A DNA stretch of 64,000 nt from Planctomycetota bacterium (GTDB lineage: Bacteria; Planctomycetota; B15-G4; SIAN01). The notes beneath the pieces were generated by a model. The model saw nothing but the letters and a program-made list of their open reading frames with translations, did no database searches and had not been told where the DNA came from. Numbering within the stretch: position 1 is the first letter of the stretch; each line of letters starts with the position of its first letter. The stretch is taken from assembly GCA_031409275.1 (NCBI GenBank), contig JANNXA010000040.1, forward strand, positions 96,001-160,000, in the 5' to 3' direction. The position numbers were made by a program, and so were the translations under genes. Shown here one piece after another: positions 1-64,000 of this stretch.

Positions 1-168
1 GAGGTCGCGAAGGAACTGCCCGGCCATGCGCTCGTCGTAGTGCTGGCCAGTGTTGACCAGCTTCACTTCGAAGCCACCGTGGCGCTGCAGCGCATGCAGC
101 ACCGGACCTGCCTTCATGAAGTTCGGGCGGGCGCCGACGACGATCGTGATGCACGGGCGGTGCGCCAT
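1..168 (-). CDS. wecB: UDP-N-acetylglucosamine 2-epimerase (non-hydrolysing), 5' part only; runs off the window
   Basis: Not in the ORF track. Manual translation from ATG 168 gives MAHRPCITIVVGARPNFMKAGPVLHAL...VNTGQHYDERM, with the GARPNFMK and TGQHYD signatures of WecB. Confidence 0.9.
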   Translation of the reverse strand, partial: MAHRPCITIVVGARPNFMKAGPVLHALQRHGGFEVKLVNTGQHYDERMAGQFLRDL

Positions 169-171
169 CGC

Positions 172-1152
172 TCAGCACCCGGCTCGGGAGCGCGCCTCGT
201 CGGCGATCTCCTGCTGCAGCCACGCCACGAAGCGCGCGATGCCTTCGGCGAGCGACACGCGCGGGTCGTAGCCCAGCACGCGCCGCGAGAGCGAGATGTC
301 GGCACAGGTGGCCGGCACGTCGCCCGGCTGATCGGGCTGCCCCTCGATGCGCGCCGGCACGCAAAGCGCCTTCGAGAGCATCTGCAGCAGCGTCGTGAGC
401 GAATAGGTCTGCGACTCGCCGAGGTTGTAGACGCCGAATCCCTCGTCGTGGTCGACCGCTTTCACCACGCCATCGAGGATGTCGTCGACATAGGTGTAGT
501 CGCGTACCGAGGAGCCGTCGCCGAAGCGCTGGATCGGCTGCCCGGCGAGCATGAGGCGCGCGAACTTGTGGATCGCCATCTCGGGACGCTGACGCGGACC
601 GTAGACCGTGAAGAAGCGCAGGACGGTCACGCGCAGCCCGTGGATCGCATGCCAGGTGTGGCACAGCATCTCCGCCGCGCGCTTGGTCGCGGCGTACGGG
701 GAGATCGGGCGGTCGGCGGCCTGATCCTCGCGGAAAGGCGACTCCTGGCTGCGGCCATAGACCGACGAGGTGCCGCCATAGACCAGGCGCTTGCAGCCCG
801 CCGCGGTCATCGCGTCGAGCAGGTTCAGCGTCCCGGTGACGTTGACATCGATGTAGTGCTGCGGGCGCTGCAGCGAGGGTCGCACGCCAGCCTGCGCGGC
901 GAGGTGAACGACCTTCTCGGGGCGCGTTCGCGCCACCGTCGCGAGGACCGCGGCGCGATCACGCAGGTCCGCCTCGATCAGCTCGAAGGAGCGTGACGCG
1001 AGCGCGCCGCGCAGGTTGCGCCGCTTGATCGCCGGGTCGTAGTAGGGATCGAAGTTGTCGAACCCGACCACGAAATCGCCGCGGGCGAGCAGGCGGTCGG
1101 TGAGGTGCGAGCCGATGAAGCCCGCCGCTCCCGTCACGAGGATTCGAGCCAT
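172..1152 (-). CDS. NAD-dependent epimerase/dehydratase (UDP-glucuronate 4-epimerase-like)
   Basis: TGAAGFIG Rossmann motif, HLAAQAGVRPS, catalytic YAATK, RFFTVYGPRQRPEMA. Confidence 0.92.
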   Translation of the reverse strand: MARILVTGAAGFIGSHLTDRLLARGDFVVGFDNFDPYYDPAIKRRNLRGALASRSFELIEADLRDRAAVLATVARTRPEKVVHLAAQAGVRPSLQRPQHYIDVNVTGTLNLLDAMTAAGCKRLVYGGTSSVYGRSQESPFREDQAADRPISPYAATKRAAEMLCHTWHAIHGLRVTVLRFFTVYGPRQRPEMAIHKFARLMLAGQPIQRFGDGSSVRDYTYVDDILDGVVKAVDHDEGFGVYNLGESQTYSLTTLLQMLSKALCVPARIEGQPDQPGDVPATCADISLSRRVLGYDPRVSLAEGIARFVAWLQQEIADEARSRAGC

Positions 1153-1204
1153 GACGCTTGCGCCGAAGCCCCGAGGGCGCCGACGCTCCTTGCTTGCCGC
1201 GGGA

Positions 1205-2521
1205 TCAGAGCTTGAGGATGCGCGCCTTCGCCGACTTGCCCTTGGTGGCGTTGCGCGAGTCGACCACCAGCGGGCAGTGCTCGAGCACGGTCGCCAGGTC
1301 CATCGACGCGTGATCGGTCACGATCACGGCGCAATCGAGCTTGCGGCACCACTCGGCGTTGAGCGGCACCGACTTCAGCTTGCCCCACTCGAGCGTGACT
1401 TCCGGCGCATGCGGATCGTGGTAGCTCACCTCGGCGCCGCGCTCGCGCAACTTCGTGGCGATGTCGAACGCCGGCGACTCGCGGACGTCGGAGACGTCGC
1501 GCTTGTAGGCGAAGCCGAGGATGCAGATCTTCGACCCGCGTACCGACTTCTTCTCGTCGTTCAGGCCCAACGCGACCTTCTCGACGATGAACTCCGGCAT
1601 GGCCGAGTTGATCTCGCCAGCGAGCTCGATGAAGCGCGCCTTGGTCTGCAGCGTGCGCATCTTCCACGACAGGTAGAACGGGTCGATCGGGATGCAGTGG
1701 CCGCCGAGTCCGGGACCCGGATAGAAGGGCAGGAAACCGAACGGCTTGGTCGCCGCGGCGTCGATGACCTCCCACACGTCGATTCCGAGCCTTTCGCAGA
1801 GGATCGCGATCTCGTTGACGAGACCGATGTTCACCATGCGGAAGGTGTTCTCGAGGATCTTCACCATCTCCGCGGCGGTGGCGCTGCTCACCGGCACGAC
1901 GCGCTCGAGCGCCGCCGCGTAGAGGGAGCGCGTCACTTCGCCGCACTTCTCGGTCACGCCGCCGACGACCTTCGGCGTGTTGCGCACGTTGAAACGCTTG
2001 CTGCCGGGATCGATCCGTTCGGGCGAGAAGGCGAGGAAGTAGTCCTTGCCCACCTTCCACGACTTGCCCTGCGCTTCGGAGAGGCGCGGCATCACGACTT
2101 CGACGGTGGTGCCGGGATAGGTCGTGCTCTCGAGGATGATCAGCTGCCCCGGCTGCAGGCGCTTCTCGACTTCGAGCGTCGCGTTCACGATGTAGCTGAT
2201 GTCGGGGTCGCCGCTCTTGTTCAACGGCGTCGGCACGCAGACGATCACCGCGTGTGCCTTCCTCAGCTCGTCGAAGTCGGTGGTCGGCTTGAACTTCTTG
2301 CGATCGAGCTGCGCCTTGAGCTGCTCATTGCTGATGTCGTCGACGTAGCTCTTGCCCTTCTGCAGCCCCTCGACGCGCCGGACGTCGATGTCGAGTCCGA
2401 TGACCTCGAAGCCCTCTTCCGCGAAGGCGAGGCAGAGCGGAAGACCGACGTAGCCGAGGCCTAGCACGGCCACGGTGGCCGTACGCGCCTCGATCCGCTC
2501 GAGCAGTTCCTTGTGCGTCAT
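1205..2521 (-). CDS. Nucleotide-sugar dehydrogenase (UDP-GlcNAc/ManNAc dehydrogenase family)
   Basis: GLGYVGLP, ESTTYPGTT, FSPERIDPG, KILENTFR, and GPGLGGHCIPIDP with the catalytic Cys. Confidence 0.93.
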   Translation of the reverse strand: MTHKELLERIEARTATVAVLGLGYVGLPLCLAFAEEGFEVIGLDIDVRRVEGLQKGKSYVDDISNEQLKAQLDRKKFKPTTDFDELRKAHAVIVCVPTPLNKSGDPDISYIVNATLEVEKRLQPGQLIILESTTYPGTTVEVVMPRLSEAQGKSWKVGKDYFLAFSPERIDPGSKRFNVRNTPKVVGGVTEKCGEVTRSLYAAALERVVPVSSATAAEMVKILENTFRMVNIGLVNEIAILCERLGIDVWEVIDAAATKPFGFLPFYPGPGLGGHCIPIDPFYLSWKMRTLQTKARFIELAGEINSAMPEFIVEKVALGLNDEKKSVRGSKICILGFAYKRDVSDVRESPAFDIATKLRERGAEVSYHDPHAPEVTLEWGKLKSVPLNAEWCRKLDCAVIVTDHASMDLATVLEHCPLVVDSRNATKGKSAKARILKL

Positions 2522-2564
2522 CGCTCCCGCCTCGCTCCCGTGACAGCCTCGCCGGCGGCGCGGT

Positions 2565-3523
<959 letters not shown>

Positions 3524-3527
<4 letters not shown>

Positions 3528-4525
3528 TCGTTCCACTCCTGTCGACGCGGAGCGCCAAGCGGCGCTCGCGTGATTCTCATGGTCTGTCCGGGCCGCAACA
3601 CGACGCGCGCCCCGCACGCGCGAGCGATTCCGGGGATCGGGCCGCTGCCGATCAGCTCGATCTGCGCGTCGCGCGTTTCGAGCTTGATCGGTTCGGGCGC
3701 CTGCACGCGCAGTTGCCCGCGAGGTTCATCGAACAGCGTCGCCTCGCGGACGAGGTCCGGCACGAAGGCGGCCGGCTCGGCGAGGACCGGCAGGAAGATG
3801 CGCTGGCCGGGCTCCACCGTCAGCATGCGCCCGCCCAGATAGGGGCAACGCACGACGACCGCGTTGGGGCCGGTGACGCGAATCTCGAGCGCCCGGCGAT
3901 CGCGATCCAGCAACGCGAGGCGCGTTCCGTTGCCGGCCAGGTCGTTGCCGCCCGGCAGGTAGAGCACGGTGTCGATGCCGCCGCGTCCGAACCAGAGGTC
4001 GGCGTAGCGCTTGAGGCTGACGATCTCGATCTCGCGCGGGTTCGCCAGCGCATGCGAGGTCATCCGCCAGATCGCCTCGCCGTCGAAGCGCAGATGCGCG
4101 CCATCCTCGAACTCGAGCAACGAGCAGCCGCGCCCGTCTTGGCGCACCTCGTCGCCGCTCTCGAGCGCGTAGACCTTGTCCCAATACTGCAGATCGCGGC
4201 GCAATCCGTCGGGACGCACGATCTGGATCGAGTCGGACGCACGCGTCAGCAGCGCACGGAACCGTTCCGGGTCCACCGCATCGACGTCTTCGGCGTCTGG
4301 CGTCGGCGGTGTCTCGCTCGGCACGACCACGGCGGGCTGCTCACGCTCGGCGAGCAGGCGCTGCAGCAGCGCGTCGAGGGCCGCCGACGAGGTGCTCGGC
4401 ACCGGCGCCGGCGGCTCGTCCTGTTTCTCGGCGGACGGTTCAGCCGGGGTCTCCTGGACGCGGCACGCCGGCACGACCGCTGCCGAGCCGACCACCGCGA
4501 TGCAGAAGTTGAACAGGAAGAGCAT
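3524..4525 (-). CDS. Hypothetical exported protein/lipoprotein with a FecR-like beta domain
   Basis: Hydrophobic N-terminus ending VVPAC. The segment [27 protein letters not shown] resembles FecR domains. Its stop is coupled to the next gene. Start uncertain. Confidence 0.55.
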
Positions 4526-4843
4526 CTCTGAAGCACCTCGCCGCGCTGCTCGCACGGCCCATCGTCAGCCCATTTCTCGCGCAAGGCGGCGGCACACCGC
4601 CGTCGCCATGAGCCACCGGGCGCCGGCGACGTCGGGCAAGCCTATCGACCGTCGGTGAAGTTTCGCTTCAACCGCCGGCCCGATCGGGCCGGAAACGGAC
4701 GCCCGCCCCACCGCGAGTCACGTCGTTGGGAGCTTATTCAAGCGTTCGCAGGTGAACCGCGGGGCGAGCGACGCGCCGGGCGAAGGGGGGCGACGCAGCC
4801 ATCGGCCAAGGGTCCCCCGATCGTGGCGCGACCTCGCACGACC

Positions 4844-6184
4844 CTAGACGAAATGGGTCTCGACGTACTTCGTGTCCATCTGCGCCTTGCGGAACGCCTC
4901 GCTGCGCAGGATCTCCTTGTGCAGCGGGATGGTCGTCTTCACCCCCTCGACGACGAACTCGTCGAGCGCGCGCAGCAGCGTGGCGATCGCCTCCTCGCGC
5001 GTGTCGCCGCGAACGATCAGCTTGCCGATCATCGAGTCGTAGAACGGGGGAATCCGGTAGCCGGCGTGCGCATGGGTGTCGAGGCGCACGTTGCGGCCGC
5101 CCGGCGCGATCCAGGTGGTGATCACGCCAGGCGATGGCTTGAAGTTGCTCGCCGGGTCCTCGGCGTTGATGCGGCACTCGATCGAGTGACCGCGCAACGG
5201 CATGTCGGGATGCGGCCAGTTCAGCCGCTCGCCGGCGGCGACGCGCAGCTGCGCCTCGATGAGATCGAGGCCGGTCACCTCTTCCGTCACCGGATGCTCG
5301 ACCTGGATGCGGGCGTTCACTTCCATGAAGTAGAAGTTGCCGCCGGCGTCGAGCAGGAATTCGACGGTACCGGCGTTGTAGTAGCCGGCCTGCTTGCAAA
5401 GAGCGCGCGCGGCGGCGCACATCTGAGCGCGCACCTCCGGCGTGACCACCGGTGACGGCGCTTCCTCGATCAACTTCTGATGACGGCGTTGCGTCGTGCA
5501 GTCGCGCTCTCCGAGGCTGTAGACGTTGCCGTGCTGGTCGGCGATGAACTGCACCTCGATGTGGCGCGCCTTCTCGATCACCTTCTCGAGGTAGACGCTC
5601 GAATCGCCGAAGGCGGCCTCCGCCTCGCTGCGGGCGGCGAAGTAGCCATTCACCAACGAGACATCGTTGTGGGCGATGCGCATGCCGCGGCCACCGCCGC
5701 CGGACACCGCCTTGATGATGACCGGGTAGCCGAGTTCCTTGGCGACCGCGAGCGCCTCGGCGTCGCTCGAGACCGGCCCGTCGCTGCCTGGAATGGTCGG
5801 GACACCGGCTTTGCGCGCCGTCTCCTTCGCCTTCGACTTGTTCCCCATCAGGTCGATCGCCTCGGGCGGCGGACCGATGAAGCGAATGCCGCACGAGCGG
5901 CACACCTCGGCGAAATGAGAGTTCTCGGAAAGGAAGCCGTAGCCGGGATGGATGGCGTCGACGTCGGCGATCTCGGCCGCGCTCACGATGCGCGAGATGT
6001 CGAGGTAGCTCTGGGCCGAGCGCGCCGGTCCGATGCAGATCGTGTCGTTCGCCATGCGCAGATAGCGCGCGCCCTTGTCGGCTTCGGAGCAGACGGCGAC
6101 GGTCTCGATCCCGAGCTGATGACAGGCGCGCAGGATCCGCAGCGCGATCTCGCCGCGGTTGGCGACCAGGATTCGTCGGAACAT
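4844..6184 (-). CDS. accC: Acetyl-CoA carboxylase biotin carboxylase subunit
   Basis: ANRGEIA, HPGYGFLSEN, GGGGRGMR, QRRHQKLIEEAP, EVNARIQVEHPVTE, YDSMIGK. Confidence 0.97.
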   Translation of the reverse strand: MFRRILVANRGEIALRILRACHQLGIETVAVCSEADKGARYLRMANDTICIGPARSAQSYLDISRIVSAAEIADVDAIHPGYGFLSENSHFAEVCRSCGIRFIGPPPEAIDLMGNKSKAKETARKAGVPTIPGSDGPVSSDAEALAVAKELGYPVIIKAVSGGGGRGMRIAHNDVSLVNGYFAARSEAEAAFGDSSVYLEKVIEKARHIEVQFIADQHGNVYSLGERDCTTQRRHQKLIEEAPSPVVTPEVRAQMCAAARALCKQAGYYNAGTVEFLLDAGGNFYFMEVNARIQVEHPVTEEVTGLDLIEAQLRVAAGERLNWPHPDMPLRGHSIECRINAEDPASNFKPSPGVITTWIAPGGRNVRLDTHAHAGYRIPPFYDSMIGKLIVRGDTREEAIATLLRALDEFVVEGVKTTIPLHKEILRSEAFRKAQMDTKYVETHFV

Positions 6185-6191
6185 CGTGCGG

Positions 6192-6746
6192 TCAGCTCGA
6201 CTGGATGACGAAGAGCGGCTGGCCGAACTCGACGGCCTCGCCGTTCTCGACCAGGATCTGAACCACCTTGCCGGCCTTCTCGGCCTTGATCTCGTTCATC
6301 ACCTTCATCGCCTCGATGATGCAGAGCACCGCATCGACCTTGACGCTGTCGCCCTCCATCACGAAGGCCTTCGCCTCGGGTGAAGCGGCGCGATAGAAGG
6401 TCCCGACCATCGGCGAGAGGAAGTTCTCCCCGACCGGACCGGCCGGAATCGCCGGTGCATCGGCCGCAGCGACTTGCGCCGTCGCCGCGGGTGCCGCGGC
6501 GGCGGGCATCGCCCCCATCGGCATGCCCATCGCCATGCCCATCGGCGCAGGACCGTTCTTGCTGAGCCGCACCGAATGGCCGTCGGGACCGATCTCGAGT
6601 TCGCTCAGCGCATGGTCTTTCATCAACGCGAGCAGCTCGCGCAGACGCGCGATCTCGGCATCGTGCGCCGCCGGCTTCGCGGCCGGGACCGGTGTCGCCG
6701 CGGCCATCGCCCCTGCGCGCTTCGCTGCCTTCTTCTTGCGTGCCAT
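6192..6746 (-). CDS. accB: Biotin carboxyl carrier protein
   Basis: [18 protein letters not shown] biotinylation motif, Ala/Pro linker; adjacent to accC. Confidence 0.96.
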
Positions 6747-6831
6747 CCGCTGCGTCCTCCCGATCCGATGATTGGAAGCGCGCCGGCGAATCGCCGCTCG
6801 CGCCAGAAGAAGTCCGGTTCCGCTCGTTCGC

Positions 6832-7395
6832 TCAGCAGCGCTCGACGTAGCGTCGATCGCGCGTGTCGACGCGGATCCGCGTGCCCGGCTCGACGAACGG
6901 CGGCACGGTGATCACCGCGCCGGTCTCGACCTTCGCCGGCTTGCCGCCGCCCGCCGCCTGCTGGCCCTTGATGTGGGCGTCGGTCTCGACGACCGTGAAC
7001 TCCATGAAGTCGGGCAGCACGACGTTGATCACCTCGCCCTCATAGAGCTTCACGCTGCACTTGGTGTTCTCTTTGAGCATGTCGAGGAGCGGCGCGATCA
7101 GCTTCATGCTGACGTGCGTCTGGTCGAAGGTCGTCGTGTCCATGAAGACGAAGTTGTCGCCCTCGCGGAAGAGGTACTCCCACTCCGACTTCTCGAGGAT
7201 CGCCTGCTCGACGCGCTCTTTCGAGTCGAAGGTCGGCTCGAGGACCTGGCCCGTCTTGACGCTCTTCAGCTTGCTGCGGACGAACGGCGTCCCCTTGCCG
7301 GGCTTGACGAACTGATGCTCGATCACGTCCCAGAGCTGGTCCTCGTAGATGATCGTGATGCCGTTCTTCATGTCGTTGGCATTGATGGTGGGCAT
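6832..7395 (-). CDS. efp: Translation elongation factor P
   Basis: VKPGKG loop and [17 protein letters not shown]...IRVDTR; efp-accB-accC order. Start at ATG 7395. Confidence 0.95.
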
Positions 7396-7524
7396 GGGTG
7401 GCTCTCGGGAGGCGGCGCGAGGGCGAGGCGCCCGAAGGCGCGGTGTTTGCACCGCGGAAAGGGGCGTCATTTAGGGGGCACCGCGCCGCGAAGTCAAGCA
7501 ACGCGCGCGACGGTGATGGCTGGT

Positions 7525-8538
7525 TCAGCGGGCAAGTTGCAGCTCGGCGAGCTGGACGGCGGTCAACGCGGCCCCCTTGCGCAGCTGGTCGCCGGCCAGG
7601 AAGAAGGCGAACGCGCCCGCTCGATCGGCCGGTCGGATGCGCCCCACCTCGATGCCATCGCCACCCGCGGCTGAGCGCGGTGTTGGAAGGACGCCCGCAG
7701 CGACGTCGTCCTTCAAAGTGACGCCCGGCGCACCGCGCAGCGCGGCGATCACCTGCTCGAGCGTCGCCGATCGATCGCGCAACTCGACGAGGACCGACTC
7801 GGAGTGAGCGCGCAGCACCGGGACGCGCACGCAGGTCGCGGTGATCGCAAGGTCGGGTCGTTCGAGGATGCGGCGCGTCTCGGCGGCGACCTTCTGCTCC
7901 TCACCCGTGGTCCGCGCCGCCACGCTGCCGGAAGCGTCGAGTTCGCCGATCGACGGCACGCAGTTGAAGGCGAACGGCGGCGGTCCGCCGGCCGGCAGCA
8001 CCTCGCCGCGCAGTTCGCGCGTCAGCTCGTCGCGGAGCCGTTCGAGCGCGCGGCGACCCGCGCCCGAAACGGACTGATAGGTCGAGACGACCACGCGCTC
8101 GAGTCCAAACGCCCGTTCCAGCGGCGCAAGCGCCAGCACCAGCAAGATCGCCGTGCAGTTGGCGACGGCCGCGTGACGGTGCGCCGGAGTCAGGCGCTCC
8201 GGATTGACCTCGGGAACCACCAGCGCGACTTCGGGATCGAGCCGAAACGCGCTGGTGTTGTCGTAGAGGCGCGGCCGACCACGCAGCAGCTGGGGCGCCA
8301 GCGTCCGGCTGAGCGACGCTCCCGCCGACAGGAAGACGACGTCGCACTGCGCCAGCGCGGCCACGTCGAGCGGCTGCACCGCGTGGTCCCGACCGCGGAA
8401 GCGCACGACGCGACCGGCGCTGCGCGCGCTCGCCATCGGCAGCAGCGACTCGACCGGAAAGCCCCGCTGCTCCATCACCTGGAGCAGTTCCTCGCCCACG
8501 GCGCCGGTGGCACCGACGATCCCGACGTTGACGCTCAT
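7525..8538 (-). CDS. asd: Aspartate-semialdehyde dehydrogenase
   Basis: GATGAVG, DNTSAFR, VVPEVN, ANC (catalytic Cys), STYQSVSGAG, TCVRVPVLRAHS, DQLRKGAA. Confidence 0.95.
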   Translation of the reverse strand: MSVNVGIVGATGAVGEELLQVMEQRGFPVESLLPMASARSAGRVVRFRGRDHAVQPLDVAALAQCDVVFLSAGASLSRTLAPQLLRGRPRLYDNTSAFRLDPEVALVVPEVNPERLTPAHRHAAVANCTAILLVLALAPLERAFGLERVVVSTYQSVSGAGRRALERLRDELTRELRGEVLPAGGPPPFAFNCVPSIGELDASGSVAARTTGEEQKVAAETRRILERPDLAITATCVRVPVLRAHSESVLVELRDRSATLEQVIAALRGAPGVTLKDDVAAGVLPTPRSAAGGDGIEVGRIRPADRAGAFAFFLAGDQLRKGAALTAVQLAELQLAR

Positions 8539-9080
8539 CGCCCTTCGACCTCGCTTCGCGGAGCCGCGATTTCCACCTGGCAATCACGCACCGCGCCGGC
8601 CAGCAACCGCGCGGCGTGCGTGAAGATCGGCAGCGCCACCTGCAGGCATTCGAGCGCACCGCGCGGCGAGCCCGGCAGATTCACGATCAACGCGCGGCCG
8701 AGCGTTCCAGCAGTGGCTCGTGAAGCCATCGCCATCGGCGTCGATGCGAGGCTGCGCGCGCGCATCGCCTCACCGATCCCTGGCACTTCGCGCTCGATGA
8801 CGGCGCGCGTCGCCTCGACGGTGACGTCGCGCGGCGCGATCCCGGTTCCGCCCGACGTGAGCACGATCGGATGCACGGCGGCGAGCTCGCGCAGTCGCTG
8901 GCCGATGGCGGACACGTCGTCCGCGACGACCACCACCGTCACGAGTTCATGGCCGGCGGCGGCGAGCGCCGGCGCGAGCAGTGCCGCCGTCGCATCGTCG
9001 CGCGCACCGCTCGCGGCACGATCGGAGCAGATCAGCAACGCGATGCGCAGTGCCGGCGACAGCGGCCGCTCCGCGTTCAA
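8535..9080 (-). CDS. mog: Molybdopterin adenylyltransferase (MogA/MoaB family)
   Basis: ICSDRAASG, TSGGTGIAPRDVTVEAT, SRATAG, NLPGSPRG. Probable TTG start at 9080 overlapping the moaC stop. Confidence 0.88.
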   Translation of the reverse strand: MNAERPLSPALRIALLICSDRAASGARDDATAALLAPALAAAGHELVTVVVVADDVSAIGQRLRELAAVHPIVLTSGGTGIAPRDVTVEATRAVIEREVPGIGEAMRARSLASTPMAMASRATAGTLGRALIVNLPGSPRGALECLQVALPIFTHAARLLAGAVRDCQVEIAAPRSEVEGR

Positions 9081-9589
9081 CTCCGCGCTCCGCGTCGCGC
9101 CGGCCGCTCCTTGCGCGCGTAGTCGCCCGACTTGCCGCCCGATTTGGAGAGGAGCCGCACGCTCTCGATCGACGCGCTGCGGTCGACCGCCTTCACCATG
9201 TCGTAAAGCGCGAGCGCCCCGACGCTGGCCGCCGTGAGCGCCTCCATCTCGACACCGGTCCGGTCGAGCGCGACGACTTCGGTCGTGACGACCCAGCGCC
9301 CGGCGCGGACGCGCGCGAGCTCCGCGTCGATGCGCGTCAGCCGCAGCGGGTGGCAAAGCGGGATCAACTGCGAGGTCTGCTTGGCGGCCTGGATGGCGGC
9401 GAGGCGCACGACGTCGCGCGCGCCCCCCTTCTTCAAGGTGCCGAGCCGCAAGGCGCGGTCGGCCGCTGCAGACAGCGAAACTTCGGCGGCCGCGGTCGCC
9501 CGGCGCAGCGTGATCGCCTTGGCGGCCACGTCGACCATGGTCGGCTGCCCGTTGGAATCGAGGTGCGAGAGGCGCGTCGGCGGAGTCAT
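9077..9589 (-). CDS. moaC: Cyclic pyranopterin monophosphate synthase
   Basis: MVDV, LIPLCHPL, TGVEMEALTAAS, YDMVKAVD, KSGGKSG. Confidence 0.96.
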   Translation of the reverse strand: MTPPTRLSHLDSNGQPTMVDVAAKAITLRRATAAAEVSLSAAADRALRLGTLKKGGARDVVRLAAIQAAKQTSQLIPLCHPLRLTRIDAELARVRAGRWVVTTEVVALDRTGVEMEALTAASVGALALYDMVKAVDRSASIESVRLLSKSGGKSGDYARKERPARRGARS

Positions 9590-9801
9590 GGGGGCGGGAT
9601 CTTACGCGCCCGGTCCGCGTCAGCGCCTGCTCGCGCCGTTGCGACGCCCTCCCCCGCCTCTAATGTCCTTCTGTCCGAACACTCCGCGCTTTCGCTCGTA
9701 GAGGATTTCGCGGGATGCAGCTTGAGAGGGGCGCTGGCCGAGGCCGAAGCACCCAAACGACGGCGCCCCGGTCCGATCCGGCACGCGATGGAGGAGAGCT
9801 C

Positions 9802-12144
9802 GTGATTCGCAATTGGATGGCGGTGCTCGCACTCACGGTGTCCGCGTTCGCCGCTGGCGACGACCGCATCGACACGATCCTGGCCCGAGTCGAGAAGGCG
9901 GGCCCCTCCGGAGCCTGCGATGGCGCGCGTGAACTCGTCGAGCTCGGCGCCGCAGCCCGAGCGGAGATTTCCGCCCGTCTGCCGAAGGGCACGGCGCTGG
10001 CGCGAATCACGATCGGCAAGGCGCTGATCGAACTCGATGAGCTCGATGCGGCGCGCGATGCGCTGGTGCAGGTGGTCGAGGATGGCGCGACGGCCGGCCC
10101 GACCCGCAACGTCGCCGTGCAGATGCTCGGCATCACCGACTTCGCCGCCGACGAGCGCGTGGTCAAGCTGCTCCGGTCGCGCCTCGACGCCGAGCTCGAC
10201 CCGATCAGCAAGCTCGCGGTCGCCAAGGCGCTCCACAGCGTCAGCAACGCCGACCGGCCACGCTGCACCAAGGAGATGGAGCGAGCGCTCGAATCGGAGC
10301 GCAGCGACGTTCGCATCCAGGGCGCGCTCGCGCTCGCCGAGATCGGCGCGATCGAGAAGGCTGCACCGGTCCTGAAGAAGCTGCAGCGCGACCCTTCGCC
10401 GGAAGGACGCCTGGCCGTCGCCTACCTCGAGAAGGACAAGGCCGCCCGTCTCAGCGAGTCGCGGATGCGCAGTCGACCGCGCGGCGACGAGTTTGCGCCG
10501 GGCTCCGACCTCGACCTGCTGCAGGAGATCCTCGATCGCCTGCTCGAACGCCATGTGCAAGGCAAGGACTACCGCACGCCCGAGTTGCGCGAAGAGCTCA
10601 TCGAGGCGGCCGCCGACGGAATGATGCGGCGGATGGACCCGCACTCGAACTTCTTCACTCAAGCCGAGCACGAGCGCTGGAACCTCGACCTGCAGCGCGA
10701 CTACGGCGGCATCGGCGCCTACGTCGACCAGGTCGGCGAGGACAAGGTCTTCACCATCACCCGCCCGATCTACAGCGGCCCCGCCTACGAAGCCGGCCTG
10801 CGCAGCCGCGACCAGATCTGGAAGGTCGACGGCTGGGAGACGACCGGCGTCAAGGACATCAACGAGATCATCGGACGACTCAAGGGCCCCGCGAACACGC
10901 CGGTGACCATCACCGTCTTCCGTCGCGGCTGGACCGAACCGAAGGACATGCAGCTGTCGCGGCAGCGCATCATCATCCCGTCGGTTTCGCACGACATGCT
11001 GCCGGGAGACCTCGGCTACGTGGAACTGGTCACGTTCGCGCGCGAGTCTCCTGACGAGATGGTCAGCGCGCTCATCGACTTGAAGCAGCGCGGCATGAAG
11101 GGACTCGTCCTCGACCTGCGCAACAACACCGGCGGATTCCTCGAGGTGGCGCAGATCCTGGTCAGCCTCTTCTGCGGCGACAACAAGCTGGTGGTCCGCA
11201 CCGAAGGTCCCATGCCGCAGGACAACCAGAACTACGACACGCCACCGCTCCCCATCAGCTTCGCCGATCGCGACAAGCTGCCGATGGCCGTCCTGGTCAA
11301 TGACGTGTCGGCCAGCGCGTCCGAGATCCTGACCGGCTGCCTGAAGCACTACGGACGCGCCACCGTGGTCGGCACGCACACCTACGGCAAGGGCTCGGTG
11401 CAGACTCCCATGTCGCCGATCTCGCGCTTCGAACGCTTCACCGACCAGAACGGCAACGGCGAGTACGACCAGGGCGAGCCGTTCAACGACCGCAACGGCA
11501 ACGGGAAGTGGGACATCGGCCCGTACATGAAGATCACCACGGGCCGCTACTTCCTCCCGGACGGCACCACTCCCGATCGCCAGTACGACACCGACGGCCG
11601 CGTGCTGACGCAGGAGATCGACGGCAAGAAGTACATCAAGGGCGGCATCCATCCCGACGTCGTCGTCGAGTTGCGCGAGCCCGACCTGTGGAAGGAGCAG
11701 GAGTTCGCCAAGTTGCTCCTGAAGAGCCCCGATCGCCGGCGCTCCACCGTCTTCCACGGCTACCTCGACGATCACTACGACGCCAACCGCGACCTCTTCC
11801 TCGAGCTCTCTGCCGGCGACCGCCACGACGCCTCTCGCTACCCGGGATTCGACGAGTTCTACGAAGGGCTCGACACGCGGCTCGCGCGTGAAGATGTCCG
11901 CTTCTACCTGCGCCACTATCTGCGCGAACGCGTCTGCGACGATCGCAAGCAGACGTTCCCGGGCCAGGGCTACTTCATCCTGGGCGACTACCAGGAAGAC
12001 AACCAGCTGCAGGCCGCGATCAAGCTGGTGCTGGAGAAGCTCGGCAAGAAGCCCACGGACTTCCCGAGCTACGAGTCGTTCGACGCCAAGGTCGCCGACG
12101 CGCCACCCGCCGCGGAAGCAGCCGCGGGCGGCGGCTCGCACTGA
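9802..12144 (+). CDS. Carboxy-terminal processing protease (S41) with N-terminal HEAT-like repeats and a PDZ domain
   Basis: Signal peptide, DPHSNF, YGGIG PDZ, LDLRNNTGG, SASASEI (Ser) and GKGSVQ (Lys). GTG start at 9802 follows GGAGGAG. Confidence 0.88.
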   Translation: MIRNWMAVLALTVSAFAAGDDRIDTILARVEKAGPSGACDGARELVELGAAARAEISARLPKGTALARITIGKALIELDELDAARDALVQVVEDGATAGPTRNVAVQMLGITDFAADERVVKLLRSRLDAELDPISKLAVAKALHSVSNADRPRCTKEMERALESERSDVRIQGALALAEIGAIEKAAPVLKKLQRDPSPEGRLAVAYLEKDKAARLSESRMRSRPRGDEFAPGSDLDLLQEILDRLLERHVQGKDYRTPELREELIEAAADGMMRRMDPHSNFFTQAEHERWNLDLQRDYGGIGAYVDQVGEDKVFTITRPIYSGPAYEAGLRSRDQIWKVDGWETTGVKDINEIIGRLKGPANTPVTITVFRRGWTEPKDMQLSRQRIIIPSVSHDMLPGDLGYVELVTFARESPDEMVSALIDLKQRGMKGLVLDLRNNTGGFLEVAQILVSLFCGDNKLVVRTEGPMPQDNQNYDTPPLPISFADRDKLPMAVLVNDVSASASEILTGCLKHYGRATVVGTHTYGKGSVQTPMSPISRFERFTDQNGNGEYDQGEPFNDRNGNGKWDIGPYMKITTGRYFLPDGTTPDRQYDTDGRVLTQEIDGKKYIKGGIHPDVVVELREPDLWKEQEFAKLLLKSPDRRRSTVFHGYLDDHYDANRDLFLELSAGDRHDASRYPGFDEFYEGLDTRLAREDVRFYLRHYLRERVCDDRKQTFPGQGYFILGDYQEDNQLQAAIKLVLEKLGKKPTDFPSYESFDAKVADAPPAAEAAAGGGSH

Positions 12145-12201
12145 GGGCGACGCGCGAACCCGCTGCGACCGCGTCGAGCGCGGCGCAGCGGCGCCGGCAG
12201 C

Positions 12202-12606
12202 TCAGCGCGTCTCGTTCAGCCGCAGCGTCGGGCGATAGCCCCGCTCGAAGGCCTCGCCGAAGTCGAACCCGCCGGCGAAGTCTTCCTTGCGGTCGTGTTC
12301 GCCCTGGTGAAGCAGGTCGTGGTCGATCAGGCTGAAGACGATCTCGCCGAAGTCCGCCGTGCTGTAGACCCCCCAGCTCTCGAAGACGCAGCGGGCGAGC
12401 GGCCCGAAGCGCTCGAGGCCGAGTCGGCGCATTCCTTCGAGGAGTTCCACCACCGCGATGTGGCGCTGCGCCGGATTGGCGCGGCAGCCGGGGTGGGTCA
12501 GGACGTAGTCGAGCGCCTGGAAGACGAACTGGTAGCTCTCAGCGCAGTAGCGCCGATCGGAACGCACCAAGTCGTCGATCTTCGTTTCCAGAGTCAGAGC
12601 GGCCAT
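12202..12606 (-). CDS. Minf_1886-like conserved PVC protein
   Basis: DRRY..ESYQFVFQALDY, RHI...ELLEG, FGPLARCVFESWGV..TADFGEIVF, EDF...FDF; matches my recollection of this PVC family. Confidence 0.75.
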   Translation of the reverse strand: MAALTLETKIDDLVRSDRRYCAESYQFVFQALDYVLTHPGCRANPAQRHIAVVELLEGMRRLGLERFGPLARCVFESWGVYSTADFGEIVFSLIDHDLLHQGEHDRKEDFAGGFDFGEAFERGYRPTLRLNETR

Positions 12607-12612
12607 CGGCCA

Positions 12613-12817
12613 TCCTCCGCATCACCGTTGCACGAAGAGACGTTGCTCGTCGTGACGGGTGACGCCCACCGCTCCTATCGGCGCTTCGGGAGGATCCGCC
12701 AAGCGGAATCTCTTCCGCTTGCCTGACCATTTGAGGAGCCAACCCAGACGCACCACCGCTGGTGGCTGCCGGCATTGACCCCACTACCGATCGTGGTCGG
12801 CCGCACTTCCGGGAGGT
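12613..12817 (-). ncRNA. Candidate structured non-coding RNA (possibly 6S-like)
   Basis: About 205-nt gap between same-strand genes. Perfect 9-bp hairpin at 12700-12721 (GAGA tetraloop on - strand), long imperfect hairpin at 12735-12782, partly complementary ends (12614-12619 vs 12810-12816). Identity not established. Confidence 0.35.
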
Positions 12818-12841
12818 CGTCAGCGCGAACTCAGGCCGCGC

Positions 12842-13876
12842 TCACCCCTCGAGATTGGGGTCACCGGAGCCATCGCCCCCCAACTCGTCGTCCTCATTCG
12901 GAGCGGTTGGCGCGGGTCCGGGACGGTTCGCCTGCTCCTCGATCCGGGCCGGCCCGACCCGAGCGGGACCGACTCGGCGGACGGGCGCACTCTCGGCGCC
13001 GCGATCGCGCGGGTCGAGCATCGGCGGGCGCGGCGGCTTGATTCCGGTCTCGAGCAGCTGGGAGACATGCGCGATCGCCCGTTCGCCGTTTTCGAGCTCG
13101 ATGACGAGCTTCTGCAACAGCAGGTCGCTGTTCACCACGCGGCCGAGCCCCTGCTCGATGCGCACCCACGCGTTGCGGCGCGGGAGCGACTTCTGGAGCT
13201 CGACGTAGACCGAGTCCTCGTAGCGCAGGCAGCATTTGAGCTTGCCGCATTGGCCGGCGATCTTGGTCGGGTCGAGCGTCTTCTTCTGCTGCTTGGCCAT
13301 CCGCATCGAGACCGGCTGCAGGTCGTGCAGGAAGCTCTTGCAGCACAGCTCGCGTCCGCACGACGCGACATCGCCGGTGAGCCGCGCTTCGTCGCGCGCG
13401 CCGATCGGCTTCATCTCGATGCGCGTCTTGAAGCGCTGACCGAGGTCGCGCACGAACTGGTGCAGCTCGGCACGGCTGTTCGAGGCGAAGTGGAGGATCA
13501 GCTTCTCCTTCGCGAACAGGTACTCCGCGCCGACGATCTTCACGCCAAGCCGGTACTCGCGCGACTTCTCGCGCGCGAAGCGGACTTCGGTCATCACGCC
13601 GAGCTTCTTCTGGGCGAGCTCGCGCTGCACCTCGTCGGGAGCCGCGCGACGGACCACCGTCCCCTGCGACGTCGCACACGACCCGCACGCCGATTCGCCG
13701 CAACCTGCCTCGCCCTGTCCATCCTCGATCGGCTTGGCGAGGATCACTCCAAGCTCGGTGCCCCGCGACGATTGGATCACGCAGGTGTCGCCCGCCTTCA
13801 GCTCTTCGCCGGTCTCCACCGTGAAGAGACCGCGCAGCTTGAGGCTGCCGTAGCGAACCGTCGTGAGTCGGCGCAT
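12842..13876 (-). CDS. ricT: PSP1-domain / RicT (YaaT) Fe-S regulatory protein
   Basis: IGARDEA...CGRELCC, VSMRMAKQQ, KIAGQCGKLKCCLRYE; directly downstream of holB. Confidence 0.85.
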   Translation of the reverse strand: MRRLTTVRYGSLKLRGLFTVETGEELKAGDTCVIQSSRGTELGVILAKPIEDGQGEAGCGESACGSCATSQGTVVRRAAPDEVQRELAQKKLGVMTEVRFAREKSREYRLGVKIVGAEYLFAKEKLILHFASNSRAELHQFVRDLGQRFKTRIEMKPIGARDEARLTGDVASCGRELCCKSFLHDLQPVSMRMAKQQKKTLDPTKIAGQCGKLKCCLRYEDSVYVELQKSLPRRNAWVRIEQGLGRVVNSDLLLQKLVIELENGERAIAHVSQLLETGIKPPRPPMLDPRDRGAESAPVRRVGPARVGPARIEEQANRPGPAPTAPNEDDELGGDGSGDPNLEG

Positions 13877-13907
13877 CAGAGGAGTCTCTTCGAGGATTCT
13901 TTGGATC

Positions 13908-14993
13908 TCACGCCTCGCCGACCCGCGCGGCCTCGTCGGCTGCCGGCTGCAGCGCGCACCAAAGCACGGACGCGGGATCGACGTTGCCTTCGATCCGGTC
14001 TTGGGCACGCGCCAGGCGAGTGAGCGCCGCGGAGGCGTCGGCCCACTCGGGCCGGCTCGCGATGTGGCGCAGCCGCTCGACCTGGTCGAGGTTGCGGATG
14101 GTAGCGCCGCCTCCGGAGGCCCTCAACACGACGGCGTCGCGAACCAACGAGATCACGAGCCGCAGCAGCAGCCGCGCGCGCGCTCGCAGCTGCGCCGGTT
14201 CGGGCTCTTCCTCCTGCTGCTCATGCAGCAGCGCGATCCAGCGCGCGAGGTCGTCGCGGCCGCGCTCCTCGGCCAGCAGCTGAGCGACCCCCCGGCGCAG
14301 CGCGTCGACGAGCGGCGCCGACCACTCGACCAGGATCCCGGGACAACCCGCGGCGACCGACATCGGCAGCGACGTCGCCAGCCCCAGGCGCGCGGCGACG
14401 GCGTGCACCTCCTCGTCGGCAAGCGGGGTGAGCGCGAAGCGCTGGCAGCGCGAGCGGATGGTCGGCAGCACGGCATCGCCGCGCGCCGCCGTCAACACCA
14501 GGACGTTGCCCGGCCGCGGCTCTTCGAGCGTCTTGAGCAGCGCATCCTGCGCCGGCGGCGTCATCCGATCGGCGCCGAGCAGCAGCGTCACCCGGCCGCG
14601 CTCATCGGGCGGCGCCAGGCTCAAGTCGCGCGAGAGGTTCTGGACCTGCTCGATCGAGATCGCGCTTTTGCCATCGGCGACGGTGACGGTGAGCACGCTC
14701 GCATGGTTGCCGCGCAGCAGCGCACCACAATCGGCGCAAGTGCCGCAGCCGTGCCCGTCGCGGCAGAAGCGCTGGGCGACCAACGCCTGCGCGAGCGTCC
14801 GTTTGCCGACGCCGCGCGGCCCGAGCAGGAGCATCGCGTGCGGCAGCGTTCCCGCCGCGCAGCGCTCCCCGAGGAACTTGCGCAGCGGCGCATGGCCGGC
14901 GACCGCATCGAGCCCGATGGCGGGAGTCGGCGGCGGACCGAAGCGCGGCGGCGGCGACGAGGGCGGCGGCGACTTGGCGGCGGGCGGCGACAT
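13908..14993 (-). CDS. holB: DNA polymerase III subunit delta'
   Basis: LPHAMLLLGPRGVGK, zinc motif CxxxxxCGTCADC, ISIEQV, AQDALLKTLEEP, LPTIRSRCQ. Start 14993 or 15005. Confidence 0.9.
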   Translation of the reverse strand: MSPPAAKSPPPSSPPPRFGPPPTPAIGLDAVAGHAPLRKFLGERCAAGTLPHAMLLLGPRGVGKRTLAQALVAQRFCRDGHGCGTCADCGALLRGNHASVLTVTVADGKSAISIEQVQNLSRDLSLAPPDERGRVTLLLGADRMTPPAQDALLKTLEEPRPGNVLVLTAARGDAVLPTIRSRCQRFALTPLADEEVHAVAARLGLATSLPMSVAAGCPGILVEWSAPLVDALRRGVAQLLAEERGRDDLARWIALLHEQQEEEPEPAQLRARARLLLRLVISLVRDAVVLRASGGGATIRNLDQVERLRHIASRPEWADASAALTRLARAQDRIEGNVDPASVLWCALQPAADEAARVGEA

Positions 14994-15056
14994 GGCGCGG
15001 AGCATATGATCCGCGCCCCGTTTCGACCCGACACGACCTCGCGAGACGAATCCTCC

Positions 15057-17423
15057 ATGAGCTCGTCCCCCGCCGCTTCCGCCCCGACCTCCTGGCGCCC
15101 GCGCGTCGATCCGACCTCCGAGCAGCTCGCGCAATGGGCGCCGCGCTTCGAAGTGGTGGCCGACGTGATCGACCAGTGCATCGACTTGATGCTGAACCAC
15201 CGCCAGAGCGGCCATCCCGGCGGCAGCCGCTCGAAGATCCCGGTGCTGGTGACGACGCTGCTCTCGGGCGCCATGCGTTGGGACGTGCGCCATCCCGAGA
15301 AGCGCTTCGGCGACAAGTTCGTGCTCGTCGCCGGCCACTGCAATCCAGGCGTCTACGCGACGCTCGCCGTCTTCAACGAAGCGCTGCGCTTCATGCACCA
15401 GAAGACGGGGGATGCGCGCTACTCCCACCCGCTCGGCGAGAAGTTCACGCTGCTGCCGAAAGACCTGCTCGACCTGCGCCGCAATGGCGGCCTACCGGGC
15501 CACGCGGAGATGGAGGGCAAGACCCTCTTCTTCAAGTTCAACACCGGCCCGTCGGGTCACGGCTCACCCGCCGCCGCAGGCGAGGCGCTCGCGCTCAAGC
15601 TCGCCGGCTGCGACGACGTGCGCGTCTTCGCGCTCGAAGGCGAAGGCGGCATGACGGCGGGCGCGATCCACGAGACCAAGAACACCGCCTACGGCCTCGG
15701 GCTCGGCACGCTCTTCTACCTGGTCGATTGGAACGACCACGGCATCGATCCCCACCAGGTGTCGAGCGTCGTGAAGGGCTCGCCCAAGGAGTGGTTCGAG
15801 AGCTACGGCTTCAACGTCGACGGCACGCTGCAGGGCCACGATTTCGCATCGATCGGCGAGGCGTGGCATCGCCTCCTGTCGCGCGCGAACAAGTCGACGC
15901 CGAACATGCTGTGGGTGAAGACGCGCAAAGGGCGCGGCTACGGCGTCTACGACGCCAAATCGCACGGCACTCCGCACGCGAAGAACAGCGCACCGTTCTG
16001 GACCACGAAGAAGGAGTTCGCGGCGCGCCACGGCGTCGAATTCATCGGCGTCGACCAACCGGCGCCCGAGGATGCGAAGGCGTTTCGTGAGCAGACGTTC
16101 GCCAACCTCAACGTCGCGCTCGACGCGCTGCGCGTGAAGCACCCCGAGGTGCTCGAGTTCCTCGCCAATCGGCTCGTCGAGATCGGCGACAGCGTCCCGG
16201 CCGAGAATCCCAACTGCAAAGTCCGCGCGGACGTCGATCCGGGTCGCGACCGCCGCATCCTCGACGTCGACAAGCTTCCCGCCGAGCTCTTCGCCGCGCC
16301 CGGCACCAAGCAGCCCAATCGCGCCGGCTTCAGCAAGTACGGCGGCTACGTCAATGCGATCGCGCAGGAAGTGGCGGGTCGCCCGCTCGTCATCGCCTGC
16401 AGCGCCGACCTCGCCGAATCGACCAACATCTCCGGCTTCGCGCATGGCTACGGCGCCTTCAAGGGCCACGGCTGGTACCAGCGCGACACCAATCTCGGCG
16501 GCGCGCTGCTGCCGCAGGAGATCACCGAGTTCACCAACGCCGGCGTCGTGGCGGGCCTCGCCGTCACCAACCTCTCGCCGCGCCCGTTCGAGGAGTTCCG
16601 CGGCTACTGGGGCGCCTGCTCGACATACGGCTCGTTCAGCTACTTGAAGTACGGCTTGATGCGCCTCTTCTCGCAGGTCGCACAGGACTCGCAGATTCGC
16701 GTGGGCCGCGTCCTGTGGGTCGCCGGCCACTCCGGACCCGAGACGGCCGAGGACTCGCGCACCCACTTCGGCATCTTCGAGCCGGGCGTGACGCAGATGT
16801 TCCCGCGCGGCCACGTGATCAACCTCCACCCGTGGGAGCACAACGACGTGGCGCCCTGCCTCGCCGCCGCGTTCGCCACCGACGTGCCGGTGATCGCGCT
16901 CCATCTGACGCGCCCCGCCGTGACGATCCCCGACCGCGCGAAGCTCGGCATGGACGACTTCCGCATGGCGGCGAAGGGCCTCTACGTCGCGAAGGAGTGG
17001 ACGCCCGGCCAGCCCAAGCAGGGCACCATCCTGGTGCAAGGCACCAGCGTCGTCGACTCGATGATGAAGGTGCTGCCGAAGCTGAAGGAGTCGGGACCCA
17101 ACGTCCGCGTGCTGGTCATCTCGAGCCACGAGCTGTTCCGCCTGCAGCCGCGCGACTACCAGGAGAAGCTGCTTGCGTGGGCCGACTGGCAGGACTCGAC
17201 CGTCTTCAGCTCGAGCAGCCGGAAGAACATGGGCGACTGGCTGCCGAACAAGGTCGCCGAGGAGTACGCGCTCACTCCCGACTGGGACGATCGCTGGCGC
17301 ACCGGCGGCTCGGTGGACGAGATCATCAAGGAGTCGCACCTCGACGCCGCTTCGCTCGAAGCGGGGATCGCCCGCTTCGTCGCCGACCGCGAGCAGCGCC
17401 TCGCTCGCATCCGCGCGGTGTAA
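15057..17423 (+). CDS. Transketolase (long, divergent type)
   Basis: SGHPGGS, LPGHAE, TGPSGHG, ThDP-binding-like GEGG...DWND, SADLAES, and C-terminal domains. Real start is ATG 15057, not 13863. Confidence 0.85.
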   Translation: MSSSPAASAPTSWRPRVDPTSEQLAQWAPRFEVVADVIDQCIDLMLNHRQSGHPGGSRSKIPVLVTTLLSGAMRWDVRHPEKRFGDKFVLVAGHCNPGVYATLAVFNEALRFMHQKTGDARYSHPLGEKFTLLPKDLLDLRRNGGLPGHAEMEGKTLFFKFNTGPSGHGSPAAAGEALALKLAGCDDVRVFALEGEGGMTAGAIHETKNTAYGLGLGTLFYLVDWNDHGIDPHQVSSVVKGSPKEWFESYGFNVDGTLQGHDFASIGEAWHRLLSRANKSTPNMLWVKTRKGRGYGVYDAKSHGTPHAKNSAPFWTTKKEFAARHGVEFIGVDQPAPEDAKAFREQTFANLNVALDALRVKHPEVLEFLANRLVEIGDSVPAENPNCKVRADVDPGRDRRILDVDKLPAELFAAPGTKQPNRAGFSKYGGYVNAIAQEVAGRPLVIACSADLAESTNISGFAHGYGAFKGHGWYQRDTNLGGALLPQEITEFTNAGVVAGLAVTNLSPRPFEEFRGYWGACSTYGSFSYLKYGLMRLFSQVAQDSQIRVGRVLWVAGHSGPETAEDSRTHFGIFEPGVTQMFPRGHVINLHPWEHNDVAPCLAAAFATDVPVIALHLTRPAVTIPDRAKLGMDDFRMAAKGLYVAKEWTPGQPKQGTILVQGTSVVDSMMKVLPKLKESGPNVRVLVISSHELFRLQPRDYQEKLLAWADWQDSTVFSSSSRKNMGDWLPNKVAEEYALTPDWDDRWRTGGSVDEIIKESHLDAASLEAGIARFVADREQRLARIRAV

Positions 17424-17508
17424 GCGATCGGCTGCAACGGCGCGCCGCTGACCCACTGCATGGCCAGCGGCGCGCCGCCGCGAAACTCCGAAGCGAGGCG
17501 GCTCGACC

Positions 17509-19740
17509 TCAGTTCCCGAGCACGAGCTCGAGTCCCTGCGTGAACGAGATCTTCTGCGGCGCGCCGACGTCGACTTCGAGCGCCTGCGCGAAGAAGGAGA
17601 CGCCGCAGAGCGCCGGGTCGTTGTCGATGTCGGCATCGAGCGGCGTCGAGCCGGGGTTGAGCGTCAGCAGGAACGAGAGGTCGGCGTCGACGAGCAGCGT
17701 GCCGCCCTTGAACGGCAGCGACGTCGTCGAGTCGCCCACCATGACCAGGGCGAGCGTCGCAGCGCCGAGCGAATTGCCGAGGTCGGCCGTCATCGTCGTG
17801 CCGAGGATCGGCGGCACGCTCACGGTGAAGCTCGGCACGCCGAGCGTCCCGGCGAGCCCCGCACCGTAGTTGCTCCACGAAGCGGTGGTCGCGAGGCAGA
17901 ACTGGAAGTCGTCCCAGGCGACGCCGCCGACGTCGCTGATGCTCTTGATCTCGACGCGCGAGACGTCGCCGAATGCGGTGCAGTCGACGAGGAGCGGTGT
18001 CGCCGGCGTCCCCGCCCCGACGACGTCGACCGACCCGGCGAGCAACCCGTTCGAGTAGACATCGACCGTGGCGACGCTGCCGACGTTGTCGACGCCGATC
18101 GCGTGGAAGGTGAGCGAGGCGATCGGGCAAGGAAAGTCGATGAACGTGTCGTGCGTGCAGTCGGCCGCGCCGCCGAGCGGTGCCGTGCAAAGCATGTTCG
18201 GCGCGGTGGCGCCGTTGGCCGACGCAACGGCGATGTTCTCGAAGCCCGCGGACGAGGAGAAGGCCGCCTCGGCGTATTGGCTCGTGACCGCAACGCCGGT
18301 GGCGAGCGTGTCGAAGTCGATCCCGACTGGGTCGCGAACGACGACGTCGACCTCGGCCGACGCGATTCCGTTGGCGATGACGGTCAGCTTCGCGGGGCCG
18401 ATCTCGCCGCTCGGCACGACGAAGTGGGTCGAGTGGATCGCGCTGCCGGTCATGTAGCCCATCGTGCTCGGGTCATGGGCGCGGCAGTACGACGTGTGGC
18501 CGCTGTTCGTGAACTTGATCTTCACGATCGGGTAGTTCGTCGCCATGTTGCATTCGTCGCCGTAGCTGCACGCCGTGCTGCGGCCGTTCAGTTGGGTGCC
18601 GAACACCTTGTAGTCGACACCCGGGATCAGGTCGGTGGGAACCGACGTGATCGTCGGCGCCCACGTCGGATCGGGGCTGCCATCGGGCGTGTAGATCGAG
18701 ACCGAGTAGCAGGAATTGAGCACCTTGCCGGTCGGCAGGAGGAGCAATCGCGCCTCGTAGGCGGGGTGGCCGCTGTTGGCGGGATCGGGGACGTCGATCC
18801 AGTTGGAGCCGTCGTACTCGTACATGTAGTACGGCGCGCTGAAGCCCAGACCGAGCGTGACGAGCAGGTTGCCGTTCGGCAGGAGAGCCGAACAGGAATC
18901 GTAATTGGAGACCGCCTTGCCACCGACCAACGGCGGGTCGGTGCTCTGTACCCAGGTGCCGACTCCGCCGGGCGTCGTCGACGGCGTGTAGTGGCAGACG
19001 TGCGGCGTGGCGCCGAAGCAGACGACCTCACCGTTGTTCATCATCAGCGCCGAACCGATCTCGAGGATGCCGTCGACGAGATCCACCGGCGTGTTGCCGA
19101 GCGAAGTCCAGGTGTCGGCGACCGGATCGTAGAGCTCCGAGCCCGGGTGGCCTGGGCAATCGACGGAAAGCACCGTGCCGTCCGGCAAGACGGTCCAGGT
19201 CTCCTCGACGCTGCTCGAATTCAATTTGTCGGCGGCGCTCGTCCACGCATTCGTCTTCGGGTCGTAGATCGCGACCCTCGGCGTGAAGTACTCGGCCAGC
19301 ATGAAGCGCCCGTCGGGAAGTACGACCGAAGGCGCATCCGCAATCGAACCCCAGCCGGTCGGCTTCGCGACGAGCGTCCACGTGTCGAGGACGGGGTCGT
19401 AGATCTCGATCGTGTCGGTGCCGGTGCCGTACTCACCTCCCGCGATGATCACGCGGCCGTCGCCGAGCACCCCCGATGCGTAGTAGAGGCGGCTGTCGTT
19501 CGCGGTCGCGGCGGCGGACCACGTGCCGTCGGTGTAGCTGCCCGTGATCGTCGGTGTCAGGATCCACCACTTGGTGCTCAGGTTGTCGTTCATGAGCACG
19601 CGCCCATCCATGAGCAGGAAAGCGGTGCTCGCCTTCCTCCCCGTCGGCTGGTGGGACAACTGCTGCCAGCCGTTCGCGGGCGCCGAGGGCGCGGCGGCGC
19701 CAAGTGCCAGCAACGTGGCGAAGATCGCGAGGGGTTTCAT
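17509..19740 (-). CDS. Secreted kelch/galactose-oxidase-like beta-propeller protein with Ig-like and C-terminal domains
   Basis: Signal peptide MKPLAIF...APSAPA; repeated LxDGRV...YDPxxxxW blades; C-terminal WSNYGAGLAG...QGLELVLGN domain. Confidence 0.8.
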   Translation of the reverse strand: MKPLAIFATLLALGAAAPSAPANGWQQLSHQPTGRKASTAFLLMDGRVLMNDNLSTKWWILTPTITGSYTDGTWSAAATANDSRLYYASGVLGDGRVIIAGGEYGTGTDTIEIYDPVLDTWTLVAKPTGWGSIADAPSVVLPDGRFMLAEYFTPRVAIYDPKTNAWTSAADKLNSSSVEETWTVLPDGTVLSVDCPGHPGSELYDPVADTWTSLGNTPVDLVDGILEIGSALMMNNGEVVCFGATPHVCHYTPSTTPGGVGTWVQSTDPPLVGGKAVSNYDSCSALLPNGNLLVTLGLGFSAPYYMYEYDGSNWIDVPDPANSGHPAYEARLLLLPTGKVLNSCYSVSIYTPDGSPDPTWAPTITSVPTDLIPGVDYKVFGTQLNGRSTACSYGDECNMATNYPIVKIKFTNSGHTSYCRAHDPSTMGYMTGSAIHSTHFVVPSGEIGPAKLTVIANGIASAEVDVVVRDPVGIDFDTLATGVAVTSQYAEAAFSSSAGFENIAVASANGATAPNMLCTAPLGGAADCTHDTFIDFPCPIASLTFHAIGVDNVGSVATVDVYSNGLLAGSVDVVGAGTPATPLLVDCTAFGDVSRVEIKSISDVGGVAWDDFQFCLATTASWSNYGAGLAGTLGVPSFTVSVPPILGTTMTADLGNSLGAATLALVMVGDSTTSLPFKGGTLLVDADLSFLLTLNPGSTPLDADIDNDPALCGVSFFAQALEVDVGAPQKISFTQGLELVLGN

Positions 19741-19929
19741 GCCAGCTCCTTCTTTCGATGCAACGACCCGCGCCGCGCACTCGCGCGACCGGACCACGGA
19801 GTAGCAGGTCGGCTCGATCCCGGATACGGGTGACCCCGACGCGCCCGGAGAAGCGCGGATCGAGCGGAAGGAGGGCGGCGTTCGACGGCTCGGAGCCGCG
19901 ATCTCACTGCTGAGAAGGCGCCACCGTCG

Positions 19930-22900
19930 TCACTTGCGCGCCATGAGCAGCCACGCGAGCAGATCGCGAACCGCGGCATCGTCGAGCAGGTCGCCGAAAT
20001 TGTCCGGCATCAGGGAGAAGCGGCTGGGTCGCTCTTGGTCGAGCGCCGCCAAGGGCAGCGTCTGCTCGGCGCCGCGCTCGTCGACGTAGACCAGCACCTT
20101 CGCTTCGCGGCGGCGCACCAGCACCGAGAGGACGTCTCCGCTCTTCAGGAAGAGGTTCGTCCGCGCGAATTGCGGATCGACGTTGCGATTGGGATCGAGC
20201 AGATCCTCGAGCACGCGCTCGAAGCCGCGCAGGCGGACGCCATCGAGCTGCGGACCGATCGTGGCGCCGATGCCGCCGATGGCGTGGCAGCTCGCGCAGT
20301 TCCTGGTGAAGAGCTGGGCGCCGATCGCCGCGTCGCCGCCGAATCGCGCGAAGCTCTTCTTGCGAGCCGCGAGCAGCTTCACGCGCGCCTCGTCTTCGCT
20401 CGCGAGCCCCTTCGTCAGCGCCTCGATCCGCGCCGCGCCGTCCTGCGGCAGCGAAGCGACCAGCGCGTCCCGACACGCCGGCTTGGCGAGCAGCGCACGA
20501 GCGGCCTTGCCCTGCTCGACGAGTTCGATCAAGCGCTGCGCTCCCTCCGGTGCTCGCGCCCACGCCACCGCGATCGCGAGCTGCTGGCGGCTCGGGCAGA
20601 GTTCGACGGCGCGCGCCGCCACATCGGCCAGGAGCGACTCATCGGGCGCGACGCCGGGCGCCGACGGCGCGGCGAAATCAGCGAGCCCCGCCGCGATCGG
20701 CTCGATCAACTCGCGTGGCGCATCGGGATCGTCGAGCAACTCCGCCAACGCGCTGGCCACCGTCGGCCAACTCGGCCCGCGCGCCGATGCCAGCAGCGCC
20801 GCGGCGGCCGCGGCGCGCACCCTCGGCTCGGCGAGCGGTGAACGAAGCAGCGCCGCCAGCGGCGCTTCGAGCGAACCGTCGCGAAAGCGGCGCGCCACGT
20901 CGCATGCCGCGACCAGCTCGTCGCTCGTTTCCGCGGGCGAGCGCTCCGGCATCGCGACCACCGCCGGCTCGAAGCGACCGAGCGCGATCCATGCGTAGGC
21001 GTCGTAAGGATTGGCGTCGATCACCTCGAGGACCACCGCTCGACCCGCGGCCGCCGCGAGATCGAGTTCGACTCGCTGCGCCAGGTCGTTGCGCGGCGCG
21101 AGGAGCTCGGCAAGGAGCCTCGCATCCTCCGCATCGACGACGCGCACCTTGTTGAACGGAATCGCCGCGCGATCGGTCTCGCCGTTGTGGCCCGCGATCC
21201 AGAAGGCGAGCGTGGAGGGCGCCTCGAATGGCGGCGAGCGCAGTGCGCCGGTGCGCGCCTCGCCGCGCGGCAGGCTCGAGAGGAACGGCGCCTCGACACC
21301 ATCGGCGCTGCGGCGAACCTGCAGGCACCACGGGTTCGCGCTCTTGCCCGCGCCGGCGACCGCCTCGTTGCGCCACGCCGGTGCGCGCGCCTCGCGCTGC
21401 ACGAGCGCTGGAGCGATCAACGCCTCCGCCCAGCCTGAAAGCGCCGGGATCGGCGTCCCGCCGCGCGCCTCGAGCCCTTGCAGCATCGCCTGCAGCAGCG
21501 CGAGCTGCGTCGCTCGCTCGTCGCCGAAGCGCGCCTGCACGGCAGCGACCAGACGCGGCAGATCGCGCGGCGCGGCCTCGCGTGCCGCGTGTTCGAGCAG
21601 CGGCGTGATGCGCGCGCGATCCGTGAGCTTCAAGGCTTGCTCGATCAGGAAGCGACCCGCCGCTTCGCCGTGGAGCGCGAGCGCGAGTTCGACCACAGCG
21701 GCGCGCGTCGCCGCGTCGGGTGAAAGGTCGTCGACCCGATCGAGCGCACCGGGCAGATCGAGGTGGGCGCGCAACGCGAGCTTCAGCGCATGGCGCAACA
21801 TCGGGTCGTCGACCGAGACGCGGGCGAAGGCGTCGATCAGAGGGCCGAGCGCTGCGAGCGTCGGCAGCCGTTGCAGCGCATGGGCCGCGGCACGCACCAC
21901 GAACGGATCGGCGTCGCGCAGCGAAGCGATGAAGTCGCGTGAGTCGCGCGGAACCGCGAGGCTCCCGCCGCTGGCGCGACCGAAGAGACCGCGCGAATGC
22001 ACGCCCTCCACCACCGCGATCTCGGCGAACGCCTGCAGAGCCGTCCACTTCGGCAGCAGCGGCAGTTCGTCGGCGAGGCGGACGAGGTCGCTCGGGGCCA
22101 GTCGAAAGAGCGCCCACATCAGCATGGTCGCACGCTGGGGACTCGGTGGCGAGGCGTTGGCGGCGGCGGCGCGTTCTATGTGCCAGGCGCGAAGCGCCGT
22201 CACGACGGCCTCGGTCGCGAACTCGTCGCCGAGCCGATCGGTCAGCTCGTCGAGCGCCCGCATCCGCACGCCGAGGTTGCGGTCGTCGAATCGCGCGATC
22301 AAGCCGTCGACATCGGCGCGGCGCAGGTCGAGGCGCAGCGACGAGGCGTCGCCGCCCGGCGGCGCGATGCGCCAGATGCGGCCGCTGGTGCGATCGCGTC
22401 CCGGATGGTCGAGCGGTACCTCGTAGTGGCCGATGATGCGGTTGTAGAAGTCGGCGACGTAGAGCGCGCCGTCGGGCCCGATCTGCAGGTCGACCGGCCG
22501 GAACCACGGATCATCGCTGACCACGAGATCGGGCTGCTCGACGGCCATCGGCGTCGAACCATGCCATTCGAGGTGGTCGCGATGGACGCGACCGCTCATC
22601 ACGTTGCCGACGAAGAGGTCGCCTGAGTACTGCGGCGGGAAGGCGCCGCCCGTCTCGATGGCGAGGCCGCACAACGCCGTCGAGCCGTGCAGGTGCTTCA
22701 TCACCTGTGGCGCGAAGCCGAGCCCGTCGTGCGGCGCGCCGAAGCTCTCGTAGCAGGCGCCCTGCAGCAGCATGGTGATCGGCAGCGTGTGGCAGTCGGC
22801 GGTGAAGAGGTCGCCGCGCTCGTCGAACGCGCTGCCGAACGGGTTGACCTGGCCCTGCGTGAACTTCTCGATGTGCGAGCCGTCGAGCTTGAAGCGATAG

Positions 22901-23529
22901 GTATTGCCCGACTCGAGGTGCATCGACACGCCGTCGCGCCCTTTCACGTCGGTGATGTTGTTGTAGCCGTGGCATGCGTAGATCCAGCCATCGGCGCCGC
23001 GACGGAAGCTGTTGTTCAAGCCATGGGCGTCGCGCTGCCACCCCATCGGGCCGTAGAGGAGGGTGCGTCGATCGGCGCGGCCATCGCCATCGAGGTCGTC
23101 GAGGCGCCAGATGTTGGGGACCGAGAAGACGACGCAGCCATCGTGGCCCGCTTCATCGACCACTGGCAGCAGGCCGATCGGCACGTTCAGGTCTTCGGCG
23201 AAAACGATCGTCGTCTCCGCCACGCCATCGCCGTCGCGATCCTCGTGGAAGGTGAGCTTGTCGCGCCCCGTGAAGCCACGGTCGGGCCCCACCGGAACCG
23301 GGTACTCGGTCGAACTCGTGCACCAGAGCCGCCCGCGCGCGTCGAACGCGAGGTTCATCGGCTTCCAGATCTGCGGCTCCTGCACGAAGCAGGTGACCTG
23401 GAATCCGTCGGGCACATGGAGCTGCGCCTGCTCCTGCGCTGGCGCAAGCCATGGAGTCGGCCGGACATCGGCGGCGAAGGGGTCTTGAGCGAAGGCGAGG
23501 AACGCGACCCGCAACCGCCAACGATTCAT
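19930..23529 (-). CDS. PVC-type haem-binding CxxCH protein (membrane-bound dehydrogenase-like propeller plus cytochrome c)
   Basis: VPDGFQV..F..EP, FDARGRLW, DRDGDG repeats, WFRPVD, DFYNRIIGHYEV, HEAT-like middle, CASCH...IGPQLDG, SLMP. Start ATG 23529. Confidence 0.85.
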   Translation of the reverse strand: MNRWRLRVAFLAFAQDPFAADVRPTPWLAPAQEQAQLHVPDGFQVTCFVQEPQIWKPMNLAFDARGRLWCTSSTEYPVPVGPDRGFTGRDKLTFHEDRDGDGVAETTIVFAEDLNVPIGLLPVVDEAGHDGCVVFSVPNIWRLDDLDGDGRADRRTLLYGPMGWQRDAHGLNNSFRRGADGWIYACHGYNNITDVKGRDGVSMHLESGNTYRFKLDGSHIEKFTQGQVNPFGSAFDERGDLFTADCHTLPITMLLQGACYESFGAPHDGLGFAPQVMKHLHGSTALCGLAIETGGAFPPQYSGDLFVGNVMSGRVHRDHLEWHGSTPMAVEQPDLVVSDDPWFRPVDLQIGPDGALYVADFYNRIIGHYEVPLDHPGRDRTSGRIWRIAPPGGDASSLRLDLRRADVDGLIARFDDRNLGVRMRALDELTDRLGDEFATEAVVTALRAWHIERAAAANASPPSPQRATMLMWALFRLAPSDLVRLADELPLLPKWTALQAFAEIAVVEGVHSRGLFGRASGGSLAVPRDSRDFIASLRDADPFVVRAAAHALQRLPTLAALGPLIDAFARVSVDDPMLRHALKLALRAHLDLPGALDRVDDLSPDAATRAAVVELALALHGEAAGRFLIEQALKLTDRARITPLLEHAAREAAPRDLPRLVAAVQARFGDERATQLALLQAMLQGLEARGGTPIPALSGWAEALIAPALVQREARAPAWRNEAVAGAGKSANPWCLQVRRSADGVEAPFLSSLPRGEARTGALRSPPFEAPSTLAFWIAGHNGETDRAAIPFNKVRVVDAEDARLLAELLAPRNDLAQRVELDLAAAAGRAVVLEVIDANPYDAYAWIALGRFEPAVVAMPERSPAETSDELVAACDVARRFRDGSLEAPLAALLRSPLAEPRVRAAAAAALLASARGPSWPTVASALAELLDDPDAPRELIEPIAAGLADFAAPSAPGVAPDESLLADVAARAVELCPSRQQLAIAVAWARAPEGAQRLIELVEQGKAARALLAKPACRDALVASLPQDGAARIEALTKGLASEDEARVKLLAARKKSFARFGGDAAIGAQLFTRNCASCHAIGGIGATIGPQLDGVRLRGFERVLEDLLDPNRNVDPQFARTNLFLKSGDVLSVLVRRREAKVLVYVDERGAEQTLPLAALDQERPSRFSLMPDNFGDLLDDAAVRDLLAWLLMARK

Positions 23530-23596
23530 CGCGCGACTCCGCAGACACGCCACGGGCAACGCGTGGCCGCGCGGCTGGTTCGCTGCGCGCGCCCGC

Positions 23597-25015
23597 TCAG
23601 CCGAACAGGAAGCGCTGGCCGCGGCCGATCTCTTCCGCGACTTCGCGCAGGAAGCCGTCGAGTCGGCGATCGGTCGCGCGCAGCGCATCGATCTTCGCCT
23701 TCGCGTAAGGGTGAACCGACGGCGACAGCGGACCGAGCCACCGGCGCACCGTGGCGCGCTGCAAGGCGAACACTTCGAACGCGAAGTAGATCGCGAGGTG
23801 GCGGCCGAGCGCGGCGGCGCGCGTGCGCGAGCCGCTGACCAGCTCCTCGCGTGGAGCGCCGACGAACTGCGCACACCGCTCGAGCACGCGATCGAACGGC
23901 TCGGGACCGCCCGCTTGCGGCACCAAGGCGCGCACCAGATCGTCGAGCTCAGCCCGCGTCGGCGTGCGGCCCAACGACTTCGCGCGCTCGCGTGAGGCCA
24001 GCAACAGCGAAATGGCGCTCGCCAACGGGACTTCGGTCGCTGCCGCGAGCTCCTCCGCCAGCGCGGCGAGCGTGCCGCGTGCGCTGCCGATGCGCGCGGT
24101 CAGGATCTCCGCGCGCGACGCCGCTGACCACTGCGGAATGGCGAGACGGAGCCCTTGTCGCAAGAACGAGCGCAGGGACGGCAGGAACTCGCGCGGACCG
24201 CCCTCGAGCGGCCGACCCGCCACCACCACCGGCCGCCCGCGCGCGCGCAGGTAGCTGAACATCTCGACGAGCTGCTCCTGGCAGATCAACTTGCCTGCGA
24301 GTTCATGGATGTCGTCGAAGACGAGTCCGTCGCACGCCACCACCGAGCCGCGGAACGCCGCGCGCTGACGATCGAGGCAGGCCGAGGCGAACGAGCGGAA
24401 GAACGGTTCGCCGCGCTCGCGCTGCCAGCGCTCGTGCGGATGGCGACGGCGGCGCTGCCACACCAACGTCTCGAGCAGCAGCGACTTGCCGACCCCCTCC
24501 GGACCTTCGAGGTAGATCTGGTCGAACTCCGCCTGCGGGTCGCGCGCCAGCCGCAGCAGCGCCTCCGCGGCGAGGCGATTCTCGGAGCGCGTGACCAGGC
24601 TGACCACCGGCGCCTTCGGCGGCGGCGCCCGCAGCCCGAGCGCGCGCAGGGCGCCACCAAGGCTCTGGTCCAGTTCGATGCGAACGCGCAGCACGCTGCC
24701 CGCCAGCGCTCGCAGCTCCGCTTCGAGGCGGGGCGCCACCTGCGTGCGCAACGGCATCAGCGCCTTCGCGCTGCGGGTCACCAGTTCGAGCGCACCATCG
24801 CGGAGCGCACGCGGTTCGAGGCGGGCGAGCCACGGCATCAACGGGCCGGCGAGCGCACCGCTCGCGACGCGCGACAGCAATGCCTGCCAGAGCTGGTCGA
24901 CGAGCTCGAGGGCAGGATCTCCGGCGACCGTCGCGGCGTGGGAGCGCCCGGCCGCGCGCCATGGCGCCGGCACCGACAACTTGGCCTGGCCGGCCCCGTT
25001 TCCCCCTCGTTCCAA
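23597..25015 (-). CDS. Divergent DnaA-like protein (DnaA/Hda family)
   Basis: Domain I-like W...L...PWL..L, Walker A GPEGVGKS, Walker B LVFDDIH, C-terminal SGSRTR...RHLAIY. Start uncertain. Confidence 0.75.
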   Translation of the reverse strand: MERGGNGAGQAKLSVPAPWRAAGRSHAATVAGDPALELVDQLWQALLSRVASGALAGPLMPWLARLEPRALRDGALELVTRSAKALMPLRTQVAPRLEAELRALAGSVLRVRIELDQSLGGALRALGLRAPPPKAPVVSLVTRSENRLAAEALLRLARDPQAEFDQIYLEGPEGVGKSLLLETLVWQRRRRHPHERWQRERGEPFFRSFASACLDRQRAAFRGSVVACDGLVFDDIHELAGKLICQEQLVEMFSYLRARGRPVVVAGRPLEGGPREFLPSLRSFLRQGLRLAIPQWSAASRAEILTARIGSARGTLAALAEELAAATEVPLASAISLLLASRERAKSLGRTPTRAELDDLVRALVPQAGGPEPFDRVLERCAQFVGAPREELVSGSRTRAAALGRHLAIYFAFEVFALQRATVRRWLGPLSPSVHPYAKAKIDALRATDRRLDGFLREVAEEIGRGQRFLFG

Positions 25016-25102
25016 GCCGTCTTCCCCGTGCCGCCGTCCAGGACCGTCGATTCGTTCCGTCGTCGCGCTCTCAATCTCCCGCGATCGCCGCCGCTCGCGA
25101 TC

Positions 25103-28100
25103 TCAGCCGCCCGCGATCGACCGTTCGAGCGCTTCGATGCGCGGCAGATCGGGCGCCAGCTTGCGCGCCTCCTCGACCGCCTGCAACGCCAGCTCCCGTT
25201 CGCCCGCCTGGGCCCGCAACTCGCCGATGTCGAGCAGGATCTCGGCGCGCTCGCGCGCCTCGGCCGGATCGCCGTTCCCATCGGCTCCAGCCGCTGCCGC
25301 CGCGCGGGCGGGATCGTAGTCCGCCTCAGTGGAGGGGTCAATCTGCAGCGCGACTTCGAGCAGCGCCAACGCGCGCGCCGGTTCCTTCAGTTGCCGCTCG
25401 CAACGCGCGAGGTCGCGCCACACCTCGCGGTTGAACGGGTCGATCATGCGCAGGTCCTGGAGCCAGCGCGCCGCGCCGCTCCACTCCTCGCGTTCGAGCG
25501 CTCGACGCGCGAGCAGCTGCCGCGCCTGCACATCGGAACCATCGATCTCGCAGAACGCTTCGAGCTCAAGGAACGACTCGTCCTCGCGATCGAGCTCGCG
25601 CAGCAGCCGAGCGCGCAACAGGTAGGGGTTGTTCTCGCCCACGAAGCGGGGAAAGCACGTCCTGGCGCGCAACAGCAGATCGAGCAGCCGTTCGCGAACC
25701 GCCTTGCCGGCGGCGTCGAGTTCGCTCTTCGGATCGCCGTCGACCGCCGCTTCCGCGGTCGCGCCTGGCGGCGGCGAAGGTGCGCCGCCGTGCGCGGCCC
25801 CCGGCCGTCGTCCGCCGAGACCTTCCTTGCTGGCGAGCAGCTGCGAGTAGCGCAGCAGCGCGAAGAACTCCTCGCCGCCCGCCGCCAGTCCGACCTCGAA
25901 CTCGCGCAGCGCCTCGTCGGTTCGCCGCCCCTGCAACGCCCGTTCGGCCAGCAGGAAATGGGCGGCCGGCAACTTCGCGTCCCGCGCCAGCGCCTGGTTC
26001 AGGAAGTCGTCGCGATCGACGGGTCGACCGGCGGCGTGGTAGGCCCACGCGACCTGCGCGAGCAGATCGGCCGGTGCGACTTCCTGTGCGCGCACGCGAT
26101 CGAGCAAACGGCGCCGCCCCGCCTCGGTGTAGGTCGGCTGCACCTTCATCGCGGCGATCTTCGTCCGCTCGAGCCAGGCGAGGAACTGCCGATCGAGCTC
26201 TTCGCAGCTCATGCCCAGCACCGACTGCACCGCGCCGGGCGTCTCGGCATCGTCGGCGAACTGGCGCAGCATCTCGACGAGGACCGCTTCGCCGCGAAGC
26301 TCGACCAGGAAGTCGCACAGCAGACCGCCCTGGTAGTAGCCGAACAGGATCTTCGGCCCGCCGAAGACGCGATTGAGTTCGCGTACCGGCACGATCTCGC
26401 CACTGTGCCAGTAGTTGTAGAGATCGAGGTCCATCTCGCGATCGCCGGTGGGCGCGTAGATGTGCTCCTCGTGGACCGAGATCCCTTCGGTCAGCCAACG
26501 CGGCACCTTGTTCTTCGACAGCCCGAGCGTCACGACGTGGGCGAGTTCATGCACCGCGGTCTTGTCGAACTCGAACTGTCCGCGAAACTCCGAGCGCGGC
26601 GACAGCAGCGTGAAGACGTCCCCGAAGCAGACGCCAAGCGCGCCAAAGCCGGTGAACCCGACGGTGCGCGCCGAGAAGTCGGGATGCCGCGGAAAACACT
26701 CGATGCGAACTTCGCGGCGCGGGTCGAATTCCCAACGCTTGCACAGGTCGGGCCACGCGCGCCCGTACGCCTCCTCCAGCACCGGCACCAGCACCGGCGC
26801 GTCGAGCGGGTGCATCACATAGGTGAACGTGCCGCGCCGCAATTCGACGAACCCCGCCAGGCGTTGCAGGGCGATCGAAACGTTGTCGGCCAGCGCGTAC
26901 GGCACGCGATCGGTGCGGCGGAACTCCTTCATCGCGTCGATCGCGCCGCGCAGATCGCCGGTGTTCACCAGGCAACGCGCGAGACCGACCCAGCTGTAGC
27001 TCCAGGTCGGGTCGTTCTGTAGCGAGCGGCGATAGAGCGGGATCGCCTCGCGGAAGCGATAGAGGTAGGCCAGGATGTCGGCGAATCGGCCGACGTGCTC
27101 TCCGTCGTCCGGCTGCTGCTCGACGAGCGCCGCGAGGACCTTCTGCGCTTCCGGCTTGCGGCCGAGCACCCACAAGGCCGCCGCCTGCACGGAACGAGCC
27201 GCGGCGTGGCGCGGGTTCTCGCGCAGCGCGCGCTCGGCGGCATCGAGCCCTTCCGCGGCGCGCTGATCGAAGAGCAGGATCTCGCCGCGCACGGCCCACG
27301 CGTCGGGGTGGCGCTCGTTGGTGACGAGCGCCTCCTTGATCGCCTCGTCCGCCTCGCCCGACTCGTAGCGGAAGATGCGCGCGCGGGCGAGTTCGACCTG
27401 CGCCGGCACGTTCGCCCGATCGAGGCCGAGCGCATCGCGCAGGACGGCGATGGCCGGCAGGTTGTCGCCGCCGGAATGGCCGACGCGATAGGTGCGACCG
27501 AGCAGGAACAGGACATCCGCATGCCGCGGGTCGCTCTTGTCGCGGAAGTAGCGATCGAGCGCGACGAGCTGCTCGGCGGCGCGCTCGTGCTGGCGCAACG
27601 CCACCAATGCGCGCGCCGATTCGAGCGCGTAGGCCGGATCGGTGGCCGCTTCAGGCGTGTCCTTCAGCGTCCGCGCGAAGTGGTCGGCTGCGGCCGCGCG
27701 GCGTCCGCTGCCAACCATCAGGATCACCAAGCGGCTGTGCAGCGGTGCGACCGCGCGATCCTGCGCCTCGCTTCCGTCGATCCCGAATTCGAGCGCCGAC
27801 TGCGCCGCGTCCGTGTCGCCGCGCTCGACGGCGAGGTCGAACGCAGCGATCGACCACGCGACTTTCGCGAAGCGATCGACGAACGTCCCCGCGCGTGCCA
27901 GCGCAACGTCGGCCGCCGCATCCTCGTAGCGACCGCGCCGCCGTGCGAGCGTCGCGCGCAGCGTCAGTGCCCGCACCGAACCGGGGAAATCGGCGAGGTA
28001 CTCGTCGAGCGGCTCCGCCGTGTCACGACCGAGTTGGCCGCGCGCGATCGCCGCCTCGTAGCTCTTGAGCTCGGCGAGGTCATCGGCCGTCTCCTGCGCC

Positions 28101-28204
28101 GACGCTGAGGCGGGCCGTTGCGAATCCTGCGCCGCGCTCACCGTGGCGAACGGAGCGACGAGCAGCGCGGTGAACAGAGCGCCGGCGCGGAAGCGGAGTC
28201 TCAT
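25103..28204 (-). CDS. Secreted TPR-repeat protein with a gluzincin (peptidase MA-like) domain
   Basis: Signal peptide, many TPR-like helices, HELAH zinc motif followed by PRWLTEGISVHEE. Confidence 0.8.
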   Translation of the reverse strand: MRLRFRAGALFTALLVAPFATVSAAQDSQRPASASAQETADDLAELKSYEAAIARGQLGRDTAEPLDEYLADFPGSVRALTLRATLARRRGRYEDAAADVALARAGTFVDRFAKVAWSIAAFDLAVERGDTDAAQSALEFGIDGSEAQDRAVAPLHSRLVILMVGSGRRAAAADHFARTLKDTPEAATDPAYALESARALVALRQHERAAEQLVALDRYFRDKSDPRHADVLFLLGRTYRVGHSGGDNLPAIAVLRDALGLDRANVPAQVELARARIFRYESGEADEAIKEALVTNERHPDAWAVRGEILLFDQRAAEGLDAAERALRENPRHAAARSVQAAALWVLGRKPEAQKVLAALVEQQPDDGEHVGRFADILAYLYRFREAIPLYRRSLQNDPTWSYSWVGLARCLVNTGDLRGAIDAMKEFRRTDRVPYALADNVSIALQRLAGFVELRRGTFTYVMHPLDAPVLVPVLEEAYGRAWPDLCKRWEFDPRREVRIECFPRHPDFSARTVGFTGFGALGVCFGDVFTLLSPRSEFRGQFEFDKTAVHELAHVVTLGLSKNKVPRWLTEGISVHEEHIYAPTGDREMDLDLYNYWHSGEIVPVRELNRVFGGPKILFGYYQGGLLCDFLVELRGEAVLVEMLRQFADDAETPGAVQSVLGMSCEELDRQFLAWLERTKIAAMKVQPTYTEAGRRRLLDRVRAQEVAPADLLAQVAWAYHAAGRPVDRDDFLNQALARDAKLPAAHFLLAERALQGRRTDEALREFEVGLAAGGEEFFALLRYSQLLASKEGLGGRRPGAAHGGAPSPPPGATAEAAVDGDPKSELDAAGKAVRERLLDLLLRARTCFPRFVGENNPYLLRARLLRELDREDESFLELEAFCEIDGSDVQARQLLARRALEREEWSGAARWLQDLRMIDPFNREVWRDLARCERQLKEPARALALLEVALQIDPSTEADYDPARAAAAAGADGNGDPAEARERAEILLDIGELRAQAGERELALQAVEEARKLAPDLPRIEALERSIAGG

Positions 28205-28217
28205 GCGGGTCTGCTCC

Positions 28218-28682
28218 TCAAGCGTCCCGACGCGGCTGAAAGGAGCCGGGGTCGCCGACCCAGGCCGTGCCGTCGCGGAACTCCTCCTGCTTCCAGATCG
28301 GGGCTTTCGTCTTGAGGGTGTCGATCACCTCGCGGCATGCCGCGAACGCCTCGCCGCGATGCGGGGCAGCGACGACCACCGCCACCGAAGCTTCGCCAAG
28401 CGGACAATCGCCGAGTCGGTGCATCACCGCCACTTTCGCCCCTGCAAACCGCGCCTGCGCCGCCGCGACGATCTCTGCGATCACCCGATCGGCCATCTCG
28501 GGGTACGCCTCGTAGCGCAGGAGGTTCACCTCCTTGCCTTCCGAGTGGCGGCGAGCGGTGCCGAGGAAGGTGCAGATCGCCCCCGCTTCGACATCGGCTA
28601 CCTGCGCGGTCAGTGCGCCGACGTCGATCGGCGCTCGAGTCAGGTGGTGCCACTGCTTCCGCGCATCGGGCGCAACCGTCAT
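28218..28682 (-). CDS. moaE: Molybdopterin synthase catalytic subunit
   Basis: GAICTFLGTAR, YEAYPEMA, HRLG, PHRGEAF, LKTKAPIWKQE. Confidence 0.95.
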   Translation of the reverse strand: MTVAPDARKQWHHLTRAPIDVGALTAQVADVEAGAICTFLGTARRHSEGKEVNLLRYEAYPEMADRVIAEIVAAAQARFAGAKVAVMHRLGDCPLGEASVAVVVAAPHRGEAFAACREVIDTLKTKAPIWKQEEFRDGTAWVGDPGSFQPRRDA

Positions 28683-28718
28683 CTTCGTCCCTCGCACCGC
28701 GATCCGCTCGGCGCGCGC

Positions 28719-28961
28719 TCAGCCGCCGGAGAGCGGTGGCAGCAGCGCGACTTCATCCCCATCTGAAAGCACTTCGTCGGCACGCACGACGGCCTGGTTG
28801 CGCGCGACCACGTACGGCACGGAGCGCAGGAACGGATGGTCGCGCTCGAGCCGCTGCACGAGCGCACCGACCGTGAGTGGCGCCTCCAGATCGAGCAGCG
28901 GCCACTCCCTCGTGCCGGCTCGCTCCGCGATGCCGGCGAAGAGCAGCACGCGCAAGTTCAC
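28719..28961 (-). CDS. moaD: Molybdopterin synthase sulfur carrier subunit
   Basis: 80 aa; VLLFA...DGDEVALLPPLSGG with C-terminal GG. Confidence 0.95.
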   Translation of the reverse strand: MNLRVLLFAGIAERAGTREWPLLDLEAPLTVGALVQRLERDHPFLRSVPYVVARNQAVVRADEVLSDGDEVALLPPLSGG

Positions 28962-28982
28962 GATCGACGCTCCATGGCCCGC

Positions 28983-29465
28983 TCAGAACGGCAGGTCGTC
29001 TTCCTGCGTCTGGGCCGGCGGGGCGTCATGGCGCATGGCGCCACCGCCACCACCGCCGCCGCCGTCGAACGACTCCGAAGGCGGACCACCCTGGTCGCCC
29101 TCGTCGTTGGTCGTCGTGCGGCCACCCCCACCCGCGGCACCGCCGCCGAGGAACTGGAAGTTGTCCGCCACGACGCGCATGGTCGTCCGTTTCTGGCCCT
29201 GTTTGTCGGTCCAGTCGTTCTGCTGCAGGCGTCCTTCGATGAAGAGTTCACGCCCCTTGGTGACGTACTTCTTCACCGTCTCCGCGCCGCGCCCGAAGAC
29301 GCTGACGTCGATGTAGAGGACCTCTTCCTTCTTCTCTTCCTTGCTGCGGTAGGTGTGGTTGACCGCCATGCGCAGTTGCGCGACGGCCATCCCCGCCGGC
29401 GTGTAGCGCAGCTCAGGGTCCTTGGTGAGGCGTCCGATCAGCAGGATCTTGTTCAGCTCGGCCAT
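28983..29465 (-). CDS. ssb: Single-stranded DNA-binding protein
   Basis: NKILLIGRLTKDPELRYT, Gly-rich linker, C-terminal DDLPF. Confidence 0.97.
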   Translation of the reverse strand: MAELNKILLIGRLTKDPELRYTPAGMAVAQLRMAVNHTYRSKEEKKEEVLYIDVSVFGRGAETVKKYVTKGRELFIEGRLQQNDWTDKQGQKRTTMRVVADNFQFLGGGAAGGGGRTTTNDEGDQGGPPSESFDGGGGGGGGAMRHDAPPAQTQEDDLPF

Positions 29466-29567
29466 GGCCGTCGCTCCTTGAAGTCGCGGGATCTTACGAG
29501 GCGCCGCCCAAACTGCTTCAGCCTGCCGCGTCCGGATGCCGAAAGCCCGCGGACGAGGCGTCTACCG

Positions 29568-29945
29568 ATGCACGGCCCTCCCGACAGGAATCGTCGTTCG
29601 CCGGTGCCGGTGACGGCCGCCGCGGTGGCGCCACGTCCGGAGGGACCCGCCGAGCTGCGCGAGCTGACGGCGGCAGGGCTTCGCTGCCGGACCGAGTCGC
29701 CCTGGCGTGAACTCACGCGAGTCCGGCTTGCGCTGCGAGTTCCGCAGGGCCCGGCGACGACGCCGACCTTCGAGCAGATCGAGGTGGAGGGCGTCGTCGT
29801 CGGCTGCGAACCGCTGCCGGGCGCGGAGAGTCGTTTCGACGTCGTGCTGATGTTCGATCGCCTCGGGCCGCGCGGGCGCGAGCGCCTCGTCGCGCGCGTG
29901 GCGCCCGCGCTCCACGAGGGCGCGCTCACGGGCGCCGGCCGCTGA
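29568..29945 (+). CDS. Small PilZ-like domain protein
   Basis: RNRRSPVPV, ELTAAGLRC (cf. DxSxxG), VEGVVV...VVLMF. Fills the gap between ssb and prmC. Confidence 0.55.
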   Translation: MHGPPDRNRRSPVPVTAAAVAPRPEGPAELRELTAAGLRCRTESPWRELTRVRLALRVPQGPATTPTFEQIEVEGVVVGCEPLPGAESRFDVVLMFDRLGPRGRERLVARVAPALHEGALTGAGR

Positions 29946-30768
29946 CCACACGACCGATCGAGGCGAGGTCGTTGTGCACGGCAACCTCCCGCCATCCGCT
30001 CGCACGCATCTGATCGCGCGCCACGCCCGCCTGACCGGCGCCGACCTCGATCGCGAGCCAACCACCCGGCACGACGCGCGCCGCCGACTGCTCGATCAAG
30101 CGGTTTCGAAACGAAGCGGCGCTCTCCAGCCCCGGCGTCAGCGCGAACCACGGTTCGAACTTCTGGATCTCGGCCGGCAGCGCGGGCCAATCGAGCGGCT
30201 CGACGTACGGAGGATTGGCGACGACGCCGTCGAAACACGGTCGCGCCGCGATTCCATTGAACAGGTCGCTGCGAACCGCGTGGACGCGTTGCTCGACTCC
30301 ATGCGCCTTGGCGTTGTGCCGCGTGCAGCGCAGCGCATGCACGGAGAGGTCGAGCGCGACCATCGACAACCCGGCGCCGACTTCCGCGGCCAAGGTCACC
30401 GCGAGGATGCCGCTGCCGCTGCCGACGTCGGCACAGCGACCGCGCGGTCGGAACGCCAACGCGACTTCGATCAGCGTTTCGCTGTCCGGGCGCGGGACCA
30501 ACACCCCGGGGCGCACCGCGAAACGGCGCCCGTAGAACTCGCGTTCGCCGAGCAACAGCGCCATCGGCTCGCCGGCCAATCGGCGCACGGCGAGGCGGCA
30601 CGCCGACGCGACCACCGGCGGCGTCGCCACTTCGCGACCGCGCACGATCAGTCGTTCGCGCGCGAACCCGGCGGCCGCGGCGACCAGCATCTCGGCCTCG
30701 AGCGCCGGCGAATCGACCTGGCCGCGCAACCGCTCCCGCAGGCGCGCGGCCAGGTCATCGAGCGTCAT
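29926..30768 (-). CDS. prmC: Release factor glutamine methyltransferase
   Basis: RRLAGEP, VLVPRPDSE, DVGSGSG, NPPY; near prfA. Confidence 0.93.
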   Translation of the reverse strand: MTLDDLAARLRERLRGQVDSPALEAEMLVAAAAGFARERLIVRGREVATPPVVASACRLAVRRLAGEPMALLLGEREFYGRRFAVRPGVLVPRPDSETLIEVALAFRPRGRCADVGSGSGILAVTLAAEVGAGLSMVALDLSVHALRCTRHNAKAHGVEQRVHAVRSDLFNGIAARPCFDGVVANPPYVEPLDWPALPAEIQKFEPWFALTPGLESAASFRNRLIEQSAARVVPGGWLAIEVGAGQAGVARDQMRASGWREVAVHNDLASIGRVVSGRRP

Positions 30769-30784
30769 CTCGCGACCGCTTCGA

Positions 30785-31396
30785 TCAGCGGCGACGCGTC
30801 GCCGGAGCGGGGGCCGGAGCCTTCTTCTTGCCAGAGCCCAGCATCGCGCCGATGAAGCTGATCACGAAGAAGGTCGATCCGACCATCACCAGCAACCAAC
30901 CCGGTCCGATGTGCGTGAACGCCGAGTTCCAGAAGCGGACATCGGTCCACGCGGCGCCGGGCATCGAGGTGGCTGGATGAAGCAGGTCCTTGTCCTTCCA
31001 GTCGAAGGTGAGTTTCGCGGCGAATCCGGGCACGACCGCGGCCCAGGAACCGATGGCGATCAGCAGCATCACCAGCAACGGCCAGAGCTTCACGCGGCGG
31101 AACTTCATGCACCACCAGTACTGCGCCGCGATCAGCACGCCGGCGAATCCGATCAGCGCGCCGTAGAAGGTCTGCGTTCCCGCCGGCCCGACGAGGGTGC
31201 GGTTGAAGACATCGGCCTTCCACTCGGGATGCGCGGAGGTGAAGGGGAAGATCGTCCCGATCACGCAAGCCATCGCGCACCAGAAGAAGCGATAGAGGCG
31301 CGGGTCGGCGGGCTGCGGACCCGACGGTGCGTACATCGGCGGCGGCGCGGCGGCTGGTGCCGCCGTTTCGACTTCCTGAAATTCCTCAGCGCTCAT
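30785..31396 (-). CDS. Hypothetical membrane protein (about 4 TM segments)
   Basis: Four hydrophobic stretches, host-like codon usage, co-oriented within the prfA-prmC run. Confidence 0.7.
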   Translation of the reverse strand: MSAEEFQEVETAAPAAAPPPMYAPSGPQPADPRLYRFFWCAMACVIGTIFPFTSAHPEWKADVFNRTLVGPAGTQTFYGALIGFAGVLIAAQYWWCMKFRRVKLWPLLVMLLIAIGSWAAVVPGFAAKLTFDWKDKDLLHPATSMPGAAWTDVRFWNSAFTHIGPGWLLVMVGSTFFVISFIGAMLGSGKKKAPAPAPATRRR

Positions 31397-31474
31397 TCGT
31401 GGCCTCTCTGCAGATTGGCCAGCGAACTGGCCGTGGGTGTGGCATCTGTCGCGGCGCGCGCACGCGCGACCGGT

Positions 31475-32629
31475 TCACTCGTCCATCGCCGCGTCGGGCG
31501 CGGCACGATCATGCTCGTTGGCGGGCGTCCCGTCGAGCGTCCCGCGGCGCTCGAGCGCATCGAGCCGATGCTTGAGTTCGTGACGCTTGCAGGCGGTGAT
31601 GACCTCCTCGCAGTCGCCGTCGAGGAGCGTCGGCAGGTCGTGGAAGCTCTCCTTGATGCGATGGTCGGTCAGGCGGTCCTGCGGGAAGTTGTAGGTCCGG
31701 ATCTTCTCGCTGCGCTCGCCGGTGCCGATCTGCTCGCGACGGTCGCTCGCCCGCTCCCGATGGAGCTTCTGCTGCTGCAGTTCGAAGAGCCGTGAGCGCA
31801 GCGTTCGCATCGCCTTGGAACGGTTGCGGCTCTGGCTGCGTTCGTCCTGGCAGATCACCACGAGCCCGCTCGGCACGTGGGTGATCCGGATCGCCGATGA
31901 CGTCTTGTTGACCGCCTGACCACCCGGTCCTCCCGAGCGGAAGATGTCGACCTTGAGGTCCCCTTCGTTGAGATCGACCTCGACCTCCTCCGGCTCGGGC
32001 AGCACGGCCACCGTCGCCGTCGAGGTGTGGATACGCCCTTGCGTCTCCGTCGTCGGCACTCGCTGCACGCGATGGACGCCGCTCTCGAAGCGCAACGAGT
32101 CGTAGACCGCTTCGCCTTCGATCGACGCCACGTACTCCCGGAACCCGCCGACGTCACTGCGCGAGCTCGCGATCTCCTCGAAACGGAAGCCCCGGCGCTC
32201 GGCGAAGCGCCGGTACATCCGCACCAGATCAGCCGCGAAGAGCGACGCCTCGTCGCCCCCCGTGCCGGCCCGGACCTCGAGGATGATGTTGCGGTCGGAC
32301 AGCTCGTGCCGCGCGAGCAGCTCGCTCTGCAGCTCTTCGCCGAGCGCCGCCGCCTGCACGTCGCATTGCTGCGCTTCCGCGACGGCGAGCTCATGCAGTT
32401 CGCCGTCGCCCTCTGCGGCGGCCAACGCACGCGACTCCGCTGCGGTTCGCTCGATGCGAAGCAACTCGCCGAATCGGCGCATGCGCCGTTCGAGCTGACC
32501 GCTCTCGACGAGGAGCGACCGCAATCGCGCCGGATCGCGGGCGAGGTCAGGTCGGCCGAGCTGCGCCTGCAGCTCGGCGTGGTGCTGCGCCTCCGCCTCC
32601 AGGAGCGCCCGGACGGACGGGTGCAGCAT
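31475..32629 (-). CDS. prfA: Peptide chain release factor 1
   Basis: GTGGDEA, ESGVHRVQRVPTTE (PxT motif), GPGGQ, RSEKIRTYNFPQ. Confidence 0.95.
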   Translation of the reverse strand: MLHPSVRALLEAEAQHHAELQAQLGRPDLARDPARLRSLLVESGQLERRMRRFGELLRIERTAAESRALAAAEGDGELHELAVAEAQQCDVQAAALGEELQSELLARHELSDRNIILEVRAGTGGDEASLFAADLVRMYRRFAERRGFRFEEIASSRSDVGGFREYVASIEGEAVYDSLRFESGVHRVQRVPTTETQGRIHTSTATVAVLPEPEEVEVDLNEGDLKVDIFRSGGPGGQAVNKTSSAIRITHVPSGLVVICQDERSQSRNRSKAMRTLRSRLFELQQQKLHRERASDRREQIGTGERSEKIRTYNFPQDRLTDHRIKESFHDLPTLLDGDCEEVITACKRHELKHRLDALERRGTLDGTPANEHDRAAPDAAMDE

Positions 32630-32638
32630 CGTGAGACG

Positions 32639-32875
32639 TCAGGCCGTCGGCTTGGCGTCGGCCTTCGCGCTACCGTCGCCCTTGCCATAGCGGCGCAGGA
32701 ACTTCTCGACGCGGCCGGCGGTGTCGACGAACTTCTGCTTGCCCGTATAGAACGGGTGGCACGCCGAGCAGATTTCGACGCTGATCTTCGGCTTGGTGGC
32801 GCGCGTGGTGAACGCGTTGCCGCAACCGCAGGTGACCGCGCACTCGACGTACTTCGGATGGATGTCGGACTTCAT
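32639..32875 (-). CDS. rpmE: 50S ribosomal protein L31 (zinc-binding type)
   Basis: [35 protein letters not shown]. Confidence 0.97.
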
Positions 32876-32975
32876 TTCGGTTCGACCTCTTGGCGTGGGC
32901 GCACGGCGGTCGCCGCCGCGCGTTTCCACGAATGGTTCAATCAAGTTCTACTTCGCCGCGTTCGGGCGGCGCCGC

Positions 32976-33479
32976 TCAGGACTGGTCTTCGCCCGGCACG
33001 AGATCCCCGATCCAGGTCGGCAGGACGATGATGTCGCCCGCCTTGACGCCATGTTGCGCGAACCAGCCCTGCGTCATCTCGAGCGCGAGTCGGACCGCGG
33101 CGTGCGACGCCTGGCCCGACTCGTCGAACGGCTCCATGTCCGCGATGTTGACGATCCGACCCTTGCCGTCGGGCAGCTCTTCGATGAAGGCGATCGAGAG
33201 CGGGATGGCGGTATTGCGCATCCAGAAGTTGAGGATGCGCGGCGCCGGATAGACGAACAACATGCCGTGATCGGTGGGAAGCGCCTTGCGGTGCATCAAT
33301 CCGAGCTGGCGCGATTCCGACTTGTCGGAGACTTCGACGACGACCTTCTTGCCGCCGAGCTCGAACACCTTGCCGGCATCGTGCGCCTGCAGCGGCTGGT
33401 ACTCATGCTGGCACCCCGGCGCCGTGAAGACGGCGACAGCGGCGACGAGCGCGATCAAAGTGGCGCGAAGCGCGTGCAT
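32976..33479 (-). CDS. DUF192 family lipoprotein
   Basis: Lipobox-like APGC, GLMHR...GMLFVY, FWMRNTAIPLSIAFI, ALEMTQGWF. Confidence 0.85.
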   Translation of the reverse strand: MHALRATLIALVAAVAVFTAPGCQHEYQPLQAHDAGKVFELGGKKVVVEVSDKSESRQLGLMHRKALPTDHGMLFVYPAPRILNFWMRNTAIPLSIAFIEELPDGKGRIVNIADMEPFDESGQASHAAVRLALEMTQGWFAQHGVKAGDIIVLPTWIGDLVPGEDQS

Positions 33480-33560
33480 GTTCGTGCAACCCCGGCGGGC
33501 GTGGAAAAGGGCGCGGACGATACGCCCCGCCGGACGCTTTGACAATCGAGCGGGCGCCCC

Positions 33561-34166
33561 TCAGGCGCGGAGCGCTTGCCGGAGCGCCTCCGCGAGGGAT
33601 CGCACCAGATCGACGGGCAGCCCCACGACGTTGTCGACCGCACCCTCCATTCGTTCCAGGAAACGGGCCGCGCCGCCCTGGATCGCGTAGGAGCCCGACT
33701 TGCCTCGCGGCTCGCCGCTTTGGACGTAGGCGGCGACCTCGGCGGTCGTCAGCGGCCGGAAGGTGACGGTCGTGGTGGCGACGCCGTCGACTCCCAGCAG
33801 GCGCGCATGGCCGACGTGCAGCAGCGCCACCCCGGTGTGAACTCGATGCGAACGGCCACCAAGTCGAGCGAGCATCGCGCGCGCATCGGCATCGTCGACC
33901 GGCTTGCCGAGAAGTTCGCCATCGAGGTCGATCACCGTGTCGGCGGCGAGCAGCGTCCCGCGCACGCCGCGCGCAGCGACCGCGACGGCCTTGCGGCGCG
34001 CCAGCACGCGAACGGCGTCGTTCAGCGGCCCCGCTGGCGGAGTCTCGTCCACATCGGCGGCGACGACCGTGAAGGGCTCATGGACGGTCGCCATCAGCGT
34101 GCGGCGCTGCGGGGAGCCCGAGGCCAGCACCCAAGGGGCGAGCGAGTCGACGGAGGATGCGATCAC
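33561..34166 (-). CDS. maf: Maf family nucleotide pyrophosphatase
   Basis: LASGSPQRR, DVDET, AADTVI, LGKP, GKSGSYAIQG, NVVGLP. Probable GTG start at 34166. Confidence 0.9.
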   Translation of the reverse strand: MIASSVDSLAPWVLASGSPQRRTLMATVHEPFTVVAADVDETPPAGPLNDAVRVLARRKAVAVAARGVRGTLLAADTVIDLDGELLGKPVDDADARAMLARLGGRSHRVHTGVALLHVGHARLLGVDGVATTTVTFRPLTTAEVAAYVQSGEPRGKSGSYAIQGGAARFLERMEGAVDNVVGLPVDLVRSLAEALRQALRA

Positions 34167-34887
34167 CTTGCTCTTCCAGGAGTCGCGCCGCCTTGAGTTC
34201 AGCCGAGAGCCGGCCGGGCTCGAGCGCAAGAGCGCGACGATAGCTGGCGAGCGCCTCCTCCTCGCGACCGGCGCAATGGAGGAAATCGGCGCACGCCTCG
34301 TGAACCCCCGCGTGTTCCGGCAGCCGCTCGCGCGCGCGCAGGAACAGCTCGAGTCCGCGCGCCGGCTCGCCCGCGTAGAGCAGCAACGGGTGCAGCATCT
34401 CGTAGAGCTCATGGTCGCGACAGCCGCCTGCTTCGATTCGCAGGAGTCGCGCCAACGCGAACTGCAGCTCATGGTGGCGCAACTCGAGGCGCGCGCGCAT
34501 CAGATTGGCGGCGAGGTCGTCGGGCGTGACTGCGAGCGCGGCGTCGAGCGCCTGGCACGCGCCCCCCTCGTCCCCGACGGCCAGCCGCAACTGCGCCAAC
34601 GCGACCTGCACCGGCACGACGCGCGGCGCGACGACCGCCGCCTGCGCCAGCAGGAGCAGCGCCTGATCGCGATCGCCGAGGCCTTGCGCGATGCGCCCGC
34701 GACAGAAGAGCGAGAGGGCCGCGGAATCGTCGTTCACCGCGGGACCACCGGCACCGGGCCCGCTGGAAGCGACCGTCGTCGCATCGGCGGCCGTGCGACA
34801 GCTCACCGCTCCCGACAGCAGGAGCAGGAGGACGCTCGGCCGCACACGGCGCAGCGGCAGCAGCACGGCGAACTGGAGTCGCGACAT
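34078..34887 (-). CDS. TPR-repeat lipoprotein
   Basis: MSRLQ...LLLLLSGAVSC lipoprotein-like signal, then TPR-like helices (ALASYRRALALEP). 3' end overlaps maf. Confidence 0.65.
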   Translation of the reverse strand: MSRLQFAVLLPLRRVRPSVLLLLLSGAVSCRTAADATTVASSGPGAGGPAVNDDSAALSLFCRGRIAQGLGDRDQALLLLAQAAVVAPRVVPVQVALAQLRLAVGDEGGACQALDAALAVTPDDLAANLMRARLELRHHELQFALARLLRIEAGGCRDHELYEMLHPLLLYAGEPARGLELFLRARERLPEHAGVHEACADFLHCAGREEEALASYRRALALEPGRLSAELKAARLLEEQGDRILRRLARPLGAGLGLPAAPHADGDRP

Positions 34888-35137
34888 GCGCGATGACGTA
34901 CCACTTCTGTTCCGCTCCGTGGGCGGCAGCGCCGGGCAATCCGCGCGCAGCGGAAGGAGATTCCTGTCGCGGCGCGGTTCGCGGGCTAAAGCTCGCCCGC
35001 CGCGCTCGCTCTCGCCTGGCCACGCCCCATCGACCGCACGTGAGGTACGCTCCGCGGCCTGACCTGAGAACGTTCGTTCACCCGACCGGCGCCCCGCGTC
35101 GCTGCGCGACGGCGATTCCCCTACGGAGTCTGCATCG

Positions 35138-36892
35138 ATGCTCACCCCCGCACTCGCCCTGATGTTGGGCAGCTTCGCGATGTCGGACTCCCCTTCACCG
35201 AGTGCGGCCGCGCCAGCGGCGGTCGGTCGAGCGCGACGCGCCGGCGAGACGTTGCGCGATCGCGTGCTGCTCAAGCTGACGGCCGATGCGGCCACCCGCG
35301 CGGCAACGGCCACGCCGACGCGGTTCGGACTCGCGGCGCTCGATCGCGTGCTGGCCGAGGTCGGCACGACGCGCGTGCGACCGGTCTTCGCTCGCCCACC
35401 GCGAGGACGCAAGGAGCCCGCCGCGGCCGCGGCGCTCGGCATCGACCGCTGGTTCCGCGTCGAGTTCGGACGTGACGTCGCCGACCTCGACGCGATCGTC
35501 GCTCGGTTCGCCAGGCTCGGCGTCGTCGAAGTCGCCGAGCTCGATCGAGTGGTGCTGCCGGCCGTCGTGCCGAGCGATCCCGACTACGTCGGTTCGCAGT
35601 GGTCGCTGCAGCCCGCGAAGAGCAACGCCGAAGGGGCCTGGGATACGGTCACCGACGCGAGCGGACTGCTGGTCTGCGTGATCGACACCGGCGTGCAGAC
35701 GACCCATCCCGACATCGTGGCGAACCTCTGGACCAATCCCGGCGAGATCGCCGGCAACGGAATCGACGACGAAGCCAACGGCTTCATCGATGACGTGAAC
35801 GGCTGGAACTTCCTGCTCGACAACAACGACGTCTGGGACAACTGGCCGCACGGCATGCACGTGAACGGCATCATCGGCGCGGCTGGCGACAACGCGACGC
35901 AGGTCACCGGCATCGCGTGGAAGTGCCAGTTGGTGCAGGGAAAGATCTTCGACCAGGGCACGGGCACCTGGGAGGCGGGTGCGGCCGCGACCGTCTACGC
36001 CGCCGACCTCGGCGCCAGCATCACCAACAACTCCTGGGGCGACACCGTCGCCGGACCGCAAGTCTTCGACGACGCGCGCGTCTACGCCGACGCAGCCGAC
36101 GTGCTGCAGGTCGCGGCCGCTGGCAACCAGGGCAACACCAACCCGTTCTGGCCGGCCTACTACGACGACTTCCTCTCGGTGGCCTCGACCCATTCAGGTG
36201 ATGGCCTCTCGGGCTTCTCCTCGCATGGCGATTGGATCGACATGTCGGCGCCAGGCGAGGGGATCTGGAACCTCTGGGTGAATGGCGGCACGGCATCGCT
36301 GTCGGGCACGTCGATGGCCTCGCCCCACGTCGCCGGCGCCGCTGCGCTGGTGCGCACCATCAATCCGCAGCTCGACGCCAACGAGACTCGCCTCACGCTC
36401 CGCCTCCACGGGGACGACCTTGGCACGCCCGGCTTCGACAACGACTTCGGCTTCGGTCGCCTCGACATCGCCGAGGCGGTCGCGGCCGCGCGCGCCCTCT
36501 CGCTGTCCAAGCAGTCCGCGATTCGCCCCGACAGCGTCGATCTCCTCCTCGACGCTCCGAGCGAGGCGGGCATGTACCACGTGCTGCTCGCCGGCATCTC
36601 GGGCAACGAGCCCGGAATCGAGCTCGCCGACTTCGATCCGGCGGACGCCCGCCTCTTTCCAATCCAGGAGGACCTGCTGCTCGACCTGATCGCCGCCGAT
36701 CCGTACTTCCCGCTCCTGCCGAACTGGTTCGACCTGCTCGACGCATCGGGCCAGGCGACTCGCACGTTCAGCGTCCTGAAGGGGAAGTTCTTCAAGAACC
36801 AGCGCGTGTCGCTCTGCTTCTGCACGCTCGACCCGGCCGACCTCAGCAAGATCCGCTTCGTCTCGGCGCCGGTGCATTTCGACGTTCAGTGA
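35138..36892 (+). CDS. Secreted S8 (subtilisin-like) serine peptidase
   Basis: Catalytic triad motifs IDTG, HGMHVNG and GTSMASPHV; oxyanion AAGN; prodomain; C-terminal accessory domain. Confidence 0.92.
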   Translation: MLTPALALMLGSFAMSDSPSPSAAAPAAVGRARRAGETLRDRVLLKLTADAATRAATATPTRFGLAALDRVLAEVGTTRVRPVFARPPRGRKEPAAAAALGIDRWFRVEFGRDVADLDAIVARFARLGVVEVAELDRVVLPAVVPSDPDYVGSQWSLQPAKSNAEGAWDTVTDASGLLVCVIDTGVQTTHPDIVANLWTNPGEIAGNGIDDEANGFIDDVNGWNFLLDNNDVWDNWPHGMHVNGIIGAAGDNATQVTGIAWKCQLVQGKIFDQGTGTWEAGAAATVYAADLGASITNNSWGDTVAGPQVFDDARVYADAADVLQVAAAGNQGNTNPFWPAYYDDFLSVASTHSGDGLSGFSSHGDWIDMSAPGEGIWNLWVNGGTASLSGTSMASPHVAGAAALVRTINPQLDANETRLTLRLHGDDLGTPGFDNDFGFGRLDIAEAVAAARALSLSKQSAIRPDSVDLLLDAPSEAGMYHVLLAGISGNEPGIELADFDPADARLFPIQEDLLLDLIAADPYFPLLPNWFDLLDASGQATRTFSVLKGKFFKNQRVSLCFCTLDPADLSKIRFVSAPVHFDVQ

Positions 36893-36954
36893 GGTGACGG
36901 ACGGGAGGCGGGGTCGGGAAGGGCGCCTCCGAAGGGCGCCTCGGGCTCTCCTGA

Positions 36955-37260
36955 TGGCGCGAAGCGAACCGCGAAGTCGACTTCGTCGCCCGCGCCGGCA
37001 AGACGCTGCTGGCGATCGAAGTGAGAAGCGGCGCCGCGAAGGGCGCGCCGCCGGGCCTGACCGCGTTCACCGCGAAGTTCCGCGGCGCGAAGGTACTGCA
37101 AGTCGGCGGCAGCGACGGCGTGTCGCTCGAAGATCTCTTGGCGAGCGAGGTGGAGACGTGGTTGGCGGGTTGGGGGGGGAAGTCCCGGGCGCGCTACGGC
37201 GCGCTGCCGCCGCCCGTCTCGAGGGTGACACGGCTCCCAACGCCGCGTTCGGGCCGGTAG
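36955..37260 (+). pseudogene. C-terminal remnant of an AAA+ ATPase / DUF4143-like protein
   Basis: After an in-frame TGA (36952-36954) the frame reads WREANREVDFVARAGKTLLAIEVRSG...GLTAF, matching the YWR...EVDF...IEVKS tail of this family. There is no room for an upstream ATPase domain. Confidence 0.65.
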
Positions 37261-37414
37261 TGCAGCAGCTCGAACCCGGTCACTCGGCCCGATGCGTGCT
37301 TCATCAGGACGACCTCGCGCGTCGTCTCCTCGCAGATCGCCTCCTTGGTGGGGTCGTCGGTCCAAATCGTGAGCGTGTGACCGGCGAGATCGTGAAACAC
37401 CCGGCCTTGTCCAT
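37194..37414 (-). pseudogene. Frameshifted DUF2283-like small antitoxin
   Basis: ATG 37414 (MDK) is one base out of frame with RVFHDLAGHTLTIWTDDPTKEAICEETTREVVLMKHASGRVTGFE. The span is 221 nt; adding one base restores MDKxRVFHD. Confidence 0.6.
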
Positions 37415-37494
37415 GTCCGCTCCCCCACCTTGATCGCATCGGTCGGATCGGCCGTGATCAAGGACCCGCCAGCCCCTTCCGGCCGAACCACCGG
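37405..37494 (-). pseudogene. C-terminal remnant of a DUF4258-like toxin partner
   Basis: Reads VVRPEGAGGSLITADPTDAIKVGERTWTR, like the LITAYPTD.IK.GE..W ending of small toxins upstream of DUF2283 genes. Overlaps the antitoxin ATG; N-terminus missing. Confidence 0.45.
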
Positions 37495-37643
37495 CGGCCC
37501 TCGCCGCCGCGTTTCGCTCCCTGAGGCGTCCGAACGGAGCGCCGCCGTGATCTAGGCCTACTCAGACTCGCGCAACCTGCGAACGTACGCTAAGAGATGC
37601 CCCCCTCGCGCGACCGAATCCGCCGCTGCCCGTCGGAGGTTGG

Positions 37644-38030
37644 ATGGACGCTCACGACCCTTGGTGGCTTCGATCGACCCTCAACGCCAAAGCTGCGCGG
37701 CGTCTGACGACGATGGAGCCGAAGCTCTGCGTTCCGGCGGCGTCGCGGACCTACTACGCGCTGTTCCAGGCATGCATCGCTCACTTCGAAGCTGCCGGGA
37801 AGCAGGCGTCCGATTTCGGATCGAACGAGCAGCGGTGGCGCCACACGCCGGTCATGAACAACCTCAACGCGGTGCCGCGACTTTGCGCGCTTGGGAAGCA
37901 CCTCAAGTCCCTGTTCATCAAGCTGCGAAGTCGACGCGAGAATGCCGACTACGGCCCGGAGCTGCCGGAAGACGACGACGTGATCGCCGATCTCCACGAA
38001 CTGGAACGACTCCTCCCTCAACTCAAATGA
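37644..38030 (+). CDS. HEPN-domain protein (UPF0332-like), putative RNase toxin
   Basis: AASRTYYALFQA (cf. SRAYYAxF) and C-terminal RENADY (RxxADY); 128 aa, looks helical; GGAGG RBS at 37635-37639. Confidence 0.75.
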   Translation: MDAHDPWWLRSTLNAKAARRLTTMEPKLCVPAASRTYYALFQACIAHFEAAGKQASDFGSNEQRWRHTPVMNNLNAVPRLCALGKHLKSLFIKLRSRRENADYGPELPEDDDVIADLHELERLLPQLK

Positions 38031-38043
38031 ACCCGCGCCGCCG

Positions 38044-38619
38044 ATGAATGACCACCCTTCAATCGCCGAGCTCATCCTCAGTCGTTTTCGCGACGAGCGG
38101 TTCGGCCTCGACGTGACTGCCTGCCACGGAGTCGACCCTGAGACCGGCAACTCTCGGATCGAGATCCACGCGTTCCACGACGGTCGGGGCGATCGCCGTT
38201 CCGTCGAATCCCAGTTCTTCGACACCCTTGCCTCCATCGATCTCTCGGGTCAGACGGTTGATGTCGCCGGCGAACTCCACCCTGCGACGGCTACGACAGC
38301 TATCCGCGCTTCCGTGATCGCGCGAGAACTCATCCCGTCGTACATCGCGCTGCGCGCGGAGCCCTGCGCAGCGCAGCCCATCCGAGACAGATGGAGTCTT
38401 TCGTCGATCCGGACGGGAACGGCATCGCTCGAATCGAGGTCGACACATCGCATCGACTTTGCGATCCGCGATCTCTCCTCGACCGTCTTGGTAGATCTCG
38501 GCCCCCACGCTTCTAGTGGCGCATCACTCGCATGGCGTTTCAGTGGTCCACATCGTTGGACCCTGGCTTCAGACGCTGTGAACTCGCGAGACGGCAGCGA
38601 ACTCGGAGCCGCCGCATGA
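38044..38619 (+). CDS. Putative antitoxin: degenerate MNT-like N-domain plus Ser/Thr-rich aromatic tail ending ELGAAA
   Basis: Starts 13 bp after the HEPN stop; its own stop overlaps the secB-like ATG (ATGA 38616-38619). Function inferred from position and sequence pattern only. Confidence 0.55.
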   Translation: MNDHPSIAELILSRFRDERFGLDVTACHGVDPETGNSRIEIHAFHDGRGDRRSVESQFFDTLASIDLSGQTVDVAGELHPATATTAIRASVIARELIPSYIALRAEPCAAQPIRDRWSLSSIRTGTASLESRSTHRIDFAIRDLSSTVLVDLGPHASSGASLAWRFSGPHRWTLASDAVNSRDGSELGAAA

Positions 38620-39101
38620 GTTCCGCTCCAAGAGCGACAGAAGGTTTCAAGGTCCACGCGATCTTGCTCGAGCGCTCGAGTTTCGCGCGGCACCTGCAAG
38701 CCGAGTCCAAGTCAGGGACGTCCGGTGCGCAAGGACACTTCGATCTCGACGTGAAGCGGAACCTGCCGCCGACCCCCATCACTCGCCGATTCACTGAGTC
38801 ATTGACCGTCACCGCACGGGGACTCATCGGAAGCGTCGAGACTTGGAGAGCGGAAGCGACCTACCTCGGCGAATTCGAACTCGCCGAGGACTCCGAGGTG
38901 TCGATCGAGTCAGCGACCACCGTTCATGTCCCCGCACTCCTTTACGGATTCGCCCGCGAGCATCTCGCCGACCTCACCCGCAGGTCGCTCGTCGGCCAGC
39001 TGATGCTGCCGCCGATGCGATTCGTCGAAGACGAGGCGCAAGCGGAAACGGTGGCGGACGTTCCGGTGCCCACCGCCAAGAAGCAGCCGCGCAAGCGGTG
39101 A
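38616..39101 (+). CDS. SecB-like chaperone
   Basis: 161 aa; HVPALLYGFAREHLADLTRRSLVGQLMLPPMRF parallels the SecB signature P.ILFPYARE.I.....R..FP.L.L.P.NF; also KVHAILLERSSF and ATYLGEF strands. Confidence 0.8.
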   Translation: MSSAPRATEGFKVHAILLERSSFARHLQAESKSGTSGAQGHFDLDVKRNLPPTPITRRFTESLTVTARGLIGSVETWRAEATYLGEFELAEDSEVSIESATTVHVPALLYGFAREHLADLTRRSLVGQLMLPPMRFVEDEAQAETVADVPVPTAKKQPRKR

Positions 39102-39154
39102 CCGCGTACCCGGCAGTTAGGAGCTGGGAACCGCGCCGCGCCGGCGCCCCAACG

Positions 39155-41926
39155 TCATGGTGGATCGACGACCTCGACCCATGCGATGAGTTCCGTCGAG
39201 TAACTGCCGCCCTCCACCACCAGCTGGCGATGGAGCAGCTCGCGCTCGAGCATCGGTTCGATCGCCGCGAGCAGTCGGTGGGCATCAGCTCGCGTGGCGG
39301 ACGGAGACGCAGGTGTTCCGGCATCGAGCACGCCCGATCCGAGGCGCTCGAGTGCGACGTGACGCACGCCGTCGCCCGTCACCGCAAGCGAGACGAGTGA
39401 CGTTCGCTGCTCCGCCCCTCGCCGTTCGGACTGCACACGCCAGACGGAGAGAACGCCCGGACCGACCGGATGCCGCAGCGCGACACCAACCTCGCCGGGT
39501 TCGAGCGTCCCCGCCTTGCGGATCGCATCGGCCACCAATGGGTGGTCGAGGCCCAGCAGTTCGAGCCCGTCCTCGTTCCTCGACCGTTCGCGATCGAGCG
39601 TGAATCGCCGCGACTTAGCACCGTCGCGTTCGACAACGACGCACTCGCCGCCTTCGCGAACCTCGAGTGCTCGGCCATCGAGTTCGAGCGACGCGCTCAG
39701 GAATCTCCTCATCCGCTCCAACCCCGGCTTCACGTCCGCGAACGGCTGATAGTCATCGAGCGAGAAGCCGTCCAAGTCCTGGAACAGTTCGAATACGACC
39801 TTGCGCGCGACCCGGGCGTTGTCGAGCGCCGCCGCCAGCTCCTCCTCCGTCCGTCGCAGGTCGGGGTCGTCCAGCGCCTCGCGGTAGAGGCGGTCGTACG
39901 ACAGCCGCTCGGAAAGCTGTCCCAGCACCTGACTGCGCAAGTCCTCGGCGACGTTGCCGTGCTCGTCGACCTTGCCGAGCGTCTTCGCGATCTCGCCCAG
40001 CTTCTCGTCGAGCAGCAGGTAGATGCGCCCCTCGATCGTGTCGGAGAGGACGAGGTTGTAGACCTGCGCGGTGTGCTTCTGCCCATAGCGATGGATGCGC
40101 CCGATGCGCTGCTCCATGTCCATCGGGTTCCACGGCAAGTCGAAGTTGAAGAGGATCCTCGCGAACTGCAGGTTGATCCCCTCGCGCCCCGCTGCCGTGC
40201 AGACGAGCACTCGCGGACCGTCGGCCCGCTTGAAGCGCTTCTCCGCGGCCAGCTTGGAGCCGTGGTCGCCGCCGCGCAGGACGACGACGCCTTGGCCGGG
40301 AAACGTGCGAGTGATCTCCTGCTCCAGGAGTTCCACCGAGCCGAGGTAGGTCGCGAAGATCACGACGCGTTCCGACGGGTCCTGCCGCCACAGCTCGCCG
40401 AGGCCGCGCAACAGCTTCTCGACCTTTGTCTCGGGTTGAGTCGGGAACGCCTGCAGCAGATCGCGGATGCGCAGGCGCTCTTCGGGCAACGCGAGGTTCA
40501 CCGCCATGGCGGCCACCTCTTCGCCGCCCACTGCTGTCAGCTCACCGGCCGCGGTATCGGCCGCCTGTTCGAGTTCCTCGTCATCGAGCCGCTGGAGGAG
40601 CTTGAGCCTCAGCTCGGCGACGATCGCATCGACCTTGCCGGTGCCCACCTCATCGCGAGGGATCCCGTGCTCTTCGTGCACGAGATCGCGGGCTTCGGCG
40701 TGGAGCTGCTGGCGCGCGTCAAGGTCGAGTTCACGGTCCCTCAGGATCGCCTCATGCAGCGTCAGCATCAGCAACCGGCGTCGCAGCGTCCGGCGGACCG
40801 CGGCGAAGCTCGATGCCGCGATCTTCTGGAAGATCGTCATCACGAAGCCGAGCGCGCGCCCCTCGTTGCCGCGCCGATTCGCCAGCGCGAAGCCCTCCTT
40901 CAGGTAATCGTTCAGCGCCACGTAGAACGCGCGTTCGTCGGAGTCCATCGTGAACGACTCGGTACGCACCTGCCGACGCGCGAAGAGCGGCGCCCCATCC
41001 GGACGACACGCGTCCGCCTTCGTTCGCCGGAAGACCACGGAATTGAGTCGGTGGCGATTCTCGACCATGTCCTCCGCGCTGAGGAAGAGCGTCGGATCGA
41101 GCAGCTGCACCAGCATCCAGAAGCGGAAGTGGTCGCCCTGGTGCGGCGTCGCCGACAGCAGCAGCAGGTCGCGCGAGTGCTCCTTCAAGGCCTCGGCGAG
41201 CTTGTAGTTCTCGGTCTTGCGCGTCCGCTTGCCGCTCTGGAACGCAGAGAGGTGGTGCGCTTCGTCGAAGACCACCAGGTCCCAGCGCGGCGCGTCGAGC
41301 AGCCGCTTGATCCGCGCCGGCCTCTTCAGCGTGTCGATGCTGGCGATCAGACGGTCGTGCTTGGCGAAGGCGTTCGACTTGCGGTCGGTCACGTCCCCTT
41401 CGCTGCCGAAGACCTCGAATCCGAGCCGGAAGACCTCGTTCATCTCGCGGTGCCAGTTGTTCACCAGACCGGCCGGCACCACCATCAACGCGCGGTCGAG
41501 CTCCCCGCGGCTGGCCAGCTCGCGCAGCACCAACGCCGTCTCGATGGTTTTGCCGAGCCCTACTTCGTCGGCGACCAGGAAGCGTCGCGGGGAGGCCGTC
41601 GCGATGCGATGGGTCAGGACGACCTGATGCGGCAGCAGGTCGATCGGAGCAGCGGTCAGGGCGGCAGCACTCTCGATCAGCGGCAGCGCATGGGCCTCGT
41701 GGACCAGCCACGCCGTGCGGCGACGCGCCTCGCTCGACGCGACCCCGGCGACCACTCGGTCGGCGCGCGATTGGAACGGCTGCACCTCGGCCAGCGCGAC
41801 CTGTCGTTCACCGACGGAGAAGAAGACGCGCAGGTAGTCGTTGCGCGCAGGAGCAAGGACGACCCCCTCGCCGAGTTCGGCGTGGCGAATCCGGGCGCCG
41901 GGCACGAAATCGGGCGAGCGCTCCAT
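39155..41926 (-). CDS. SNF2/RapA-like SF2 helicase
   Basis: LLPHQ, LVADEVGLGKT, DEAHH, SATPHQG, AGREGINLQ, LPWNPMDMEQRIGRIHRYGQ. Start ATG 41926. Confidence 0.92.
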   Translation of the reverse strand: MERSPDFVPGARIRHAELGEGVVLAPARNDYLRVFFSVGERQVALAEVQPFQSRADRVVAGVASSEARRRTAWLVHEAHALPLIESAAALTAAPIDLLPHQVVLTHRIATASPRRFLVADEVGLGKTIETALVLRELASRGELDRALMVVPAGLVNNWHREMNEVFRLGFEVFGSEGDVTDRKSNAFAKHDRLIASIDTLKRPARIKRLLDAPRWDLVVFDEAHHLSAFQSGKRTRKTENYKLAEALKEHSRDLLLLSATPHQGDHFRFWMLVQLLDPTLFLSAEDMVENRHRLNSVVFRRTKADACRPDGAPLFARRQVRTESFTMDSDERAFYVALNDYLKEGFALANRRGNEGRALGFVMTIFQKIAASSFAAVRRTLRRRLLMLTLHEAILRDRELDLDARQQLHAEARDLVHEEHGIPRDEVGTGKVDAIVAELRLKLLQRLDDEELEQAADTAAGELTAVGGEEVAAMAVNLALPEERLRIRDLLQAFPTQPETKVEKLLRGLGELWRQDPSERVVIFATYLGSVELLEQEITRTFPGQGVVVLRGGDHGSKLAAEKRFKRADGPRVLVCTAAGREGINLQFARILFNFDLPWNPMDMEQRIGRIHRYGQKHTAQVYNLVLSDTIEGRIYLLLDEKLGEIAKTLGKVDEHGNVAEDLRSQVLGQLSERLSYDRLYREALDDPDLRRTEEELAAALDNARVARKVVFELFQDLDGFSLDDYQPFADVKPGLERMRRFLSASLELDGRALEVREGGECVVVERDGAKSRRFTLDRERSRNEDGLELLGLDHPLVADAIRKAGTLEPGEVGVALRHPVGPGVLSVWRVQSERRGAEQRTSLVSLAVTGDGVRHVALERLGSGVLDAGTPASPSATRADAHRLLAAIEPMLERELLHRQLVVEGGSYSTELIAWVEVVDPP

Positions 41927-41933
41927 CGACCGC

Positions 41934-42451
41934 CTACGAGATTCGTTGCAGGTGGAGGCCGACGTACGCGTCACCGTCGAGGTCGGGGCTCTTCTCCGTC
42001 GAGTCGAGGATGCGCGCCACGTCGGCCTCGGCGCCGCCGAAGAGGCAGCGACCGAGCGGCAGCAGTTCGGCGGACCGATCGACCGAGGAGCGCCAGCGGT
42101 ACGACTCGTCGGTCGAATCCATGGTGATGCGCTTGCGTCCGGAAGGCAGCCAGAAGAGGAGCGCCGCTTGGCCCGCGTAGTGGTCCTGGAACTCGAGGAT
42201 CGAGCTCCTCAGGTCCTCCTCGAGCCATCGCTCCGCGTCTGCCGCCGCCAGCGCATCGAGGCAGCCTTCGAGACCCGCGACGACCAGTGCGTCACCCGAC
42301 GTCGCCGGGAGAGTCGACGGCCACTTCGACTGCAGCCGGAAGTACTGATGCATCGACACCACCGCCGGCAGCTCGACGACGCGAGCAAGCGCTTGCGGGC
42401 TCCAGAGCAGCGACACCCCCTGCCGTTGCCAGCTCGAATGGCGAATCGTGT

Positions 42452-42455
<4 letters not shown>
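41934..42455 (-). CDS. Hypothetical protein within the defence operon
   Basis: GTG start overlaps the methyltransferase stop; ends 7 bp before the helicase ATG; globular-looking alpha/beta sequence (LVVAGLEGCLDAL). Confidence 0.75.
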
Positions 42456-45685
<3,230 letters not shown>

Positions 45686-45688
45686 GCG

Positions 45689-46720
45689 TCAGCTCCCGCC
45701 CGGCCGCGACAGCTCGAGGAACGGCACTGCGACCTCCAGCAGCGACAGCCCGCCATGGGTCAGCGTCGGGTAGCCGCCCGGGCTCTTCCACTTGCGCCGA
45801 CCCAGCACGAAGCGCCGATCGCCGTGCGCGGTCTGCAGCTGCACGTCGAGCGGTGGAACCCAGCCAGGCTCGCCGCCGGAGGCACTTCCGGAGGTGCTCT
45901 CCGTGGTCGCTGCCGAACGGCCGCTCTTGAATCGTTCCTTCAGGTACTGCGCTTGGGCCGGATCGCTGACGTCGGGGAATCCGGCGCTCTCCGCGTAGCC
46001 GTGGTCGGCGGTGATGACGAGGCGCCTGCCGGTGGTGAGCTGTCGCACCAGATGCCAGAAGGGGTCGCCGAGAAGATGGCGACTGGCCTCGTCCGCCAGT
46101 GACTTGAGCACAGGTCCGGGCCCAGCGAGGTCGTGTACCCGATCGTCGGGCCAACCATGCCAGAGGATCCAGTCCGGAGTTGCGTCGATCATCCGCGCGC
46201 ACTCCTCCCAAGGTGCGGACGTCGATTCCGTCTTCGCGCCGCGCAGGCGTCCGGTGACGCCGCTGCCGCCGCTCTCCAACGCGCTCCGACCGGAAAGACC
46301 GAGCGCCTTGGCGAAGGGCGTCGTTTCCGCGGGCAATTCGGCGGCGGTCGGCCGCGCTTGGTGGACCACGTAGCCGCGAGCCCCTGCGCCTTGCAGCAGC
46401 CACGGCAGCTCGCGCAACGAGAGCGCATCGAGGATCAGGATCGCCCGCGCCGAACGGCGTTGCTCCCACCACTCGATCAGCGCCGGCGCAGTTCGCGGCG
46501 CGGCACGCTCGTACTCGACCCAGAGGTCCCATGCCGCCGTAGCGAGGAAGAGGTCGACCGGTGCGAGCGCAGCGTCGCGTTGCGAAGCAGCTTTCGCGGC
46601 GTCGTTCGCCGACAACGGCGCCGCGAAGCGCTGCCACGCGTCGTCGAGCAGCGCCGCCCAAGCCTCCTTCGGCGAAGCGGATTGGAGCGCGCGCAGAAGC
46701 GGCAGCGGCAGCGAGGTCAC
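45689..46720 (-). CDS. Minimal PglZ-like (alkaline phosphatase superfamily) protein
   Basis: Metal-binding motifs LILDALS, PAETTP, ITADHGY and THGGLSLLEVAVP in PglZ order; only 343 aa. Confidence 0.8.
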   Translation of the reverse strand: MTSLPLPLLRALQSASPKEAWAALLDDAWQRFAAPLSANDAAKAASQRDAALAPVDLFLATAAWDLWVEYERAAPRTAPALIEWWEQRRSARAILILDALSLRELPWLLQGAGARGYVVHQARPTAAELPAETTPFAKALGLSGRSALESGGSGVTGRLRGAKTESTSAPWEECARMIDATPDWILWHGWPDDRVHDLAGPGPVLKSLADEASRHLLGDPFWHLVRQLTTGRRLVITADHGYAESAGFPDVSDPAQAQYLKERFKSGRSAATTESTSGSASGGEPGWVPPLDVQLQTAHGDRRFVLGRRKWKSPGGYPTLTHGGLSLLEVAVPFLELSRPGGS

Positions 46721-49452
46721 GACTCTTCCTTGTTGAGCGTGAGTTCGTAGGTGACGCCGTCGGGGAGCTTCTTCAGCAGATCGTTCAACTGCGCGCCGGT
46801 CATCACGCCGACCCGGATCTGGACATCCTGCACGCGCGTCCCCGTCCGGATCCCCCAGCTCTCGACCTTGCCCATCAGGTTGAGCGCCGAAGTCGCGGTC
46901 ACCGAGCTCAGCGGACGAAGCGGTCGCGGGCCTTGGAAGAGATCGCCGCTGTTGCCGGTGGCGGGTCCGGTGGGTGCCGGTGCGATCGCCCGGTCGATCA
47001 GGCGCTGCTCGTCGCTCGGAATCACGTAGCCCACGGGACGCGGCGAGTCGGGAGATGCCGTCGGGTTTGCATTCGGGGCTGCATTCGTGCCGACCATCCC
47101 CTCCGCGCGCGGGCTCGCCTGCGGCAGGCGCATGGGCGACTCGTCCAGATGACGGCCGCTGCCAAGCTTCCCGCGGATCCGTCGGTAGGTCGCGTCGGCT
47201 TCCTCGCCGGGATCGGCCTGCAGCAGCTCCATCCCGCGGAGGTCGACGGCGACTTCACCCCGCGCGCAGCACCAGAGGAGCTTCTCCTTCATCGCGGCTT
47301 CGCCGAGCCACGCAATCGACCGCGCACCACCGGGTCGTGGCTCCTGCAGTTCGCGCAGGAAGCCGCCGACCGACTTGCTCTCCTTCGCGGCCTGACGCAC
47401 CAACTCGGAGAAGTCCTCGGCCACGAAGAGATCGCGGGCGACCAGCTTGTGCACCTCTTCGGGAATCGCCGAGCCCTCGACCCGATGCGATTCGACGCGG
47501 AAGGTCGAGCGCTCTGGCTCCTGGAACGACCAGCTCTCCACGATCGCGAAACGGTCGAAGCGCTTGGCCAGGACATCGCGCAGCTGCCGCTCGTGCTTCT
47601 GCTGGAGCTTTCGGTACTCCGGGCTCTGCGCCTTCCAGGCGTCCGCCAGGTGGATGGCCCGCGCCAGGAACTTCAGCGGCGGCTCGTAGAAGAGGTTCGG
47701 GCTGCCGTCGCGTGGCACGAGGAAGCGCACCGCGTTGCGCCGCGAGCCGAGCCGGTTCCGCAGCCACTTGCCGAGGGTTGCTTGCAAGTCGCCGGACGGA
47801 GCCTCGGGCAACACCAGCAACGGGATGCGCTCGTCCCAATGGTCGGGCAGGTCGCGCTCGTCGAGGCCGCGGAACGGGTCGTTCTCCCAATCGGCGGCGA
47901 GGACGACGACCCGGAATAGCGGGATCGCCTCGTCGGAGCCGCCGATCACGTAGCGCACCTCGCGGGCGAGACGCTTCAGGTCCTCACCGCCCTCGAACAG
48001 CCGCTGGTTGCGCGCGTTGGCGAACAGCTTCGCCTGCGGATTCTCTTCCTCGCGAAAGACGAGGCGTTCGCCCTCCTCGTGGATGTTGAAGCTGTTCTCG
48101 ATGATCCGCTGCAGCTCGACCCCGAAGCCGTTGACATCGAGCGGCTTGCCGCGCGTGAGGTCGACTTGCAGCTCGGCGCGCGTTGCGCCGGCGTTGCGCA
48201 GAGCCAGCGAGCGCAGCCAGAGTGACGCGACGATCTCCTCGAGGTGGGGCACGTCCTCCTTGGGAACCGTGACGGCGTCGCGCACGGCGCTCAGGTTCCG
48301 CTGCGCCTTCTCGCGCAGCGTCTGGTACTGGAGGTTCGACACCGAGTCGAGCAGGGCGGCGACCCCGCTCTTCGTGTCGTCAAGCAGGAAGTCGGCCGGC
48401 GTGATCAGCGGCGATACCTCGCCGCGCGACTTGTAGACCGCAGCCAGCACCTTGATCAGGTCGCGCGTCTCCTGCGCCTGAGTCGCCTTCAGGACCTCGT
48501 CCTCGAGCAGCGTCATCAACGTCGGCGAGAAAGGCCACGCCTCGACGAACTCGCGGCGCACGCGCTCCTGATCGGCGGGCGCGATCCCGGCAATTCGCAG
48601 GTGGGTGTCGACGTGCGCCGTGATGAGGGTCTCGATCGATGGCGCCGCCACTTGCAACCGGTTCGTGAAGAGCCGGTGCAGCAGTAGCCGAAGACGGTCG
48701 ACGCGCTTGCGCGGGCCCTTGAAGTCGATCAGCTGCGGGTTCATCCGAGCGATCTGCTGGAAGGCGTCCGACTCGCCATTGCGTACCGAGACGACCAGCA
48801 CCAGCAGGTCGGGGTGCTCGCGCGCGATGTCGGTGAGGATCTGGACGAAGTTGAAGGCCCAGGCGCGTGCCGGGATCTGCTTGCTGTTCGAGAGCCCGTC
48901 GAACCAAGTTTGGTACTCGTCGAGGATCAGTGCCGTCGGCTGCTTGCGGAAGAGTTCGAGGAGCAGGTCCGAACCCGGCATGTCGGTCTTGCGCGCGCCC
49001 TGCGAGTCCCACATCCCGCGTACGTATTCGCCGTGCGGGTGCCTCTCGAAGAGCAGGTCCCAGAGGAACTTGAAGCTCTGGCGGTGGAGACTCTCACTGA
49101 TGACGTGCATGCCGGAGCGCAAACGCAGCGACGCCGGTCGGGGGTCAGCAAGGCGCTCGGACCACTCTGCCAGCCAGCGGCGCGTCTCCTCCGGGCTGGT
49201 CAACGCATGGTGCAGCGCCGCCAGTAGGTGCGACTTGCCGAGCCCGCGCTCACCGATCAGGACGACTGGCTTCCCCGTTCCGGGGCCGGTCGCCTCGATC
49301 GCCTGCAATACGTCAAACGTCGGATAGGTGATCGCAAGGTGCGCGGACGCAGCGATCTGGATCGCACCCGTCCTCTCGCGGTTCGAGAACTCGATCGCCG
49401 TGCCTTCGAGGCGACGGCTCTTGAACTCTTCGCGGAGCATCAGGCCGAGCAT
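46717..49452 (-). CDS. Large P-loop ATPase (DUF499/BrxC-like)
   Basis: ITYPTFD, Walker A GERGLGKSH, Walker B LILDE, WPFSP..., QETRDLIKVLA; first gene of the coupled operon. Confidence 0.8.
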   Translation of the reverse strand: MLGLMLREEFKSRRLEGTAIEFSNRERTGAIQIAASAHLAITYPTFDVLQAIEATGPGTGKPVVLIGERGLGKSHLLAALHHALTSPEETRRWLAEWSERLADPRPASLRLRSGMHVISESLHRQSFKFLWDLLFERHPHGEYVRGMWDSQGARKTDMPGSDLLLELFRKQPTALILDEYQTWFDGLSNSKQIPARAWAFNFVQILTDIAREHPDLLVLVVSVRNGESDAFQQIARMNPQLIDFKGPRKRVDRLRLLLHRLFTNRLQVAAPSIETLITAHVDTHLRIAGIAPADQERVRREFVEAWPFSPTLMTLLEDEVLKATQAQETRDLIKVLAAVYKSRGEVSPLITPADFLLDDTKSGVAALLDSVSNLQYQTLREKAQRNLSAVRDAVTVPKEDVPHLEEIVASLWLRSLALRNAGATRAELQVDLTRGKPLDVNGFGVELQRIIENSFNIHEEGERLVFREEENPQAKLFANARNQRLFEGGEDLKRLAREVRYVIGGSDEAIPLFRVVVLAADWENDPFRGLDERDLPDHWDERIPLLVLPEAPSGDLQATLGKWLRNRLGSRRNAVRFLVPRDGSPNLFYEPPLKFLARAIHLADAWKAQSPEYRKLQQKHERQLRDVLAKRFDRFAIVESWSFQEPERSTFRVESHRVEGSAIPEEVHKLVARDLFVAEDFSELVRQAAKESKSVGGFLRELQEPRPGGARSIAWLGEAAMKEKLLWCCARGEVAVDLRGMELLQADPGEEADATYRRIRGKLGSGRHLDESPMRLPQASPRAEGMVGTNAAPNANPTASPDSPRPVGYVIPSDEQRLIDRAIAPAPTGPATGNSGDLFQGPRPLRPLSSVTATSALNLMGKVESWGIRTGTRVQDVQIRVGVMTGAQLNDLLKKLPDGVTYELTLNKEES

Positions 49453-49715
49453 TCGTCAGGCTCCGTAGGTCGTGAATCGGCGGCAGGTTAGCGCGAAGCG
49501 TCCGCAGCGTCGCCGGTCTCGATCCCCTCCGGCAATGCGAAACCGTGGACTGGCGAGCGCTAGGCCGAGAAGCACCCGCTGGCGAGAGTGCGGTCACGAG
49601 CGCATCCTCCAAAGCGAGTTCGAAGCCGGTCGGTCCAGATGGTCGACTCACTGACCGTTCGATGCGGTTTTCCCTTAGCCACGCCCCCGCCACCTCCTCC
49701 CTACCACCCCCCTTC

Positions 49716-50972
49716 ATGGCCCTCGCCTCCCCCATCGCGTGGACCGACACGACTTGGAACCCGGTCACCGGGTGCGACAAGGTGAGCCCGGGCTGCACGC
49801 ACTGCTACGCCGAGCGGATGGCGACGCGGCTCGCGGCGATGGGGCAGGCCAACTACGCGCGCGGGTTCGAGCTGACGCTGCAACCGGCGATGCTGGAGCT
49901 GCCGCTCCGGTGGCGCAAGTCGCGGCGGATCTTCGTCAACTCGATGAGCGACCTGTTCCACGACGAGGTTCCGCTCGACTACGTGCGACGGGTCTTCGAC
50001 GTGATGCAGCGCGCGAGCTGGCATGAGTTCCAGGTGCTCACCAAGCGAGCGGAGCGGCTGGCGCAGGTCGCTTCGCTGCTGCCCTGGCCGCGCAACATCT
50101 GGATGGGCGTCAGCGTCGAGAGCGAGAAGTTCGTCGCGCGCATCGAGGCGCTGCGGACGGTCCCGGCGGCAGTGCGCTTCCTTTCGCTCGAGCCGCTGCT
50201 CGGGCCGCTGCCGGCGCTCGATTGGCGCGGGATCGACTGGGCGATCGTCGGTGGCGAGTCGGGGCCGGGCGCGCGGCCGCTCGACCCGGCGTGGGTGCGC
50301 GACCTGCGCGAGCAGTGCGCCGCCGCGCGCGTCCCGTTCTTCTTCAAGCAATGGGGTGGTGTGCGGAAGAAGGCGACCGGCCGCGTGCTGGATGGCCGGA
50401 CGTGGGACGAGTTGCCGACGCCCCAAGTCGATCGGAGTCCACGCGACGGCTGCATGCCGGCAGGCGTTGAATCGCGGCTTCCGCCTTTGCACTCTCACGT
50501 TCCACCGTCCCGGCCCCCTCGCTCCTCGAAGGACGCCGCCCCCATGCCCTCCTCCCCCATCCCCTCCTCCTTCGACGACTTCGAGCAGGAGCAGCGCTCC
50601 TTCGACCTGATCGATCAGCACCGCGCCGCGCTCGCCGCCGAGGCGGTGCGCATCGCGCGGGAGGCGCCGGACGCGGCCGTGGCCGGGCTCGCCGGGCTCA
50701 TCGTGACGGCGGAGGCGCCCGAGGCGGAGGCGCTGCTCGCCGCGATCGGGTTGCCGGAGGAGGCGGCGCGCAGCGGCTTCCTCGGCATCGTGCCGCGCGA
50801 GCTGGCGGCGGCGATCCTGCGCGACGTGGCGATGGAGGCGCTCGACGAGCTGGTGCGCCTCGAGGCGAAGGTGGCGGCGGGAGCGCGGCCGTTGGCGATC
50901 GTGCTGCTGGCGAAGGAGGGGCTGCGACTCGGGCTCGCGAGCTACGAAGCGGAACCGACGGCAGGTGGTTGA
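49716..50972 (+). CDS. DUF5131 (phage Gp37/Gp68-like, radical-SAM-like) protein reading through into a second hypothetical ORF
   Basis: [68 protein letters not shown] (about 50416). No stop until 50972. Confidence 0.85.
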
Positions 50973-50991
50973 GCGCCGCGCGACCGCTCGC

Positions 50992-51447
50992 ATGGCCACC
51001 GTTCGCAAGGCATCGGCCCGCACCTCCGCTTCCACGCTGACGATTCCCGCCTACGACAGAGCGCAGCCGGCGCCGCTCGCGGCAATCTGCCGGAAGCTGC
51101 GCGCCGCCCTCACGCGCGGGCTGCCGGCGGCGAAGGCGATGGTGTGGCACGGCTCGCCGGTCTGGTTCGTCGGCGAGGTGCCGGTGGCCGGCTACTGCGT
51201 CGGCGCGAAGGGCGACGTGCAGCTCCTCTTCTGGAACGGCCAGGCGTTCGACGAGCCAAGCCTCGCGCCGCTCGGCAAGTTCCGCGCTGCCGAGGCGCGC
51301 TACCGCAGCGCGGCAGAGCTCGACGCGACGACGCTCGAGCGGTGGCTGACGAAGGCGGGCACTCAGTGGTGGGACCTCGACGAGCTGCGCGTGCGCCGCG
51401 AGACGGCGCAAGCGGCGAAGCGGAAGGCGGCAAAGCGCAAGCGGTGA
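50992..51447 (+). CDS. DUF1801 (YdhG-like) protein
   Basis: VWHGSPVWF..PVAGY, LLFWNGQAFDEP, WLTKA...WD. Confidence 0.75.
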   Translation: MATVRKASARTSASTLTIPAYDRAQPAPLAAICRKLRAALTRGLPAAKAMVWHGSPVWFVGEVPVAGYCVGAKGDVQLLFWNGQAFDEPSLAPLGKFRAAEARYRSAAELDATTLERWLTKAGTQWWDLDELRVRRETAQAAKRKAAKRKR

Positions 51448-51474
51448 GCGGCGCGCACGGTGGCGCGCGCCCCC

Positions 51475-54400
51475 TCACCGGAAATCACGCGACCGCGTCG
51501 CGAGCCGCCGGACCTGCTCGCTCAGGTCGGCGACGCGCTCGGCGAGCAGGTGCACCACGTCGCCGACGCGTTCCACCTTGCCCCGGACCAGCAGGAGGCG
51601 GCCGCTGATCACGGCCAGCCGATGCCTCTGTTGTTCGCGCTCGCGCACGATGACGTTGGCGACGCCGCTCTCATCCTCGAGCGTCATGAAGAGCACGCCC
51701 GACGCGGTGCCGGGCTTCTGGCGGTGCAGCACGAGGCCGGCGACGGCGGTGCGCGCGCCCTGCAGCGCGCGCGCCAGCACGCTGCACGGCGCACCGCCCA
51801 GCTGCGCCACGCGCGAACGCAGGAAGCGCAGCGGATGGGAGTGGAGCGTCAGCCCGGTCAACGCGTAGTCGGCGACGACGAGCTCCTCTTCGCGCGGCGG
51901 CGGCAAGGACGGCGCGGCCACCGTGTCGACCACCGCTTTCTCGAAGAGCGGCGCCGCTTCGCCCGCTGGCGCCGCCTGCCACCACGCCGCGCGGCGATGC
52001 GCCGCCAACGCCCCGAACGCGCCCGCCTCGGCCAGCAGGCGCGCGTCGCGCCGGGGAAGCTGCGCGCGCCGCGTCACCTCCTCCACATCGACGAAGGGCT
52101 GCTGCGCGCGCGCCGCCAGCAACCGCGCGACGCTCGCCGGCGACACGCCTTTGATCAGCTGCAATCCCAGCCGCAACGCCGGCACGGCCACTCCGCCGGC
52201 ACGGCCATCGACTTCGAGCGTCGACTCCCACGCGCTCGCAGCGACGTCGACGGCGCGCACCTCGACGCCATGCGCCCGCGCGTCGCGCACCAGCTGCGCC
52301 GGCGCATAGAAACCCATCGGCTGGCTGTTCAGCAGCGCGCAGGTCAACGCCGCCGGATGGTGGCACTTCAACCAGCACGACACCCAGGTCAGCAGCGCGA
52401 AGCTCGCCGCGTGGCTTTCGGGGAAGCCGTACTCGCCGAACCCCTTCAGCTGCTCGAAAAGGCGCCGCGCGAACTCGTCCGAGTAGCCGCGCGCCAGCAT
52501 CCCGTCGACCAGCTTCTTCTCGAAGCTCGCGATCAGGCCAGGCCGCCGCCACGCCCCCATCGCGCGCCGCAGCAGATCGGCCTCGCCCGGAGTGAAGCCG
52601 GCGGCGACCACCGCGAGCTTCATCGCCTGCTCCTGGAAGATCGGGACGCCGAGCGTCTTCTCCAGCACCGCCTTCACCGCTTCGGAGGGGTAGTCGACCC
52701 TCTCCTCGCCGGCGCGCCGTCGCAGGTAGGGATGGACCATGCCACCCTGGATCGGACCAGGCCGCACGATCGCCACCTGGATCACCAGGTCGTAGAAGCA
52801 GCGCGGCTTCAAGCGCGGCAGCATCGCCATCTGCGCACGGCTCTCGATCTGGAAGGTGCCGATGGTGTCGGCGCGCTGCACCATCGCCCAGGTCGCCGCG
52901 TCGTCCGCCGGCACGTTCGCCAGCGTGAGCTCGACGCCATGCACCGCGCGCACCAGCTCGAAACAGCGACGGATCGCGGAGAGCATCCCGAGCGCGAGGC
53001 AGTCGACCTTCAGGATCTTCAGCGCGTCGAGATCGTCCTTGTCCCACTGCAGGACGGTGCGCCCCTCCATCGCCGCGTTCTCGATCGGACAGAGCTCGTC
53101 GAGCCGTCCGCGCGTCATCACCATGCCGCCGACGTGCTGCGAGAGGTGACGCGGGAAGCCGTGCAGCTCGCGCGCCAACGCGACCACGCGACGCAAGGTC
53201 GCGTCGTGCGGATCGAAGCCCGCTTCGCGCAACGTCGCATCGGGCCAATCCGCTTCGTCCCAGCCGTGCAGCACGCCGGCCAGCCGCTCGACCTGATCGA
53301 GCGAGAGGCCAAGCGCCTTGCCGACATCGCGCACCGCGCTGCGCCCTCGCCACGTGATCACCGTGCCGGTCATCGCGCAGCTCTCGCGACCGTGACGCTC
53401 CCACAGATGCTGCAGCACCTCCTCGCGCCGCTCGTGCTCGAAGTCGATGTCGATGTCGGGCGGCTCGTTGCGATCCTTCGAAAGGAAGCGTTCGAAAAGG
53501 ACGTCGAAGCGATCGGGATCGACCGAGGTGACGCCCAGGCAGTAGCAGACCGCCGAGTTGGCCGCGCTGCCGCGCCCCTGGCAGAGGATCCCGCGCCCGC
53601 GCGCGAAGCTGACCAGCTCATGCACGGTGAGGAAGTAGCTCTCGTAGCGCAGCTCCGCGATCAAGCGCAGCTCGTGGACGAGGAGCTTCTGCACCTTGTC
53701 GGGGATGCCGCCCGGCCAGCGCGCGCGCGCGCCGGCCAGCGTCAGCTCGGTCAAGCGCGCGTGGTCGCCCTCGTCGGGATAGGTGTAGCGCAGCTCGTCG
53801 AGGCGGAAGGTGCAGTGCTCCGCCACGTCGAGCGTCCGTTCGAGCAGTTCGAGGCGGCCGCGCGACCCGCCGGCGCCGCCAGGACCGTAGAGGCGTCGCA
53901 GTTCGGCGAGCGGCCGCAGCGGGCGCACCCCTTCGGTCGGCACGCGCTCGCCGAGTTCGGCCACGGTGCAGCCGTGACGGATGGCGAGGAGCGTGTCGCG
54001 CAGCGCGCGGCGCGCCGGGTCGTGCGTCTCGACCGCGCCGGTCGCCACCAACGGCAGCCGCGTCGCCGCGGAAAGATGATCGAGGCGCGCGAGGCGAGCG
54101 CGATCGTCGGGGCCGTCGGCGAGGTTCGCGGCCAGCCACGCACGCTCGCCGAACAGCTCCTGCAGCCAACGCAGCCGCAACGCCGCGTGCGCCAGCTCCG
54201 CCGCGCCGGCCCGCGGAGCCAATGCCGCCTCGTCGGGCAATCCGATGGCGAGCAGCCCTTCCGCGTGGTCGGCGAGCAGCGCGCGATCGAGCCGCGCCTC
54301 ACCTTTCGGAGCGGCGCGTCTTCCCGCCGTGATCAAACGCGCGAGGCGCCCATAAGCCGCACGATCGGTGGCGTAGAGCAGCACGGTCGCGCCATCGATC

Positions 54401-54726
54401 AGCGCCACTTCGCTGCCGATCAGCAGCTTCAAGCGCGGGGGCTGACCGGCGGCCGGCGCCGTCGCCTGCGCCGCGACATGCGCGCGCACGACACCTGCCA
54501 ACGAACACTCGTCGGTGAGCGCGAGCGCGTGATAGTTGAGGGCCGCGGCGCGCTCCACGAGTTCGTCGGGATGGGAGGCGCCACGCTGGAAGGTGAAGTT
54601 GCTGACGCAGTGCAGCTCCGCGTAGCGCAGGAACGGTTCCGAAAGCGGCGGCGCCAGCGGCGCCTGACGTGACGGCGCCACGGTCGCCGGATGGGGATGG
54701 CGCTTCTTGCGCGGCAATTCAGGCAT
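51475..54726 (-). CDS. dnaE2: Error-prone DNA polymerase DnaE2 (ImuC)
   Basis: YAELHCVSNFTFQRGASHP, GRGSAANSAVCY, PPDIDIDFEH, FPRHLSQHVGG, YGFPESHA, C-terminal SRDFR. Confidence 0.96.
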   Translation of the reverse strand: MPELPRKKRHPHPATVAPSRQAPLAPPLSEPFLRYAELHCVSNFTFQRGASHPDELVERAAALNYHALALTDECSLAGVVRAHVAAQATAPAAGQPPRLKLLIGSEVALIDGATVLLYATDRAAYGRLARLITAGRRAAPKGEARLDRALLADHAEGLLAIGLPDEAALAPRAGAAELAHAALRLRWLQELFGERAWLAANLADGPDDRARLARLDHLSAATRLPLVATGAVETHDPARRALRDTLLAIRHGCTVAELGERVPTEGVRPLRPLAELRRLYGPGGAGGSRGRLELLERTLDVAEHCTFRLDELRYTYPDEGDHARLTELTLAGARARWPGGIPDKVQKLLVHELRLIAELRYESYFLTVHELVSFARGRGILCQGRGSAANSAVCYCLGVTSVDPDRFDVLFERFLSKDRNEPPDIDIDFEHERREEVLQHLWERHGRESCAMTGTVITWRGRSAVRDVGKALGLSLDQVERLAGVLHGWDEADWPDATLREAGFDPHDATLRRVVALARELHGFPRHLSQHVGGMVMTRGRLDELCPIENAAMEGRTVLQWDKDDLDALKILKVDCLALGMLSAIRRCFELVRAVHGVELTLANVPADDAATWAMVQRADTIGTFQIESRAQMAMLPRLKPRCFYDLVIQVAIVRPGPIQGGMVHPYLRRRAGEERVDYPSEAVKAVLEKTLGVPIFQEQAMKLAVVAAGFTPGEADLLRRAMGAWRRPGLIASFEKKLVDGMLARGYSDEFARRLFEQLKGFGEYGFPESHAASFALLTWVSCWLKCHHPAALTCALLNSQPMGFYAPAQLVRDARAHGVEVRAVDVAASAWESTLEVDGRAGGVAVPALRLGLQLIKGVSPASVARLLAARAQQPFVDVEEVTRRAQLPRRDARLLAEAGAFGALAAHRRAAWWQAAPAGEAAPLFEKAVVDTVAAPSLPPPREEELVVADYALTGLTLHSHPLRFLRSRVAQLGGAPCSVLARALQGARTAVAGLVLHRQKPGTASGVLFMTLEDESGVANVIVREREQQRHRLAVISGRLLLVRGKVERVGDVVHLLAERVADLSEQVRRLATRSRDFR

Positions 54727-54747
54727 CGATGCGCCCTCGCGACCGCC

Positions 54748-56322
54748 TCAGCAGAACGAGCCGTGGCAGAACCAGCCGCCGCCGACGCGATCGCGGAAGA
54801 GCCAGCGGCGCTGTCCGTCCGGCGCCTCGACCTCGAAGTAGTCGCGCTCCACGTCGCGCCCATCCCACCAGCCGCCCGCGACCCGCTCCGGTCCGCGCAC
54901 CACTCGCAGCCGCTCGCCGCGCGCGCCGGTCTCGGCGCAGGGCGCGCCGCGTTCGTCGCACTCGATCGCGCAAGGTTGCGGCGGCTCGATCAACGTGAAG
55001 GGACGCGCGCCCAATGGCACGGCCCACGCGGCATTCGCCCGCGCGCGGCCATCCGCCGCGGCGACGCGTGGCGCGGCCGCTTCGCAGAGCGCCTGCCAGC
55101 GAAACGCGCGCTCGGGGCGCGGATCGGCGAGCAGTTGCGCCCCTTGCACCCGCTCACGACCGAGCCGCACCGCCAGTCGATCGGCCAACGCAGTCGCCGC
55201 CCGCTCGCCATCGCGATCGCGCTGCTGCGCGAAAAGCGGCCCCTGTTCCGCGGCGCACTCCACGCGCTGCGTGACCGCCAGCCGCACCGCTTCGATCGGC
55301 CCGGGCAACGGCTGGCGCTCGAGTCGATGGGAGAGCAGCAACAGGAGCAGCTCGGGATCGCGCGTCGGCGTGGCGGGCGCCAGTTCGAGCAGCGTCGACG
55401 GGCCTCTTCTCACCGGCACGAAAGAGAAGGTGGCGCCGGCCCATGCTTCGTTGCGCCGCTCGAGCTCGAGGCACGCCGACTGCAGCAGCCGTTCGCAAGC
55501 CACGAGCAGCGGAGCGCACTCCTGCACGGCGGCGGGCAGCTCGATCTCTTCTTCCAGCCGCTCGGGCACGACGATGCGCACCAGCGGCTCTTCGAGTTCG
55601 CCCAAGAGTCGCTGCAGCTGCTGCACGAAAGCGATCGAGGTGCGCGTCGCGAGGCCGGCGCGCGGCAGCGCAAGGAGCTCGCGCAACGTTCCCACCCCCA
55701 ACGCACGGCAGGCCCCCTCCACTGCTGGTGCTGGAGCCAGCGCCTGCCACGGCAACGCAGCGAAGAGCTCGCGCGCGGCGGCCGGCTCCAGCGTGGCGTT
55801 GGGCGCGTGGCGAGGCGCCGGGTCGCCGGCGAGTTCACTGGCACGCGCCAAGGTACGCGCCGCCTCGGACGTATCGGCAACGGCGATCTGCGCGTGATGG
55901 CCGGCGCGCTGGCACGCCGCGATCACCGTCGCAACCAACGCCTGCTCGCCGCCGAAGTGGAACGCGGTGCGCCCCACTTCGAGCGCCAGCGCGGCGGTGC
56001 CAGGCGCATCGGTCGGCCCACCGTCGAGACAGACATCGGGCGTGAAGCGCAGCAGCGCCACGGCGAGCCGCGCCAGCGCGCGCGCATCGGCCGCCGGATC
56101 GGCGCGCGCCACTTGCAGGCCCGCGCAAAGCGCTCGTGCCGCCGCCACCGCCTGCCCGGCACGCACGCCGGCCGCAAGCGCGGTGGCCGTCGCCGCGACG
56201 ATGCGTTCCCGTGCACCGTCACGCACCGACAGCGCGAACGCCGTCGTCGCGAGGGCCGGGCAGGCGCGCAGCCTCCGCTCCATGGCGAAGCGCGGCAGGC
56301 GCAGGCTCATCCAACGGATCAC
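54748..56322 (-). CDS. imuB: Y-family-like accessory protein ImuB
   Basis: GVRAGQAVAAARAL, LRFTPDV, DRLAVRLG, DPRPERA, GPERVAGGWWD...RDYF, WFCHG. Start uncertain. Confidence 0.88.
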   Translation of the reverse strand: MIRWMSLRLPRFAMERRLRACPALATTAFALSVRDGARERIVAATATALAAGVRAGQAVAAARALCAGLQVARADPAADARALARLAVALLRFTPDVCLDGGPTDAPGTAALALEVGRTAFHFGGEQALVATVIAACQRAGHHAQIAVADTSEAARTLARASELAGDPAPRHAPNATLEPAAARELFAALPWQALAPAPAVEGACRALGVGTLRELLALPRAGLATRTSIAFVQQLQRLLGELEEPLVRIVVPERLEEEIELPAAVQECAPLLVACERLLQSACLELERRNEAWAGATFSFVPVRRGPSTLLELAPATPTRDPELLLLLLSHRLERQPLPGPIEAVRLAVTQRVECAAEQGPLFAQQRDRDGERAATALADRLAVRLGRERVQGAQLLADPRPERAFRWQALCEAAAPRVAAADGRARANAAWAVPLGARPFTLIEPPQPCAIECDERGAPCAETGARGERLRVVRGPERVAGGWWDGRDVERDYFEVEAPDGQRRWLFRDRVGGGWFCHGSFC

Positions 56323-57067
56323 GCGACCACTCCAGCACGATCGGATCGGCCCCCAGCGACGCCCCTCCACGACAACGCAGCGGCCTCACCTGCAGCCGGC
56401 GGTGAGCCGACTCCGTCGACGGCAGCGGCGCCACTTCGAGCCGCACTGCCGCCGGCGACGGCTGACGCGCAAAGCCGAGCGGCCGCAGCAGCAGGCCGAC
56501 CGTGCCGCCCGCTTCCGCTGCGAGCTGCAGCCGGCGCAGGGAGCGATCGTCGAGCGCGTGCAGCCAGGTGATCACGAGGTCGCAGGCACCCGAACGCAGC
56601 GCGAGGTCGACCGCCCACGCCTGCTCCTGCGCATGGCGGGGCCGCACGAAGAGGCAGCGCGTCAGGTCGACGCCCGCCTGCCGCAGCGCTGGCGGGTAGG
56701 GCACGCGACTGGGATGGATCCACGCCACGAGCCGCGCCGGCCCGACGTCGCTCGCCGTGGCCGTCAACGCCGGCAACAGTGCCTCGAGGACGCCGGCGCC
56801 TTCTGCCGCGCACAGCAGCTCATGCAATGCACCGACCTGCCAGCCGCCACCAAGCAGCGCATCGAGTTCGGCGAAACCGGTGGTCAGCGTCGTCGCGCGG
56901 GGGTTGGCCGCGTGCCGCGCGGCACCGCCGGCCCCCGCATGATGAGAGCGCTCGAGTTCTTCGAGTTGCGTGCGCAACCGGCCGAGCTCGCAGCGGCGGC
57001 GCAGCTCCTCGCGGGCGCGCTCGATCCGGTGATGGTTCGGCGTGAAGGAGTCATCCGCCGCTCTCAT
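56219..57067 (-). CDS. imuA: RecA-like ImuA protein
   Basis: TGFAELDALLGGGW..GALHEL, PYPPAL, WAVDLALRSG, LRRLQLAAE, SPAAVRL. ATG overlaps the lexA stop. Confidence 0.88.
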   Translation of the reverse strand: MRAADDSFTPNHHRIERAREELRRRCELGRLRTQLEELERSHHAGAGGAARHAANPRATTLTTGFAELDALLGGGWQVGALHELLCAAEGAGVLEALLPALTATASDVGPARLVAWIHPSRVPYPPALRQAGVDLTRCLFVRPRHAQEQAWAVDLALRSGACDLVITWLHALDDRSLRRLQLAAEAGGTVGLLLRPLGFARQPSPAAVRLEVAPLPSTESAHRRLQVRPLRCRGGASLGADPIVLEWSRDPLDEPAPAALRHGAEAARLPGPRDDGVRAVGA

Positions 57068-57726
57068 CGTCCCGCCCTCCCAAGCTGCGTGCGCACCAGC
57101 CCCACCACGCGCCCCTCGATCACCACTTGCGTGCGCGTCGGGTCGACCACGAACGGCTGCAGTCGCGCATTGGCCGGCTCGAGCACGACGCGCCGCGCCG
57201 CGCCGCGCCCGCGCCACCGGAAGCGCTTGACCGTCACCTCGTCATCGAGCCGCACCACCGCGATCTCGCCGTCGACGACGGTCGGCGTGCGCTGCACCGC
57301 AACGAGGTCGCCCGACTCGATGCCCGCGTCCACCATCGAGTCGCCACGCACGCGCAGCAGGAAGTCGGCCGGCGCACGAAACAGCGCGCCGTCGATCTCG
57401 ACCTCGCGCTCGAAGTGCTCCTGCGCGAGGATCGGCTGCCCCGCCGCCACCTCGCCGATCACCGGCAACCGGCGCACTCCGCCGCGCGCGAGAGGCGACG
57501 CGCCGCCAACGATCCCATCGAGCAGCCGCAATCCGCGCGAGCGACCCGGCTCGATCGCCACGACGCCTTTGCGCACGAGCAAACGCAGGTGCTGCGCCGC
57601 CGCCGTGGCCGACGCGAAACCAAGCCCCGCCGCGATCTCGGCGTGCGTCGGCGGGAAGCCGCGTTGCGCAAGGAAGCGGCGGATGAAGTCGAGTACCCGA
57701 ACCTGGGCGGTGGTGGGCGGGCGCAT
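57064..57726 (-). CDS. lexA: SOS repressor LexA
   Basis: Winged-HTH FPPTHAEIA..LGFAS, cleavage site VAAGQPI, catalytic GDSM and VTVKR. Confidence 0.95.
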   Translation of the reverse strand: MRPPTTAQVRVLDFIRRFLAQRGFPPTHAEIAAGLGFASATAAAQHLRLLVRKGVVAIEPGRSRGLRLLDGIVGGASPLARGGVRRLPVIGEVAAGQPILAQEHFEREVEIDGALFRAPADFLLRVRGDSMVDAGIESGDLVAVQRTPTVVDGEIAVVRLDDEVTVKRFRWRGRGAARRVVLEPANARLQPFVVDPTRTQVVIEGRVVGLVRTQLGRAGR

Positions 57727-57740
57727 GGGGCTCTCTGCGA

Positions 57741-57764
57741 AATAGTGTTCATCCAAACAGTATT
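57741..57764. promoter_or_regulatory. Putative LexA operator
   Basis: AT-rich imperfect palindrome AATAGTGTTCATCCAAACAGTATT, 15-38 bp upstream of the lexA ATG; core TGTTC-ATCC-AAACA. Confidence 0.75.
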
Positions 57765-57958
57765 CCGAGAAATCAAACGCGCAAGGCCTCTTCGCACTCC
57801 GGGGAGCGGGCGGCAACCGCGGCTTTCACCCGGGGAGGGCCCGCTCCCAGGCTCAAGCCCCCCCCCACCACGCAGCCGATGGTCGCGGACAAGAAGGAGC
57901 CAGTCGCGACGGCGCTCGCTGGCCGCCGCGCTCTCTCCGGAGGACCGCTGTGCTCGCG

Positions 57959-58462
57959 ATGCCGCTTTTCCGTACCTGCCTGTTGGCTGCTGCCGCGTTC
58001 GTCCTGCCTGGCGGGGCCGATCCCGTCGGCGGCAACGTCGCTGGCACCGGTGTCAACGATCGTCTCGGCACCCGTTCGACGAGCTCGATGCTCGCCTCGT
58101 CGATCCTGTTCCGTGGCCAGCCACTGCGCACGCCACCCGGCGTGCGCGTCCTCTCGTCGAACACGATCCTGCTCGGCGGCGTGGCCGTCGAAATCCCGAT
58201 CGACGTCACCCTCGAGTTCAGCGAGACCGGTGAAGCGGTCTTCGAACTCGCCAAGGACGCGCCGCCCCACGCGTGGGTGCTGACGGTCGGCAAGAAGAAG
58301 CTCGTCGCGAGCGCGAGCGCGCGCGCGATCGTCCCGCTGCCGGGCGTGGGTGAGCCGCGCATCGAGTGGAGCCGGTCGGCCTATCCGGTTCCTGCACCTC
58401 GGGATTCCCTGAACCGTGCCCGTGACTTGAAGGATCCCTTTGATGCCAGCCCTTACCGCTAG
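57959..58462 (+). CDS. Hypothetical exported protein
   Basis: Signal-peptide-like MPLFRTCLLAAAAFVLPGGA; beta-rich; overlaps the start of the barrel gene. Confidence 0.55.
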   Translation: MPLFRTCLLAAAAFVLPGGADPVGGNVAGTGVNDRLGTRSTSSMLASSILFRGQPLRTPPGVRVLSSNTILLGGVAVEIPIDVTLEFSETGEAVFELAKDAPPHAWVLTVGKKKLVASASARAIVPLPGVGEPRIEWSRSAYPVPAPRDSLNRARDLKDPFDASPYR

Positions 58463-59726
58463 CCGCGCCTTCCTCCTCGTCCCGTTCCTCGCCGGCCACG
58501 CGCTGGCGCAGGACAACGCGGGAGGAAGCCAGGCCACCGGCAACGTCGTTCCCGCCGACACCGCGGGCTGGCAAGCGCTGGCCCGCGACCTGTTCCTGTC
58601 GGGCGAAAGCAGCCTCGTCGACCCCGGTCGCATCGAGCCGCTGCCGCGCCAGATCTTCAAGCTCGGCCCAGTCGAGCTGCTCCCCAAGATCGACGAGCAG
58701 GTGGTCTACGACGACAACGTCTTCCTCACCGAGAAGGACGAGGAGCGCGACTTCATCCTGCGCACCGGACTCGGGCTGCTGGCCGACTACCGCTTCGGCT
58801 CGAACCAGCACCGCCTGAGCGCCGGCTACGACATGACGCGCCACTGGTTCCTCGGCGGTGAAGCCAAGAACTTCGTCGAGCAGCTCGCCTCCGTGCAGCT
58901 CGAACTGCGCTTCCGCCGGCTCGAGCTTGCGATCGGCGACCGTTTCGAGGATCGCACCGATCCGATCCTGTCGGTCTTCACCGGCAAGATCGAGCGCAAC
59001 ATCAACACGGTCCATGGCCGCGCGGCGTGGCGCGAGGACGAGTGGACGCTCGAACTGCGAGCGCAGCGCTCGACCACCGCCTTCGACGACTCCTCCTTCG
59101 AGGCGTTCGATCGCGACGAGGACCTCGCCAGCCTCGAATGGTCGGCACGCGCCGAAGAGGAGCTGACCGGCTTCGCGCGCCTCGACGGCATGGCGCGCAG
59201 CTTCGACCAGAACGCCCTGAACGACATGGACGGCGTCGCCGGCTCGGTCGGCGTGCGCGCGCGGCGCGGCACCGAGATCGATGCCATGGCACGCGTCGGC
59301 GTGCGCGCCGAGAGCTTCGACGACGGCGCCGCCACCGATGCCGACGACAGCGCGATCAACCCCGAGCTCGAGGCGCGTCTGCGCTGGTGGCTGATCCAAT
59401 CCGCCGCGCTCGAGCTGCGCGTCGAACGGACCACCGAGTTCTCGCCGATCTCGAACTACGAAGTGGCGTCGCGCGGCGAAGTGACCTGGATGCACCAGCT
59501 CGAAACGCGCCTCTCGGCGCGCGTCGGCAGCGGCATCGAGCACATCGACCCGTCGAACACCGATGCCTCGTTCGTCCGCTACACGTTCGGCGCCGGCATG
59601 CGCTACGCGCTCAGCGACAACGCCGACCTCACGCTCGGCTGGCGCCTGCGCATGCGCCACACGCGCGCCGCCACCGGCGACTACTCCGGCAACCAGTTCA
59701 CGCTCGGCGTCGCGCTGCGGCTCTAG
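58443..59726 (+). CDS. Outer-membrane beta-barrel associated with polysaccharide export
   Basis: Signal peptide ..GHALAQ, YDDNVF, alternating beta-strands, C-terminal DYSGNQFTLGVALRL; directly upstream of wza. Confidence 0.8.
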   Translation: MPALTASRAFLLVPFLAGHALAQDNAGGSQATGNVVPADTAGWQALARDLFLSGESSLVDPGRIEPLPRQIFKLGPVELLPKIDEQVVYDDNVFLTEKDEERDFILRTGLGLLADYRFGSNQHRLSAGYDMTRHWFLGGEAKNFVEQLASVQLELRFRRLELAIGDRFEDRTDPILSVFTGKIERNINTVHGRAAWREDEWTLELRAQRSTTAFDDSSFEAFDRDEDLASLEWSARAEEELTGFARLDGMARSFDQNALNDMDGVAGSVGVRARRGTEIDAMARVGVRAESFDDGAATDADDSAINPELEARLRWWLIQSAALELRVERTTEFSPISNYEVASRGEVTWMHQLETRLSARVGSGIEHIDPSNTDASFVRYTFGAGMRYALSDNADLTLGWRLRMRHTRAATGDYSGNQFTLGVALRL

Positions 59727-59795
59727 AGAGTTCGCAACCTCGCGGCGACCGCCCAAGAAACGGTCGTCGCGCGCCAGAAGAAGAGGAGAGGAGAA

Positions 59796-60818
59796 GTGAG
59801 GAGAGCTGCTTCGCGCGCTCGCGCGCTGTGCATCGCCGTCGCCTTCCTGGCGGCCGGCTGCGCCAACGGTCGTGGCGTGCAGGACGCCCCGCCCGCGGAG
59901 GCGCACGCCGCCGCGACGGCCGCACCGGCCGCACCGCTCGTCGCGCATCAGCCGCCGCCCTCCATCCCGGCGCCGCAACCGCGTCGTCCCGCCGTCGCGA
60001 CGCAGGAGTGGATCGAGCCCGCAGCGACCGACGCGCCCAACGACGACCATCTCGCCGTCGGCGACGAAGTGCGCATCGTCGTGGTCGGCCAGACCGACCT
60101 CTCCACGCAACTGCCCGTGCCTCCGCGCGGCTCGATCGAGCTGCCGGTGATCGGCAGCCTCGCGCTTGCCGGTCGCACCGCCGCCGACGTCGCACTGGAA
60201 CTGCGCGCCCGCCTCGAAGCGGCGAAGTTCCTGGTGCAGCCCGAGGTGGCGGTCAGCGTGGTGCGCTTCGCCACGCGCCGCGTCTTCGTCGTCGAGGGCG
60301 TCGCGCGTCCCGAGGCCTACGAGCTGCCCGTCGGCGGCGGCCTCCACCTGACGCAGGTGATCGCGCTCGCCGGCGGCCTCTCCGCGGGTGCCGACCCGGC
60401 GCACGTCACGATCCTGCGCCGTCCGCGCGAAGGCGCCGCGCAGCGGATCGCCGTCGACCTGCGCACCATCCTCGATTCGGAGCAAGTCGGCCTCGACCCG
60501 ATCCTCGAGCCGAACGACACCGTCATCGTGCGCGACCTGAAGCAGGGCGAGCAGCAGGTCTTCGTCACCGGCAAGGTGCGAACGCCTGGCGCGCACCGCT
60601 TCTCGCCGCGCGAGGGGATCAGCTTCCTGCAGGCGATCGTGCTGGCGGGCGGCCTCGACAAGTACGCCAACCCGGCGCGCGCCGCGCTGCTGCGCCGCAC
60701 CGAGGACGGCCGCATCACCATCGCCGTCGACCTCGAACGAATCCTCGCCGGCGACCTCGATCGCGACCTGCCCCTGCAAGCCGGTGACGTCGTCTTCGTG
60801 CCCGAATCCTTCTTCTGA
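59796..60818 (+). CDS. wza: Polysaccharide export lipoprotein (Wza/OPX; Poly_export plus two SLBB domains)
   Basis: LAAGC lipobox, LAVGDEVRI, GSIELPVIG, VEGVARP/VTGKVRTPG SLBB repeats, LQAGDVVFVPES. Confidence 0.85.
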   Translation: MRRAASRARALCIAVAFLAAGCANGRGVQDAPPAEAHAAATAAPAAPLVAHQPPPSIPAPQPRRPAVATQEWIEPAATDAPNDDHLAVGDEVRIVVVGQTDLSTQLPVPPRGSIELPVIGSLALAGRTAADVALELRARLEAAKFLVQPEVAVSVVRFATRRVFVVEGVARPEAYELPVGGGLHLTQVIALAGGLSAGADPAHVTILRRPREGAAQRIAVDLRTILDSEQVGLDPILEPNDTVIVRDLKQGEQQVFVTGKVRTPGAHRFSPREGISFLQAIVLAGGLDKYANPARAALLRRTEDGRITIAVDLERILAGDLDRDLPLQAGDVVFVPESFF

Positions 60819-60827
60819 GCCGAGCTG

Positions 60828-62963
60828 ATGCTTCCCCACCCTGCTGCCGCCGCGCCCTCGACCTTCGCTGACCTCGTGCGCAGCGTGCGTCGTCGCGCGC
60901 TCTTCGTGCTGGCCGCCGTGGCGGTCGCCGTCGTCGCCGCCGCCGCGTGGGCCGTGCGCGCTCCCAAGCAGTACCGCGCCACCGCGTCGCTGCTGATCGA
61001 GCGGCCGCTGGCGACCGACCTCGGCATCAGCTCGCCGTTTGGCGCCGCACAGGAGCTCGACCGCTTCGCCGCCACCCAGCTCCAGGTCCTGCGCAGCCGC
61101 ACCGTGCTCGACGCGCTCGAACAGCGGCTCGACGTCAGTGGCTGGCCGGAGTTCGCCGGCCTCGATGGCGAGGCGCGTTCCGGCGCGCTCGCCGATGCGC
61201 TCGAGATCGAGCCGCGCGGCCAGAGCGCGCTGGTCGACGTCGGCTTCGTCGCGCTCGATGCGCAACACGCCGCGACCTTGGTGAACGAGCTGTGCGCGAC
61301 CTACCTGAGCCACGTCGCCAGCCGCGAGAAGGAGCACGTCCGCAACGACCTCGCGGCCATCGAGTCGGAGCTGCCGCGCCTCGTCGCGCAGCGCGAACAG
61401 GCGCGCGGCGATCTCGACCAGTTCAAGAAAGCGAGCGCGTCGCTCACCTTCGACGGCCGCGAAGAGCTGCTGCAGGAGGAGTTGAAACAGCAGAGCCGCA
61501 TCGTCCAGGAGGCGCGCGAACAGCAGGATGATCTCGAAGCGCGCTGCTCGATCATCGATCAGTACGGCGTCGACGCCGACCGCGCCGCGTTGGCGCGCGC
61601 GCTCGATCTCGAGCCGAGCCGCGAGGCCATCACCAAGCTCGTCGAGTTCGAGACGCGACGCGCCGAGCTCGCCGGGCTGCAGGGGACGCGCACCGCGCAG
61701 CTCGCGACGCTCGACGCCGAGATCGAGCGGCTGCATACGGCGCTTGCCGGCGAAGAACAGGCGGCGATCGCCGGACTCGTGCTGAAGCTCGAGATCGCGC
61801 GCAAGGAGGTCGGCCACGCCGAGGCGCGACTCGAACAGCTGCGCACCACCGCCACCGAGCTCGACCGCGCCAAGTCGGAGCACGACGCGCTCGCTTCGCG
61901 CGTCGCCGACGCCACCGGGCTCTTCGATCGGCTGAGCCAGCGTCGCGACGAGCTGCTCGTGCTCGAAGCACGCAACGGCACGGGCAGCCGCATCTACGTG
62001 CAGGATCGCGCTTCGGTGCCGACCGTTCCATGCGCACCGCACCGGCTGGCCGCCATCGCCATCGCGCTCGTCTTCGGCCTGCTGGTCGGGATCGCGGGCG
62101 CGCTCGCGCTCGAACGATTCGACGACCGCGTCGGCGCCATCGAGGAGCTCGAAGCGTCGCTCGAAACCAGCTCGATCGCCCGCATCCCCCACCTGCCCCT
62201 CACGGCCGGCACCGCGCCGGAGTACGAATGGGTCAAGCGGCCGGAGGCGTTCCCGGCCGACGAATTCCGCAAGCTCTTCCTCACGCTCGGCGGCGACCAA
62301 GGCACGACCGATCGCGCCCGCGCGATCACCGTACTGTCGGCGGTTCCGCGCGAAGGCAAGACGCTGGTCGCGACCGGCATCGCGATGGCCGCCGCCCGCG
62401 CCGGCTTCTCCACGCTGCTGATCGATGGCGACTTGAAGCGCCCGCGCCTCCACGAGGTCTTCTCGCTCGAGTCCGAGGCCGGCGTGCTCGACCACCTGGC
62501 CGGACGCAGCGCGCTCGAGCAGGTGGTCCATGCCACCCGCTTCGACAACCTGTCGCTGCTTCCCGCCGGCACGCCGACGCCCGATCTCGAACGCCTCGCG
62601 CACCCGCGCGCACTGGCGCGACTCGTCGAGCAGCTGCGCAAGGGCTGGCAGGTGATCGTCTTCGATACTTCGCCGACGCTGCTCTCCGCCGACGCATTCG
62701 TCTTCGCGCGCCACGCCGATGCGCGCGTGCTGGTCGCCTCCGCCGCGAGCTCGAAGGTCGGGCCGCTGCGCCAGGCGATGGCGCAACTGCGCCACCTCGG
62801 CATCGAGGTCGCCGGGACCGTCATCAACCGTCACGCGTCGCCGCCTGCACCTTATGGCGCCTACGACTACACGCAGGTCGCCGGCAGCAAGCGGCGCGCG
62901 CGCTCGGTCGCCTCGGCCACCAAGGTCGAAAGCGCGGGCGTCGGCACGCCGCCGGAGCGATGA
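60828..62963 (+). CDS. wzc: Polysaccharide co-polymerase / BY-kinase (Wzc)
   Basis: Two TM segments flanking a coiled coil; Walker A PREGKT, A' IDGDLKRP, B VFDTSP; short Tyr tail YGAYDY. Confidence 0.88.
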   Translation: MLPHPAAAAPSTFADLVRSVRRRALFVLAAVAVAVVAAAAWAVRAPKQYRATASLLIERPLATDLGISSPFGAAQELDRFAATQLQVLRSRTVLDALEQRLDVSGWPEFAGLDGEARSGALADALEIEPRGQSALVDVGFVALDAQHAATLVNELCATYLSHVASREKEHVRNDLAAIESELPRLVAQREQARGDLDQFKKASASLTFDGREELLQEELKQQSRIVQEAREQQDDLEARCSIIDQYGVDADRAALARALDLEPSREAITKLVEFETRRAELAGLQGTRTAQLATLDAEIERLHTALAGEEQAAIAGLVLKLEIARKEVGHAEARLEQLRTTATELDRAKSEHDALASRVADATGLFDRLSQRRDELLVLEARNGTGSRIYVQDRASVPTVPCAPHRLAAIAIALVFGLLVGIAGALALERFDDRVGAIEELEASLETSSIARIPHLPLTAGTAPEYEWVKRPEAFPADEFRKLFLTLGGDQGTTDRARAITVLSAVPREGKTLVATGIAMAAARAGFSTLLIDGDLKRPRLHEVFSLESEAGVLDHLAGRSALEQVVHATRFDNLSLLPAGTPTPDLERLAHPRALARLVEQLRKGWQVIVFDTSPTLLSADAFVFARHADARVLVASAASSKVGPLRQAMAQLRHLGIEVAGTVINRHASPPAPYGAYDYTQVAGSKRRARSVASATKVESAGVGTPPER

Positions 62964-62964
62964 G

Positions 62965-63930
62965 ATGCACCCCGCCACCGCTCGCGCCCCGTTCGTGGCG
63001 CTGCTCGCGGCGGCCTTCGCGCTGGTCGAGCGTTGGCCCGATCCGCTCGCGCAAGCCGAGCAGATCGCGCGCACCGCCGATTCGTTCGCCGTCGCCGAGT
63101 TCGCGTGCGGCCGGGCGCCCCGCGTCGCCGTCGGCCACCTGATCGCCGCCGCGCTCGCGGAGGAAGAAGGCGTGGCGACCGCCGCGCGCAGCGAGATCGA
63201 ACGGGCCGCGCGCGCGGCTCCTTGGCTCGGCGAGATCCAGCACGGCGTTGCCGATGCGCTGCTGGTCGATGCCGTCGAGCAGCACGATCCGGCGCGCCTC
63301 GCCGCCGCCGCACGCGCCTACGCCGTCGCCGTCGCGACCGGCACGCTTCCGACCAGCGCGGCCTTCGCCGCGCTCGCAGCGGCCGACGCTTCCCCAGCGC
63401 TCTTCGAGCAGGTTGCCGGAAACGATCGCGCGCGCCGCGAGGCGTTGCTCGAGCACTACGCGCGCCGCCTCGCGAGCGAGCTGGCGCTCGAGCTGGCCGC
63501 CACGCTCGATCGTGAACGCGGCGGAGCAGGCGCACCGATGGCCGCGCTCGCCCATCGCCGACTCGCGGCCGCCCATCTCGAGGCGGGCGATCCAGCGCTC
63601 GCGGCGCGCCACTTCGAACGCGCCGCGCAGCTCGCCGGAACTCCGGAGGTGTTGGCCCTCGATCGCACGCAGGCGTGGTTCGCCGCCGGAAACTACGAAG
63701 CGGGCAGCGCGGCTCTGGTCGTCGGCCTCGCGCACGGACAGTTCGACGCTGCGCAAGGCGCGGCGCTGCTGCAAGCGGCGGCCGATCCGGTGCGCGCGTC
63801 CGACGCGTTGTACGACGCCCTTCGCGCCGCACCCGACCCGCAGCTTGCGCCGCGAGCGGCGCCACTCTTCGCGGCGCTCGGTCAGCGGGAACGCCAGCAG
63901 CAGCTGCTGCTGTTCGGCGGCGCGCGATGA
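62965..63930 (+). CDS. Hypothetical Ala-rich TPR-like protein
   Basis: ATG 1 bp after the wzc stop; TPR-like helices; stop overlaps the next ATG. Confidence 0.6.
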   Translation: MHPATARAPFVALLAAAFALVERWPDPLAQAEQIARTADSFAVAEFACGRAPRVAVGHLIAAALAEEEGVATAARSEIERAARAAPWLGEIQHGVADALLVDAVEQHDPARLAAAARAYAVAVATGTLPTSAAFAALAAADASPALFEQVAGNDRARREALLEHYARRLASELALELAATLDRERGGAGAPMAALAHRRLAAAHLEAGDPALAARHFERAAQLAGTPEVLALDRTQAWFAAGNYEAGSAALVVGLAHGQFDAAQGAALLQAAADPVRASDALYDALRAAPDPQLAPRAAPLFAALGQRERQQQLLLFGGAR

Positions 63931-64000
63931 GTCGCACGCACGCCGTGGTCGCCGAACCAGTCCCGACGGTGAGCGAGCCGACGCGAGCGGCCATCGTCGC
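63927..64000 (+). CDS. 5' end of next gene (partial, unknown)
   Basis: ATGA overlap with the previous stop; open to the window edge (MSRTHAVVAEPVPTV...). Confidence 0.4.
   Translation, partial: MSRTHAVVAEPVPTVSEPTRAAIV

Follow-up and report, generated by a model that had tools for sequence, protein, structure and literature searches.

The systems closest to the locus described here are the toxin-antitoxin-chaperone (TAC) systems HigBAC (M. tuberculosis Rv1957; E. coli NT1F31), MqsRAC and CmdTAC (PD-T4-9), and the type VII HEPN-MNT pairs. The toxins of HigBAC and MqsRAC are of the RelE/MqsR type and their antitoxins are HTH or zinc-finger proteins, whereas the CmdT toxin of CmdTAC is an mRNA ADP-ribosyltransferase. 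The accessible part of PMC3581621 sorts TAC antitoxins into HigA, MqsA, HicB, MqsA-like and HTH-like groups, and mentions TACs whose toxins have unknown function. According to the accessible text of Mets et al. (bioRxiv 10.1101/2024.02.24.581848), CmdA ends in Ala-Ala and is degraded by ClpXP, M. tuberculosis HigA1 ends in Val-Ala, both ends are ClpXP degrons, and the aromatic residues of the antitoxin tail dock in the chaperone. In canonical type VII pairs, of which we saw 16 loci, the MNT gene lies upstream of the HEPN gene and encodes the GS and SDxD residues. The available portion of PMC3710099 identifies the HEPN as the toxin of these pairs and proposes the Tyr of its conserved R..DY motif as the nucleotidylation site.

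The locus lies in a window of 64,000 nucleotides (the whole stretch of planctomycetotal DNA that was analyzed), to which the coordinates below refer. The initial annotation proposed that three of its genes form a new TAC class, made of a HEPN toxin, a tailed antitoxin and a SecB-like chaperone. The features are as follows.

37635..37639, + strand: ribosome-binding site GGAGG of gene 1, seen in the sequence 4 nt 5' of the first ATG.
37644..38030, + strand: gene 1, HEPN-T protein (AF0298/UPF0332-like) of 128 aa, a likely RNase toxin judging from its family (PF05168; profile matches to 9xbd and 2hsb).
38044-38619, + strand: gene 2, whole ORF, 191 aa.
38044..38328, + strand: core of gene 2 (residues 1-95), likely antitoxin and possibly a dead MNT-like domain (AlphaFold2 model, fold searches).
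38329..38619, + strand: tail of gene 2 (residues 96-191), likely chaperone-addiction tail with a ClpXP degron (Ala-Ala end, aromatic residues).
38616..39101, + strand: gene 3, SecB-like chaperone of 161 aa (PF02556, family profile).
39155..49452, - strand: context outside the module, with a DUF499 ATPase, a weak PglZ-like ORF (343 aa), a DUF1156-type methyltransferase, a 173-aa ORF and an SNF2 helicase.

The tight packing reported at first is present in full: three ORFs on the + strand, the ribosome-binding site, a spacing of 13 bp between genes 1 and 2 (38031-38043) and an ATGA overlap between genes 2 and 3 (38616-38619). An alternative in-frame ATG at 38532 would lengthen gene 3 to 189 aa, and we set its start at 38616 because the N-termini of the homologues agree with this position. 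The proposed excess of A/T-ending codons is present. The GC3 of genes 1, 2 and 3 (0.77, 0.68 and 0.76) is lower than that of six flanking host genes (0.86-0.92) and six other genes of the island (0.81-0.89), but of the three only gene 2 drops beneath the lower quartile (0.74) of a crude ORF set for the whole genome (median 0.84), which makes the signal a modest though real one. No sigma-70 promoter-like site was seen between 37300 and 39300, where the one terminator-like site lies within gene 2 and is at chance level, and no tRNA was found in the window. Divergent from gene 1 lies an 81-aa ORF (37194-37439, - strand) that matches no family and whose codon use resembles that of the host, which may resemble small DUF2283-type proteins.

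The module is real, conserved and rare, and its best reading is a likely new class of TAC whose effector would be a HEPN protein. Of the conditions that the initial annotation named as refuting it, four were checked computationally and none spoke against it. Searching for the three-gene synteny, we found the toxin-antitoxin-chaperone order kept on a single contig in 12 other loci (L003, L009, L012, L014, L015, L016, L018, L019, L022, L023, L024 and L077), plus one split copy (two contig ends overlapping by 76 nt at 97%) and two decayed ones. The junctions span -10 to +8 nt in the 12 other trios, and -10 to +13 nt in the 13 loci that include the window, while the GC content of the trio loci seen goes from 35-40% to 68%. 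L077, where SecB runs off the contig end, is absent from all our profiles and was matched with E 6e-14 by the toxin profile and 7e-14 by that of gene 2. Within the window's class, the HEPN profile matches 3 of 42 genomes: that of the window, one with the same trio (G032) and one with an ordinary MNT-HEPN pair (G005). The collection scans gave four genome and seven metagenome loci, with the trio in four (L009, L012, L014 and L015), a HEPN and a short gene 2 in five (L005-L008 and L013), a decayed copy in L010 and one cut by the contig end in L011. A class search centred on G103 brought no new matching genome (1/17), and no relatives were found in viral contigs or plasmids.

SecB is itself rare in the phylum. 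The Pfam family occurs in 10 of 401 genomes sampled evenly across it, and its context is a whole trio in seven of these, a split trio in one, an ART-like toxin in one and a contig edge in the last. A chaperone profile of our own, with a bias in favour of the trio class, matched 18 of the 401 genomes and added a held-out trio (G256), a decayed trio (G159), one MqsA-type TAC (TIGR03830 above cut-off) and five RelE/HigB-like plus HTH loci, read by eye, two of them with weak HigA matches below cut-off. In this last set (L080-L085), the MqsA-type TAC adjoins a BrxC-like gene, the five other loci also carry SecB, and two of the antitoxins end in LAA. The locus with the ART-like toxin (L017, 295-1875, 30% GC; a motif reading with no NCBIfam match) is CmdTAC-like, with a 175-aa partner ending in IIAA and SecB. 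Three more distant HEPNs (L043, L047 and L048) have other small downstream partners, and two of them follow housekeeping genes according to the ORF translations (cysteine desulfurase, rpoB).

The identification of gene 3 as SecB-like rather than housekeeping SecB is borne out by the profiles. It matches PF02556 (E 1.5e-8, 35.1 bits, cut-off 26), is the only SecB match in the 93%-complete host genome, and scores 28.7 bits against the housekeeping SecB TIGR00809 (cut-off 102.8), while remaining far below the cut-offs of four other SecB equivalogs. All 14 aligned chaperones match PF02556, and the profile of the family matches the solved SecB of H. influenzae and E. coli as well as M. tuberculosis Rv1957 (1fx3, E 3.7e-20; Rv1957 5mtw, E 1.7e-9). 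The chaperone of CmdTAC in PADLOC (PD-T4-9_C) is matched by 10 of the 14 chaperones in alignment A4; gene 3 of the window matches nothing in PADLOC, and a single-sequence search with it recovered only itself (1/33 candidates).

The tail of gene 2 (residues 96-191) has six aromatic residues, including three Trp, and ends in GAAA. Its presence follows that of the chaperone. Gene 2 has 131-195 aa when SecB is adjacent (n=13) and 91-133 aa when it is not (n=11), with medians of 173 and 108. It ends in Ala-Ala in 11 of the 13 loci with SecB and in none of the 11 without (Fisher p 3e-5, kinship ignored), and counting AA or VA ends the figures become 12/13 and 1/11 (L014 ends in VA, L024 in AG). A Trp beyond residue 95 is found in 13/13 and 1/11 loci, respectively. 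As background, the Ala-Ala end occurs in 31 of the 3251 ORFs of the host and in 1 of 14 canonical MNTs. For three of the 11 partners without SecB, membership in the gene 2 family is uncertain (E 0.03, 1.6 and 3.9), and excluding them leaves 0/8 with Ala-Ala. Downstream of the 11 short-partner loci, no SecB match was found in 1.1-3.7 kb. The count excludes L011, whose contig stops within gene 2, the split L020/L042, and L021, which is at a contig edge; L054, L058 and 16 matches without a locus in one list of 47 were not classified. The chaperone-free pairs of a HEPN and gene 2 (L005-L008, L013, L029, L033 and L057) form an unnamed toxin-first two-gene module, four of them with short basic tails.

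A toxin tree, built without L011, L036, L059 and L057 (whose toxin is truncated), shows that the SecB-bearing label needs seven changes, at least three of them forced by starred branches. The toxin of L012, which has tail and SecB, is sister to those of L005/L006, where gene 2 has 93 aa and SecB is lacking (support 97/89). When corrected for kinship, the association is left with 2-3 independent pairs on starred branches and none opposed, which is not significant (sign test p 0.25-0.5). In the decayed trios L010 (518-983) and L038 (1914-2619) the tail is lost, SecB is partly deleted and the toxin is intact, possibly a natural reversion to a plain toxin-antitoxin pair, even if these may be assembly errors. 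The reading of gene 2 as a putative tailed antitoxin gains support in that a long, Trp-containing, Ala-Ala-ending tail accompanies SecB, with the kin-corrected test falling short of significance. With these features, and with clpX among the genes of the host, the tail is likely a chaperone-addiction tail with a ClpXP degron.

The placement of the cassette in a defence island was also confirmed. The cassette faces the DUF499 ATPase/methyltransferase/helicase set (39155..49452), which resembles the BREX-related (Hma) system in the accessible text of PMC12839542. HEPN or SecB was found in none of four congeners, and in one of these (G039) the same site, behind an S8 peptidase gene, carries PDC-S01 and BrxC-PglY/PglZ/BrxD/BrxHI (L092, G039:C11:278000-297999, 8185-19986). 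The site of the cassette is a hotspot for defence genes, where BREX-type systems are swapped. Elsewhere in the window we noted a radical SAM protein (~49710-50400, + strand; weak TIGR04471 match), presumably Gp37/Gp68-like, and genes that we interpret as a pair coding for an error-prone DnaE2 and for ImuB (51475-56370, - strand). The wider flanks of 11 trio loci, read by eye from ORF starts, looked mixed: some neighbours are linked to tRNA genes, others are mobile, defence-like or housekeeping, and trios therefore do not as a rule sit in a defence island. One copy (L062, G103:C3) adjoins tRNA-Met, opposite a gene resembling a phage tape-measure protein, and may therefore be in a prophage.

The location of several relatives next to tRNA genes or among housekeeping genes, and the absence of any match between PADLOC models and the 19 toxins, would fit a true TAC that is not antiphage, namely a sensor of stress or export capacity, as proposed for the mycobacterial TAC in the available part of PMC4257090, or an addiction module carried by mobile DNA. 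We regard such a role as unlikely: the window's site swaps with BREX-type systems, MqsRAC, CmdTAC and HigBAC give phage protection in the accessible accounts of these systems, and the host has no other SecB, so that there would be no competition with the normal export clients of a housekeeping SecB.

The effector of the module would be gene 1, a likely RNase toxin. The two motifs initially taken as HEPN/UPF0332 signatures, SRTYYALF and RENADY (R98-Y103), are both present, and with the window protein the family comprises 31 sequences (30 homologues found), 26 of which match PF05168; the window protein alone has no Pfam match. The family profile matches 9xbd (E 2.9e-9), AF0298 2hsb (E 4.6e-7) and also 9xbc. 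Y37, H67, R98, D102 and Y103 are invariant in the alignment of the 31 sequences. The family assignment stood, but RENADY is not the canonical Rx4-6H motif: the R..DY motif could be placed in 39 of 40 HEPN rows, and in none of these 39 does a His come after the Arg. From these motifs, gene 1 is an AF0298/UPF0332-type HEPN, with R98-x3-DY and, upstream, H67 as candidate catalytic His, a residue that seems to be missing from the HEPNs of L042 and L038. In its accessible sections, PMC3710099 describes AF0298-like HEPN-T proteins without Rx4-6H and suggests an upstream His as a possible alternative site, which H67 fits. With the canonical motif missing, the RNase activity of gene 1 is putative. The literature searched yielded no assay of RNase activity in the AF0298-type subfamily, and the available part of the AbiV preprint is of no help on this point, as AbiV activity was mapped to an Rx4-6H segment. 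A weak PADLOC match of gene 1 to PDC-M05B (E 0.041) was dropped, as 0/19 toxins match PADLOC at E 0.001.

The core of gene 2 is a domain of ~95 aa with alpha-beta-beta-alpha-beta-alpha topology (AlphaFold2; pLDDT 85.3, pTM 0.75). It has no Pfam or NCBIfam family, and no Pfam family is common to 18 members. The gene 2 profile found nothing below E 0.47 among PDB sequences and six matches, without Pfam, among 1513 candidates. ESM Atlas gave no usable match for gene 2 and, for a homologue, only unnamed clusters under 0.9. Among the matches of the fold searches are mitoribosome chains, OsmC and C-terminal domains of transporters, none of which names the fold. The core, which gives a weak hhalign match to MNT (E 0.013, probability 3.3), may be a catalytically dead MNT-like fold, and it lacks the invariant GS and DxD residues; because this motif is absent, gene 2 would neutralize the toxin by binding and not by AMPylation.

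These fold matches, like the missing Rx4-6H, could also point to a HEPN that is not an RNase, being either an inactive or nucleotide-binding partner or one whose role is swapped with a toxic gene 2. We find this improbable, since H67, R98, D102 and Y103 are invariant in the 31 homologues whereas the gene 2 alignment has no invariant residue, the degron-like tail sits on gene 2 and its usual place is on labile antitoxins, and the HEPN is the toxin of HEPN-MNT pairs. That a HEPN pair lies by chance beside an unrelated solitary or housekeeping SecB, as the mosaic island and the lack of another SecB in the genome might suggest, is very improbable and largely refuted by the synteny, given the order and overlapping junctions kept in 12 other loci, the tail that accompanies SecB, the scores far under housekeeping cut-offs and the rarity of SecB in the phylum (10/401).

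The cassette is probably a TAC module, in which a HEPN RNase toxin would be blocked through binding by gene 2, itself stabilized through its tail by the chaperone. The analysis shows the three families, the conservation of their arrangement and tight spacing, the association of SecB with the tail and its Ala-Ala end, and the presence of clpX in the host. The functional steps are all inferred from HigBAC, MqsRAC and CmdTAC. The HEPN dimer would cut RNA, most likely rRNA or tRNA, using R98 and H67, and gene 2 would block the dimer by binding, as long as a tetramer of the chaperone holds its tail and keeps it stable. A phage protein with similar aromatic motifs would titrate the chaperone and expose the tail to ClpXP, which would degrade gene 2 through its terminal Ala-Ala, free the RNase and abort the infection. 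The trio is, on this analogy, likely a new chaperone-controlled toxin-antitoxin class that would act against phages.

Compared with the described TACs, the trio shares the gene order, a variable antitoxin and an Ala-Ala end of gene 2 with CmdTAC, and the order, the SecB-like third gene (5mtw match) and aromatic tail residues with HigBAC and MqsRAC, HigA1 of M. tuberculosis having a VA-type end. Unlike them, it combines a HEPN-T toxin with an unnamed alpha/beta antitoxin family, and none of the antitoxin groups of the accessible part of PMC3581621 is like gene 2. With the HEPN-T/AF0298 (UPF0332) toxins of type VII it has in common the family (PF05168; 2hsb, 9xbd), the R..DY motif, and a partner of comparable size and topology. 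The difference is that the partner lies downstream, without GS/SDxD residues and with a tail and SecB, and in the toxin tree a branch (87/97) separates the 14 canonical HEPNs from the group to which the trio belongs. A HEPN TAC class may already be listed in a 2025 TAC diversity survey (Nakamoto and colleagues) or in bioRxiv supplements. The suggestion that a HEPN effector is new among characterized TACs agrees with our check of PADLOC 2.0 and the literature searched, where none was found. In their accessible parts, none of the papers combining TAC, HEPN and SecB describes a HEPN TAC, the word HEPN is absent from the Mets preprint (bioRxiv 10.1101/2024.02.24.581848) and PMC4257090, PMC11980606 names only HigBA and MqsRA as TACs, and a 2026 preprint mentions SecB TACs in passing only.

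It is conceivable, and we propose it tentatively, that this undescribed TAC class arose from type VII HEPN-MNT pairs, with an MNT whose catalytic residues disappeared, whose gene came to lie behind that of the toxin, and which turned into an antitoxin acting by binding. The ClpXP-tagged tail and SecB would then have been gained or lost together several times, making a HEPN RNase that phages can trigger via a chaperone sensor, and this would be what SecB-like genes mainly serve for in a phylum otherwise poor in SecB. Close natural pairs that differ in having tail and chaperone or not (L012 vs L005/L006; the trio of the window vs L010) allow a direct test of how chaperone addiction arose, and the trio is a clean test case for RNA cutting via the upstream His in AF0298-type HEPNs without Rx4-6H. 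If the reading is true, the HEPN RNase would be a fourth kind of TAC effector, together with a new antitoxin family, and such a HEPN TAC would support chaperone addiction as a portable sensor.

Follow-up and report, generated by a model that had tools for sequence, protein, structure and literature searches.

Genes and features at the locus

The window, by which we mean the whole 64,000-nucleotide stretch of Planctomycetota DNA that was analysed, contains a cassette of three genes on the forward strand, which encode a HEPN protein, a middle protein that we call X and a SecB-like chaperone. The cassette and its convergent neighbour comprise the following features.

37644..38030, + strand: HEPN protein of class II / HEPN-T (AF0298, UPF0332-type), 128 aa, predicted toxin
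38044..38301, + strand: N-domain of X (residues 1-86), predicted alpha-beta-beta-alpha-beta, without GS or DxD
38329..38607, + strand: X tail (residues 96-188), variable, Ser-rich, with six aromatics, ChAD-like, low pLDDT
38602..38619, + strand: X C-terminus L-G-A-A-A and stop, predicted ssrA-type ClpXP degron
38616..39101, + strand: SecB-like chaperone, 161 aa, matching PF02556 at E 1.5e-8
39155..49452, - strand: BREX/Hma-like defence cluster, convergent neighbour outside the cassette (PADLOC and DUF499 matches)

The X ORF (38044-38619, + strand) encodes 191 aa, lies 13 bases downstream of the 128-aa HEPN ORF and ends in a stop codon that overlaps the start codon of the SecB-like gene (ATGA). 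All of the segments quoted in the preliminary description (LDVTACHG, NSRIEIHAF, RRSVESQFFDTLASI and TVDVAG, with ELGAAA before the stop) were found in this ORF. The SecB-like protein is the sole SecB-family match in the host genome. One sequencing run's contig covers the whole stretch with 0 differences and may be the source of the window DNA. A search for sigma-70-type promoters at the cassette gave no match, and no RNA holder is listed for it.

On the opposite strand, 53 bases separate the cassette from the end of the BREX/Hma-like cluster, which lies downstream and consists of genes for a DUF499-like ATPase (E 6.5e-5, under the cut-off), a weak PglZ-like protein (343 aa), a DUF1156-type methylase, a 173-aa unknown protein and an SNF2 helicase; its PADLOC scores were 2.5e-96 for BrxHI, 8.7e-39 for HmaB and 0.006 for PglZ. 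It is followed by a DUF5131 gene (49545-50972 frame, + strand). Directly upstream of the cassette is an 81-aa ORF (37194-37439, - strand) that has, by eye only, a small TA-associated look and gave no match in a Pfam scan. Farther along, at 51475-57816 (- strand), ORF translations judged by eye indicate a lexA-imuA-imuB-dnaE2-type mutagenesis cassette. A DNA search did not find the HEPN-X-SecB cassette in 20 related genomes, three of which keep the adjoining subtilase gene, a pattern that points to mobility of the cassette.

The first gene encodes a class II HEPN protein

The window HEPN (P0001) had no direct Pfam match, and a direct search for homologues found only the protein itself. Its top ESM Atlas matches were PF05168 clusters (0.94), a profile of 7 HEPN homologues matched 9xbd, 9xbc and 2hsb (AF0298) at E 2.9e-5 to 1.5e-3, and two of the homologues (L006, L038) passed the Pfam cut-off for PF05168. 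Structures 9xbd and 9xbc are recent class II HEPN entries for which we found no paper; such a paper may report activity of this class. Four residues (H67, R98, D102 and Y103) were invariant in 38 cassette HEPNs. The window protein has no Rx4H or RX4HXY, with R98-x3-D102-Y103 in its place. By its sequence it fits class II, with the PF05168 fold, the Arg of the motif kept, the canonical His absent and a conserved His upstream. A quick, unrooted HEPN tree, in which 38 of 68 inner branches are open, gives no order of events.

This assignment bears on the premise of the preliminary description that MNT antitoxins AMPylate HEPN toxins. In the available text of Yao 2020 (PMC7641770), AMPylation by MNT is demonstrated for class I HEPNs with RX4HXY, and according to the text consulted of a 2024 Legionella paper (PMC11586414) the canonical RX4HXY motif occurs in class I HEPNs only. 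The premise thus holds for class I and does not extend to the window HEPN, because the latter belongs to class II (PF05168) and lacks RX4HXY. For class II HEPN/MNT pairs, the same available text of Yao 2020 gives neither toxicity nor AMPylation data and asks for further study of their TA status. The AF0298 family was predicted to have an alternative RNase site made up of the upstream His and the Arg (Anantharaman 2013, PMC3710099, as far as available).

Recurrence of the HEPN-X-SecB cassette

A direct homologue search with X found only X itself, ESM Atlas gave no usable match, and no paralogue was found in its own genome. Because X had no direct homologues, its relatives were sought through the chaperone. 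Searching 401 genomes of the host phylum with the Pfam SecB profile, an unbiased query, returned 11 loci, 7 of which (the window included) were HEPN-X-SecB; the remaining four were two loci cut by contig ends, one ART-type toxin-antitoxin-chaperone (TAC) locus and one Gp49/HTH-type TAC locus. With a tailored SecB profile, the same 401 genomes gave 18 loci, including 9 HEPN-X-SecB, one of which is visibly broken (G122; its X ends RKA). Furthermore, a metagenome scan with a five-sequence SecB alignment gave 186 loci, of which 80, near-copies included, were kept: 62 had HEPN and X, 3 had X only and 15 had neither. Since these two queries favour the HEPN-X-SecB type, the 9/18 and 62/80 counts lean toward it. 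Coupling of the module to a SecB-like chaperone, as first proposed from the window, is therefore upheld both by the overlap of the X and SecB genes and by this recurrence.

In a library clustered at 50% identity, a profile of 49 X N-domains had matches with E up to 0.001 in 1716 clusters, all without genomic context. Four of the ten clusters that were looked up had named members, all annotated as hypothetical, in Barnesiella intestinihominis, Alistipes shahii, Parabacteroides merdae and P. goldsteinii. The host-phylum-type and Bacteroidota-type subtypes of X were linked by hhalign at E 5e-4. Window X scored 9.7 bits on a leave-one-out profile of nine host-phylum-type X sequences, with 0/500 shuffles as good; in a ranking of the 30572 ORFs of its genome it came 8th (E 8.2), or 41st by another leave-one-out profile, and it gave no signal with the Bacteroidota-type profile. 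Its sequence link to the family is thus weak, and its probable membership rests on position, terminal residues and the predicted order of structural elements.

Two HEPN-X pairs (G204) and an orphan X (G279) have no SecB, long tail or AA end; these are three cases only, two of them from one genome and two found by a profile built without them. They appear to fit the modular nature of the ChAD in TAC antitoxins described in the consulted texts of Mets 2024 (10.1101/2024.02.24.581848) and Vassallo 2022 (PMC9519451).

Flanking genes were scanned for 76 of 96 ORFs at 35 loci. Most of those that could be named were housekeeping genes, and some cassettes were flanked by terminase, restriction-modification, integrase, prophage or TA genes. 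As the neighbours are mostly housekeeping genes, context does not establish an anti-phage role. At L102, which was among the loci scanned, and probably also at L137, the cassette lies directly upstream of terminase small and large subunit genes, i.e. in a prophage. Comparison of one X with plasmids and one with phages yielded nothing beyond a single partial match that carries no annotation.

Several variant arrangements were observed. In some Bacteroidota-type loci a second class II HEPN gene directly follows the SecB-like gene (L069:2378-2776, L079:2294-2683). Three proteins (P0025, P0046, P0070) have two tandem X N-domains and no AA end. The modules at L046:1878-2162 and L049:1148-1423 comprise two genes, a class II HEPN and then a 90-aa partner that lacks MNT motifs and a tail, and they have no SecB; the partners had weak or no scores on the X and MNT profiles.

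X consists of a conserved N-domain and a variable tail

Scans of X and its homologues against Pfam, PADLOC, NCBIfam and PDB sequences identified no meaningful family, and the N-domain, which would be the toxin-binding part, had no Pfam, PADLOC or significant NCBIfam match. It is predicted to contain a helix (residues 7-15), two strands (22-30 and 37-45), a second helix (51-64) and a third strand (73-80), elements on which two AlphaFold runs, with and without an alignment, agreed. The AF2 model of the N-domain had a pLDDT of 72.9 with a 40-row alignment whose rows came from the Bacteroidota-type set. Two other alignments (A6 and A9) were excluded from folding because they misplaced parts of window X or of the host-phylum members.

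The single-sequence model of full-length X had a pLDDT of 50.9 overall, with most of residues 73-191 below 50 and short predicted strands in the tail; since it was built without an alignment, its low tail pLDDT speaks only weakly for disorder. In fold searches this model matched ferredoxin-like and other generic folds, unlike the set matched by the alignment-based model, and it was set aside.

Ser and Thr make up 16.7% and 5.2% of residues 96-191, versus 8.4% and 7.4% of residues 1-95, and the tail aromatics are Y100, W117, F139, W164, F166 and W172. The other coding parts show a GC bias at third positions, which the tail lacks. Pairwise alignment of Bacteroidota-type X sequences (105 pairs, 15 of 45 sequences) gave a median z of 11.0 for N-domains and 0.04 for tails; for the host-phylum type (ten sequences) the values were 1.5 and 0.3. 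The ChAD-like character initially assigned to this region is borne out by the comparison: the tail is Ser-rich, carries six aromatics, has low pLDDT and cannot be aligned among homologues.

X proteins end in a conserved Ala-Ala

To end in AA is nearly universal in the family: 54/55 hand-picked X sequences (a set without near-duplicates, truncated copies or the broken locus G122), 46/47 after clustering at 60%, and 64/65 found by profile, the exception in the last set being a partial ORF at a contig start. Among the best 150 library representatives, 112 end in AA, all of them within the 135 of at least 110 aa; 80 end in [YF]-x-[LIMV]-AA and 42 in YALAA. As background, 31/2361 crudely called long ORFs of the host genome have this ending. 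An AA in one protein could be due to chance, but the comparison of homologues (54/55 and 64/65 versus 31/2361) shows that in the family it is not, and the conservation anticipated for this terminus was thus confirmed.

The host encodes clpX and clpP, and its tmRNA tag is ANNNLALAA, with which window X has in common Leu at position -5 and the two final Ala. In the consulted texts, the Bacteroides ssrA tag GETNYALAA degrades GFP (10.1101/2025.03.18.644028), and the terminal AA of CmdA drives its degradation by ClpXP (Mets 2024, 10.1101/2024.02.24.581848; Vassallo 2024, PMC11618068). The C-terminus of X is therefore a predicted ClpXP degron at the level of sequence.

We also compared X ends with the tmRNA tag of the same genome in five host-phylum genomes. 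One was close (ANESLALAA versus ANTQLALAA, from a partial ORF), three shared the last two or three residues only, and in one, where X ends AG, the resemblance was absent. With one close case in five, host-specific copying of the tag was dropped for the host phylum. In six non-HEPN SecB loci (L004, L027, L028, L071, L075, L088), the upstream genes end in IAA, LAA, MAA or WAA, so ssrA-like ends appear to be common to TAC antitoxins generally.

Comparison with known systems

The cassette has the order toxin, antitoxin, SecB-like chaperone of the known TACs (CmdTAC/PD-T4-9, HigBAC, MqsRAC, HicAB-type and the M. tuberculosis TAC), an order found in all TACs of Sala 2013 (PMC3581621), as far as these sources were available. 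X shares with their antitoxins a variable, aromatic-containing C-terminal extension and, with CmdA, the terminal Ala-Ala; in the texts consulted, a C-terminal ClpXP degron is described for CmdA and M. tuberculosis HigA1 and not for every TAC. Two Bacteroidota-type cassette chaperones matched PADLOC PD-T4-9_C at 6e-26 and 9e-28. In contrast, the first gene encodes a HEPN rather than the RelE/HigB, MqsR, HicA or ART toxin of the TACs described in those texts, and the core of X, an unnamed alpha/beta domain, matched neither HTH/RHH nor any library entry, unlike TAC antitoxins. Many X copies end in a near-complete ssrA tag and not in AA alone.

With class II HEPN/MNT modules (PF05168 and PF01909), the cassette shares the HEPN class, the SRxYY helix, the upstream His and R-x3-D-Y, as well as a small alpha/beta partner domain that resembles the MNT in size and in the order of its elements. 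X differs from the MNT partner in having no GSX10DXD and in lying downstream rather than upstream of HEPN, and it adds a tail, a degron-like end and a chaperone gene. The class I HepT/MntA type VII TA systems (Shewanella; Legionella, PMC11586414), in the portions consulted, likewise have a HEPN controlled by a small neighbour and a conserved Tyr after the Arg motif. However, the cassette HEPN has no RX4HXY and its partner no GSX10DXD; neutralisation by AMPylation is therefore not expected.

We found no HEPN TAC in the full-text literature consulted; the architecture could be listed in sources beyond these, such as subscription papers, bioRxiv supplements or Mets 2024 in its journal version. 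The main text of Sala 2013 (PMC3581621), as consulted, names HigA, MqsA, HicB, MqsA-like and HTH-like antitoxins and mentions HEPN 0 times. In their available text, a 2026 ParA preprint and Kaur 2020 name SecB only for known TACs, that of PMC13069673 contains neither SecB nor HEPN, and the one supplementary file of Anantharaman 2013 (PMC3710099) seen has no SecB. PADLOC 2.0 had no model for X or for four scanned HEPNs of this class, beyond weak rows. Judged from sequence, the cassette is likely a new TAC variant, in which the ChAD-like tail and the degron are supported.

Proposed mechanism and origin of the N-domain

We consider it probable (roughly 0.7) that HEPN-X-SecB forms a TAC system with X as antitoxin. 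X is likely a chaperone-dependent antitoxin, the toxin and antitoxin roles being assigned by position. In the proposed mechanism, the class II HEPN would be an RNA-directed toxin whose invariant His67 and Arg98 form an alternative site. As X lacks any nucleotidyltransferase motif that could modify HEPN, its folded N-domain would hold the toxin in check through binding. A SecB-like tetramer would bind the unconserved, aromatic-studded tail, keeping X soluble and shielding the terminal Ala-Ala. By analogy with CmdTAC and HigBAC, titration would remove the chaperone (the most likely titrant is a structural protein of a phage), after which ClpXP would degrade X and free HEPN; the genomic context that bears on a phage trigger was mixed among the 76 flanking ORFs scanned.

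The TAC reading may hold with either of two origins of the N-domain. In the one favoured by the preliminary description, X is a catalytically dead MNT, and an enzymatic HEPN-MNT pair became stoichiometric and chaperone-addicted. The part of this claim that concerns the catalytic motifs is supported: window X has no GS...DxD, and a loose GS..[DE]x[DE] pattern occurred in 0/55 X sequences and in 2/150 library representatives. The fold matches, on the other hand, were generic. Searches with the N-domain returned KH-II/BolA/OsmC-type folds, and pol lambda and pol beta were weak Foldseek rows at ranks 41 and 43 (E 0.17, TMq 0.48-0.50). No MNT was among the best 50 of either VIA list, an absence still compatible with an MNT, and the Pfam scan found none among 47 X members at E up to 5. 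By hhalign, 63 columns of the host-phylum X profile aligned with the MNT profile, and in the expected register, but at E 0.026, score 17.1 and a probability of 1.9%, close to the controls: 1/100 column-shuffled alignments equalled this score, and the reversed alignment reached 15.6. The Bacteroidota-type profile had no MNT match by hhalign, and 224/500 shuffles were as good as window X (P0002) on the MNT profile; a SecB-less HEPN partner (L039) scored 6.3 bits on it (2/500 shuffles). Class II HEPNs otherwise pair with GS/DxD MNTs (15 pairs and 13 more), which favours descent from such a partner; however, the order was MNT-HEPN in 28/28 canonical pairs inspected and is HEPN-X in the cassettes, none of the 80 metagenomic SecB loci had an intact MNT beside SecB, and the HEPN tree neither resolves nor roots the events. 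Descent of the N-domain from a dead MNT is plausible but unproven, at somewhat less than even odds.

MNT and KH-II/BolA cores share the element topology of the N-domain. A second possibility, of which we are rather doubtful, is that the MNT gene was replaced by an unrelated small KH-II/BolA-like module, in which the conserved His, Glu and Tyr would form the surface that binds HEPN. The fold matches agree with this, but all have Z < 8 and may reflect only a common arrangement, and the model ends at residue 86, omitting the region where the MNT-specific last strand would lie.

It is unlikely that HEPN is not an active toxin, in which case X would be the effector or another active enzyme, or HEPN would bind RNA as a regulator without catalysis, and the chaperone and protease would tune the level of X. 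The missing Rx4H, the lack of class II toxicity data in the available text of Yao 2020, the conserved polar residues of X (seen among library representatives), the tandem-duplicated and orphan X domains, and the invariance of the HEPN Tyr (the AMP acceptor in class I) beside a partner with no MNT motif all point this way. However, the characterised TACs consulted all have the toxin first and a degron-bearing antitoxin second, and the alternative His/Arg site predicted for AF0298 (Anantharaman 2013, section 6, as available) is invariant here. That the window copy is a decaying relic, its X resembling the family only by position, is improbable: neither X nor HEPN has close homologues, the X profile link is weak and the G122 locus is broken, but the three window ORFs are coupled and none is interrupted, the four invariant residues are all present in HEPN, and in contig pieces from another study X carried no stop and had synonymous changes in 7 codons and non-synonymous changes in 5 (depth 2-4, errors possible).

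Significance

In its widest form, which we put forward tentatively and regard as doubtful, the proposal is that a large, unnamed class of TACs arose from class II HEPN modules, in which the enzymatic MNT became a dead toxin-binding scaffold and acquired a chaperone-addiction tail and a hard-coded ssrA copy, that it would serve as phage-sensing defence in gut Bacteroidota and other phyla, and that class II HEPNs would act as toxins conditionally, through a His/Arg RNase site that is non-canonical. To the TAC repertoire the cassette would contribute a HEPN as effector and a new family of antitoxin domains (the 1716 context-free clusters), whose copies in Parabacteroides, Barnesiella and Alistipes are annotated only as hypothetical. 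Class II HEPN/MNT modules are abundant, and the available text of Yao 2020 leaves their toxicity as a question that the cassette makes testable: the chaperone-addicted version would have a built-in switch, in that omitting the chaperone would reveal toxin and target. Should the MNT origin be true, an enzymatic antitoxin would have become a stoichiometric one.

What the first reader, a model, noticed from the sequence alone, without database searches (positions are those of the whole stretch)
39155..49452. Five-gene BREX-related / restriction-like operon: ATPase - minimal PglZ - DUF1156 MTase - small ORF - SNF2 helicase
Seen: five coupled - strand genes (4-bp overlaps at 46717-46720 and 42452-42455; gaps of 3 and 7 bp), all with intact catalytic motifs. 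Established: PglZ plus a large ATPase define BREX/Pgl, while DUF499 ATPase + DUF1156 methylase + SNF2 helicase define a separate restriction-like defence type. Inference: this is a hybrid with PglZ but no recognisable PglX, BrxA, BrxL or DUF3780, probably a methylation-based self/non-self antiphage system. Related loci may have been noted computationally; I know of no functional characterisation.
Basis: partly seen in the sequence, partly recalled or inferred. Interest (0 to 1): 0.75.

Follow-up and report, generated by a model that had tools for sequence, protein, structure and literature searches.

The report
Intact Type-3 BREX-related defence operon
Five tightly packed, intact genes match, gene for gene, a bacterial anti-virus system type catalogued by computer in 2026 and, as far as my searches reach, never tested; it likely marks the cell's own DNA by methylation and likely cuts unmarked invading DNA, and it sits in a chromosomal slot where a sister species carries a different BREX system.

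Summary
In detail: five coupled minus-strand genes with the stated overlaps and gaps; four have intact catalytic motifs, the small ORF has none. It is not a new hybrid. It matches the published Type-3 BREX-related (BR) system (Rakesh & Krishnan, NAR 2026): DUF499 AAA+ ATPase, stand-alone PglZ, DUF1156 methyltransferase with two zinc fingers, degenerate P-loop protein, nuclease-free SNF2 helicase. That type is known from 569 taxa by computation; five searches found no experimental test. PglZ was confirmed by fold (PorX Z 14.5, BREX PglZ Z 10.6). The small protein folds confidently into an eroded P-loop-like domain, but a link to BrxB was not shown. Gene order is conserved in 15 of 20 related loci (the other 5 run into contig ends). 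The operon fills a variable slot that is empty in one congener and holds Type-2 BREX genes in another. Likely mechanism, inferred from MANTIS (Type-2 BR) and BREX: ATPase-loaded hemimethylation of a short asymmetric site marks self; helicase plus PglZ attack unmarked DNA. This scan reported the same operon type before on other DNA. New member of a known kind; modest interest.

The parts
46717..49452 (-). DUF499-type (BrxC-like, ORC/Cdc6 clade) AAA+ ATPase, 911 aa; Walker A 67-74, Walker B D178-E179
   Evidence: Pfam DUF499 E 6.5e-5, 21.4 bits, just under the 23-bit cut-off; 15 of 17 aligned homologues hit DUF499 at E<=0.01, best 2.3e-11; 51.6%-identical plasmid homologues are annotated 'DUF499 domain-containing protein'; motifs conserved
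45689..46720 (-). Stand-alone minimal PglZ (alkaline-phosphatase superfamily phosphodiesterase/nuclease), 343 aa, without the long N-terminal region of BREX PglZ
   Evidence: Model pLDDT 72.6; Foldseek best hits PorX, E 7e-5; VIA-align PorX Z 14.5, BREX PglZ 9zn5_D Z 10.6 (chain residues 383-756), 9nv3_C Z 8.8 (369-739), next row 5.7; DHG and HGG motifs align with PorX TDHG and HGG; D98, T133, D192, D239, H240, H322 invariant in 20 of 20
42452..45685 (-). DUF1156 (PglXI/HmaB/MtsC-like) amino-methyltransferase, 1077 aa; motif I FMGGG at 131, motif IV DPPF at 688, with a variable zinc-finger target-recognition insert between them
   Evidence: Pfam N6_N4_Mtase 2.7e-7, DUF1156 0.0014 (below cut-off); PADLOC HmaB 8.7e-39, PglXI 7.3e-23; eight invariant Cys (248, 253, 279, 282, 321, 324, 424, 427) in 13 of 13; mean pairwise identity falls to 0.30-0.58 over residues 276-675 against about 0.7-0.9 around the motifs
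41934..42455 (-). Small conserved protein, 173 aa; eroded P-loop-like alpha/beta domain without Walker A (the iSTAND position of Type-3 BR)
   Evidence: 346 relatives among 50%-identity cluster representatives; model pLDDT 94; fold matches are almost all AAA+/RecA/KaiC P-loop domains but weak, best Z 5.1; no Pfam, PADLOC or NCBIfam hit
39155..41926 (-). RapA/BrxHII-like SNF2 helicase, 923 aa, no recognisable fused nuclease
   Evidence: PADLOC BrxHI/BrxHII 2.3e-96; closest solved structures are RapA, 2.4e-48; no Pfam hit in the last 280 or first 80 residues; 12 aligned homologues 59-66% identical
37172..50524 (.). Variable chromosomal slot that holds the operon plus two flanking passengers (edges approximate)
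   Evidence: Congener G004 matches the window up to 37172 and again from 50524, with 20.9 kb of other DNA between encoding PglW, PglX, PglY, PglZ and BrxD of Type-2 BREX; congener G002 joins window 34402 to 51475 across about 640 bp

Best explanation
The locus is an intact five-gene Type-3 BREX-related operon that likely defends the cell against phages and plasmids by marking its own DNA with methyl groups and would attack DNA that lacks the mark. Shown here: gene content, order, coupling, intact ATPase, methyltransferase, PglZ and helicase motifs, the PglZ fold, and a defence-type insertion slot. Inferred from MANTIS (Type-2 BR): the DUF499 ATPase loads the DUF1156 enzyme onto a short asymmetric site of about 6 bp, chosen by the variable zinc-finger insert, and one strand is methylated on adenine. 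Inferred from BREX BrxB and MANTIS MtsB: the small P-loop-like protein binds and activates the ATPase. Inferred from MANTIS and Type I PglZ biochemistry: on unmarked DNA the site-bound methyltransferase-ATPase complex recruits the SNF2 motor, which tracks along DNA, and the stand-alone PglZ, the only candidate nuclease, nicks or cuts it; inverted site pairs would be hit hardest. Odds: Type-3 BR membership about 0.93; methylation-based defence about 0.85; this full mechanism with PglZ as the cutter about 0.55.
For: Gene-for-gene match to the published definition. Order ATPase-PglZ-MTase-small-helicase in 15 of 20 loci from genomes labelled Planctomycetota, Acidobacteriota, Proteobacteria, Synergistaceae and Chitinivibrionales among others, and on two plasmids examined. 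Patchy spread: PglZ found in 0 of 7 same-family and 0 of 41 same-order genomes, 2 of 60 relatives in all. The same slot holds Type-2 BREX genes in G004. Six of the 15 complete loci carry passenger genes between core genes, several matching defence or toxin-antitoxin models. The target-recognition region and the helicase tail vary most, as expected of a specificity system. MANTIS hemimethylates 6-bp sites, needs its DUF499 ATPase and small partner for methylation, and restricts phages and plasmids. Type I PglZ is a metal-dependent endonuclease whose T538 and H741 equal PorX T272 and H500; H322 here aligns with the PorX HGG motif, while T133 as the nucleophile is inferred from motif position and invariance.
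Against: No methylome, phenotype or expression data exist for this locus. Removing PglZ nuclease activity in Type I BREX cut defence by about 3 logs but left it active, so PglZ need not be the only killer. This PglZ has no counterpart to the first ~370 residues of BREX PglZ, including residues 1-98, which bind BrxB, so BREX wiring cannot simply be copied. Methylococcus capsulatus Bath encodes a 47%-identical PglZ (MCA2685, P0343), yet its methylome shows no unassigned asymmetric m6A site, only an unassigned CAAm4CTB, and its methyltransferase table lists no gene near MCA2685; I could not check whether that operon is intact. Four of the 15 complete loci (L002, L003, L012, L014) have interrupted reading frames. 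DUF499 and DUF1156 scores of the window's own proteins are below Pfam's cut-offs.
Confidence: 0.55

Rival explanations
1. Methylation marks self as above, but restriction is BREX-style exclusion: the complex blocks replication of unmarked DNA, and PglZ is a scaffold or a phosphodiesterase for short or cyclic oligonucleotides rather than the main DNA cutter.
For: Type I PglZ catalytic mutants keep part of the defence and all methylation; PglZ and PorX cleave cyclic and linear oligonucleotides; the closest fold is PorX, a signalling enzyme.
Against: Here PglZ stands where Type-1 and Type-2 BR carry a REase or PLD nuclease on the helicase, and no other nuclease was recognised in the operon; Type I PglZ nicks and linearises dsDNA.
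Confidence: 0.27
2. The five-gene core only senses and marks; killing depends on swappable passenger effectors, here possibly the convergent HEPN-like / unknown / SecB-like cassette at 37644-39101.
For: Six of 15 complete loci have passengers inside the operon; Sir2 genes follow PglZ in L005, L010 and a Klebsiella plasmid; the cassette lies inside the same variable slot.
Against: Nine of 15 complete loci have no passenger gene between the core genes; 0 of 20 loci hold relatives of the three cassette genes; the cassette recurs in L030 with a different downstream neighbour; it is on the opposite strand.
Confidence: 0.1
3. The operon is not an active defence system: an orphan modification module or a silent passenger.
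For: No functional data; the M. capsulatus methylome shows no matching m6A motif; interrupted copies in 4 of 15 loci.
Against: All five frames are intact and coupled here, with invariant catalytic residues across distant phyla; it alternates with Type-2 BREX in one slot; a Type-2 BR relative is a proven defence system.
Confidence: 0.08

Closest known systems
Type-3 DUF499-centred BREX-related (BR) system (Rakesh & Krishnan, Nucleic Acids Res 2026, gkag035; PMC12839542)
   Same: All five components: DUF499 ATPase, DUF1156 N6-MTase (here the two-zinc-finger form the paper describes for a subset), helicase without nuclease, stand-alone PglZ, separate small gene with eroded Walker motifs.
   Different: No difference found. 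I could not see the paper's supplement, so I do not know whether this taxon or this exact gene order is listed, nor could I place the ATPase in its tree.
MANTIS / Gao_RL, Type-2 BR (bioRxiv 10.64898/2026.09.23.753747)
   Same: DUF499 AAA+ ATPase, DUF1156-type methyltransferase with motif I before and motif IV after a central recognition domain, small partner, SF2 motor; the best experimental model for methylation.
   Different: MANTIS has DUF3780 (MtsB) and a PLD nuclease fused to the helicase; this locus has neither and has PglZ plus a P-loop-like small protein.
Type-3 BREX (brxF, brxC, pglXI, brxHII, pglZ, brxA)
   Same: PglXI-like methyltransferase, BrxHII-like helicase, PglZ.
   Different: ATPase is DUF499, with no BrxC hit; PglZ is 343 aa against a 642-position model, 16.8 bits against a 250 cut-off; no brxA-sized gene in the operon; the BrxF model finds nothing in this genome at E<=1e-15.
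Type-1 BR / Hma system
   Same: HmaA and HmaB models hit the helicase and methyltransferase strongly.
   Different: Three genes only, usually with a REase on the helicase tail; this helicase ends at 923 aa with no nuclease hit and the operon adds PglZ and the small protein.

Membership tests
Type-3 BR | DUF499 AAA+ ATPase with intact Walker motifs | tested here: met
   own score 21.4 bits is just under the Pfam cut-off, 15 of 17 homologues hit at E<=0.01
Type-3 BR | ATPase falls in the Type-3 clade of the published DUF499 tree | not testable with these tools
   Reference sequences are in a supplement that could not be read
Type-3 BR | DUF1156 N6-methyltransferase with nested recognition domain and zinc finger(s) | tested here: met
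   orthologue on a plasmid annotated DUF1156; pairing of the eight Cys into two fingers is inferred; the C-terminal HTH triad was not tested
Type-3 BR | SNF2 helicase of BrxHII/RapA type without nuclease fusion | tested here: met
   Tudor and inactive-REase domains were not folded, and absence of a nuclease rests on profile scans only
Type-3 BR | Stand-alone PglZ with metal-binding residues, on its own gene | tested here: met
Type-3 BR | Separate iSTAND gene: eroded Walker motifs, no C-terminal helical bundle | tested here: met
   No Walker A in 118 of 119 homologues; model ends in strands
Type-3 BR | iSTAND fold homologous to BrxB/BrxF with three-stranded cap after strand 4 | tested here: inconclusive
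   Order of helices and strands fits the description and matches are P-loop domains, but best Z is 5.1; profile comparisons with BrxB and BrxF gave no signal, nor did the BrxF-BrxB control
Type-3 BR | No conserved stand-alone nuclease next to the core | tested here: met
   Window neighbours are found in 0 of 20 loci, except DUF5131 in 1 of 20; passengers differ between loci
Type-3 BR | Methylation of self and restriction of invaders (predicted, not shown, in the paper) | not testable with these tools
   No methylome or phenotype available
Type-3 BREX | BrxC ATPase, full-length PglZ, BrxA and BrxF | tested here: not met
Type-2 BR (MANTIS/Gao_RL) | DUF3780 gene and PLD nuclease fused to the helicase | tested here: not met
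   No family hit for the small ORF; NF042964 scores 161 against 1100, best stretch in the helicase core
Type-1 BR (Hma) | Three-gene core without PglZ, usually helicase-REase fusion | tested here: not met
   Five-gene core with PglZ; no nuclease hit in the helicase tail
Type-1 BREX | PglX, BrxA, BrxB, BrxL | tested here: not met
   No such hits among the ten proteins scanned; Pfam BrxB finds nothing in this genome at E<=1e-15

The most novel reading that the evidence does not exclude
This is a split helicase-nuclease restriction machine in which a bare PglZ domain, stripped of its BrxB-docking region, is the sole DNA cutter and is wired directly to the AAA+ loader or the SNF2 motor. It would be the cleanest system in which to settle what PglZ does in BREX-type immunity. 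A bolder branch (about 0.08) is that these DUF1156 enzymes write m4C rather than m6A, which would explain the unassigned CAAm4CTB motif of M. capsulatus Bath, a strain with this PglZ; the motif resembles the MANTIS sites CAACAC and CAACAG.
Probability: 0.45. Interest if true: 0.55.

Novelty: new member of a known kind. Interest (0 to 1): 0.3.

Why it matters
How BREX-type systems stop phages is still open, partly because Type I BREX keeps some defence without PglZ activity. Type-3 BR has no other recognisable nuclease, so an intact, passenger-free copy like this one is a good construct to test PglZ as the effector and ATPase-loaded methylation as a general rule. The finding itself adds one more member to a type already counted in 569 taxa, plus a clear case of Type-3 BR and Type-2 BREX alternating at one chromosomal slot.

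Tried and rejected
New hybrid system: rejected, the type is published. Sequence libraries are nearly blind to PglZ and the small ORF: no Pfam hit for the window's PglZ and no PglZ-family hit in 20 of 20 aligned members; the best PDB sequence hits were designed helical repeats, judged chance; profile comparison with a Type-2 PglZ gave only 18% probability over 31 columns. Small ORF: no PDB sequence hit, no Atlas hit, no Foldseek hit at E<=0.001; BrxB chains are not listed in the fold searches, which excludes nothing; profile comparisons with BrxB and BrxF were blank, as was the control. Complex prediction of ATPase with the small protein was not available, so binding is untested. No att-like repeats, tRNA, consensus promoter or terminator were seen, and GC inside the slot (0.65-0.69) is close to the flanks. 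No RNA holder listed among sequencing runs. Joints have short sides at low likeness and were ignored. The supplement of PMC12839542 could not be read; it bears on whether this taxon and gene order are already listed. Look-ups of earlier scan notes by place and by sequence returned nothing.

Full report
Observation. The five ORFs, their overlaps (46717-46720, 42452-42455) and gaps (3 and 7 bp) are as described. The helicase start at ATG 41926 is supported by homologues. Catalytic motifs are present and conserved in the ATPase, PglZ, methyltransferase and helicase. The 173-aa protein has no catalytic motif: 1 of 119 homologues matches a Walker A pattern. Contigs of run X2 tile the operon at even depth with no differences and span both slot edges; X2 may be the source, so this only argues against a chimeric assembly.

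Gene identities. The ATPase hits DUF499 just under the Pfam cut-off; 15 of 17 aligned homologues hit it, and 52%-identical plasmid proteins carry that name. The 343-aa protein has only weak PglZ profile hits, but its model matches PorX and BREX PglZ well above all other folds: Z 14.5, 10.6 and 8.8 against 5.7 next. It aligns to BREX PglZ only from residue 369-383 onward, so it lacks the N-terminal part whose residues 1-98 bind BrxB. The methyltransferase hits HmaB, PglXI and DUF1156 models; motif I and motif IV flank a variable insert with eight invariant cysteines. The helicase is closest to BrxHI/BrxHII models and RapA, with no recognised nuclease in its tail. The small protein gives a confident model (pLDDT 94) whose matches are almost all P-loop NTPase cores but weak (best Z 5.1). 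Profile comparison with BrxB and BrxF was blank, as was the BrxF-BrxB control, so that test says nothing.

Conservation and mobility. A genome scan with PglZ gave 20 loci. The ATPase is directly upstream in 20 of 20. All five genes are present in order in 15 of 20; the other five (L005, L009, L010, L017, L019) reach a contig end within about 1.8 kb of the last core gene. Six of the 15 carry passenger genes between core genes and four have interrupted frames. A profile search found 2355 stand-alone-sized relatives among 7995 candidates scored. Two plasmid loci show the same order. Among 60 relatives of this genome only 2 have the PglZ, and 0 of 41 in the same order (many are incomplete). The operon lies in a variable slot, about 37172-50524: G002 joins the flanks directly, and G004 has 20.9 kb there with Type-2 BREX genes. 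This is the best local evidence that the locus is defence cargo.

Comparison with what is known. Rakesh and Krishnan define Type-3 BR as DUF499 ATPase, DUF1156 methyltransferase, nuclease-free BrxHII-like helicase, stand-alone PglZ and an iSTAND gene, in 569 taxa, some with two 4-Cys zinc fingers. The locus meets each feature I could test; the iSTAND fold link is inconclusive and clade placement was not testable because the supplement could not be read. It fails the defining features of Type-1 and Type-3 BREX, Type-1 BR and Type-2 BR. Five searches of an open-access library showed no experimental study of Type-3 BR; most subscription journals are not covered. Earlier scan notes list 28 findings with these words in at least 26 genomes, one of them the same five-gene operon; I had found the paper before that look-up.

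Mechanism. All functional steps are inferred. MANTIS shows that a DUF499 ATPase and a small partner load a DUF1156-type enzyme, which hemimethylates an adenine in a 6-bp asymmetric site and also aims the effector; restriction needs all components and favours inverted sites. In Type I BREX, BrxB docks on the BrxC AAA+ domain and PglZ is a metal-dependent endonuclease. I therefore propose ATPase-loaded hemimethylation for self, and SNF2 tracking with PglZ cutting for non-self (0.55). Against it: PglZ catalytic mutants of Type I BREX keep some defence; this PglZ lacks the BrxB-docking domain; and the methylome of M. capsulatus Bath, which encodes this PglZ, shows no unassigned asymmetric m6A site, though I could not check that its operon is whole. 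Rivals are BREX-style replication block with PglZ secondary (0.27), dependence on passenger effectors (0.10) and inactivity (0.08).

Papers seen. bioRxiv 10.1101/2025.10.09.681413: abstract, passages, sections on DUF499 systems and Type-3 BR; its journal version PMC12839542: passages only, no supplement. MANTIS preprint: abstract, Introduction, Discussion, structure section, first quarter of Results. PMC12205998: passages and one section. PMC13326643: abstract and part of one section. PMC13390346: first two of seven parts and passages. PMC9519451: passages. PMC11232893 (Hma): search listing only.

Verdict. Real, intact and well conserved, but a new member of a kind already catalogued. Interest 0.3: its value is as a clean, passenger-free test case for an untested type and for the role of PglZ.

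Noticed in passing
window 37644-39101 (+): Convergent three-gene cassette: HEPN-like ORF (37644-38030), unknown ORF (38044-38619), SecB-like ORF (38616-39101, Pfam SecB 1.5e-8). Relatives of the first two genes lie in the same order before a SecB-like match in L030, whose first gene hits Pfam HEPN weakly (0.0034). It resembles a toxin-antitoxin-chaperone module; such modules defend against phage (PMC9519451 passages). One search listed five papers with these terms; I read passages of one and saw no HEPN-type TAC described there.
   Followed up: partly
window 49716-50972 (+): DUF5131 gene divergent from the operon (Pfam 1.8e-101; PADLOC PDC-M41B and PDC-M30B) with no partner gene seen; its frame runs on without a stop into the conserved small gene beyond the slot edge. 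In L011 a PDC-M30A + DUF5131 pair sits inside the operon.
   Followed up: partly
L026 (G004:C11:290001-310000): Type-2 BREX genes PglW, PglX, PglY, PglZ, BrxD fill the same chromosomal slot in a congener (PglY scores below its cut-off). The stretch 287403-290000 was not fetched, so BrxHI was not checked.
   Followed up: partly
L003:16317-19586 and L006:14795-18031: In 2 of 13 aligned helicases the C-terminus carries an extra ~160 aa; the L003 tail hits ASCH above cut-off. A modified-base reader on the helicase could be a sub-variant.
   Followed up: partly
L021 (NZ_CP114377.1:2071-15100) and related plasmids: The PglZ occurs on 39 plasmid records, 28 from Klebsiella, 34 predicted conjugative; in the one examined a SIR2 and an ATP-binding gene sit between PglZ and the methyltransferase. 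Only 14 of 45 records matching the ATPase cover 80% or more of it; many lack its first 213 residues.
   Followed up: partly
P0343 (MCA2685, Methylococcus capsulatus Bath): A model strain encodes this PglZ and has an unassigned asymmetric motif CAAm4CTB; its 3-kb methylase MCA3008 was inactive alone in E. coli, as an ATPase-dependent BR enzyme would be. The Type III gene MCA0550 is an equally possible source of the motif.
   Followed up: partly
window 51475-57217 (-): RecA-like (weak), IMS/Y-family and DNA polymerase III alpha genes, an imuABC-like mutagenesis cassette (name recalled) next to the slot; conserved in congeners.
   Followed up: no
L002, L003, L012, L014: Interrupted copies: early stops or frameshifts (L002, L003, L012) and transposase-like insertions in the helicase (L012) or methyltransferase (L014).
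   Followed up: no
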